A DNA stretch of 19,481 nt from an uncultured Methanomassiliicoccales archaeon. GTDB taxonomy: Archaea > Thermoplasmatota > Thermoplasmata > Methanomassiliicoccales > Methanomethylophilaceae. Location of the stretch: the NCBI GenBank assembly GCA_964504055.1, contig CAZDCU010000010.1, positions 8,568 through 28,048 of the forward strand, written 5' to 3'. How positions within the stretch are numbered: position 1 is the first letter of the stretch; every line of letters begins with the position of its first letter. The notes under the pieces are model-generated. The model did no database searches. It saw only the letters and a list, made by a program, of their open reading frames with translations, and was not told the origin of the DNA. The translations under genes and the position numbers were made by a program. Of the stretch, positions 1 to 19,481 are shown piece after piece.

Positions 1-758
1 TTCGTACTTCCGAATAATAAAGCAATGATAATGACAATCTTGATTATATCGCTGTATTCCGAGACACTGTTGTCGGTGGGTGCGAATCCTCCCAGAGATA
101 TTGTTGATAACGAAATACAGAACGAATCGAAGAAAGACAGTCCGCATACGGTCAAAACAATCAGTATGACCATTGTCGCAACGGAATATACCGTAATGAA
201 CTGTTTTCCTGTGTCTCTGAGTTTGATTGATACTTTACCGGCATCCGAACCCGATGTTTCATTCACAAGTAATGCTCTGTTACCGAAACCGATTGTAGGC
301 AGAACGAGAATGAACATAACGATAATCGCAATACCTCCGATCCACTGCAGAACGGCTCTCCACAGAATTATTCCTCTGTCCAATTCATGAACGCTGGAAA
401 TAATGGAAGAACCAGCGGTCATTACACCGGAAGTTGATTCGAAAATACTGTCAATCGGACTTAAACCGTACATCATAAACGGTAACGAACCGCATGCGAC
501 GGCGGCACCCCACATTAAAACCATGTTCGCCAGCATAAAGACCGGATCCATGGTCGTAGGCATTTTCGTCATAAAGACGAGAGGAGCGCCCACAATCAGC
601 AGAATGATCATCGGAGTGAGGAATATCGATGTGTCACAGCCGTCTTCGATCTGATACAGCAGGGACGGTATCATCACGACGGCAAAGGTCACAAGAGTGA
701 GGCCCATTGTCTTGAGCGTGAGACTTTCTCTCTTCCTCAGTCTGAGTTTGAATTTCAT
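1..758 (-). CDS. trkH: Trk/Ktr-type potassium uptake membrane subunit TrkH (partial; C-terminus beyond left edge)
   Basis: The minus-strand frame opens at an ATG (complement of cat at 756-758) and runs off the left edge without a stop, so it is absent from the ORF track. The translation MKFKLRLRKRESLTLKTMGLTLVTF...DSIFESTSGVMTAGSS...LWRAVLQWIGGIAIIV is polytopic and carries TrkH-type motifs. It starts 5 nt downstream of the trkA stop. The plus-strand ORFs 25-390 and 403-654 are its antisense shadows. Confidence 0.85.
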   Translation of the reverse strand, partial: MKFKLRLRKRESLTLKTMGLTLVTFAVVMIPSLLYQIEDGCDTSIFLTPMIILLIVGAPLVFMTKMPTTMDPVFMLANMVLMWGAAVACGSLPFMMYGLSPIDSIFESTSGVMTAGSSIISSVHELDRGIILWRAVLQWIGGIAIIVMFILVLPTIGFGNRALLVNETSGSDAGKVSIKLRDTGKQFITVYSVATMVILIVLTVCGLSFFDSFCISLSTISLGGFAPTDNSVSEYSDIIKIVIIIALLFGST

Positions 759-763
759 CTTAT

Positions 764-2104
764 TCACACGTCGATATCGATACGGGTACCGAACATCCTT
801 TCGAGTTTGCTCTTGTTTGCGTTATGCGTGTACAGGATGGCACGGTCGTTGGCCTGGAATTTGGTGTACATGTCGGGGTATACCTTCTCATCGTTACGGA
901 TAATGCATGTGAGACGGCATCCCTTCGGTAATTTGACATCTCCTGTGTGTTCGTTACACACATCCGATCTCGGATTGACGTTGACTGTGAAGAATAATTC
1001 ATCCGGATTTCTCATTTTGAGAATGGCTTTGTCGCTTGAGATGAGTGTTTTGGTAACGCCGTTTGCGATTACACGGTGGTTTCCGACGATTGTTTTGATT
1101 CCTGTATATTCGAAAATATCTTCGTATTCAATCATCGAATATCTGCTGACAATCTTGTACGCACCGAGTTTCTTCCCCATCAGACCCGAAAGAAGGTTTG
1201 TTTCGTCGGTGTCGGTACTTGCGATGATAACATCCGCTCTTCCCGCATTTTCAGACTTAAGAAGATAAGGATCGACACCGCTTCCGTTGACGATAACCGT
1301 CGAAGTTAATTCTTTGGCAAGTTCCGTACATCTTCTGCGGTCGGATTCGATGAGTTTTACGTATCTTTTCCTTGATTCGAGGAGTTTTGCGGTCTGAGAA
1401 CCGGCTACGCCTCCCCCGATGATAACGAACTCATTCGCAGGACGGCTGACACCCATCATATCGTTGAATTCATGGATACTCTCCGGAGAACCGAGAACAC
1501 GAATCAGATCTCCGACGTGAATAACGGTCATATCATGCTCGATGATGATTTCGTCGTCACGGTAGATTGCGACGATTGTACAGTCTTTCGGCTTTTTGAT
1601 GTCGATACTCATCTTTCCGATGATTTCTTTGTGATCGTCCGTTACTTCAAACAATGCCAAGCCTAAATCCATGGCTTCGATGCTTTCGTAATCGACGGCA
1701 TTTTCAAGAAGAGCCAACTCGGCCATTTTGTTGGCGATCATGATTTCCGGAGAAATGATCTGATCCACCGTCTCGGGCGACGGTTCTATTGCGAAATCGG
1801 GATTTCTGACTCTTACAATGGTCTTGATTCCGGGCTTGATCATCTTGGAGAGCATAGAAATCAGAAGATTGTCATCATCTCTTCCCGTGGTACTGACGAC
1901 AATGTCGACATTGTGACGTTCGATGGCACTTCTCAGAACCTTCGGGTTGGAACCGTCTTCGTAAAGGACGGAAACATTCAGAAGGCTCTTGGCTTTTTCA
2001 ATTGTCGCTTTGTCATTGTCGATTATCATGACGTCGTGGTACTGTGACAGTACTTCGGTCACGATGTATCCCACATTACCGATGCCGACTACGATTATGT
2101 TCAT
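764..2104 (-). CDS. trkA: Trk system potassium uptake protein TrkA (duplicated TrkA-N/TrkA-C, NAD-binding)
   Basis: 446 aa. There are two Rossmann GxGxxG motifs (VVGIGNVG at the N-terminus, IIGGGVAG mid-protein), each followed by an RCK-C/TrkA-C-like segment. The gene lies directly upstream of trkH on the same strand. Confidence 0.92.
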   Translation of the reverse strand: MNIIVVGIGNVGYIVTEVLSQYHDVMIIDNDKATIEKAKSLLNVSVLYEDGSNPKVLRSAIERHNVDIVVSTTGRDDDNLLISMLSKMIKPGIKTIVRVRNPDFAIEPSPETVDQIISPEIMIANKMAELALLENAVDYESIEAMDLGLALFEVTDDHKEIIGKMSIDIKKPKDCTIVAIYRDDEIIIEHDMTVIHVGDLIRVLGSPESIHEFNDMMGVSRPANEFVIIGGGVAGSQTAKLLESRKRYVKLIESDRRRCTELAKELTSTVIVNGSGVDPYLLKSENAGRADVIIASTDTDETNLLSGLMGKKLGAYKIVSRYSMIEYEDIFEYTGIKTIVGNHRVIANGVTKTLISSDKAILKMRNPDELFFTVNVNPRSDVCNEHTGDVKLPKGCRLTCIIRNDEKVYPDMYTKFQANDRAILYTHNANKSKLERMFGTRIDIDV

Positions 2105-2177
2105 TGGATGACCTCAGCCGATACAGTCGGAATTCGCATTTCGGTATATAATCAATGGTCTGTGCGGTCCGCATTGT

Positions 2178-2185
2178 TTATATCG
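2178..2185 (+). promoter_or_regulatory. Candidate archaeal TATA box for hisD (implies a leaderless or near-leaderless mRNA)
   Basis: TTTATATC is centred about 26 nt upstream of the hisD ATG at 2208. The same AT-rich intergenic region (2105-2207) also holds TTATATA on the minus strand (about 2141-2150), upstream of trkA. Confidence 0.3.
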
Positions 2186-2207
2186 AACGATATTATAGAG
2201 AGAAATC

Positions 2208-3470
2208 ATGTTGCAGCAACTCGAAGAGGGATTCTGGCAGACGAATCGTTCATCGAAGGTCGATGACGTCCTTGAAACCGCGAGAAATATCATTGCGGAT
2301 GTTCAGAAGGACGGAGATAAGGCAGTCAAAGCTTACACTGAGAAATTCGATAAAATCAAACTCAAGAAACTCCAGGTTTCACGTGAGGAGATTGAAAAAG
2401 CGTATGAAGAAGTGGATCCCGAACTCGTCGAGGAGCTTGAGAACGCTGCATACAATATTGAAAGATTCCACAAGATGCAGCTCCCGCAGGATTTATGGCT
2501 GTCTGAGGTGGAACCCGGAATCACGTTGGGTGTAAAGAGTACTCCGTTGGAGAGAGTCGGATGCTACATTCCCGGAGGAAGGGCATCGTATCCTTCGACA
2601 GCACTGATGTGTGTCATTCCCGCACGTGTTGCGGGTGTCGATGAAGTGATATGCTGTACTCCCGCACCTGTCAATCCTGTTACGTTGGTTGCATTGGATA
2701 TCGCCGGTGTTGATGAAATCTACACAATCGGCGGAATTCAGGCTATTGCGGCGATGGCACTCGGTACCGAATCCATAGAACCGGTTCAGAAGATTGTCGG
2801 ACCCGGAAACGTGTTCGTTACCGCGGCAAAGACCCTTCTGAGAGGAAAGATTGAGATCGACTTCCCCGCAGGACCTTCGGAAGCAGGTATTCTCGCAGAC
2901 GATTCATGCAATCCTGCGTTTGTTGCATCGGATTTGGTTGCACAGGCCGAGCACGACCCCATGTCTGCTTTCATTCTGATTACGGATTCGAAGAAAGTTG
3001 TCGACGCAGTTGATAAAGAGATTGAAAAACAGGTCAAAGATGCACCCAGGAAGGAAATCATCACCGCTGCAATGAAAAACTCCGGTTACATCGTGGCGGA
3101 CAGCATGGATATTGCGATTGAAATGATGAACGATATCGCACCCGAGCACCTTTCCATTCAGACAAAGGATGTTATGGACGTTCTTTCGAAAGTAAGGAAC
3201 GCAGGTTCCATCTTCGTCGGACCGTACACACCGATTGCGGCGGGAGATTACGCCTCGGGTACGAACCACGTTCTTCCGACTGCGTGCGGTGCGAAACTGT
3301 ATTCGGGACTCAACGTAGCGCACTTCAGGAAGACTTCCACAGTGCAGATGCTTACGAAGGAAGGTTTGGATGTAATCAGGCCCACTATCAGGAAGATCTC
3401 CAAATCCGAAGGACTCTACGCACACTGCAATTCAGTGGACGTAAGAATCAAACCCGAAAAGAAAGAATGA
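2208..3470 (+). CDS. hisD: Histidinol dehydrogenase
   Basis: 420 aa with HisD family motifs [24 protein letters not shown] and [13 protein letters not shown]. Length is typical for the family. Confidence 0.95.
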
Positions 3471-3478
3471 ATCTTTTT

Positions 3479-3501
3479 CCGACCGGGGTTTTCCCGGTCG
3501 G
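3479..3501. terminator. Perfect 9-bp GC-rich hairpin between convergent hisD and the LOG gene, flanked by T-runs (possible bidirectional terminator)
   Basis: CCGACCGGG (3479-3487) pairs perfectly with CCCGGTCGG (3493-3501) around the loop GTTTT. It is preceded by TTTTT (3474-3478) and followed by TATTTT and the palindrome AAAACGTTTT (3516-3525). Confidence 0.5.
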
Positions 3502-3527
3502 GGATTCGTATTTTCAAAACGTTTTAG

Positions 3528-4061
3528 TTATTTTAATAGAATTTCTTTGATCTCTTCAAGATTCTCAGCGAAATAGATTCCTTTCTGCCTTTCTTCCGAA
3601 GACAGGCCCATCTCCGTCATGTGATCCAACAGCATCTTCAGGTTCCGATAGTAACCGTTCAGATTGTAGAGAATACAGGGTGCGTCGATGTGTTTCAGTG
3701 AAACCTTCGACATCACTTCGGAAATCTCTTCCAATGTTCCCGTACCTCCGGGGAATGCAATGAACGCATCTCCGAGTTCAATCATTTTCTTCTTACGTTC
3801 GGACATATCCTCGGTTACAATCAATTCGGTCAGTCCTTCGTATTGAAAACCCTCATCAATAAACGACTGCGGCTCAACACCGATTGCTTTTCCTCCGGCT
3901 TCGAGAACGCTTTTCGCAATTTCACCCATCAATCCTGTTTTGGATCCGCCGTAAACCAATGTGTTTCCGCTTGTGCCGATCCATGTTCCGAGTTCCTGTA
4001 CCGCTTTACGTAAAGACGGGTCGTTTCCTTCGTATGCGCCGAGATAGACTGTAATATTCAT
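3528..4061 (-). CDS. LOG family protein (TIGR00730-type; cytokinin riboside 5-prime-monophosphate phosphoribohydrolase-like)
   Basis: It carries the motifs GGSKTGLMG and PGGTGTLEE (PGGxGTxxE). MNITVYLGA is the usual family N-terminus, so I prefer the ATG at 4061 over the ORF-track ATG at 4121. Confidence 0.85.
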   Translation of the reverse strand: MNITVYLGAYEGNDPSLRKAVQELGTWIGTSGNTLVYGGSKTGLMGEIAKSVLEAGGKAIGVEPQSFIDEGFQYEGLTELIVTEDMSERKKKMIELGDAFIAFPGGTGTLEEISEVMSKVSLKHIDAPCILYNLNGYYRNLKMLLDHMTEMGLSSEERQKGIYFAENLEEIKEILLK

Positions 4062-4155
4062 TCGGGATGCTCCTTTGCCTGTATTCGGGAAATGTATCGG
4101 CAATATACAATCTTCTGTCAATCGTAATTCCGTACAGGTGCCGATACAGAATTAT

Positions 4156-4182
4156 TCCGGCTGAAACATCATCCGGCTGAAA
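4156..4182 (+). repeat. Perfect 11-nt direct repeat TCCGGCTGAAA x2 (period 16 nt) immediately upstream of the candidate TATA box of the hyf-like operon
   Basis: TCCGGCTGAAA occurs at 4156-4166 and again at 4172-4182. The second copy runs into the purine-rich stretch AAGAAAGG before the TATA element. This could be a regulator binding site. Confidence 0.6.
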
Positions 4183-4188
4183 GAAAGG

Positions 4189-4198
4189 TTTATAAATA
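4189..4198 (+). promoter_or_regulatory. Candidate BRE/TATA promoter of the hyf-like operon
   Basis: TTTATAAATA is preceded by purine-rich AAGAAAGG and centred about 33 nt upstream of the ATG at 4227. This predicts a very short leader. Confidence 0.4.
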
Positions 4199-4226
4199 TT
4201 ATAACATAAGCAGTCGCTCCGTTACA

Positions 4227-6203
4227 ATGGATTCCCTGTCTGTAATATGCAATGACAATCCGACACTGGCAGCGGTATCGGTGTTTCTGATGCTGATACT
4301 GCCGTTTGCCGGTATGTTACCGGGATTGACAAAGACAAAGGAATCTGTGTGTAAACTGCAGATGATTCTGTGCGGAATTTCATGCTGTATCGGGATAATG
4401 ACGTTCCCGATACACTGCATCTGTTCCGATATTTCGGTAATGATTCCTCTGAAATCGGCAATAGGTCCGTACGGAATACTCATAGACGGCATATCGGCGC
4501 TGATGATGTCTGTATCGTCCGCTGTGTTCCTTCTTGTGATACTGCATATGGCAGGTTCTTCGCATGTTATGAACGGCAGATATCTTGCATCTATGAATGC
4601 TCTGTACATCGCGTGTATGCTCTGTATGTGTGCGGACACCGTTGCCGTTCTTCTGATCGGTTGGGAATGCGTTTCGCTGCTTACGTTCCTGATGAACGAT
4701 AAACCCGGGGAAGAAGAGCACAGATGGATGTTCTTCGTCATAACGCACATCGGCGGTCTGATGCTTATCGGAACCTATGCATACATGGCATCCGTTACCG
4801 GAACATTCGTACTTTCGGAATGGGCAGGTATATCTTCACTGGTCGGAACGACACTGTCTTCGATTCTTATCCTGCTGTTATTCCTGGGATTCGGTTCGAA
4901 ACTGGGAATCGTTCCGTTCCACGCATGGATGCCCGAAATGTACAGAACGACACCGACCCACACAGTTATTCTGTTATCCACTGTGTGTTCCAATGTTGCG
5001 ATTCTGATTCTTTTCAAGAGTATTTTCGGATACATCGGAATTTCCGATGACATGAACGGAATCGCATTGGTGCTGATGCTTCTGTCTTCCGTATCGGCGC
5101 TGTGGGGTTCGATGGAATCCATGATTCAGAACAAACCGAAGAGGATTCTTGCCTATTCAAGTATGGAGAATATGGCATTGGTCTGTCTGTGTATGTCGGT
5201 CGCAATAGCGTTCGCGCCCGTATCAAAATCCGCAATGCAGCTGATTCTCATTGCGGGACTGTTACACACAGTCAACCACTCGCTGTTCAAATCTCTGATG
5301 CTGATGACTGTCCACACAGTCGAAGACTGTACGGGTGAGACCGACATCAATAATTTCGGAGGATTGGGGAGAACGTTGCCTGTTCTCTCTTTCGCAGCGG
5401 TTATCGGTACCGCATCTCTCGCAGCCGTACCTCCGATGAACGGATTCACAAGTGAACTGTTAATGCTGCAGTCTATGATTTCCGGTGAAACATCGGAATC
5501 GATGCTGATGCTTGTTATGCCTTTGGCAGTCGCAGTATTGGGTGTCTGCGGTATGATGGGTGCAACATCGTACGTGAGACTGTACGGATTCACCTATCTC
5601 GGACGCCCGAGATCGAAAGGTGCGGAATCTCCGAAATCTGTCGGCAGACTTCCGATGTTTTCTATGTGGGTTCTTGCAGTATCATGTATCGTTACGGGAT
5701 TGTTCGCATTGAACATTGCAGATGTTCTCAACACAGGCATGAATTCATTCCTGGGAACATCTGCGGAATACAGAGATGCGATGTCCGGTAACTTCGAACC
5801 TCTGATTCTCGGAATAATGATTCTCGGAGCCATTGCGATACTTGTATTCCTTATGCGTTCGAGAAAAGAAGACGGCATTGAGGCCAACACATGGGCCTGC
5901 GGAGGTACATTGGACGAAGATATGCAGTACTCTTCGGCGGGATTCTCACAGCCGTTGGTGCGTGTGTTCCACCCAATTTACGGCGACACCGTTTCCATGA
6001 CCGATGATGACGGGCACAAAAAAGTGTTCTATCATGTCAGATTCGTGGAGCCGTTCAAGAAATACATTTACACACCGGTCGCGAAAGGTGTAATATTCAT
6101 TTCAAAACAGGTCGAAAGGATACAGACAGGTAACATTCAGTCGTATCTGACATACATGCTGATTGTTATCGTTCTTGCTTTACTGGCGGTGAGGCTCATA
6201 TGA
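4227..6203 (+). CDS. HyfB/HycC-like (NuoL/Mrp-antiporter-type) membrane subunit of a group-4-hydrogenase-related complex
   Basis: 658 aa and polytopic. It has the antiporter-subunit signature GFGSKLGIVPFHAWMPEMYRTTPTHTVILLS and a C-terminal TWACGG motif typical of HycC/HyfB. Its stop overlaps the start of the next gene (ATGA at 6200-6203). Confidence 0.9.
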   Translation: MDSLSVICNDNPTLAAVSVFLMLILPFAGMLPGLTKTKESVCKLQMILCGISCCIGIMTFPIHCICSDISVMIPLKSAIGPYGILIDGISALMMSVSSAVFLLVILHMAGSSHVMNGRYLASMNALYIACMLCMCADTVAVLLIGWECVSLLTFLMNDKPGEEEHRWMFFVITHIGGLMLIGTYAYMASVTGTFVLSEWAGISSLVGTTLSSILILLLFLGFGSKLGIVPFHAWMPEMYRTTPTHTVILLSTVCSNVAILILFKSIFGYIGISDDMNGIALVLMLLSSVSALWGSMESMIQNKPKRILAYSSMENMALVCLCMSVAIAFAPVSKSAMQLILIAGLLHTVNHSLFKSLMLMTVHTVEDCTGETDINNFGGLGRTLPVLSFAAVIGTASLAAVPPMNGFTSELLMLQSMISGETSESMLMLVMPLAVAVLGVCGMMGATSYVRLYGFTYLGRPRSKGAESPKSVGRLPMFSMWVLAVSCIVTGLFALNIADVLNTGMNSFLGTSAEYRDAMSGNFEPLILGIMILGAIAILVFLMRSRKEDGIEANTWACGGTLDEDMQYSSAGFSQPLVRVFHPIYGDTVSMTDDDGHKKVFYHVRFVEPFKKYIYTPVAKGVIFISKQVERIQTGNIQSYLTYMLIVIVLALLAVRLI

Positions 6204-7138
6204 TCGGGCACATCGTTATGATTCTTCAGGCAGTCGTTCTGATTGCGGTTTCTCCGTTGATGACGGGAATCATCCGTAAAGTCAAGGCAGCTTATCAGGG
6301 AAAAGTAGGGCCGGGTATTTTCCAGCCTTATCATGATTTGGCCAAACTGTTCAGGAAAGGAAGACTGACGGGAAAGGATCACACCTGGTTATTCAAAGCT
6401 ATCCCGTATATGTGTCTCGCATCGATGGTTATCCTTTCGCTGATGGTTCCGTTCGTGTATACAGGCATTCTTTCTCCCTTCGGAGATTTAATCACATTGG
6501 TGTACCTCTTTACTTTATTCAGATTCGCCATGGTTTTGGGCGGATTGGAAGGAGGTTCCGTATTCGGAGGAATGGGAAGCAGCAGGGAAATGATGATGTC
6601 CGTATTGATTGAACCCGCACTGCTGCTTTCGATCATGGCTTTATCCGTTTTAACAGGCGGAAGCACCAATATGTCGGATATTTCGCTGAATATTGCCGAA
6701 ATGGGTTTCGATGCGTTGGGTCCCACGCTGATACTTGCGGTTACGTCGTTTATGATGACATTATTGGCTGAGAATGCGAGAGTGCCTTTCGACAATCCCG
6801 CTACTCATCTGGAACTGACAATGGTCCACGAGGCAATGATTCTCGAATATTCGGGAAAGAAACTGGGAATGATGGAACTTTCATCGGAAATAAGACTTAC
6901 GCTTTTCATGGCGATGATTTCGTCTATGTTCCTTCCGTGGGGAATCGCCACGGAAATCACGCCTTCCGCAATTCTGATTGCGACAGCTGTTGCGATTGTG
7001 AAGATGTTAATCATCGCGGTCGTGATTGCAACGGTTGAAAGTGTAACTGCGAAATACAGACTGTTCAAGACACCGAATCTTCTGACAATCTCATTTATTC
7101 TGTCGTTACTTGCGATGGTTTCGGTGTATATTCTCTGA
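6200..7138 (+). CDS. HycD/HyfC-like (NuoH-type) membrane subunit
   Basis: 312 aa. The N-terminus SPLMTGIIRKVKAAYQGKVGPGIFQPYHDLAKLFRKG is characteristic of HycD/HyfC. The PFDNPATHLEL / EYSG motifs are NuoH-like. GGTGAGG lies upstream of the ATG. Confidence 0.9.
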   Translation: MIGHIVMILQAVVLIAVSPLMTGIIRKVKAAYQGKVGPGIFQPYHDLAKLFRKGRLTGKDHTWLFKAIPYMCLASMVILSLMVPFVYTGILSPFGDLITLVYLFTLFRFAMVLGGLEGGSVFGGMGSSREMMMSVLIEPALLLSIMALSVLTGGSTNMSDISLNIAEMGFDALGPTLILAVTSFMMTLLAENARVPFDNPATHLELTMVHEAMILEYSGKKLGMMELSSEIRLTLFMAMISSMFLPWGIATEITPSAILIATAVAIVKMLIIAVVIATVESVTAKYRLFKTPNLLTISFILSLLAMVSVYIL

Positions 7139-7148
7139 GGTGAAAGAT

Positions 7149-7808
7149 ATGGATGTAACTGTTGCAATGAATCTCATAAACATCTGCGCCTCATCGATGC
7201 TTCTGTGTTCCATACTGTCTATGGCAATGCTACGCATGCCGCCGATGGTGAAATTATTCTCACTGCAGTCACTGTTCTTAGGTGCGATGGCTGCCGTTGT
7301 CGCTTATTATTACGATGAACCGCACATCTACATCATGTGCGCACTGACGGTAATCATCAAAGGATTGGTGATACCGAAGGTACTTGACAGTGTTTTGCTG
7401 AAAGTGGAAACCGTCAAAGAAGCCAAACTGAAAATCGGTATCGCAGGTTCGTTATTGGTGTGTGCTGCGTTGATTTTCATATCGTATTACGTCACGGAAC
7501 CGTTCATAATGAAATTCGACACAATGGAGAACAGCTGTTTGGCATTATCGATGTCTATCGTATTGATCGGACTGCTGATGATGGCTTCCAGGCGTAAGGC
7601 GGTAACGGAAGTTATCGGACTGCTGATGATGGAGAACGGTCTGTTCCTCGGTGCACTGTCCATTTCCCACGGAATGCCGCTGATCGTTGAGATTGCGGCG
7701 TTCTTCGATGTTTTGGTTGCATTGGTAATCATCGGCGTATTCATTCTGAGAATCAACAGATCGTTCCATTCCACCGATGTAGCAGATCTCAGGAGGCTGA
7801 AGGAATGA
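7149..7808 (+). CDS. HyfE-like (NuoK-related) membrane subunit
   Basis: About 219 aa from the ATG at 7149, which is preceded by GAGGTGA. The C-terminal half, GLLMMENGLFLGALSISHGMPLIVEIAAFFDVLVALVIIGVFILRI, parallels E. coli HyfE. The ORF-track start at 7110 overlaps the upstream gene and is probably an over-extension. Confidence 0.75.
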   Translation: MDVTVAMNLINICASSMLLCSILSMAMLRMPPMVKLFSLQSLFLGAMAAVVAYYYDEPHIYIMCALTVIIKGLVIPKVLDSVLLKVETVKEAKLKIGIAGSLLVCAALIFISYYVTEPFIMKFDTMENSCLALSMSIVLIGLLMMASRRKAVTEVIGLLMMENGLFLGALSISHGMPLIVEIAAFFDVLVALVIIGVFILRINRSFHSTDVADLRRLKE

Positions 7809-9274
7809 TACAGGAATCTCTGACGGTGATATTTTCAGTATACATTCTGTTGCTGATTTCATGCGTATTCGTAAAGAAAATGAGAGTTCTTTCATATCTT
7901 TCCGTTACCGCATCGGCTGTCTCCGTTGTCTGTGCGGTATTGACCGCCGTCGGTATGTATGACTGTAATTTCATATTCGAAAACGGACCGCTGTATATGG
8001 ACAGAATATCGCTGATATTCCTCTGTCTTGTTTCATTCGTTTCGTTAATGACGATGCTCTATTCCGACGGATACATCTTCTACGAGAAAGAAGAAGGAAT
8101 CGTTTCCGACAGAGATCTGAGACAGTACTACATTACACTCAATCTGTTTGTCGCCGTGATGTATGTCACATTCATTGTGAATTCATTGGCACTTATTTGG
8201 CTGTGTGTCGGTGCAACCACATTGGTTTCCACTTTCCTTGTGGGATTTTACAAGAACGGAAACTCCACGGAAGCCGCATGGAAGTACATGACACTCTGTT
8301 CAGTGGGAATTACCGTGGCATTGCTCGGTATCACATTGCTGTATGCTTCGACACTCAACGTAATAACGGATCTCGATTCCGCTTTGGATTGGACTGTTCT
8401 CATGAAGAATGCCGGGATGTTGGACAGCGATCTGATGAGAATATCGATTGTTCTGATAATCATCGGATACGGTACGAAAGTCGGATTTGCACCGATGCAC
8501 ACATGGCTTCCCGATGCACACAGTCAGGCACCTACGCCCGTGAGCGGTATGCTGTCGGCGGTACTGCTTAACTGTGCGCTGTACGCAGTACTGAGATGTG
8601 TTATGATTTCCGAGATAACAATACCGGATTTTGCGGACACAATACTGCTGATATTCGGATTGTTCTCGTTATTCATTGCGGCGATGTTCATCATAGGTTC
8701 CAAGGATCTGAAGAGAATGCTCGCATACTCGAGTATCGAGAATATGGGATTGATCGCAATAGGATTCGGTATCGGTACCGAACTGAGCATATTCGGTGCG
8801 CTGATTCAGCTGATTGCACACTCCGTAACAAAACCGCTGTTATTCTTTGCCGCGGGAAACATCATTCAGAAGTATGAAACAAGGGATATGAATCTCATCA
8901 GGGGTGTGAGGGAGAAGATGCCTTTCACGGCATTTATGATGGCTGCAGGTTCTCTGATTATTGTGGGTGTTCCTCCGTTTTCGGTATTTGTTGGAGAATT
9001 CTGCATCGTATACGGCGCGGTTTCATCAAATGCCGTGTGGGTTGCGGTTCTCACTCTGTTTTTACTCGTGTTTGTGTTTGCGGGATTTACAAAACACATT
9101 TTCGAAATGCTTTCGGGTCACACCGAACAGGATATCGGAGAGCATAAAGGAATTTTAAGAAAGATTCCGTTCGTTGTGATGTTTGCCGTGACGCTGATTA
9201 TCGGATTGTTTATGCCTGAGTCCTTCTCTGAATTTTTACACGGTGCGGCTTCGGCTGTAGGGGGACTGATTTGA
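7805..9274 (+). CDS. HyfF/HyfD-like (NuoM/NuoN antiporter-type) membrane subunit
   Basis: 489 aa and polytopic. It has the signature GYGTKVGFAPMHTWLPDAHSQAPTPVSGMLSAVLL. The start overlaps the upstream stop (ATGA) and AGGAGG lies upstream. Confidence 0.9.
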   Translation: MIQESLTVIFSVYILLLISCVFVKKMRVLSYLSVTASAVSVVCAVLTAVGMYDCNFIFENGPLYMDRISLIFLCLVSFVSLMTMLYSDGYIFYEKEEGIVSDRDLRQYYITLNLFVAVMYVTFIVNSLALIWLCVGATTLVSTFLVGFYKNGNSTEAAWKYMTLCSVGITVALLGITLLYASTLNVITDLDSALDWTVLMKNAGMLDSDLMRISIVLIIIGYGTKVGFAPMHTWLPDAHSQAPTPVSGMLSAVLLNCALYAVLRCVMISEITIPDFADTILLIFGLFSLFIAAMFIIGSKDLKRMLAYSSIENMGLIAIGFGIGTELSIFGALIQLIAHSVTKPLLFFAAGNIIQKYETRDMNLIRGVREKMPFTAFMMAAGSLIIVGVPPFSVFVGEFCIVYGAVSSNAVWVAVLTLFLLVFVFAGFTKHIFEMLSGHTEQDIGEHKGILRKIPFVVMFAVTLIIGLFMPESFSEFLHGAASAVGGLI

Positions 9275-10716
9275 CGGATATCCGCAGTGATGATTACAGA
9301 AAAACAGTCGCAGAATACATCGGAGAAGGTTACGGCATAATCGACATGTTCGCATCCGAAAGACATCCTGCGGAAAATGAACACGTCAACGTCATTCTGA
9401 GAAAAGACAATGAAATTGTCAGAGTAATCTGCGATGTGAAAGACGGCAGATATGATTCTCTTTCGGAAAACATACCGTCTGCGGAAATCTACGAACGTCT
9501 GATCAGAGAATACAGCGGATTCGATGCCGTAGGTCTCGGAAACGAATGTCCCGTCACATACTGGAGAACCGGCAATCCGCCTCTGAAGAAGGAACGTTCC
9601 GATATCGGAGAAACAAGAATTTCCGTTCCGCACAACAACATCCGCGGTGACGGAATCTTCGAGATACCTGTCGGACCCGTACATGCGGGAGTAATCGAGC
9701 CGGGTCATTTCAGATTCAGTGTTGCCGGAGAATCGGTAATCAAACTGAATGTACACCTCGGTTATACACACAGGGGAATCGAGAAGATGATGGAAGGTCC
9801 TGTTTCCAGAAACAGAATCCATCTTATCGAACGTACATCGGGAGATACCACCGTTGCAAATTCATTGGCATACTGTCATATCATGGAAAACAACGAAAAA
9901 GTTCCGGAACGTGCGCAGTTTATACGTGTGATTGCTTCGGAACTTGAGAGATTGGCTTCGCATGTGTCAGCCATAGGGGGAGTATGTACCGATACGGCGT
10001 TTTCCGTCCCTGCGGCATTGGGTTCACGTCTTCATGAAGACGTGCTTCGTATCAATCTCAGAGTTTTCAAAGACAGATTCATGCGTAACGTCATCGTTCC
10101 GGGTGGAGTAAGGAAGGATATCGATAAAGAAAACCGCAGGTTCCTGACCGAGTCTCTGCTGAAACTGAAATTGGATATTATGGAATTGTCCGATATGATG
10201 ATGAATTCCTCTACACTCCTCGACCGTCTCGAGACTACAGGTGTACTCAAAAAAGAAGTGGCGGAAATCCACAGGGCGGTAGGTCCGATTGCAAGAGCAA
10301 GCGGAGTGACATCCGATGTAAGGAAAGAATGTCCTTACGATGCATATGATAAGCTGGGATTCACGATTCATACGGAAACTTCCGGAGATGTACTTGCAAG
10401 AACCGAAGTGAGAATAAGAGAAGCGTATGAATCGATCGATCTCATAATGCAGTCTCTCGCTCTCATCGAAGACGGTCCGCTGAGGATAGATGTGAAACCG
10501 AACGACGGATTTGCGGTATCTGTTGTAGAATCGGCGAGAGGAGAACTTGTACACTCTGCGGAGATACGTGACGGTGAAATCTGGAGATACAGCATACGTG
10601 ATCCGTCTCTCGTGGATTGGCCGATGATGTCCTATGCAGTACCGGGAAACGTCGTTCCCGATTTCCCGTTGATCAACAAGAGTTTCAGTCTTTCGTACAG
10701 CGGAAACGATCTGTGA
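9271..10716 (+). CDS. HycE/HyfG-like fused NuoC-NuoD-type 'large subunit' homolog lacking all four NiFe-ligand cysteines
   Basis: 481 aa with a TTG start overlapping the upstream stop. The N-terminal part has a NuoC-like motif (IPSAEIYERLIREYSGFDAVG). The remainder is HycE-like (GPVHAGVIEPGHFRFSV, GYTHRGIEK). At the expected N-terminal RxCGxCxxxH position it reads ERTSGDTTVANS. At the expected C-terminal DPCxxCxxR position it reads SFSLSYSGNDL, and the protein ends there. Confidence 0.9.
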   Translation: MTDIRSDDYRKTVAEYIGEGYGIIDMFASERHPAENEHVNVILRKDNEIVRVICDVKDGRYDSLSENIPSAEIYERLIREYSGFDAVGLGNECPVTYWRTGNPPLKKERSDIGETRISVPHNNIRGDGIFEIPVGPVHAGVIEPGHFRFSVAGESVIKLNVHLGYTHRGIEKMMEGPVSRNRIHLIERTSGDTTVANSLAYCHIMENNEKVPERAQFIRVIASELERLASHVSAIGGVCTDTAFSVPAALGSRLHEDVLRINLRVFKDRFMRNVIVPGGVRKDIDKENRRFLTESLLKLKLDIMELSDMMMNSSTLLDRLETTGVLKKEVAEIHRAVGPIARASGVTSDVRKECPYDAYDKLGFTIHTETSGDVLARTEVRIREAYESIDLIMQSLALIEDGPLRIDVKPNDGFAVSVVESARGELVHSAEIRDGEIWRYSIRDPSLVDWPMMSYAVPGNVVPDFPLINKSFSLSYSGNDL

Positions 10717-10725
10717 GGTGTATGT

Positions 10726-11472
10726 ATGCTGAGTTTCAATCTTAAAAATGCATTTTCCAAGAAGGTTGCGGAATCGATTCCCGTTCTGAACGAAAATTCT
10801 CTGATGATGCCTTTTCCCGACGGATGTACTCACTGCGGTGCCTGTATTGACAACTGTCCGTCGAAAGCTATCGATATCGTCAACAATAAATGGACAATAG
10901 ACCTCGGAAGATGCGTATTCTGTCTGGAATGTACCGAAATCTGTCCCGAACACGCTCTTACGAAGATTCCCGCACCCGATTATACACTTTCACGTGAAGA
11001 AATGATTTATTCGGAATCGAAACAACCCGATTATCATTATGAAAAATTGCCGGAAGAGTTCGTAAAATCATTCGGAAAATCAATTTCGATAAGAGAAATC
11101 GATGCAGGTTCCTGTAATGCATGTGAAACCGAGATCAACTGCTGTTCCAACCCGTATTACGATATGGGACGTTTCGGACTGAAGATTGTGGCATCGCCGA
11201 GACACGCGGATGTTTTCATCGTAACAGGCCCTATGACCGAGAATATGGCTGAGGCCGCAAAACGTACCTACGATGCGGCACCGTTTCCGAAGATGGTGAT
11301 TGCAACAGGTACATGTGCAATATCCAACGGAATCTTCGCAGACGGTGACGTAAGAGAAGGCGGTACCGAGAGTGTTCTTCATCCCGATATGTACATAATC
11401 GGATGTCCTCCGTCACCGAACAGGATTATACGTTCGATTCTGAAGGCATTCGGATTTATTGAACAACAATGA
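10726..11472 (+). CDS. Fusion of a HycF/NuoI-like 2x[4Fe-4S] ferredoxin domain and a HycG/NuoB-like small subunit
   Basis: 248 aa. The N-terminal part has CTHCGACIDNCP and CVFCLECTEICP, two CxxCxxCxxxCP motifs. The C-terminal part has DAGSCNACETEI, ATGTCA and IIGCPPSP, the NuoB/HycG-type cluster ligands. GAGGTG lies upstream of the ATG. Confidence 0.88.
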   Translation: MLSFNLKNAFSKKVAESIPVLNENSLMMPFPDGCTHCGACIDNCPSKAIDIVNNKWTIDLGRCVFCLECTEICPEHALTKIPAPDYTLSREEMIYSESKQPDYHYEKLPEEFVKSFGKSISIREIDAGSCNACETEINCCSNPYYDMGRFGLKIVASPRHADVFIVTGPMTENMAEAAKRTYDAAPFPKMVIATGTCAISNGIFADGDVREGGTESVLHPDMYIIGCPPSPNRIIRSILKAFGFIEQQ

Positions 11473-11839
11473 CGATACACTGTGCGTTGCTTACAACGTA
11501 GTTGGAAACGCTTCCGAGAACCACTCTGTCAAGGCCTGTCTTATTGGCAGCTCTTCCCACGATGATTGCACTGCAGTTAAGTCTCTGCGCACATTCCAAA
11601 AGCACTGTCGAAGGATGACCGGATTCCACCTGTGTTACAACATCTACACCCTGTTCGGATGCTGTTTTCTTAATCTGTGCAAACTTTTCTTCAATAGCAT
11701 CCATTTCCGAAAGATGTTCTTTGGACGGGAACACGGAGACAATATGAAGGCGTTCGTTGAACGATTTCGCATATTTCAGAGCATAATCCAACGCTTTCTG
11801 AGTGTGCTCTCTGCCGTCATATGCCATCAGTACAGTCAT
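11456..11839 (-). CDS. Universal stress protein (UspA family)
   Basis: MTVLMAYDG...IVGRAANKTGLDRVVLGSVSNYVVSNAQCIVIVV shows a typical USP fold with a G-x-G...GS ATP-binding-type motif. I prefer the ATG at 11839 (or 11851) because a TATA-like element sits about 27 nt upstream. The ORF-track start at 11926 adds an atypical N-terminal extension. The 3-prime end overlaps the convergent hyf-like gene by 17 nt. Confidence 0.85.
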   Translation of the reverse strand: MTVLMAYDGREHTQKALDYALKYAKSFNERLHIVSVFPSKEHLSEMDAIEEKFAQIKKTASEQGVDVVTQVESGHPSTVLLECAQRLNCSAIIVGRAANKTGLDRVVLGSVSNYVVSNAQCIVIVVQ

Positions 11840-11861
11840 TGTTCCGCCCATGTCGGTTGTA

Positions 11862-11873
11862 CTATAAAAATAA
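11862..11873. promoter_or_regulatory. TATA-like element in the divergent USP / RyR-gene control region
   Basis: The element reads TTATTTTTATAG on the minus strand and CTATAAAAATAA on the plus strand. It is centred about 27 nt upstream of the USP ATG at 11839, consistent with a leaderless transcript. Because it is quasi-symmetric, it could also serve the plus-strand gene. A second TATA-like ATATATAG lies at 11929-11936 on the plus strand. Confidence 0.35.
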
Positions 11874-11910
11874 GGGTAACTCTTCAGAGCATCTTCGATT
11901 TGCGGCGGAT

Positions 11911-12519
11911 GTGCAGGGTTACACACTCATATATAGTCAGGATTTCATTCTCTTCCCGATACGGGCGGTTGATTCGCAGAATTCCGAATGTCTGTATCGG
12001 ACTGTCGGTGATACGTTGGTTTGTGAATATGTGTCTGATAATTTTTCCGAATATCCGAAAGAAGAGGATATCGAAAAGACAGCACAGGTTATTCACAGTT
12101 ATTACAACAGAAACCGTCTGACTGAGTTTCCGGACAAACCTCTTGAATATCCGACCTGGGAGGATTTACCCCAGGATCTGAAACATTCCAACATAATGCA
12201 GGCGAAAGACATTCCCAGGAAACTTACTCTGATCGACTGTCATATCGAAAAAGACGACGGTTCCGGACTGAAATCGTTCACTTCCGAAGAAGAGATACTT
12301 TTAGGAAAGATTGAGCATGAAAGATGGGTCGGAGAGAGAATTTCGGAAGGTTGGAAATACGGTTCCGAAAAAAATGTTGAGAAACGTATTTCTCCGTACA
12401 TCGCCGAATGGGATAAAATTCCCGAATCGATCAGGCTGTACGATATCGAAGCAGTCAGAAACATAATTCCGCTTCTGAAATTATCGGGTTTGATGGTGGT
12501 GCGCAATGACAGGAAATAA
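11911..12519 (+). CDS. Protein with two tandem RyR (ryanodine-receptor-type) domain repeats
   Basis: The C-terminal repeat EHERWVGERISEGWKYGSEKNVEKRISPYIAEWDKIPESIRLYDIEAVRNIIPLLKLSGLMVV fits the prokaryotic RyR-domain pattern (HERW..GW.YG...P....W..IPE....D...VR.IP.LL...G). The preceding segment AQVIHSYYN...YPTWEDLPQDLKHSNIMQAKDIPRKLTLIDCHI is a more divergent copy. The stop at 12519 is firm, but the start is uncertain. ATG 11821 would overlap the divergent USP 5-prime end. Alternatives are GTG 11911, TTG 12016 (GGTGA 4 nt upstream) and GTG 12031. Confidence 0.7.
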   Translation: MQGYTLIYSQDFILFPIRAVDSQNSECLYRTVGDTLVCEYVSDNFSEYPKEEDIEKTAQVIHSYYNRNRLTEFPDKPLEYPTWEDLPQDLKHSNIMQAKDIPRKLTLIDCHIEKDDGSGLKSFTSEEEILLGKIEHERWVGERISEGWKYGSEKNVEKRISPYIAEWDKIPESIRLYDIEAVRNIIPLLKLSGLMVVRNDRK

Positions 12520-14461
12520 AACAGACAGTTCGTTGGATGCACCGTTATTTATCTCGGTGACAGGACACGCAGACATACCTTCAAAGGATTTTCAGTTCAT
12601 CGAATCGGAATTGGATAAACTTTTTACGATGTTACGGACGAAATATCCCGACACCAGACTCGTATTGATTTCAGGAATGTGTCAGGGTGCGGATATCATC
12701 GTTTCCGAGTTTGCTCTGAAGAAAGGACTGCATGTTGCGCCTGTTCTTCCCATGTCTTTGGAGAAATACAGGAAAACATTCTCATCGGAAGATTATCTTC
12801 ACAGAATGGAAGTTATCCTTGAAAATGAGAACACATACAGTCCGTTTGTCATAGAAACCGATTCCGATGACGAAAGAGACAGTTACACAAATCTTTCTGC
12901 ATTCTTAATTTTCAATTCAAGTGTTATGATTTCCCTTTGGGACGGAAGGAGTTACGAACGTAACGGCGGTACTTTCGATACAATGAGGATGGCTTACGAG
13001 GGCGTTGACACATCTGTCATGCAGAATTATTCGAGAACCGTTTCCGGTACCGCATCGGACATACCGTTCCGCCTGAAATATCTTGATTCTGCGGAAGACT
13101 GTCTGATTTACAGAATTCCCGTATCCCGTGAATCTTCCGATGAAGAATTGATCGGAAAAGGATGTAAAAATCCCAATGAAATCAAACAGGGCTGCGGTTT
13201 CATTGTCCCCATAGTGGTTCAGTCCGACGGTGCGGAACCCGATATCATGTCTCCGAAAGTTATTCCTTCGGATACAATTCCCCCGATCTATGATTCCGCA
13301 TTCGCAAGGATGGATGAATTCAACAGAGATGTAAAGAATCATCTCAACAGTCATTCCGGCGTTTCCTGTATCGATGCGGATTCAGATTCGGATTACGAAT
13401 GTGATTCCTGTTTCTATCTTCTTTCCGCAAAAAGCGACAGTGTTAAGAAAACAATAGAAAAAGTCAAAAAATCACCGACGATGAATCTTACGGCCGAACG
13501 TTATCACATAGCGGATGTTTTGGCACTGAGAGATCAGTCTTCTACTTTCAGAATGATCCGTGCGATTATTCTCGTAACTGCACTTTCCGGATTCTTCTTC
13601 AGTCTGTTCATACTGATGAACGGTTCCGTTCTGATCAACGTAATATACACAGTACTGATGATAGGCGGTACCGCTCTGATATATCTGCATAACAGAAAGG
13701 GAGATTATCTCAGATTCATCGAATACAGAGCGTTGGCGGAATCCATGAGAGTAGAATACTACCGTACGCTGATGGGCGTCCGCCGTCTGATTCCGAATTC
13801 ATGTTACGGATACATGAAAAACGAACTGCTTTGGACGAATACCGTTCTCAAATCATGGAACACACCGTTCATGAACGATTACGGTTCGCTTCCCGTACTG
13901 AGTGATGATGAAATCATTTCATTGGTAAACGAATGCTGGGTCGACGACCAGATGAATTACCATGAAAAAACCAAAAACAGGAACCGTGCCAAACTGACAA
14001 AGAACAAAAACGAGGCAAAAATTCTGTCTGTTACAACTACAGTAATTTCGGGATTATTGGCCGCATCGACAATGTTCTTCGAAGAATTCATGGACGGTTC
14101 GGTTGCTTCCGTCGGAGGATTGGTACTTTTCGGAGTACGTATGGTGCCCGTTCTGAATGTGGATATCACATTCATAGTCAGGGCTCTGCTTGTGGTACTT
14201 GTTGCGTTATCCACGTATGTTATGACTTCCGCCATTCTTATCCACGGAGGAACTCCCGAACAGATCGAATCGAAAAGACAGATGTTTGTTATTGCAAAAC
14301 TCCGTATGATGAAATCCGATTCAAAGATTCAGAGAGAAATTCTGCTTGAATTGGGCGATCAGTGCATAGCGGAGATGAACGATTGGGTTTACGAACACAG
14401 AATGAAGGATTACAAATCGGGCGTAGCCAAAACGAGTCTTATGGATGTGGATTCGAAATAA
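12506..14461 (+). CDS. SLOG-like (SMF/DprA-LOG superfamily) N-terminal domain fused to two 2TM (SLATT-like) membrane modules; predicted ligand-gated membrane effector
   Basis: 651 aa. The N-terminal roughly 165-210 aa show a Rossmannoid strand/Gly-loop pattern like LOG/YpsA/ThsA-SLOG: LFISVTGHADIP, RLVLISGMCQGADIIVSEFA, VMISLWDGRSYERNGGTFDT. The C-terminal half has two similar modules. Each is a polar helix starting xYH (ERYHIADVLALRDQ..., MNYHEKTKNRNRAKL...) followed by a pair of TM helices (aa about 350-395 and about 505-579). The ATG lies inside the end of the RyR gene, a 14-nt overlap. Confidence 0.72.
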   Translation: MTGNKTDSSLDAPLFISVTGHADIPSKDFQFIESELDKLFTMLRTKYPDTRLVLISGMCQGADIIVSEFALKKGLHVAPVLPMSLEKYRKTFSSEDYLHRMEVILENENTYSPFVIETDSDDERDSYTNLSAFLIFNSSVMISLWDGRSYERNGGTFDTMRMAYEGVDTSVMQNYSRTVSGTASDIPFRLKYLDSAEDCLIYRIPVSRESSDEELIGKGCKNPNEIKQGCGFIVPIVVQSDGAEPDIMSPKVIPSDTIPPIYDSAFARMDEFNRDVKNHLNSHSGVSCIDADSDSDYECDSCFYLLSAKSDSVKKTIEKVKKSPTMNLTAERYHIADVLALRDQSSTFRMIRAIILVTALSGFFFSLFILMNGSVLINVIYTVLMIGGTALIYLHNRKGDYLRFIEYRALAESMRVEYYRTLMGVRRLIPNSCYGYMKNELLWTNTVLKSWNTPFMNDYGSLPVLSDDEIISLVNECWVDDQMNYHEKTKNRNRAKLTKNKNEAKILSVTTTVISGLLAASTMFFEEFMDGSVASVGGLVLFGVRMVPVLNVDITFIVRALLVVLVALSTYVMTSAILIHGGTPEQIESKRQMFVIAKLRMMKSDSKIQREILLELGDQCIAEMNDWVYEHRMKDYKSGVAKTSLMDVDSK

Positions 14462-14479
14462 CCGGAGTGTGTGGGAAAT

Positions 14480-15199
14480 ATGATGATTGTCGGAGAAGAA
14501 GACGCTGCAAAGAGGCATCAGACCCGTATAAAGAAGATAAAGGCGCATATCAGACTGAATGCTACGCCGAATAACGTTATGAGTATCTGCAGCAAAGCCG
14601 GTCTTCCGTTCCCCAAAGGTGTTTCCTTTGAAAAATTCCCCGAATGGCTCGATGAAAATCTCAGAGATCTTCCGGATTCTTCTTTGGTACAGATTATGAG
14701 AAAATTGGGTCTGACTGTCGTTTCCGACCCTGCGGATTTCAACGGAGTTTTCATCATTCACTGCAGTGCGGATAAAAAACTTGCAGATGCGGTGACAAAA
14801 TCACTCAATGAGATAGGAATAGACGATTCTATGATTTACTATTCATCCGGAGAAGAGACGGGAACGAGACTCGGAACATCATTTGTGGATATCATATTCA
14901 AATGCATCAGAGATGCAAAACTGATTTTATGCATACTCAGTAACAATTCGATCAACAGTCAGTACTGTATGCAGGAAGCAGGCGCTTCCATGATTCTGAA
15001 CAAACCGATAATTCCGATTTTATCAGGGATTGAACCGACAGAGATGCCCGGTTTCATGGATAATACACGTTACATCGCAGCGGACATGTCAACAGCTGAG
15101 AATGCGAAAGCATTTCTCAAGGAAGTCTGCCGTATTATGGAAATAGATGCATCTTCGGCATCCGTTTCGTTGGGTGTTCAGAAAGTTCTCAGCAGGTGA
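14480..15199 (+). CDS. TIR-domain protein with an uncharacterised N-terminal region of about 90 aa
   Basis: The C-terminal part fits a bacterial-type TIR (TIR_2-like) pattern: GVFIIHCSADKKLADAVTKSLNEIGI..., GTSFVDIIFKCIRDAKLILCILSNNSINSQYCMQEAGASMILNKPIIPIL. This includes the xCxxE glutamate position (E at 14975-14977). The start is either ATG 14480 or the upstream in-frame GTG 14471, 9-18 nt after the stop of the previous gene. Confidence 0.82.
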   Translation: MMIVGEEDAAKRHQTRIKKIKAHIRLNATPNNVMSICSKAGLPFPKGVSFEKFPEWLDENLRDLPDSSLVQIMRKLGLTVVSDPADFNGVFIIHCSADKKLADAVTKSLNEIGIDDSMIYYSSGEETGTRLGTSFVDIIFKCIRDAKLILCILSNNSINSQYCMQEAGASMILNKPIIPILSGIEPTEMPGFMDNTRYIAADMSTAENAKAFLKEVCRIMEIDASSASVSLGVQKVLSR

Positions 15200-15203
15200 A
15201 AAC

Positions 15204-16169
15204 ATGGGTCAGAATGTCGATAAGCTGGTTGAAGAGATTAAGAATTCACAGGTCCGCGGAGCTACAACCATCGCCATCCGTGTGACGGAGGCACTGGTTT
15301 CCGATGCAGAAGCCTACATGAATTCCGATGATAGAGATGACGACCTGAAATATCATACTCAGGAATGGGGTTTCCAGCTGATTGAGTCCCGTCCGTCACA
15401 GATTACTTTGAGAAATTCCGTCAAAAGCATTCTCAGAGGTATTGAGAAGATCGATGACGATAACGATGAGAAAACATTCGAGGTTCTGAAGAGCAATGCC
15501 GATGCATTCGTTAAAGTTGCAGAGAAAGCTTCTGAAAAAATCGCATTCCTCGGAGCGAATATCATCTGCGACGGAGACACGGTTCTGACAAACAGCCACA
15601 GTGCGTTGGTTGTGGGGATTCTCAATGAAGCAGTCAACAAAATGGGAAAGGATGTACGTGTTATAGTCACCGAAACACGTCCGAAATACCAGGGAATCAA
15701 AATGGTGAACGAACTCGTAAATCTCGGAATAAAGACCACACTGATTGTAGACGGGGCCGTAAACCATGTGATGCCCGAAGTGGATTTGGTCATTGTCGGT
15801 GCGGATACAGTAAGCTCCGACGGTTCCGTTATTTCGAAAATCGGTGTTTCTCAGATTGCTCTTTCCGCTCATGAATGGAAAGTTCCGTTTTATGTTGCGG
15901 CACCTACCTTCAAATTTTCCGAAGAGACGCTTTCAGGCGTTATGATCGCTCTCGAAGAGGGAAAAGCCGAGGATGTCGTCAAAAGAAGCACAGTCGGAGA
16001 TTACGGTCTTCTGGAGAATCATTCGGATGACGGACTGTTCGAGATAAGAAATCCCTCATTCGATGCGACAAGGGCGGAATTCGTACGCGGCGTGATCACC
16101 GAACTGTACATTATGTCTCCGTATTCGATCGGAGAATTTCTCGCACGCCGTTCCGGATTCATTGACTGA
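15204..16169 (+). CDS. eIF-2B alpha/beta/delta family protein (aIF-2BII / ribose-1,5-bisphosphate isomerase-like)
   Basis: MGQNVDKLVEEIKNSQVRGATTIA..., VRVIVTETRPKYQGIKM..., VIVGADTVSSDGSVISKIGVSQIALSAHEWKVPFYVAAPTFKFS are family hallmarks. The ATG at 15204 is preceded by AGGTGA and lies 4 nt after the TIR gene stop. The ORF-track start at 15147 lies inside the TIR gene and is probably an over-extension. Confidence 0.88.
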   Translation: MGQNVDKLVEEIKNSQVRGATTIAIRVTEALVSDAEAYMNSDDRDDDLKYHTQEWGFQLIESRPSQITLRNSVKSILRGIEKIDDDNDEKTFEVLKSNADAFVKVAEKASEKIAFLGANIICDGDTVLTNSHSALVVGILNEAVNKMGKDVRVIVTETRPKYQGIKMVNELVNLGIKTTLIVDGAVNHVMPEVDLVIVGADTVSSDGSVISKIGVSQIALSAHEWKVPFYVAAPTFKFSEETLSGVMIALEEGKAEDVVKRSTVGDYGLLENHSDDGLFEIRNPSFDATRAEFVRGVITELYIMSPYSIGEFLARRSGFID

Positions 16170-16818
16170 GTTCGGAATCGATAATCGGTATGAGATCGGC
16201 AAGATTATTCAGAATCCATGTGCCGTTCTGTTTCATCATACTGTCTGCAGGCGTAAGGTCGGGTACGACGGCCACTCTGCACCCCGCTGCGTGAGCCGAT
16301 AGCACTCCGTTGGGGGAATCTTCGACTGCGATGCAGTCGCAGGGAGCTTCGCCGATTTTATCGGATGCGTAGAGATACACATCCGGCGCAGGCTTACCGT
16401 TTTCAACCATATGCGCTGAAATCAACGAATTCAGTTTTGTATCGAGGCCGATTATTCTCATGTAATTCATCGCACGGTCGTACTGTGTCGATGTTACCAC
16501 AGCGATTTTTATTCCCTTATCTGTGAGATAATCAATCAGTTCGTACGCACCGGTTTTGACGGGCATTCCGTTTTCTTCTACGTAGTTGCGCATCATTTCT
16601 CTGCGGCGGTCGCGTATTTTGAAGAAATCGAAGGATTCTCCGTACTTACTGCGGTAAACTCTGCTGCATGTTTCGGGATCGTTGCTTCTGAGCGAAAGAA
16701 TGTCTGCAGGATCCACTTCGAAACCGAATTCCCTGCATGTTTCAATCATAAAATCGAGGTTGAGTCTCTCTGAATCTATCAGTGTCCCGTCCATGTCGAA
16801 GAGAACCGCTTTAATCAT
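16159..16818 (-). CDS. HAD-superfamily hydrolase, subfamily IA (beta-phosphoglucomutase/phosphatase-like), paralog 1
   Basis: 219 aa with the HAD motif I LFDMDGTLIDSE, then VVTS, GKPAPDVY and VEDSPNGV. The start overlaps the upstream kinase stop (ATGA at 16815-16818). The 3-prime end overlaps the convergent eIF-2B-family gene by 11 nt. Confidence 0.9.
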   Translation of the reverse strand: MIKAVLFDMDGTLIDSERLNLDFMIETCREFGFEVDPADILSLRSNDPETCSRVYRSKYGESFDFFKIRDRRREMMRNYVEENGMPVKTGAYELIDYLTDKGIKIAVVTSTQYDRAMNYMRIIGLDTKLNSLISAHMVENGKPAPDVYLYASDKIGEAPCDCIAVEDSPNGVLSAHAAGCRVAVVPDLTPADSMMKQNGTWILNNLADLIPIIDSELSQ

Positions 16819-17411
16819 GAGTCCGACCCCTCAAGAAGGATGTTGATGTCCGTAAAAAGTTTTGTGTAGTCGATCGATTCAAGATCGGTCGTATCGAGTG
16901 TTATGCTTCTGCCGATACAGAACGAACCCATTCCGCGTTCTTCATAGCCTTTAAACGATTCTCTTGTGGCAACAGCCGTTTTTTCTTTTACATCGCCTTC
17001 CGGATACCTTGTGCTTACGGCATGTCCGCGGTGTCTTTCCGATGACTGATTGCGCCGGTTGAATCTTTCGATGAATGTGTCCGTATCTCCTTTCAACATT
17101 ACCGTGACAGCAGAATAACCGTATTTTTCAAGAAGATCTTCGATTTCCCTGCCGGTATTTTTCTCGAAATTATTGTCGAGGATGAACGGTACCTTGTTTG
17201 ACATAAGCATCTCGGCGATGTAGTACATCGTATACGTACCCGCTCTGTCGAGTTTTCTTTTGGATTCGTAGCAATCAAAGCCGATATTATCGAAAAGAAT
17301 CTCTTTGAGACGGTCTTTGGAGAGAATCGGGAATCCGAACATCTCAGACAGATGTTTTGCAACGGTGGATTTACCGGATGCCGGCAGTCCCGATAACAGA
17401 ATACATTTCAT
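16815..17411 (-). CDS. P-loop kinase / NTPase (AAA_33-like, small-molecule kinase family)
   Basis: 198 aa with Walker A LLSGLPASGKST at the N-terminus. Size and layout resemble small nucleotide/metabolite kinases. It appears translationally coupled to the downstream HAD gene. Confidence 0.75.
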   Translation of the reverse strand: MKCILLSGLPASGKSTVAKHLSEMFGFPILSKDRLKEILFDNIGFDCYESKRKLDRAGTYTMYYIAEMLMSNKVPFILDNNFEKNTGREIEDLLEKYGYSAVTVMLKGDTDTFIERFNRRNQSSERHRGHAVSTRYPEGDVKEKTAVATRESFKGYEERGMGSFCIGRSITLDTTDLESIDYTKLFTDINILLEGSDS

Positions 17412-17803
17412 CTCAGATTCCTCGGTTACGGTGTCTGGGTTGCTCAGACGGATGGTGGATACGTCTCGGCTCTGATAATAATATCGCCGTAAACAATATA
17501 TTCGGAAGATTACTTTTAGGAATAACTAAATTTATCGTATCGGAAACACATCCGCAGAAACGGAAGTTTGCCGAATGATAAAAAATCGAGAAAGAATCAT
17601 TTTCTGAATATCGTTACAGATTTCGACAGAAACAATACATACATCTAAAGCGAAGGCATAAACAATGATTTCGGAGTGTATGACGGCCCCGATGAATTAC
17701 TGAAAGAACATCATCAGAATATGTCTTCCCCGAAGGCATTTGTTTACCGCAACATCGGAAGACATCTTATGAACAGGAATGTGAAGAAAATCAGAAACAG
17801 AAA

Positions 17804-18463
17804 TCACTGATTTATTTCCGATTCGATTATCGGTATGAGTTCGGAAAGATCGTTCAGAATCCATTTTCCGTTCTTTTTCATCATTTCATCTGCAGGTGTG
17901 AGATCGGGAACAACGGCTACGTTGCACCCTGCGGAATATGCGGACTGCACTCCGTTCGGTGAGTCTTCTACGGCGATACAGTTGACAGGAATTTCACCGA
18001 CTTTTTCAGAAGCGTAAAGATACACATCCGGCGCAGGCTTACCGTTTTTCACCATTGCTGCGGAAATAACATAATCGAATCTTCCGTCGAGACCGATTAT
18101 TTTCATATAATCCACGGCACGCTCGTACCGATTGGATGTGACAACGGCAGTCTTGATATCGGTATCTTCAAGAAAATCCATCAGTTCGTACACTCCGGGT
18201 TTTGCCTGCAGCCCTTCGGTTTCGACATAATTCCGCATTTTCTCTCTGCGGCTGTCGCGTATTCTGAAAAAATCGAAGTCTTCGCCGTACTTACTGCGGT
18301 AGAATTTACTGCAGCCTTCGGGAGATACGCTTCTCATTGAAAGAACATCCTCACGGTCGACATCGAAACCGAATTCTCTGCATGTTTCGATTGTAAAATC
18401 AAGATTCGGTCTTTCGGAATCGACGAGTGTTCCGTCCATGTCGAAGAGGATTGCTCTGATCAT
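17804..18463 (-). CDS. HAD-superfamily hydrolase, subfamily IA, paralog 2
   Basis: 219 aa, collinear with paralog 1 with no gaps and roughly two-thirds identical by eye (LFDMDGTLVDSE, GKPAPDVYLYAS, AVEDSPNGV, VAVVPDLTPAD). Confidence 0.9.
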   Translation of the reverse strand: MIRAILFDMDGTLVDSERPNLDFTIETCREFGFDVDREDVLSMRSVSPEGCSKFYRSKYGEDFDFFRIRDSRREKMRNYVETEGLQAKPGVYELMDFLEDTDIKTAVVTSNRYERAVDYMKIIGLDGRFDYVISAAMVKNGKPAPDVYLYASEKVGEIPVNCIAVEDSPNGVQSAYSAGCNVAVVPDLTPADEMMKKNGKWILNDLSELIPIIESEINQ

Positions 18464-18491
18464 GTTGTTTTTCTCTGTAGATGAAAATAAT

Positions 18492-18513
18492 GCAGGGGAG
18501 TTGTCTCCCCTGC
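18492..18513 (-). terminator. Perfect 9-bp hairpin followed by a T-run, downstream of the surface-protein gene
   Basis: GCAGGGGAG (18492-18500), loop TTGT, CTCCCCTGC (18505-18513). On the minus strand the hairpin is followed by ATTATTTTCAT. It lies between the stop at 18528 and the HAD paralog 2 start at 18463. Confidence 0.5.
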
Positions 18514-18527
18514 GGTGTTAAGCTGTT

Positions 18528-19481
18528 TTACATCTTCCTGATGACTGCAAAGTACGCTACAGAAAGGATAAGTACTGCGACTGCCGCAATCAGGCTGCAT
18601 TTTGATGTTTCCGAATCGGATGCAGGTGCATCCGAGACCGTGACAGTAAACAGCGAATTGTGATTCGATGTAAACGTCACATAACCTTCTTCCGAGTTGT
18701 AACTGACATTGCTTACACCTTCGGAAGAACCGTCGCAGAGTACCGTTGCTTTACCGAATCCTTTCTGACAGGGAAGTTTCACGTTAAAGTCTGAAATTCC
18801 GTCGGTTTCGATATCGTACGCGGTTACATTTTCAGCGGTTTTTGCGGTATTCAGAGTAACCGAAACGGTTTTTCCGCCGAGATTTTCTCCCTTGGCAAAC
18901 GTAAGAGTGTATTCTGATTTTCCTTCTTTCAGAATAACTTCGATACTGTCTGTCGTTGTGTTGTCCGCGGCAAATCTGTATGAATTACTTTCGGATGAGA
19001 TCGTACCTTCGGTTGCTTCCCATACTGCGTAGAGTGCGGTATTTCCGGTAATCGGTATCGATTCTGTCGTGATTGTTTTTCCGTCGGCTGTAAGCGACCA
19101 GCCTGCGAAATGCATTCCTTTGGGTGCAGTGAATCCGCATTTGGGAAGATCGTAACCGTTCAGAGCGATTGTGTCGCTCATGGAACCTTCTGCATTCTCA
19201 TTGTTTTTGTTGAATGTTACCGTCGAACAGAGGCTGACAATTTCTTCAACAGTACTGATTGAAGCTGTTTCATCACTGATGGTGATATTCGAGCTGCTGT
19301 CGCAGGTTACGACGTAATCTGTGTTCTTGACAACTATGCGGAAGTTGGCACTGTTCAGACTGCTGTTGACTGAAGGATCGTCGAATGTGTTATTGTTTTT
19401 CATTGCGTTGACAACATCGCTGATTGCGACGGCGACCGTCTTCGGTACGATTGTAAGTACGTTTTCGAGGATTTTTTCATC
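18528..19481 (-). CDS. Surface protein with a Listeria-Bacteroides repeat (Flg_new-type) domain and a C-terminal TM anchor (partial; N-terminus probably beyond right edge)
   Basis: GYDLPKCGFTAPKGMHFAGWSLTADGKTITTESIPITGNTALYAVWEA fits the G(Y/F)xFxGW...LYAxW repeat. The protein is Ser/Thr/Asn-rich and probably extracellular. It ends with the hydrophobic helix LIAAVAVLILSVAYFAVI followed by RKM. The frame stays open upstream of the ORF-track ATG (19403) to the window end. Confidence 0.75.
   Translation of the reverse strand, partial: DEKILENVLTIVPKTVAVAISDVVNAMKNNNTFDDPSVNSSLNSANFRIVVKNTDYVVTCDSSSNITISDETASISTVEEIVSLCSTVTFNKNNENAEGSMSDTIALNGYDLPKCGFTAPKGMHFAGWSLTADGKTITTESIPITGNTALYAVWEATEGTISSESNSYRFAADNTTTDSIEVILKEGKSEYTLTFAKGENLGGKTVSVTLNTAKTAENVTAYDIETDGISDFNVKLPCQKGFGKATVLCDGSSEGVSNVSYNSEEGYVTFTSNHNSLFTVTVSDAPASDSETSKCSLIAAVAVLILSVAYFAVIRKM

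What the first reader, a model, noticed from the sequence alone, without database searches (positions are those of the whole stretch)
9271..10716. Hydrogenase 'large subunit' homolog with all four NiFe-ligating cysteines substituted
- Group 4 [NiFe]-hydrogenase large subunits (HycE, HyfG, EchE, MbhL, CooH) bind the NiFe centre through an N-terminal RxCGxCxxxH motif and a C-terminal DPCxxCxx(R/H) motif.
- This protein is clearly HycE/HyfG-like (GPVHAGVIEPGHFRFSV, GYTHRGIEKMMEG).
- At the N-terminal site it reads E-R-T-S-G-D-T-T-V-A-N-S (nt 9829-9864), so Cys is replaced by Ser, Cys by Thr, and His by Asn.
- At the C-terminal site it reads S-F-S-L-S-Y-S-G-N-D-L (nt 10681-10713), so Cys is replaced by Ser and Cys by Gly.
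- The protein ends immediately afterwards, with no C-terminal extension for endopeptidase maturation.
- It therefore cannot bind a canonical NiFe site and should not be annotated as a hydrogenase.
- This matches the Ehr (energy-converting hydrogenase-related) class, intermediates between group 4 hydrogenases and complex I whose substrates are unknown.
Basis: partly seen in the sequence, partly recalled or inferred. Interest (0 to 1): 0.7.

Follow-up and report, generated by a model that had tools for sequence, protein, structure and literature searches.

The report
Cysteine-less hydrogenase relative (Ehr complex)
This gene encodes the "large subunit" of an Ehr complex, a known and widespread membrane complex related to hydrogenases that has lost its nickel-iron site; here it sits in a gut-type methanogen, it cannot be an ordinary hydrogenase, and its true substrate is still unknown.

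Summary
The 481-aa ORF at 9271-10716 is a HycE/HyfG-type NuoC+NuoD fusion. All four [NiFe]-ligating cysteines are replaced (Ser190, Thr193, Ser475, Gly478), the L1 histidine is Asn197, and the protein stops (TGA) where HycE is cleaved.

This is neither an error nor decay. All 197 distinct relatives examined lack a full cysteine set and share the motifs E-R-x-S-G-D and N-K-S-F-x-L-S-Y-S-G-N-D-L-stop. They come from Methanomassiliicoccales, Methanocella, Methanoperedens, Nitrospira, Bacillota, Omnitrophota, Elusimicrobia and CPR. The former metal site is the best-conserved part of the protein.

The gene sits in a six-gene operon (HyfB-, HyfC/NuoH-, HyfE-, HyfF-like, large subunit, HyfH+HyfI/NuoB fusion). 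The order is the same in every locus that held the whole cluster. All 12 Fe-S cysteines, most antiporter Lys/Glu residues and the proton-relay residues leading to the pocket are kept. The quinone-binding Tyr/His of complex I is absent.

This matches the published Ehr family, whose function was still stated as unknown in 2025 and which has already been reported once in Methanomassiliicoccales. It is a new member of a known kind, of modest interest. The most likely mechanism is a ferredoxin-fed, ion-translocating redox complex with a non-H2, non-quinone acceptor; this is inferred, not shown.

The parts
4227..6203 (+). HyfB/NuoL-like antiporter-like membrane subunit (658 aa)
   Evidence: Pfam Proton_antipo_M 2e-35. 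The best NCBIfam hit is hydrogenase 4 subunit B, 3.3e-105 but below its cut-off. It keeps the TM5 Glu147, TM7 Lys225 and TM12 Glu410 equivalents of NuoL/M/N.
6200..7138 (+). NuoH/HyfC/HycD-like membrane anchor subunit (312 aa); its start overlaps the stop of the previous gene
   Evidence: Pfam NADHdh 1.5e-41. The alignment with HyfC, HycD and NuoH keeps the PFD...E.EL...EYSG loop motif.
7110..7808 (+). HyfE-like small membrane subunit with a NuoK-like C-terminal half. The public gene call starts at about 7149 (219 aa).
   Evidence: NCBIfam hydrogenase 4 membrane subunit 2.3e-25; Pfam Oxidored_q2.
7805..9274 (+). HyfF-like antiporter-like subunit (489 aa)
   Evidence: NCBIfam hydrogenase 4 subunit F 8e-135; 39% identity to E. 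coli HyfF. Lys225 and Glu398 are kept, but the TM5 Glu is Gly136.
9271..10716 (+). Ehr large subunit (EhrL-type; NuoC-like N-domain fused to a NuoD/HycE-like domain), 481 aa. TTG start overlaps the HyfF-like stop; TGA stop.
9829..9864 (+). Remnant of the L1 motif RxCGxCxxxH, here E-R-T-S-G-D-T-T-V-A-N-S. Cys1 is Ser190, Cys2 is Thr193 and His is Asn197. Gly191 and Asp192 are invariant in the family.
10675..10713 (+). Remnant of the L2 motif DPCxxCxxR, here N-K-S-F-S-L-S-Y-S-G-N-D-L. The canopy Asp is Ser473, Cys3 is Ser475 and Cys4 is Gly478. This is the most conserved segment of the family (mean column conservation 0.93 vs 0.57 overall).
10726..11472 (+). Small subunit (248 aa): an N-terminal HyfH/HycF/NuoI-like 2x[4Fe-4S] domain fused to a HyfI/HycG/NuoB-like domain
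   Evidence: Pfam Fer4 families plus Oxidored_q6 3e-26. All 8 Cys of the two ferredoxin motifs and all 4 Cys of the proximal cluster are present (SCNAC, GTC, GCPP).
11456..11851 (-). Universal stress protein gene, convergent with the operon. It is a conserved neighbour in archaeal Ehr loci; a functional link is unproven.
   Evidence: Pfam Usp 2.6e-23. A convergent Usp lies within 1 kb in 39 of 52 archaeal loci with enough flank and in 0 of 20 bacterial loci.

Best explanation
The ORF is the large subunit of an Ehr complex. Ehr is a six-subunit membrane complex descended from group 4 (Hyf/Hyc-type) [NiFe]-hydrogenases whose nickel-iron site has been replaced by a different, strongly conserved pocket. 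It is not a hydrogenase.

Proposed working, with shown and inferred steps marked:
1. Electron entry (inferred). A low-potential donor, most likely reduced ferredoxin made by MvhADG-HdrABC in this methyl-reducing methanogen, reduces the two [4Fe-4S] clusters of the HyfH-like domain.
2. Electron path. Electrons pass to the proximal [4Fe-4S] cluster of the NuoB-like domain. All 12 ligating cysteines are shown to be present; the transfer itself is inferred.
3. Chemistry at the pocket. An acceptor that is neither H+/H2 nor a complex-I-type quinone is reduced and protonated at or next to the remodelled pocket. The proton-relay residues are shown to be kept: Glu143, His231, Arg342, Glu384 and Arg423, equivalent to HycE Glu193, His284, Arg395, Glu437 and Arg478. 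The acceptor is unknown.
4. Energy coupling. The energy is passed through the NuoH-like and HyfE-like subunits to two antiporter-like subunits that move H+ or Na+ across the membrane. The key Lys/Glu residues are shown to be mostly kept; ion translocation is inferred.
5. Role in the cell (inferred). In Methanomethylophilaceae it would be a second ferredoxin-reoxidising coupling site beside the Fpo-like complex.
For: Identity
- Best sequence and fold match is HycE, with Hyf-type membrane subunits.
- Gene order is B-C-E-F-G-(H)I, which is the E. coli hyf order without hyfA, hyfD and hyfJ.

Loss of the NiFe site
- Shown: Not decay
- Across 197 distinct relatives, Gly191, Asp192, Asn469, Lys470, Ser471, Leu474, Gly478 and Asp480 are invariant, and Ser475 is present in 196 of 197.
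- The C-terminal 19 residues average 0.93 conservation against 0.57 for the whole protein.

Same family as published Ehr
- Identical motifs and operon occur in Nitrospira, CPR, Peptococcaceae, Methanoperedens and Methanocella. This matches the descriptions in PMC10284858, PMC12342949, PMC7304191, PMC3569383, PMC6349859 and PMC6147122.

Electron wire intact
-.

Proton relay kept
-, using the residue roles described for FHL in PMC9474812.

Antiporter residues
-.

No quinone ligands
- The NuoCD Tyr aligns with the invariant Gly191, and the NuoCD His aligns with the invariant Ile142.
Against: - No biochemical datum exists for any Ehr complex, and the literature still calls the function unknown (PMC12342949, 2025).
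- No conserved redox-partner gene lies beside the operon across the 80 loci. An hdrD-like gene is adjacent only in six Methanomassiliicoccaceae loci, not in this window.
- The HyfH-like di-cluster module has lost its cluster-binding part in Nitrospira, Elusimicrobia and one Methanocellaceae locus, so ferredoxin entry through it cannot be universal.
- The canopy Asp that is strictly conserved in hydrogenases and complex I is variable here.
- The TM5 Glu of the HyfF-like subunit is Gly in this lineage, so the pumping stoichiometry or mechanism may differ.
- The rest of the genome could not be inspected.
Confidence: 0.72

Rival explanations
1. It is a redox-sensing or redox-regulated Mrp-type cation/proton antiporter. 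The Fe-S clusters serve as a sensor or structural relic, and no substrate is reduced at the old NiFe pocket.
For: - No conserved partner or acceptor gene lies nearby.
- The di-cluster input module is dispensable in several lineages.
- The family occurs in organisms with very different metabolisms (aerobic Nitrospira, CPR, methanogens).
- A universal stress protein gene is the only conserved neighbour in archaea.
Against: - All 12 Fe-S cysteines are kept here.
- The pocket and its proton-relay residues are the most conserved part of the protein, which is more than a sensor would seem to need.
- The complex lacks the small MrpE/F/G-like subunits.
Confidence: 0.1
2. It is a complex I / Fpo-like reductase of a membrane-soluble carrier (a quinone or similar lipid-soluble cofactor).
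For: - NCBIfam NuoD and FpoD models hit the protein (6.6e-62 and 3.7e-50, both below their cut-offs).
- The NuoH-like subunit is present.
- Methanomassiliicoccales were reported to carry genes for a liposoluble electron carrier (PMC4153887).
Against: - The quinone-ligating Tyr and His columns hold the invariant Gly191 and Ile142.
- The small subunit has the hydrogenase-type CxxC, not the complex I CC motif.
- The same invariant pocket occurs in Patescibacteria/CPR genomes, and no complete quinone-biosynthesis pathway was found in Ehr-carrying Riflemargulisbacteria (PMC6349859).
- The protein groups with HycE/HyfG/EchE, not NuoCD.
Confidence: 0.07
3. It is an Mbx/MBS-like sulfane-sulfur (polysulfide) reductase in which the proximal Fe-S cluster itself reduces the substrate.
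For: - MBS is a precedent for a group-4 relative that no longer makes H2 (cited in PMC9474812).
- The MbsL structure 6u8y_L is a significant hit, E=3.2e-23.
Against: - The protein is much closer to HycE (195 bits) than to MbsL (86 bits).
- The operon has 6 Hyf-type genes and no extra Mrp-type small subunits.
- No sulfur-metabolism genes lie nearby.
Confidence: 0.05
4. It is still a working hydrogenase with unconventional ligands, or the cysteine loss is an assembly or sequencing artefact or a decaying pseudogene.
For: - The overall fold and many second-sphere residues are kept.
- A D. ruminis Ehr-type large subunit with all four Cys has been reported (PMC3569383), so the clade is close to real hydrogenases.
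Against: - Ser, Thr and Gly cannot ligate the Ni-Fe(CO)(CN)2 centre.
- The same substitutions occur in 197 distinct sequences from independent assemblies, with an intact reading frame and operon.
- There is no C-terminal maturation peptide.
- Ehr expression in Nitrospira did not respond to H2 (PMC12342949).
Confidence: 0.03

Closest known systems
Ehr (energy-converting / Ech hydrogenase-related) complexes. First noted in Geobacter sulfurreducens (GSU0739-0745); also described in Nitrospira, CPR bacteria, Margulisbacteria, Desulfotomaculum ruminis (Desru_3260-3265) and the Methanomassiliicoccales MAG 'MALP'.
   Same: - Group-4-like large subunit without the NiFe cysteines.
- A six-gene cluster with a NuoB-like small subunit, a NuoH-like subunit, a HyfE-like subunit and two antiporter-like subunits.
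- The same signature motifs in the taxa where Ehr was published (PMC7894505, PMC10284858, PMC12342949, PMC7304191, PMC3569383, PMC6147122).
   Different: - Nothing essential differs.
- This copy belongs to the host-associated Methanomethylophilaceae branch.
- Its HyfH-like and NuoB-like modules are fused. That fusion is also seen in Bacillota and Omnitrophota but not in Nitrospira or Methanoperedens.
- It carries Gly instead of the TM5 Glu in the HyfF-like subunit.
- A direct comparison with the Geobacter prototype sequence was not possible.
E. coli hydrogenase 4 / formate hydrogenlyase-2 (HyfABCDEFGHI) and hydrogenase 3 (HycBCDEFG), group 4a [NiFe]-hydrogenases
   Same: - Best sequence and structure match (HycE E=1.9e-56, TM 0.85).
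- Same order of shared genes (B, C, E, F, G, H, I).
- NuoC-NuoD fusion in the large subunit.
- CxxC-type proximal cluster.
- The Glu193, His284, Arg395, Glu437 and Arg478 equivalents are kept.
   Different: - All four NiFe cysteines are lost, as are the canopy Asp529 and Arg537 equivalents.
- There is no 32-residue maturation peptide.
- There are no hyfA, hyfD, hyfJ, formate dehydrogenase or protease genes in the cluster.
- Identity is about 30%.
Respiratory complex I NuoCD / Fpo FpoD
   Same: The fold is the same, the NiFe site has been lost, and the peripheral module is coupled to a NuoH-like subunit and antiporter-like subunits.
   Different: - The quinone-ligating Tyr and His are absent.
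- The canopy Asp is absent.
- The small subunit lacks the tandem-Cys motif.
- Identity to E. coli NuoCD is only 21.5%.
- There is no NuoA or NuoJ, and no NADH or F420 input module.
Pyrococcus furiosus MBS/Mbx (membrane-bound sulfane sulfur reductase)
   Same: It is a group-4 hydrogenase descendant that no longer evolves H2 and is thought to be an ion-translocating ferredoxin oxidase.
   Different: Similarity is weaker (86 bits vs 195 for HycE). The subunit set and gene order differ, with no Mrp-type small subunits here.

Membership tests
Ehr (hydrogenase-related) complex | The large subunit is homologous to group 4 [NiFe]-hydrogenase large subunits / NuoD | tested here: met
   Pfam Complex1_49kDa 1e-39. 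HycE 7z0s_E gives E=1.9e-56. Foldseek TM is 0.85 to HycE.
Ehr (hydrogenase-related) complex | The cysteines that ligate the NiFe centre are absent | tested here: met
   Ser190, Thr193, Ser475 and Gly478 lie in the HycE Cys241/244/531/534 columns.
Ehr (hydrogenase-related) complex | Encoded in a cluster with a NuoB-like small subunit, a NuoH-like subunit and Mrp/NuoL-like antiporter subunits | tested here: met
   The six-gene operon spans 4227-11472. The order B-C-E-F-G-(H)I is the same in every locus that held the whole cluster, except three CPR loci where the small-subunit gene lies upstream or was not found.
Ehr (hydrogenase-related) complex | Groups with sequences from taxa whose clusters were published as Ehr, apart from true group 4 hydrogenases and NuoD | tested here: met
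   An NJ tree puts the window inside a clade with Nitrospira, CPR, Peptococcaceae and Methanoperedens sequences, separate from HycE, HyfG, EchE-like and NuoCD. The signature motifs are shared. This was distance-based only, with few outgroups.
Ehr (hydrogenase-related) complex | Direct similarity to the prototype G. sulfurreducens EhrL (GSU0743) | not tested
   The prototype sequence could not be retrieved with the remaining capped searches.
Group 4 [NiFe]-hydrogenase | N-terminal RxCGxCxxxH motif | tested here: not met
   The sequence reads ERTSGDTTVAN.
Group 4 [NiFe]-hydrogenase | C-terminal DPCxxCxx(R/H) motif | tested here: not met
   The sequence reads SLSYSGNDL followed by a stop.
Group 4 [NiFe]-hydrogenase | Pfam NiFeSe_Hases score above the gathering threshold | tested here: not met
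   23.1 bits against a cut-off of 25.8. The neighbouring true Ech-type subunit in L027 scores 43.1.
Group 4 [NiFe]-hydrogenase | H2 evolution or uptake; nickel content | not testable with these tools
   This needs biochemistry.
Complex I NuoD / FpoD | Quinone head-group ligands (Tyr in the R-x-D/E-Y motif, His in the beta1-beta2 loop) | tested here: not met
   The Tyr column holds the invariant Gly191, and the His column holds the invariant Ile142.
Complex I NuoD / FpoD | Tandem-cysteine (CC) ligation of cluster N2 in NuoB | tested here: not met
   The small subunit reads SCNACE, as in HycG and HyfI; NuoB reads LSCCYVE.
MBS/Mbx sulfane sulfur reductase | Mbx/Mbs-type subunit set with additional Mrp-type small membrane subunits; closest similarity to MbsL | tested here: not met
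   There are only six Hyf-type genes. MbsL 6u8y_L scores 86 bits against 195 bits for HycE.

The most novel reading that the evidence does not exclude
The remodelled pocket (S-G-D ... N-K-S-F-x-L-S-Y-S-G-N-D, with the hydrogenase proton relay retained but the canopy Asp lost) is a true catalytic site for a still-unidentified, widely available substrate. In gut Methanomethylophilaceae the Ehr complex would then be a second ferredoxin-driven ion pump. It might pass electrons on to an HdrD-type heterodisulfide reductase, as suggested by hdrD lying next to ehr in Methanomassiliicoccaceae. That would change the energy budget assumed for these methyl-reducing methanogens.
Probability: 0.2. Interest if true: 0.7.

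Novelty: new member of a known kind. Interest (0 to 1): 0.33.

Why it matters
**Annotation.** Public records name these genes 'hydrogenase large subunit', 'Ni,Fe-hydrogenase III large subunit' or 'NADH-quinone oxidoreductase subunit C'. Both kinds of name mislead metabolic reconstructions of gut and rumen methanogens, for example when H2 production or consumption routes are counted.

**Biology.** Ehr complexes are widespread: at least 591 matching stretches were found in a collection of one genome per species. They are strongly conserved, and their function has been unknown since they were first noticed in Geobacter (Coppi 2005, as cited in PMC6147122).

**What this work adds.** The former metal site is the most conserved part of the protein, the proton relay to it is intact, and the quinone ligands are missing. 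This narrows the hypotheses to proton-coupled chemistry on a non-H2, non-quinone substrate. It also gives concrete residues to mutate: Asp192, Lys470 and Ser475.

**Why this lineage.** Methanomethylophilaceae lack Ech according to the literature. If so, Ehr may be their only membrane complex of this type besides Fpo-like.

Tried and rejected
- **Sequencing error or pseudogene.** Rejected. There are 197 distinct relatives with the same substitutions and intact operons.
- **Pyrrolysine (TAG) read-through giving a hidden C-terminal extension.** Rejected. The stop is TGA, and the next gene starts 10 nt later behind a GAGGTG.
- **Quinone site.** Rejected on the Tyr and His columns.
- **Search for a conserved redox partner.** I clustered 592 flanking ORFs from 80 loci. 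Only a Usp gene recurs widely. An ABC-type ATPase, regulators and an hdrD-like gene recur only in narrow clades. No formate dehydrogenase or NuoEF-like genes were found near the archaeal clusters.
- **PADLOC scan of the downstream RyR / SLOG-DUF4231 / TIR genes.** Only the TIR protein hits (SpbK/ThsB). I found nothing linking these genes to Ehr.
- **Literature.** Marreiros 2013 and Lang 2015 are not held. [quoted passage not shown] My searches found no paper describing Ehr specifically in Methanomethylophilaceae.
- **Pocket geometry.** This could not be measured because the model's coordinates are not exposed. In addition, residues 122-158 and 476-481 are low-confidence in the isolated subunit.
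- **hyp/hycI genes.** The rest of the genome could not be scanned because the contig is 15.7-19.5 kb. The window itself contains none.


Full report
**1. What is in the window**

- The + strand between 4227 and 11472 carries six tightly packed genes. Three junctions overlap by 4 nt (ATGA or TTGA).
- In order they are:
  - a HyfB/NuoL-like antiporter subunit;
  - a NuoH/HyfC-like subunit;
  - a HyfE-like subunit;
  - a HyfF-like antiporter subunit;
  - the ORF in question (9271-10716, 481 aa);
  - a 248-aa protein that fuses a 2x[4Fe-4S] ferredoxin-like domain (HyfH/HycF/NuoI-like) to a NuoB/HycG-like domain.
- This is the E. coli hyf gene order without hyfA, hyfD and hyfJ.
- The flanks hold TrkA, histidinol dehydrogenase and a LOG-family protein upstream. 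Downstream are a convergent Usp, RyR-, SLOG/DUF4231- and TIR-domain proteins, an eIF-2B-family protein and HAD hydrolases.
- The same contig exists in ENA assembly ERZ27279219.
- The closest relatives are MAGs of Methanomethylophilaceae / Methanomassiliicoccales.

**2.

- Three independent alignments put the four NiFe cysteines of HycE (241, 244, 531, 534) over Ser190, Thr193, Ser475 and Gly478, and the L1 histidine over Asn197. They are phmmer against HycE from the FHL structure, MAFFT with E. coli HycE/HyfG/NuoCD plus an Ech-type subunit, and Foldseek of an AlphaFold2 model.
- The protein ends at the residue where HycE and HyfG go on for another 32 residues. The stop is TGA, so amber/pyrrolysine read-through is not an issue in this Pyl-using order.
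- Pfam's NiFeSe_Hases model scores 23.1, below its threshold of 25.8.
- The missing extension is not diagnostic on its own, because the genuine Ech-type subunit in locus L027 also lacks it.

**3. It is a conserved family, not damage**

- The 120 best database relatives (44-100% identity) all read ER(I/V)SGD...A(N/H) and NKSFxLSYSGNDL-stop.
- A scan of one genome per species found at least 591 related stretches. Of the best 80, every one with a complete C-terminus carries the C-terminal motif and ends at the same position, and the N-terminal motif was read in 76 of the 80. They include Methanocella, Methanoperedens, Nitrospira, Bacillota/Peptococcaceae, Omnitrophota, Elusimicrobia and CPR bacteria at 40-45% identity.
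- Across 197 distinct sequences:
  - Gly191, Asp192, Asn469, Lys470, Ser471, Leu474, Gly478 and Asp480 are invariant;
  - Ser475 is present in 196 of 197;
  - the first ex-Cys column is Ser in 187 of 197 (Cys in 4);
  - the second ex-Cys column varies (T/N/S/E/A).
- The last 19 residues average 0.93 column conservation against 0.57 for the whole protein. The former metal site is therefore the most constrained part of the molecule.
- The operon order B-C-E-F-G-(H)I is the same in every locus that held the whole cluster, except three CPR loci where the small-subunit gene lies upstream or was not found.
- A neighbour-joining tree puts all these sequences in one clade separate from HycE, HyfG, the Ech-type subunit and NuoCD. 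The window is nested among Methanomethylophilaceae. This is a crude distance tree with few outgroups.

**4. What is kept and what is lost around the pocket**

I used the residue roles laid out for the E. coli FHL structure (PMC9474812).

- Kept:
  - the beta1-beta2 loop His (His138);
  - the proton-exchanging Glu (Glu143; 187 of 197);
  - the canopy Arg (Arg423; 196 of 197);
  - the conserved proton path His231 / Arg342 / Glu384.
- Lost:
  - the four cysteines;
  - the canopy Asp (HycE Asp529), described there as strictly conserved across hydrogenases and complex I; in this family it is G/N/S/D, and Ser473 in the window;
  - the terminal Arg.
- Gained: the invariant residues Asp192, Asn469 and Lys470.
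- The quinone-ligating Tyr and His of complex I correspond to the invariant Gly191 and Ile142.
- The small subunit keeps all four cysteines of the proximal cluster in the hydrogenase-type CxxC arrangement, plus all eight cysteines of the di-cluster domain.
- The HyfB-like subunit keeps the TM5 Glu, TM7 Lys and TM12 Glu. The HyfF-like subunit keeps the Lys and the TM12 Glu but has Gly in place of the TM5 Glu. It shares this with a subclade of 20 of 72 loci.

**5. Mechanism**

- *Shown:* the anatomy is that of a redox-driven ion-translocating machine. It has an intact electron wire, an intact proton supply to the pocket and a largely intact membrane arm, but no NiFe centre and no quinone site.
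- *Inferred:*
  - reduced ferredoxin feeds the di-cluster domain, as in Ech, Mbh and FHL-type enzymes;
  - electrons reach the proximal cluster;
  - an unidentified acceptor is reduced and protonated at or beside the remodelled pocket;
  - the free energy drives H+ or Na+ export.
- In a methyl-reducing, H2-dependent Methanomethylophilaceae cell this would reoxidise the ferredoxin produced by MvhADG-HdrABC, alongside the Fpo-like complex. That metabolic frame comes from PMC4153887 and PMC6147122.
- Candidate acceptors cannot be ranked with confidence. The only genomic hint is an hdrD-like gene (Fer4 + 2xCCG) divergently upstream of ehr in six Methanomassiliicoccaceae loci. It is absent from this window.
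- The di-cluster module is fused in this lineage, Bacillota and Omnitrophota. It is a separate gene in Methanoperedens and Methanomassiliicoccaceae. It has lost its cluster-binding part in Nitrospira, Elusimicrobia and one Methanocellaceae locus. The universal core is therefore the proximal cluster plus the pocket plus the membrane arm.

**6. Comparison with what is known**

- The literature defines Ehr complexes as group-4-hydrogenase-related membrane complexes that lack the NiFe-binding cysteines. They were first seen in Geobacter (PMC7894505, PMC6147122, PMC3569383).
- They are considered unable to metabolise H2 and are filtered out by HydDB (PMC5037454).
- They are described in Nitrospira ('function remains unknown', PMC12342949; PMC10284858), CPR (PMC7304191), Margulisbacteria and relatives (PMC6349859), and one Methanomassiliicoccales MAG (PMC6147122).
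- Every defining feature I could test is met; see the membership table. Only a direct comparison with the Geobacter prototype sequence was not possible.
- The defining features of group 4 hydrogenases, complex I NuoD and MBS/Mbx were tested and not met.

**7. Verdict**

- This is a new member, in the Methanomethylophilaceae branch, of a known and already-named family. A specialist would not be surprised by it.
- Residual interest comes from three points:
  - the unsolved function of Ehr;
  - the strong constraint on the remodelled pocket documented here;
  - the misleading 'hydrogenase' or 'NADH-quinone oxidoreductase' names these genes carry in public records.

Noticed in passing
window 11456-11851 (-), and loci L002-L046 etc.: A universal stress protein gene lies convergent to, and immediately after, the Ehr small-subunit gene. 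The arrangement is found within 1 kb in 39 of 52 archaeal Ehr loci (Methanomassiliicoccales, Methanocella and a few Methanosarcinales/Methanoperedens loci) and in 0 of 20 bacterial loci. It may be co-inherited or functionally linked.
   Followed up: partly
window 11821-15199 (+): Three consecutive genes encode a RyR-domain protein, a SLOG(YAcAr)+DUF4231 membrane protein and a TIR-domain protein (PADLOC SpbK 1.7e-14, ThsB-like). They look like a defence or NAD-signalling island in an archaeon.
   Followed up: partly
window 7805-9274 (+), residue 136 (nt 8210-8212): The HyfF-like antiporter subunit has Gly where NuoL/M/N and HyfB/D/F have the TM5 Glu that is regarded as essential for proton pumping in complex I (my own knowledge). 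The column is Gly in 19 and Ala in 1 of 72 Ehr loci (a Methanomethylophilaceae subclade) and Glu in the other 52.
   Followed up: partly
window 10687-10689 (Ser473) and family-wide: The canopy Asp (HycE Asp529), described as strictly conserved across [NiFe] hydrogenases and complex I, is variable (G/N/S/D) in the Ehr family. A new invariant Asp (Asp192) sits between the two former N-terminal cysteines.
   Followed up: partly
L027 1839-3949 and 13717-18776; also L029, L032, L033, L037: In Methanomassiliicoccaceae the Ehr operon is flanked upstream by divergent hdrD-like (Fer4 + 2xCCG) and rubrerythrin genes. Downstream lies a genuine Ech-type hydrogenase cluster whose large subunit has all four cysteines.
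   Followed up: partly
L047, L076, L050, L073, L035 versus L051, L057, L027, L029: The HyfH-like di-cluster module is fused, separate, or reduced to its N-terminal amphipathic segment with no cluster cysteines, depending on lineage. Two Methanomassiliicoccales loci (L040, L065) keep only one of the two CxxCxxCxxxC motifs.
   Followed up: partly
L007, L009, L011, L018, L019, L020, L023: Contigs carrying this archaeal operon are deposited in genome bins named Lachnospiraceae, Dialister hominis, Bacteroidaceae, Bifidobacteriaceae, Bacteroides ovatus and Prevotella hominis. They are 50-53% identical to the window protein and have the same synteny. This is probably mis-binning of Methanomassiliicoccales contigs.
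   Followed up: no
window 16159-16818 (-) and 17804-18463 (-): Two HAD-family hydrolase paralogues, 71% identical over all 219 residues, flank an AAA_33/KTI12-like kinase gene. This looks like a local duplication.
   Followed up: partly
family-wide: P0032, P0101, P0105, P0109: Four of 197 family members have Cys at the first ex-ligand position (E-R-x-C-G-D). Three have Cys in place of Tyr476, and three others have Cys in place of Ser477. A D. ruminis Ehr-type protein with all four Cys is reported in PMC3569383. The boundary between Ehr and true hydrogenases may therefore be porous.
   Followed up: no

Follow-up and report, generated by a model that had tools for sequence, protein, structure and literature searches.

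Organization of the gene cluster

The window, a 19,481-nt stretch of DNA from a gut methanogen ("Ca. Methanomethylophilaceae" archaeon), carries tightly packed, co-directional genes for a RyR-domain protein, a membrane protein with a SLOG-like N-terminal domain and four transmembrane (TM) helices (SLOG-4TM), and a TIR-domain protein. The following features were delineated:

11456–11851, minus strand: universal-stress-protein (USP) gene, divergent, upstream boundary (Pfam Usp, 2.6e-23; probable start M26, nt 11851)
12016–12519, plus strand: RyR-domain gene, start TTG 12016 (167 aa) or, alternatively, GTG 12031 (Pfam, PDB profile, L007 orthologue)
12064–12243, plus strand: RyR repeat 1, degenerate (hhalign of the two halves; alignment A2)
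12283–12510, plus strand: RyR repeat 2, canonical PF02026 (Pfam, profile, alignment, codon check)
12506–14461, plus strand: SLOG-4TM gene, 651 aa (SLOG Rossmannoid N-terminus, then helical linker and four TM helices)
12539–13210, plus strand: SLOG domain, about aa 12–235 (alignment A1 invariants; YAcAr, 2.5e-5; Foldseek; codons checked)
13550–13687, plus strand: TM helices 1–2, aa 349–394 (DUF4231/SLATT-like match, hydropathy, AF2 model)
14021–14248, plus strand: TM helix 3, β-hairpin insert, and TM helix 4 (AF2 secondary structure; hydropathy)
14471–15199, plus strand: TIR gene, alternative starts GTG 14471 (242 aa) and ATG 14480 (239 aa)
15204–16169, plus strand: IF-2B-like gene, 321 aa, last of the co-directional cluster (Pfam IF-2B, NCBIfam TIGR00524, adjacency in nine loci)

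An earlier note on this DNA had described the RyR, SLOG-4TM, and TIR genes as an operon and proposed a Thoeris-like logic for them. The ORF coordinates agree with the operon-like layout: the SLOG-4TM start codon (ATG 12506) falls inside the RyR ORF, which ends at 12519, giving an overlap of 14 nt, and the SLOG-4TM stop ends at 14461, 9 nt before GTG 14471 or 18 nt before ATG 14480 of the TIR gene. The co-directional run does not end with the trio: the IF-2B-like gene begins 4 nt past the TIR stop. The start of the RyR gene also had to be corrected. The longest ORF, beginning at 11821, where the note had placed the start of the cluster, overlaps the opposite-strand USP gene, and this start is probably unused. 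The start shared with the 167-aa orthologue of locus L007 is TTG 12016 or GTG 12031, and 12016 is the most likely one; about 165 nt of intergenic DNA lie between the USP gene and the RyR start.

The surroundings are of a housekeeping character (USP, hydrogenase, LOG, IF-2B-like, and HAD genes), and the USP gene together with the hydrogenase cluster (4183–11910) is missing from the corresponding place in L007. As noted earlier, no integrase or transposase flanks the cluster; beyond the cluster itself, neither mobile-element nor defense genes were found in the window, which counts against a Thoeris-type system. The RyR, SLOG-4TM, and TIR ORFs are all intact, and the cluster genes are under purifying selection. 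Synonymous/non-synonymous codon differences between the window and L007 were 132/57 for SLOG-4TM, 26/25 for RyR, 48/1 for TIR, and 70/5 for IF-2B. The RyR and SLOG-4TM genes evolve fast relative to neighboring genes, whereas the constraint on the TIR gene is housekeeping-like and similar to that on IF-2B.

Domain architecture of the encoded proteins

The RyR protein matched Pfam RyR (E = 2.5e-10), and the profile of its family matched the R12/R34 repeats of RyR2 (E = 1e-56) and the Bacteroides protein 3NRT (6e-27). A second, degenerate repeat makes up its N-terminal half (hhalign between the two halves: probability 87%, E = 4e-6), so the previously proposed two-repeat structure stands. Repeat 1 carries 'IHSYY … PLEYPTWEDLP … KHSN' and lacks the GWxYG loop. 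Repeat 2 retains H96 (codon 12316–12318), W99 (12325–12327), G107/W108/G111, and D138 (12442–12444; numbering from 12031). The spacing of H96/W99/S121/D138 (+3/+25/+42) is that of H75/W78/H100/D117 in RyDEP (PMC13232231) and of H129/W132/H154/D171 in RyR Tad (10.64898/2026.06.04.730250); however, S121 (12391–12393) replaces the phosphate-binding His of these phage RyR proteins, a difference unfavorable to the Thoeris-type reading. The usual RyR partner in relatives is an HD-phosphohydrolase–RyR protein of ~560–700 aa. At 56% identity, the window protein aligns with the last 158 aa of the HD–RyR protein of L001 (559 aa in total) and retains the RyR part alone; the stand-alone RyR gene of the earlier note does exist, but as a reduced form.

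The SLOG-4TM protein scored above the cut-off for Pfam DUF4231, a SLATT-like family (28.3 bits, cut-off 24.7), and below that for the YAcAr SLOG family (24.4 bits, 2.5e-5; cut-off 28.2), the latter also counting against a Thoeris-type assignment. In the AF2 model (pLDDT 80.8), the N-terminal domain matched DprA, ShosA, and LOG-type SLOG folds with Foldseek probabilities of 0.98–1.0, the E-values being weak (about 8e-3 and worse). TRPM2 and TRPM8 were also listed, with low probability. Alignment A1 revealed the invariant residues G20, S56/G61/D63 ('S..A.G.D'), and W145-D-G147 … G154-G155-T156, as well as the nearly invariant D158, which form the nucleotide-loop motifs of the SLOG domain. The AF2 model has four TM helices at the hydrophobic stretches aa 349–394, 506–524, and 546–581. 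Helices 1–2 lie within the DUF4231/SLATT-like match (aa 340–424) and are followed by the invariant motif 'EYRALAE..RVE.YR'; a short β-hairpin insert (aa ~532–553) separates helix 3 (aa 506–524) from helix 4 (aa ~554–581). The initial description of a SLOG-like domain with TM helices was therefore upheld. A "2×SLATT" arrangement is not shown, because no similarity between the two TM pairs was detectable. At E ≤ 1e-3, the family counts 8,686 (about 8,700) representative clusters, and its predicted role is that of a signal-gated membrane effector.

In the TIR protein, a four-helix N-terminal region (aa ~9–75) precedes the TIR domain (aa ~88–215). The protein matched Pfam TIR_2 (E = 3.2e-12), and its model matched the TIR domains of SPARTA, RPS4, SpbK, AbTir, and SARM1 with a probability of 1.0. 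The xCxxE glutamate reported earlier is E169 (14975–14977), which occupies the catalytic position within 'YCMQE' and is invariant among the TIR orthologues. The product of the fourth gene matched Pfam IF-2B (1.7e-67) and, over its cut-off, NCBIfam TIGR00524 (187.8 bits); on these matches, it is assigned to the ribose-1,5-bisphosphate isomerase/MtnA family.

Recurrence of the gene partners in other genomes

The domain partners recur in other genomes, as the note had anticipated. TIR-domain genes were found near SLOG-4TM in 33 of the 62 non-redundant loci, mostly directly adjacent and co-directional. Such direct neighbors were present in Clostridia, Proteobacteria, and other bacteria, often in sets of 2–4 paralogues with fused LRR, TPR, or WD40 repeats, and among the archaeal SLOG-4TM loci of sufficient length to be assessed, none lacked a TIR gene in the cluster. 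RyR-domain genes accompanied SLOG-4TM in 27/62 loci, including those of Clostridia, Chloroflexi, and Deltaproteobacteria; short stand-alone RyR genes (103–143 aa) also occur with SLOG-4TM in bacteria (L070, L072–L074). The overlapping RyR–SLOG-4TM pair is kept in all Methanomethylophilaceae loci, and in six representative proteins (P0038, P0041, P0042, P0044, P0045, and P0057), as well as in L079, the RyR module is fused to the N-terminus of SLOG-4TM. As a control, no Pfam family among 140 other SLOG-4TM neighbors recurred in more than 4 members. The recurrence of TIR and RyR beside SLOG-4TM exceeds chance. Around half of the SLOG-4TM loci, many of them on short contigs, had neither partner, which is an argument against the Thoeris-type reading. 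Some SLOG-4TM neighbors matched defense families (mad2/3/8, CBASS phospholipase effector, PD-T4-6, Cas6, and WYL). A search for relatives on viral contigs found none.

A possible, though doubtful, alternative is that the cluster combines two separate units. RyR and SLOG-4TM would then form a nucleotide-gated membrane toxin with an RyR antitoxin or buffer, its signal being made elsewhere; the TIR protein would be either a stand-alone SpbK-like NADase of the Abi type or a nucleotide/NAD salvage enzyme acting with the isomerase-like IF-2B protein, and deletions in a variable region would have brought the TIR and SLOG-4TM genes together. Indeed, the IF-2B-like gene is a closer companion of the window TIR family than SLOG-4TM is: the IF-2B-like gene lies directly downstream (0–10 nt) in 9/9 loci carrying this TIR, and in L078, the two form a single ORF, an apparent fusion, with no SLOG-4TM within 5 kb upstream. 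In L001 and L008, 2–4 genes separate SLOG-4TM from the TIR gene. The selection pattern points the same way, the TIR values resembling those of IF-2B, with RyR and SLOG-4TM far less constrained. Two further points favor separate units and weigh against a Thoeris-type system: the best named matches of the window TIR are to SpbK, a self-contained TIR Abi protein, and the window and L079 proteins have diverged unequally (44% identity for TIR, 27% for SLOG-4TM). In L080, a TrkA_N/RyR-like membrane protein adjoins the TIR–IF-2B pair.

However, bacterial SLOG-4TM genes show a strong and direct association with unrelated TIR genes, which makes a TIR gene the expected partner beside an archaeal SLOG-4TM, and the only TIR gene of the cluster starts within 18 nt of the SLOG-4TM stop. 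This adjacency is maintained in L007, L075, and the distant L079. Outside the archaeal family of the window, IF-2B-like genes were not found alongside SLOG-4TM among the loci compared; the IF-2B adjacency may therefore reflect the place of insertion of the system. Partnership of the TIR protein with SLOG-4TM in the window is likely.

Proposed function and relation to known systems

We interpret the cluster, with moderate confidence, as a Thoeris-type, TIR-signaled abortive-infection system whose effector belongs to the "SLOG + 4TM" class and which has a RyR-domain protein as its third component. The logic suggested at the outset, with TIR as signal maker, SLOG as sensor, and the TM part as executor, fits the SLOG-4TM homologues found directly beside TIR genes, and the recurrence of both partners, the fusions, and the ligand data for phage RyR proteins make the Thoeris-like reading well supported by comparative genomics. 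In type I Thoeris, a SLOG domain senses 3'cADPR, and in type VII, a SLATT effector responds to cADPR. PADLOC models yielded no named system: the TIR protein alone matched models (spbK and ThsB), and none matched the RyR or SLOG-4TM protein, which was counted against our interpretation. The domain combination itself, previously called undescribed, is not new. TIR–SLOG–SLATT networks had already been predicted (Burroughs 2015, cited in PMC9503650), and "4TM SLOG" (TIR + 4TM SLOG) is listed as a predicted Thoeris effector class (10.64898/2025.12.03.692087, Tables S1/S2). Two "SLOG and 4TM" + TIR systems from the same tables gave no defense in E. coli, which again counts against this interpretation.

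Under the Thoeris-type scheme, infection would prompt the TIR protein to make an ADP-ribose-derived signal from NAD+ by means of E169, as expected from its family. By analogy with the SLOG domain of ThsA, this signal would be bound by the SLOG domain on the cytoplasmic side of the 651-aa membrane protein. The ligand would then drive the four-helix part, in which the first helix pair is DUF4231/SLATT-like, so that the membrane is breached or depolarized and both cell and virus are halted. RyR-domain proteins of phages either bind 3'cADPR, 2'cADPR, and cADPR with nM affinity or cleave such molecules, with binding or hydrolysis of 2'/3'cADPR described in two 2026 preprints (PMC13232231; 10.64898/2026.06.04.730250). 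The R12-type RyR protein may likewise bind the signal and, given that H96 and D138 are retained, possibly hydrolyze its ribose–ribose bond. It could set the threshold for activation by serving as a buffer or off-switch, or it could dock on the effector as a co-sensor. The regulator or sponge role put forward before is thus backed by phage biochemistry and by RyR–SLOG-4TM adjacency and fusion, and for the window protein it is proposed by analogy.

It appears unlikely that the cluster serves physiological second-messenger signaling instead of antiviral defense, with a TIR-made ADPR/cADPR-type messenger gating an ion-conducting SLOG-4TM buffered by RyR, so that ion flux or stress responses are controlled by a prokaryotic analogue of ADPR-gated TRPM2, with its SLOG-like domain, and of RyR channels. 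Vertical retention at one chromosomal place across the archaeal family, among housekeeping genes, would suit this role, as would the strong purifying selection on TIR, the lack of relatives found on viral contigs, the low-probability TRPM hits, and the membrane protein of L080. However, the bacterial partner TIRs are multi-paralogue and fused to LRR, TPR, WD40, or NACHT sensors, a hallmark of immune receptors; some loci sit among defense genes, RyR and SLOG-4TM evolve fast, and the characterized TIR + SLOG or SLATT systems are all antiviral. Very improbable is a decaying remnant, rendered non-functional when the RyR partner lost its HD domain and the transglutaminase-like (TGase-like) and Sel1 genes disappeared: although the RyR protein is truncated relative to its HD–RyR relatives, its synonymous and non-synonymous changes are nearly equal, and the TGase-like and Sel1 genes of L001, L003, and L008 are absent, every ORF is intact, the reduced layout also occurs in at least two other lineages (L007 and L075; SLOG-4TM 68% identical), SLOG-4TM is under purifying selection with all invariant SLOG and RyR residues kept, and bacterial SLOG-4TM also occurs with short RyR genes.

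Within the favored Thoeris-type reading, the window represents a minimal, RyR-only form, while relatives have an HD phosphohydrolase domain or a fusion to the SLOG-4TM N-terminus. To our knowledge, RyR domains in the Thoeris context have so far been studied in phages only, where they mop up the alarm molecule. The features that look new here are the encoding of the RyR component by the host and the occurrence of the cluster in an archaeon.

Gene block and domain composition

Four genes on the + strand lie head-to-tail in the window and encode an RyR-domain protein, a 651-aa SLOG-4TM protein (N-terminal SLOG domain, helical linker, and four TM helices), a TIR protein, and an IF-2B-like protein of the ribose-1,5-bisphosphate isomerase / MtnA family. 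The tight packing of the first three genes into an operon, claimed in an earlier note, was borne out by an overlap of 14 nt between the RyR and SLOG-4TM genes and a spacing of 9 or 18 nt before the TIR gene.

Table. Genes of the block and its surroundings (positions in the window)
11821-12519, + strand: RyR-domain gene, longest ORF (ORF call)
12506-14461, + strand: 651-aa SLOG-4TM gene; ATG 14 nt inside the RyR gene
14471 (GTG) or 14480 (ATG) to 15199, + strand: TIR gene; starts 9 or 18 nt past the SLOG-4TM stop
15204-16169, + strand: IF-2B-like gene; starts 4 nt past the TIR stop
11456-~11851, - strand: universal-stress-protein (USP) gene; divergent, upstream bound of the block
16159-16818, - strand: HAD hydrolase gene; convergent, other bound of the block
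17804-18463, - strand: HAD-family hydrolase gene; paralogue, pairs with 16159-16818
3528-4121, - strand: LOG-family gene (Lysine_decarbox / SLOG cluster 4); immediate neighbour of the RyR gene in L007

Over its first 65 codons, the long RyR ORF runs across the USP gene of the opposite strand. In the closest genome locus, L007 from a Candidatus Methanomethylophilaceae archaeon, the RyR orthologue has 167 aa and its start aligns with TTG 12016; therefore, the real length of the RyR protein is about 162-167 aa. The G+C content is 0.42-0.44 in the block vs 0.45-0.48 around it, a slight dip with no sharp break. The other genes of the window encode TrkA, histidinol dehydrogenase, a LOG-family protein, a six-gene membrane-bound hydrogenase, HAD hydrolases, and a kinase. 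In agreement with the earlier note, no integrase or transposase was found among the window genes, and the compositional change is only slight.

Comparison with L007 also showed a difference upstream of the block. There, the RyR gene adjoins the LOG gene, and the window segment 4183-11910 is absent. This segment carries the six-gene Mbh/Ech-type hydrogenase cluster and the USP gene between the LOG and RyR genes, and the synteny break coincides exactly with the RyR promoter region. The product of the LOG gene is another SLOG-superfamily protein nearby and probably has a housekeeping role. On the other side, the two HAD paralogues flank a small AAA_33 kinase-like gene and share ~74% nucleotide identity (cross-match through L007).

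The RyR domain of the window protein was recognized in Pfam with E = 2.5e-10. When searched against the PDB, a profile of 22 RyR family members matched the R12 and R34 repeats of RyR2 with E = 1e-56 and the Bacteroides single-repeat protein 3NRT with 6e-27. The N-terminal half is a degenerate second repeat that lacks the GWxYG loop (hhalign probability 87%, E = 4e-6); thus, the protein was correctly described as made only of two RyR-type repeats. It aligns with 56% identity to the last 158 residues of ~560-aa HD-RyR proteins, whose first ~400 residues contain the invariant HD-phosphohydrolase motifs RDHxxH, HD, DH, H, and D. The Pfam HD scores of these long partners were weak, and the assignment rests on the scores together with the invariant motifs; the profile of the HD N-terminal domain had no match among the PDB sequences. 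In alignment A3 of the HD-RyR proteins (L001:4329-5540 and 14 other loci), the motifs read RDHxxH, HD-IGYP, DH, LHN, and CDELQxW. In these proteins, RyR thus seems to be combined with an HD family that is as yet uncharacterised.

In the AlphaFold model of the SLOG-4TM protein (pLDDT 80.8, pTM 0.81), the N-terminal part forms an α/β domain. Foldseek related the model to proteins with SLOG folds (DprA, ShosA, LOG-type, and MoCo carrier protein) with probabilities of 0.69-1.0; the E-values were weak because the whole chain was used as the query. The Pfam match to the YAcAr SLOG family (aa 18-80) reached 24.4 bits, below the threshold of 28.2. Among 15 homologues, the Gly-rich loops G20, S56/G61/D63, W145-D-G147, and G154-G155-T156 are invariant, and D158 is nearly so. 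The domain thus has the Rossmannoid fold, the Gly-rich loop after β1, and the GGxGT-like motif that define the SLOG superfamily. Four TM helices of the model coincide with the hydrophobic stretches at aa 349-394, 506-524, and 546-581. The region aa 340-424 matched DUF4231 (SLATT-like) with 28.3 bits at a cut-off of 24.7, and the first TM pair also gave a weak SLATT_3 match (0.021 in Pfam; 1.7e-4 in NCBIfam, below the cut-off). With a clan profile covering its 2TM hairpin, the first TM pair can be assigned to the SLATT superfamily. An internal "2×SLATT" duplication was rejected, since the two TM pairs showed no hhalign similarity and the second pair had no SLATT match.

The TIR protein consists of a four-helix N-terminal region followed by a TIR_2 domain (Pfam E = 3.2e-12). 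Its model matched the TIR domains of SPARTA, RPS4, SpbK, AbTir, and SARM1 with a Foldseek probability of 1.0, and the retained glutamate pointed out earlier is E169 of the motif YCMQE, which is invariant in the orthologues. The models of PADLOC-DB v2.0.0 detected no named system in the window: none matched the RyR or SLOG-4TM proteins, and the TIR protein matched spbK and, weakly, ThsB (2e-7). SpbK, the TIR abortive-infection protein of Bacillus subtilis, was the best match both in PADLOC (1.7e-14) and among the PDB sequences (9phb, 1.5e-9). Both matches cover the TIR domain only (150-275 of 308 in the PADLOC profile; residues 116-246 of 9phb), and the N-terminal region is unrelated. SpbK acts alone, without a separate effector.

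The amino acid identity between the window and L007 was 92% for SLOG-4TM, 84% for RyR, 99.6% for TIR, and 98% for IF-2B. Nucleotide identity was even along the block (11911-17598, ~85-95%), whereas the amino acid constraint was very uneven.

Table. Codon differences between the window and L007
SLOG-4TM: 132 synonymous, 57 non-synonymous
RyR: 26 synonymous, 25 non-synonymous
TIR: 48 synonymous, 1 non-synonymous
IF-2B: 70 synonymous, 5 non-synonymous

These counts at even nucleotide divergence indicated that the RyR and effector genes are fast-evolving, while the TIR gene is constrained like a housekeeping gene. Rapid evolution is common in immune genes. A recombination break between SLOG-4TM and TIR was considered and rejected, as the contrast lies in the non-synonymous fraction and not in the divergence.

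Conservation of the neighbourhood in bacteria and archaea

When 1.84 billion representative proteins were searched with a profile, SLOG-4TM proved to have 8,686 relatives at E ≤ 1e-3, of which 1,445 reached E ≤ 1e-30; a scan of viral contigs for such relatives found none. Word-indexed searches yielded only 3 (TIR) and 2 (RyR) close relatives, which provided context loci. Conservation of the neighbourhood was then assessed in 62 non-redundant SLOG-4TM loci, mostly bacterial. A TIR-domain gene was present in 33 of them (32 by iterative search and L008 by tblastn), an RyR-domain gene in 27, and both together in 17-18. Searches with the window TIR (phmmer/tblastn, 68 loci) had returned archaeal loci only, and TIR had seemed not to be a partner of the family; this was abandoned once Pfam and iterative searches detected the divergent TIRs of the 33 loci. 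The control consisted of 140 other neighbours around the bacterial genes, among which any one Pfam family was shared by 4 at most. The counts and the control therefore define the conserved unit as SLOG-4TM with TIR and/or RyR. A minority of the 140 neighbours matched defence families, namely mad2/3/8, a CBASS phospholipase effector, PD-T4-6, PDC-S03/S68, Cas6, and WYL.

The TIR genes mostly adjoin SLOG-4TM in the same direction, often as 2-4 paralogues. Pfam confirmed fusions of TIR_2 with LRR (L056), TPR (L024), and WD40 (L018), and identified a DUF4062-NACHT-TPR protein in L014; TIR-LRR/TPR/WD40 and NACHT-TPR are architectures of pattern-recognition receptors. The RyR partners of the family include HD-RyR proteins of 570-720 aa and short stand-alone proteins of 103-143 aa (L070, L072-L074). 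In addition, RyR is fused directly to SLOG-4TM in the representative proteins P0038, P0041, P0042, P0044, P0045, and P0057 and in an ORF of L079. The link between RyR and the effector is thus backed by gene fusion.

Table. Gene order in the window and in archaeal loci
Window, L007, and L075: RyR - SLOG-4TM - TIR - IF-2B
L079: HD-RyR - RyR-SLOG-4TM fusion - TIR - IF-2B
L008: HD-RyR - SLOG-4TM - transglutaminase-like - Sel1 - 132-aa ORF (minus strand) - TIR - IF-2B
L001: as L008, plus a TIR-methyltransferase gene on the other strand and an inositol phosphatase gene
L081 (extended L003): HD-RyR - SLOG-4TM - transglutaminase-like - Sel1 - 656-aa unknown - ParA-like - 860-aa TIR_2 protein - CxxCxxCC

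In the archaeal loci, the TIR family of the window lies directly upstream of an IF-2B-like gene, at a distance of 0-10 nt, in all nine loci that carry it (the window at 14471-16169, L001, L007, L008, L075, L076, L078, L079, and L080). In L078 (5124-6821), they are continuous as a single 565-aa ORF without an intervening stop, and no SLOG-4TM gene was found within 5 kb upstream. The constant TIR-IF-2B pairing is a separate puzzle; the coupling may be functional or may merely reflect an insertion site. The adjacency and the single ORF are what would be expected if TIR + IF-2B and RyR + SLOG-4TM were separate units joined in a variable region. The same reading is favoured by L078, by the 2-4 genes that separate TIR from SLOG-4TM in L001 and L008, and by the unequal divergence of the window from L079 (identity 44% for TIR vs 27% for SLOG-4TM), which shows that the pair has not always co-evolved. 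It also agrees with the solitary action of SpbK, the nearest named relative of the TIR protein. However, the SLOG-4TM effector family is linked to TIR across bacteria, the window cluster contains just one TIR, the one beside SLOG-4TM, and the two genes adjoin directly in four diverged lineages (the window, L007, L075, and L079). For these reasons, separate units were rated lower than a single TIR-signalled module.

Several other features of the archaeal loci were observed. Transglutaminase-like (~420-455 aa) and Sel1-repeat (~340-435 aa) genes follow SLOG-4TM in L001 (7974-10503), L003 (7973-10572), and L008 (11934-14314); both are absent from the window. The cluster of L001 that contains SLOG-4TM also includes, at 10512-11882 on the - strand, a gene for a 456-aa protein with an N-terminal TIR_2 (1.3e-5) and a SAM-methyltransferase domain. 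The gene directly after TIR-IF-2B in L080 (1935-4238) encodes a 767-aa membrane protein in which the TrkA_N and RyR signals are weak; it may be a channel-type RyR protein beside the same TIR family. A four-gene module recurs in L081 (14741-21076) and L076 (3-5477); it encodes the 656-aa protein, a ParA-like P-loop protein of ~421 aa with the motif KGGSGRT, an 857-860-aa protein with C-terminal TIR_2, and the CxxCxxCC protein. This module seems to be a further candidate for a TIR-based system in Methanomethylophilaceae. The 656-aa protein, present in L003 as a second protein of that length, had been considered a duplicated SLOG-4TM but is unrelated (16% identity, no Pfam match).

Relation to Thoeris systems and phage RyR proteins

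The 3'cADPR made by the TIR is sensed by a SLOG domain in type I Thoeris; in type III, a SLOG effector is accompanied by several TIRs; and in type VII, the SLATT membrane effector ThsH is paired with a TIR that produces canonical cADPR (10.64898/2025.12.03.692087). The window shares two general traits of Thoeris: a TIR in the operon with a glutamate at the catalytic position and, 9-18 nt upstream of it, the gene for SLOG-4TM as an adjacent effector with a predicted signal-binding domain. By analogy with types I and III, the TIR would act as the signal generator and SLOG as the receptor on the effector. In type I, the TIR protein ThsB is paired with ThsA (SIR2-SLOG), and in type II the effector is TM-Macro. 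The output of type I is a SIR2 domain, whereas that of the window protein is four TM helices, and its SLOG domain is nearest to the YAcAr/DprA type. With no SIR2 or Macro domain in the window and no PADLOC match to ThsA, the system falls outside types I and II. The several TIRs of type III in P. aeruginosa have a counterpart in the bacterial relatives of the window locus, which are likewise multi-TIR; the effector of this type, ThsD, could be set beside the window protein through second-hand description only. Type VII resembles the window in its SLATT membrane output, the first TM pair of the window protein matching DUF4231 above the threshold and SLATT_3 weakly. The description of ThsH mentions only a SLATT domain, and its ligand pockets lie between the SLATT protomers (10.64898/2025.12.03.692087). 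Unlike ThsH, the window system has a separate SLOG domain and an RyR partner, and its second TM pair gives no SLATT signal.

Among the closest counterparts is "4TM SLOG," a predicted, unnumbered Thoeris effector class (10.64898/2025.12.03.692087, Tables S1/S2). At the level of architecture, the window matches this class, with a TIR beside an effector of SLOG and four TM helices. A TIR-signalled membrane effector is proposed for both, and the window adds an RyR component; RyR has 0 mentions in that paper. Two examples of the class, from Streptomyces sp. GKU 895 and Ca. Nitrospira nitrosa, were cloned as TIR + effector and provided no defence in E. coli (10.64898/2025.12.03.692087). A closer kinship of the window TIR with the TIRs of these examples was rejected in favour of generic TIR similarity, the identity to the Streptomyces protein being 23%. 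The window system fits the "4TM SLOG" architecture and would be Thoeris-like in its working. According to work cited in PMC9503650, TIR-SLOG-SLATT networks were predicted computationally long before; therefore, the domain trio minus RyR is not new. Of the "undescribed domain combination" proposed in the earlier note, the TIR-SLOG-membrane part had thus been anticipated, and the RyR component is what appears new. The literature search did not find "RyR domain" together with SLOG or SLATT.

RyR-domain proteins that act on Thoeris signals have been described from phages. RyDEP is a glycosidase that cuts the ribose-ribose bond of 2'/3'cADPR, with H75 and D117 as the catalytic dyad, W78 stacking on adenine, and H100 contacting the phosphates; several of its homologues act as sponges with nM affinity (PMC13232231). 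In RyR Tad, the residues H129/W132, H154, and D171 mediate the binding of 3'cADPR (43 nM) as well as of 2'cADPR and cADPR (10.64898/2026.06.04.730250). In both, the ligand residues are placed at +3, +25, and +42 from the first His (PMC13232231; 10.64898/2026.06.04.730250). The window RyR shares the PF02026/R12 fold and has, counted from GTG 12031, H96, W99, S121, and D138 at these positions, so that His, Trp, and Asp are kept, whereas the phosphate-binding His of the phage proteins is replaced by Ser. H96 and W99 are invariant in 22/22 aligned family members. RyDEP (DyoEdafos gp78) was not among the matches of the phage search; therefore, the residues were mapped by spacing and by the Pfam-family alignment to RyR2, and the correspondence is putative. 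Identity to the phage RyR proteins is only 24-35%. Further differences are that the phage proteins form homodimers, whereas the window RyR has two repeats in one chain, and that relatives of the window RyR are joined to an HD phosphohydrolase. Unlike the phage-encoded anti-defence proteins, the window RyR is chromosomal in an archaeon and effector-linked, with bacterial homologues beside or fused to the effector. Neither of the two 2026 preprints on the phage proteins (PMC13232231; 10.64898/2026.06.04.730250) describes host-encoded RyR genes in Thoeris-like operons.

Among eukaryotic ADPR/cADPR-related channels, TRPM2 (SLOG-like MHR1/2 and a channel) and ryanodine receptors (R12 repeat) between them carry the same two nucleotide-binding folds attached to a membrane protein. 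Their membrane parts have no detectable homology to the window proteins, and Foldseek gave low probabilities against TRPM proteins (0.05-0.23); the likeness is one of domain logic.

Proposed working of the module and its meaning

The domain identities, conserved neighbourhoods, fusions, and intact genes under selection are observations, whereas we infer each step of the following scheme. On infection, the TIR protein would make an ADPR-derived signal, which would be bound by the SLOG domain of the membrane protein; the four-helix part would then damage or depolarise the membrane. The RyR protein would bind, and perhaps cleave, the same signal, and in this way might set a threshold or terminate the signal; alternatively, it might serve the effector as a co-sensor. 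Signalling of a physiological, non-immune kind is less likely, as is the decay of a reduced system; the genes of the block are intact and under selection.

The new element appears to be the host-encoded RyR / HD-RyR component, recognized by recurrent neighbourhood and fusion, together with its compact archaeal example. As a broader proposal, which we hold tentatively and regard as possible rather than probable, RyR (R12), encoded by the host, would be an integral component of a widespread RyR + SLOG + 4TM effector that is signalled by TIR and occurs in bacteria and archaea as separate or fused proteins, and RyR would bind, perhaps hydrolyse, a cADPR-type signal. Under this proposal, Thoeris-like immunity would have in RyR its first known built-in threshold or off-switch, and RyR would be the cellular source of phage RyDEP / RyR-Tad. 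It would also unite, on one prokaryotic membrane effector, the sensor folds of eukaryotic ADPR/cADPR-linked channels, RyR-R12 and the SLOG-like fold of TRPM.

Phages counter Thoeris with proteins that sequester or degrade its cADPR-like signal, and some of these proteins have RyR domains (PMC13232231; 10.64898/2026.06.04.730250). A host RyR beside or fused to a TIR-associated SLOG-4TM points to self-regulation of the signal by a buffer, an off-switch, or a co-receptor, which would be analogous to the ring nucleases of type III CRISPR, and to a cellular origin of the phage counter-defence. If the operons of the TIR + "4TM SLOG" candidates have an RyR partner, its absence from the two-gene constructs is a possible reason for their failed defence tests. 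To our knowledge, TIR signalling is essentially unstudied in archaeal gut methanogens, and the window offers a compact three-gene test case in such an organism.

Follow-up and report, generated by a model that had tools for sequence, protein, structure and literature searches.

What does a protein do that joins a SLOG-like sensor head to two predicted membrane modules, and with which partners does it work? The question is raised by a 651-aa gene of an uncultured Methanomassiliicoccales archaeon, analysed here in a window of 19,481 nt (GCA_964504055.1, CAZDCU010000010.1:8568-28048); the window is the whole stretch of DNA, and positions are counted from its first nucleotide. The gene, referred to below as the effector gene, and its two immediate neighbours are as follows:

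12506..14461, + strand: effector gene, 651 aa, SLOG head and two SLATT modules (Pfam, AlphaFold2 (AF2), homologues)
11821..12519, + strand: RyR-domain partner gene, 232 aa (Pfam RyR, PDB matches)
12268..12510, + strand: RyR (R12-type) repeat, partner aa 150-230 (local HMM, PDB alignments)
14471..15199, + strand: TIR-domain gene, 242 aa (TIR_2, E 3.2e-12)

Three genes in a tight cassette

The effector ORF is real. It runs uninterrupted from an ATG over the 651 codons assigned to it in the sequence-only reading, and its dN/dS is 0.10 (dS 0.45) relative to the orthologue in L007, a 91%-identical Methanomethylophilaceae genome. Purifying selection acts on all three genes alike, with a dN/dS of 0.20 for the RyR partner and 0.018 for the TIR protein, which is 99% identical in L007. 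In the window, RyR, effector and TIR genes form one tight cassette: the first two overlap by 14 nt at stop and start, and the third begins 9 nt downstream of the effector stop. The AF2 model of the full-length effector is confident, with a pLDDT of 82.8 and a pTM of 0.82. A search with PADLOC returned no match for the effector.

The effector head carries a YspA/DprA-type SLOG domain

12542..13150, + strand: SLOG domain, YspA/DprA-like, cytoplasmic, aa 13-215 (YAcAr and weak DprA matches, Foldseek, BFVD)

The proposal of a SLOG-like head is borne out by fold matches, conserved Gly loops and a sub-threshold match to YAcAr, and profiles and modelled structure together place it in the YspA/DprA-like clade of SLOG domains. 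YAcAr (PF10686), the Pfam family of YspA SLOG domains, matches the head with E-values of 2.5e-5 to 8.7e-6, scoring 24.4 bits in the whole protein and 25.9 bits in the head alone, both below the gathering cut-off of 28.2; matches to DprA profiles are weak. In Foldseek searches against PDB the top matches are DprA (5mll, 4ljl and 3uqz; probability 1.00), ShosA, LOG protein TM1055 and Moco carrier protein, while TRPM2 and TRPM8 are also matched, weakly (E about 0.2-1). DprA-like, YspA-SLOG and DUF2493 proteins were retrieved from the viral fold library BFVD with target TM-scores up to 0.75.

The motifs on which the SLOG proposal had been based are found at SVTGH 17-21, ISGMCQGADI 55-64, SLWDG 143-147 and NGGT 153-156. 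Of the Gly-loop residues named along with them, G61 was identified correctly, but residue 58 is a methionine and the loop glycines are G57 and G61. Near-invariant positions of the head comprise TGHxD (G20, H21, D23), S56/G61/D63, W145-D146-G147 and G154-G155-T156. Both Gly-rich loops, one of GxGxD type following strand 2 and a GGT loop ahead of the late helix, are conserved: among 132 sequences G61 is found in 130, D63 in 131, G154 in 129, and G155 and T156 in 127 each.

Two SLATT-type modules, probably from different families

13151..13468, + strand: variable linker, aa 216-321, including the disordered Cys/Asp-rich aa 284-302
13469..13777, + strand: SLATT module 1, DUF4231/SLATT_3-type, aa 322-424 (DUF4231, homologues, AF2)
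13904..14416, + strand: SLATT module 2, SLATT_1-type, aa 467-637 (recognised via homologues)
14087..14164, + strand: TM3-TM4 insert, lineage-specific, aa 528-553 (AF2 strands, alignment gap)

The Cys/Asp-rich stretch reported behind the head is present, with CIDADSDSDYECDSC at aa 288-302, but pLDDT is <50 and the cysteines are unconserved at aa 284-302; this part is variable linker and no motif. An HMM of the linker retrieves close relatives only.

Four hydrophobic transmembrane segments had been proposed, and they are supported by both hydropathy and the AF2 model. Averaged over 19 residues, Kyte–Doolittle hydropathy is above 1.6 at aa 346-395, which form a two-helix hairpin, at 506-525 and at 544-582, and the family average displays the same three peaks as the window effector. 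The AF2 helices span 324-370, 375-398 and 400-422 in module 1 and 467-524, 554-578 and 584-602 in module 2, and four helices of 22-25 residues cover the hydrophobic peaks. Taken together, AF2 and hydropathy give both modules the same predicted layout, namely a lead helix, a two-TM hairpin and a trailing cytoplasmic helix.

The sequence-only reading went on to describe two 2TM modules of the SLATT type, and this description agrees with our searches, in one case directly and in the other through homologues. Module 1 consists of a lead helix, TM1 (aa ~349-371), TM2 (aa ~375-397) and a conserved helix, [DE]YRALAEGLRV, in which R408, E412 and R415 are invariant or nearly invariant; the segments quoted for it are located at 331-337 (ERYHIAD) and 401-420 (YLRFIEYRALAESMRVEYYR). 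It matches Pfam DUF4231 with 28.3 bits, above the cut-off of 24.7, and SLATT_3 weakly, the latter being also the sole match, again a weak one, found with NCBIfam. In homologues, module 1 matches DUF4231 in 25 out of 31 cases and SLATT_3 in 21 out of 31. DUF4231 is a member of the Pfam SLATT clan, and the overlapping SLATT_3 matches agree with this.

Module 2, with the quoted segments MNYHEK at 483-488 and QIESKRQMFVIAKLRMM at 586-602, comprises a lead helix bearing W478/Q482/Y485, TM3 (aa ~504-526), TM4 (aa ~554-578) and, at its end, two C-terminal helices bearing G617/E623/W627/H631. Searched alone, module 2 of the window effector has no Pfam match. Among homologues, however, this module matches SLATT_1 in 25 of 40 (best E 3.6e-8) and DUF4231 in 3 of 40, and a module-2 HMM connects the window effector with the SLATT_1-matching homologues. 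Module 2 is therefore assigned, by sequence comparison, to a putative SLATT_1 type, and it takes homologues to recognise it as such. Over the full length of the protein, conservation is highest in YRALAEGLRV, W..Q..Y and ELG.EAL.EN.DW..HR, motifs of the cytoplasmic helices beside the TM hairpins.

The insert at aa 528-553 is moderately hydrophobic and is modelled with short β strands at 532-553 (pLDDT ~74); it corresponds to a gap in P0017 and is shorter, as judged by eye, in the bacterial members inspected. From the positive-inside rule it is predicted to face outside. No solved SLATT-like structure was found.

The idea that the two modules arose by internal duplication found no support. Comparison of module 1 with module 2 by BLASTP gave nothing meaningful (E 46), and hhalign probabilities of 0.3%, 1.9% (132-sequence alignments) and 3.6%, obtained with shallow and deep alignments, were at the level of the negative controls. 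The 'xYH' mark thought to be shared by the modules is unconserved across the family, module 1 having mostly Y/F-A and module 2 Y-F/Y/H. The modules appear to derive from two different SLATT families, related at most anciently.

Family size and gene neighbourhood

Counted as clusters at 50% identity, the effector family numbers 1,455 representatives at E<=1e-30, from both bacteria and archaea, and rises to 8,699 when the limit is E<=1e-3. SLOG, module 1 and module 2 are all present in 162 of 166 family proteins, and the complete three-part architecture also occurs in about 50 genome loci. By these sequence matches the family is large and the architecture is not unique. The distinctness from single-module SLATT proteins claimed for it was accordingly overstated: the architecture is widespread, and a '4TM SLOG' class has been listed already.

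The flanking RyR and TIR genes, the part of the locus richest in functional information, had been missed in the first inspection. The partner protein matches Pfam RyR (PF02026) with an E-value of 2.5e-10 and 40.9 bits against a threshold of 27.4, and in PDB it matches RyR Repeat12 of RyR1/2/3 and a B. thetaiotaomicron protein (best E 2.2e-16). Relatives have longer partners of 559-569 aa, and it corresponds to their last ~175 aa at 52-54% identity. The window RyR domain keeps HExW (as HERW) and the downstream YD, and carries Ser190 where the R12 motif 'kkHPcLV' has its His. From motif spacing (H75/W78/H100/D117 in the phage protein RyDEP) we infer that this His corresponds to the phosphate-binding H100 of RyDEP; with Ser190 in its place, binding or cleavage of a signal by the window RyR protein is uncertain. 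The TIR protein carries the conserved C..E motif (SQYCMQEAG) and matches the PADLOC models SpbK (1.7e-14) and ThsB (2e-7).

Beyond the window, the effector family is repeatedly encoded beside, or fused with, TIR and RyR domains; in 13 of the best 165 family representatives a RyR domain is joined directly to the SLOG head. Among 59 distinct loci, a TIR gene lies within 6 kb in 23, in a same-strand operon in 19 of them, and a RyR ORF lies within 6 kb in 23 and in an operon in 20; one or the other is near the effector in 35. No TIR was in range at 36 of the 59 loci, many of which are on short contigs. When effectors are collapsed at 40% identity, TIR or RyR is nearby in 13 of 17 clusters and operon TIR spans 9 of the 17, a frequency of TIR operons that we estimate to be far above plausible background. 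Clostridia operons typically encode, in this order, RyR, TIR, TIR, an LRR protein and the effector.

Comparison with known systems

The term SLATT reportedly goes back to Burroughs et al. (2015, in Nucleic Acids Res.), who are said to have predicted SLOG-SLATT fusions in which a SLOG nucleotide sensor is coupled to a 2TM pore-forming SLATT module in conflict systems. The sensor-to-pore logic of such fusions is the same as that of the window effector.

More recently, Yirmiya et al. (bioRxiv 10.64898/2025.12.03.692087) reported that SLOG senses 3'cADPR in type I Thoeris and that SLATT effectors of type VII Thoeris respond to cADPR, listed a '4TM SLOG' effector beside TIR as a putative Thoeris type (Tables S1 and S2), and saw no protection of E. 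coli by the two 'SLOG and 4TM' systems that they had cloned, one from Streptomyces sp. GKU 895 and one from Ca. Nitrospira nitrosa. The '4TM SLOG' class, likened to ours by architecture alone, also combines SLOG with four TM helices and a TIR neighbour and is proposed to be a signal-activated effector; it is, however, a mere label in the supplementary tables, where neither a RyR partner nor a tandem-SLATT reading is given. The effectors listed for these systems are IMG genes 2862473379 and 2691454910; searches seeded with the accompanying TIR sequences yielded no usable locus.

ThsH of type VII, which canonical cADPR activates, is likewise a SLATT effector linked to TIR, and is presumed to form oligomers that breach the membrane. 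It is described as a SLATT protein only; its ligand pockets lie between SLATT protomers and a SLOG head is not mentioned, whereas the window effector has a separate predicted SLOG sensor and its two SLATT modules differ in family. In ThsA (type I, SIR2-SLOG), SLOG is similarly the receptor of a TIR-made cADPR isomer. ThsA, however, has no TM region, a SIR2 NADase output and a STALD-type SLOG, in contrast to the YspA/DprA-like SLOG and putative 4TM SLATT output found here; Pfam searches of the window effector gave no match to SIR2 (type I) or Macro (type II) domains. Type III Thoeris (van den Berg et al., 2024) reportedly has several TIR proteins and an SMF/DprA-type SLOG effector, and more than one TIR gene is also found in the Clostridia operons described here. 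None of the NCBIfam Thoeris type III models matched the window effector or three bacterial relatives at E<=0.01; one neighbouring TIR-LRR protein weakly matches the type III model ThcB4 (3.6e-4).

Phage proteins with the RyR domain (PF02026) bind or cleave 2'cADPR and 3'cADPR (PMC13232231). One of them, RyDEP, shares with the window partner the domain itself, HExW and the downstream Asp, but it is a phage counter-defence protein (PMC13232231); the window RyR protein is host-encoded, is translationally coupled to the effector or, in relatives, fused to it, and shows Ser where the phosphate-binding His would align. In the literature we found no description of a host-encoded RyR link to SLOG/SLATT effectors. 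Finally, in TRPM2, the eukaryotic ADPR-gated channel, SLOG-type MHR1/2 also gates a membrane channel; its transmembrane domain is unrelated and its fold match to the head is weak, so that the likeness is an analogy of design and not one of family membership.

Proposed function

Overall, the locus is probably a three-gene Thoeris-like cassette of a Methanomethylophilaceae archaeon, with the gene at 12506-14461 as its putative effector. Because this protein is encoded between TIR and RyR genes and combines a predicted sensor head with pore-type modules, it most likely represents the cell-killing arm. Upon infection, the TIR protein would use NAD+ to make a signal derived from ADP-ribose, either an isomer of cADPR or a related molecule, and the SLOG head would bind it. 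The long lead helices, which begin in the cytoplasm and continue as TM1 and TM3, could relay the change to the four-helix region, and this region might then oligomerise or open, breaching the membrane and stopping the infected cell. The RyR (R12-type) domain could be a second signal-binding element, serving either as a built-in buffer or hydrolase, by which a threshold is set and the signal switched off, or as a co-receptor in effector assembly.

A more general version, which we advance tentatively and hold to be somewhat short of an even chance, is that the RyR (R12) domains encoded by bacterial and archaeal hosts serve specifically in a TIR-to-SLOG-to-pore pathway, where they bind the cADPR-type signal made by TIR. 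The RyR domain, whether separate, translationally coupled or fused before the SLOG head, would act as a hydrolase 'timer' or as an effector-dimerising co-receptor. The CARF domains of type III CRISPR effectors are self-limiting and provide a model for such a timer. If true, one prokaryotic operon would unite three modules that occur apart from one another in eukaryotes: TIR in SARM1 and plant TIRs, the SLOG-gated channel in TRPM2, and R12 in ryanodine receptors. This would hint at a common prokaryotic origin for cADPR/ADPR-controlled membrane permeability.

If the proposed model holds, the family would constitute a large class of TIR-signalling immunity effectors, with >1,400 clusters at 50% identity, and this putative class would include methanogenic archaea of the gut, from which few such systems have been reported. 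A SLOG sensor and two unlike SLATT modules in one chain would also be a good model for SLATT membrane opening. The RyR link is perhaps the most important aspect. Binding and cleavage of cADPR isomers by RyR R12 was first shown in 2026, in phage counter-defence proteins only (PMC13232231); host RyR domains coupled or fused to a SLOG-gated effector near TIR suggest that the domain's native role is a regulatory one. Having R12 and cADPR-type ligands in a simple bacterial or archaeal setting would bear on the long-debated connection between cADPR and ryanodine receptors.

Alternative explanations

The role of the TIR gene is where another reading comes closest. The RyR protein and the SLOG/SLATT effector could be the working unit, with the nearby TIR stand-alone or IF-2B-linked and no source of signal; an ADPR-type ligand would then come from TIRs in trans, from the N-terminal part of the longer RyR proteins or from NAD+ breakdown in infection. 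Without exception, the archaeal loci (the window, L001, L005, L007 and L008) have the RyR gene upstream, its stop overlapping the effector start, and the 13 RyR fusions compare with no TIR fusion among 166 family proteins. In L005, a 45%-identical relative, the orthologous TIR gene (44% identity) is four genes off beside an IF-2B gene, which the TIR gene also adjoins in the window, and neither L001 nor L008 has a TIR gene closer than 6 kb to the effector; from these arrangements, TIR adjacency in the window may partly reflect synteny. The bacterial loci L047, L054 and L061 likewise have RyR and no TIR in range. Against this stand the same-strand operon TIRs of 19 loci and nine deep clusters, the Clostridia loci L023, L029, L041 and L045, in which TIR genes are located between the RyR gene and the effector within one operon, and the 9 nt that separate the effector stop from the TIR start in the window. 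We therefore regard a RyR–effector pair acting independently of the adjacent TIR as unlikely, and the TIR-signalling cassette as the better description.

Two further readings would change the role of the effector itself. Several SLOG clades, including LOG, are N-glycosidases (PMC9503650), and the head has nearly invariant polar, possibly catalytic residues (H21, D23, D63, E68 and D146), so that it could be a LOG/DprA-like enzyme, for instance one hydrolysing the N-glycosidic bond in an ADPR-type molecule, with the helices as a mere anchor. This is improbable, given that both membrane modules match SLATT effector families and not a plain anchor, that conservation is strongest in the cytoplasmic helices beside the TM hairpins, and that the nearest sequence and fold matches are of the YspA/DprA type and not LOG; on direct reading, the LOG motif PGGxGTxxE is missing from the effector. 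Least probable, in our judgement, is a housekeeping ligand-gated channel for ion or osmotic control by NAD+/ADPR metabolites, free of antiviral suicide. The surroundings in the window are compatible with it, since the neighbours are core metabolic genes (upstream an operon for a membrane-bound hydrogenase, downstream a gene of the IF-2B family) and the GC dip is modest (42-44% versus 45-48%); so is the strong purifying selection. TRPM2 is a precedent, since SLOG-gated channels can serve physiology. However, the neighbours of the family are typical of conflict systems (TIR, LRR, TPR, kinases and, in archaeal relatives, a ProA-like anti-phage protein), the genes between effector and TIR vary among related archaeal genomes, as in a defence island, and SLATT domains are so far known solely from defence systems.

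The window also encodes a LOG protein, to which the effector head had been compared; this gene is real, but its coordinates need extending from 3528-4061 to the following:

3528-4121, - strand: LOG gene (Pfam Lysine_decarbox, E 5.5e-35)

SLOG head and effector family

The 651-aa effector is encoded by an intact ORF that lies between the genes of a RyR-domain partner and a TIR protein:

11821-12519, +, 232-aa protein with a RyR domain
12506-14461, +, effector with a SLOG head (aa 13-215) and two SLATT modules (aa 322-424 and 467-637)
14471-15199, +, 242-aa TIR protein

All motifs quoted in the sequence-only reading occur in the effector at the residues assigned to them. Of the Gly-loop residues that it singled out, G61 is a glycine as stated, but residue 58 is Met and the other glycine is G57. 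An orthologue in locus L007 of a Candidatus Methanomethylophilaceae genome is 91% identical, which places the origin of the window in a gut methanogen of the Methanomassiliicoccales, and the dN/dS of 0.10 (dS 0.45) between the two indicates that the effector gene is functional. The initial assignment of the N-terminal domain as SLOG-like is borne out by several lines of evidence. The Pfam family YAcAr (YspA, cpYpsA-related SLOG family) matches the head with an E-value of 2.5e-5, slightly under the gathering score, and weak matches to DprA were also obtained. The PDB folds closest to the head are those of DprA (three species), ShosA, the LOG protein TM1055 and the Moco carrier protein, with TRPM2 and TRPM8 ranking lower. 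Its closest counterparts in a viral fold library are proteins labelled DprA-like, 'YspA cpYpsA-related SLOG' and DUF2493, for which target TM-scores reach 0.75. Furthermore, the loops TGHxD, S..AEGAD, WDG and GGT are near-invariant in 132 family members. Given these Pfam and fold matches and the conserved loops, the SLOG reading is sound, and the head belongs to a YspA/DprA-like rather than a LOG-like clade.

An exhaustive profile search retrieved 8,699 representative proteins of the effector family at E≤1e-3 and 1,455 at E≤1e-30, and the head and both modules are all present in 162 out of 166 family proteins. A genome scan found the same three-part protein, usually of 530-600 aa, in Clostridia, Gamma-, Alpha- and Deltaproteobacteria, Planctomycetes and others. 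The architecture is widespread and no peculiarity of the window, and the earlier impression that it is unlike known proteins was overstated. Plasmids, searched with a Pseudomonadales relative as the query, yielded partial SLOG matches only, annotated as 'hypothetical', 'DUF4231' or 'DUF1273'.

Tandem SLATT modules

The hydrophobic segments suspected of being membrane-spanning have hydropathy windows above 1.6 at aa 346-395, 506-525 and 544-582, both in the effector and in the family average, and these peaks coincide with helices 324-370, 375-398, 467-524 and 554-578 of a confident AlphaFold2 model (14-sequence alignment input; pLDDT 82.8, pTM 0.82). In this model, both modules share a plan in which a long lead helix runs from the cytoplasm into the first transmembrane helix and is followed by a hairpin, the second transmembrane helix and a conserved cytoplasmic helix. 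Since the cytoplasmic ends of the transmembrane helices are flanked by basic residues, we infer that both termini and every conserved soluble part lie on the cytoplasmic side. Between TM3 and TM4, the archaeal clade carries an additional stretch of ~26 residues (aa 528-553), modelled by AlphaFold2 as short strands; it is missing from the homologue P0017 and appeared shorter in bacterial members inspected by eye. A metal site in the Cys/Asp-rich linker was considered and rejected, as this region is variable, its cysteines are not conserved and model confidence there is low.

Module 1 scores above the Pfam threshold for DUF4231, which we take to be a member of the SLATT clan, and matches SLATT_3 weakly; among diverse homologues, it matches DUF4231 in 25 out of 31 and SLATT_3 in 21 out of 31. 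Module 2 of the window protein alone had no Pfam profile match. In diverse homologues, module 2 matches SLATT_1 in 25 out of 40 cases (best E-value 3.6e-8) and DUF4231 in three of the 40, and the module-2 HMM connects the window effector to the SLATT_1-matching homologues. The presence of two 2TM SLATT-type modules is thus upheld, for module 2 via its homologues. The internal duplication that had been proposed was undetectable in four module-against-module tests: BLASTP found no similarity, and hhalign probabilities of 0.3% (14-sequence alignment), 1.9% (132-sequence alignments, Neff 6-8) and 3.6% (curated sub-alignments) were equal to those of negative controls. Given the distinct profile matches and the null BLASTP and hhalign results, the two modules appear, on sequence grounds, to represent different SLATT families. 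As both match SLATT-clan profiles, they may share a very ancient ancestor. The 'xYH' motif, suggested as a signature of both modules, was discarded, being confined to the clade of the window effector and not conserved family-wide. PDB profile searches with the whole-family and module-2 profiles gave no significant match.

RyR partner

The RyR gene overlaps the effector gene, its stop lying 14 nt inside the effector start. Archaeal relatives have a partner of 559-569 aa, and the window version corresponds to the last ~175 residues of this long form. The idea that the window gene is a frameshifted leftover of the ~560-aa form was rejected: a tblastn search upstream of the RyR gene recovered nothing of the N-terminal 380 aa, and the gene is under purifying selection. 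The short form is natural and also occurs in L007. Its RyR domain matches ryanodine receptor Repeat12 (R12) domains in PDB (best E 2.2e-16). HExW (HERW, with His at about 166) and the downstream Asp (in LYDIE, at about 208) are retained, and Ser is found where the aligned sequences have His. Moreover, in 13 out of 165 top family representatives the RyR domain is located directly ahead of the SLOG head in one chain; P0034 and P0044 are natural fusions of RyR to the effector. Such fusions show, on the evidence of protein architecture, that the RyR domain is functionally tied to the SLOG-SLATT effector and presumably works together with it.

The N-terminal region of long RyR partners contains no Pfam domain. 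Two long Clostridia partners of 680-710 aa (L020, 3908-5950; L061, 3854-5980) have weak, sub-threshold HD-domain matches in this part (E 8e-4 and 5e-3), and the others carry ~480 residues ahead of the RyR domain without a Pfam match. In the related locus L057, a 756-aa protein (4264-6534, +) comprises RyR (aa 487-573) and a SLOG head (aa 582-738) without a SLATT part, and its gene is immediately upstream of a SLOG-SLATT gene. In the window, a 220-aa TTG ORF (11459-12121, +) extends in another frame over the first part of the RyR gene; it has neither a Pfam match nor similarity to long RyR partners and is thus probably not a gene.

TIR gene and operon context

The TIR gene starts 9 nt past the effector stop, and its product matches the PADLOC models of SpbK and ThsB. 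Among 59 distinct related loci, a TIR ORF is found within 6 kb in 23 (19 in a same-strand operon), a RyR ORF within 6 kb also in 23 (20 in an operon), and one or the other in 35. When effectors are collapsed at 40% identity, 9 of the 17 resulting clusters have a TIR nearby, 8 a RyR and 13 either. The gene order RyR, TIR, TIR, ~1,000-aa LRR protein, effector recurs in rumen Clostridia, as in L029 and L041 (LRR counts at related loci are based on Pfam). The effector-TIR island is variable, since in the archaeal locus L005 the orthologous TIR (44% identity) adjoins an IF-2B gene as in the window but is four genes from the effector, and in the archaeal loci L001 and L008 no TIR lies within 6 kb of the effector.

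Both in the window and in the 45%-diverged L005 (12683-13969), a TIR gene is directly upstream of an IF-2B-family gene; in the window, where the latter is at 15147-16169, the annotated ORFs share 53 nt. The TIR proteins of the window and L007 have 99% identity (dN/dS 0.018), a conservation far above that of the effector. L005 also encodes, between the effector cassette and its second TIR gene, a 456-aa protein with an N-terminal TIR fused to a class I methyltransferase domain (10512-11882, -).

Known systems and proposed mechanism

In type I Thoeris, 3'cADPR is sensed by a SLOG domain, and in type VII canonical cADPR activates a SLATT effector; among its 29 putative types, the same preprint also names an effector called '4TM SLOG' or 'SLOG and 4TM', two cloned examples of which gave no protection in E. 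coli, perhaps owing to an unsuitable host (Yirmiya et al., bioRxiv 10.64898/2025.12.03.692087). Type III Thoeris combines several TIRs with a DprA-type SLOG effector. Going by its description, the '4TM SLOG' class is the one to which the window effector would belong; the published TIR sequences of that class led to no usable locus as protein-search seeds and have weak BLAST matches only to the related loci analysed here. Phage RyR-domain proteins (PF02026) cleave the ribose-ribose bond of 2'cADPR/3'cADPR or sequester both, through a His/Asp dyad together with a stacking Trp and a His that binds phosphate, and their fold is homologous to R12 (RyDEP preprint of May 2026, PMC13232231). That preprint is silent on RyR proteins that are host-encoded or linked to SLOG, and the literature searched held no mention of RyR together with 'SLOG domain'. 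With the window RyR domain, tblastn against phages recovered RyR proteins of Erwinia, Agrobacterium and Sinorhizobium phages, DyoEdafos not being among them, and its PDB matches do not include a RyDEP structure.

The window effector thus belongs to a large class that is computationally anticipated and experimentally unverified. Its domain make-up, topology-compatible helices, family size, and links to TIR and RyR, both by statistics and by fusion, are established. Two aspects seem new: the four transmembrane helices represent two different SLATT modules in tandem and, more importantly, RyR R12 domains encoded by the host are consistently paired with or fused to the effector beside TIR, in archaea as well.

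We favour, with some reserve, a scheme in which the TIR protein would produce an ADPR-derived signal and the SLOG head would bind it. The lead helices could then pass the change to the four-helix SLATT region, which would oligomerise or open and damage the membrane, and the RyR domain may bind the same signal to buffer, degrade or co-sense it. A TIR-independent pair of RyR protein and effector is conceivable but unlikely. It would be quite improbable that the head is catalytic instead of sensory, and slightly more so that the protein serves as a physiological channel.

Other genes

Genes of archaeal relatives downstream of the effector include a ~430-455-aa protein (L001, 7973-9262; L008, 7934-9298) that matches NCBIfam 'anti-phage protein ProA' over the first ~300 model positions (E 4e-26), followed by a Sel1-repeat protein; the window has neither. 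Just downstream in L001 are ORFs of 656 aa (10741-12711) and ~420 aa (12716-13971), equal in length to the effector and its neighbour; the former matches neither the head, module-1 and module-2 HMMs nor Pfam. Further features of the window are:

3528-4121, -, bona fide LOG-family protein (Lysine_decarbox, E 5.5e-35; SLOG cluster4, E 1.1e-14)
4227-11472, +, six-gene operon of a membrane-bound, complex-I-related hydrogenase (Ech/Mbh-like)
16159-16818 and 17804-18463, -, two paralogous 219-aa HAD_2 hydrolases

The LOG gene is a second SLOG-superfamily gene of the window and is unrelated to the effector. The hydrogenase operon encodes two antiporter-like subunits, NuoH-like and NuoK-like subunits, a NiFe large subunit/49-kDa protein and a small subunit with a fused 2x[4Fe-4S] ferredoxin domain. 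The HAD_2 genes, which flank an AAA_33 kinase-like gene (16815-17411), look like a local duplication.
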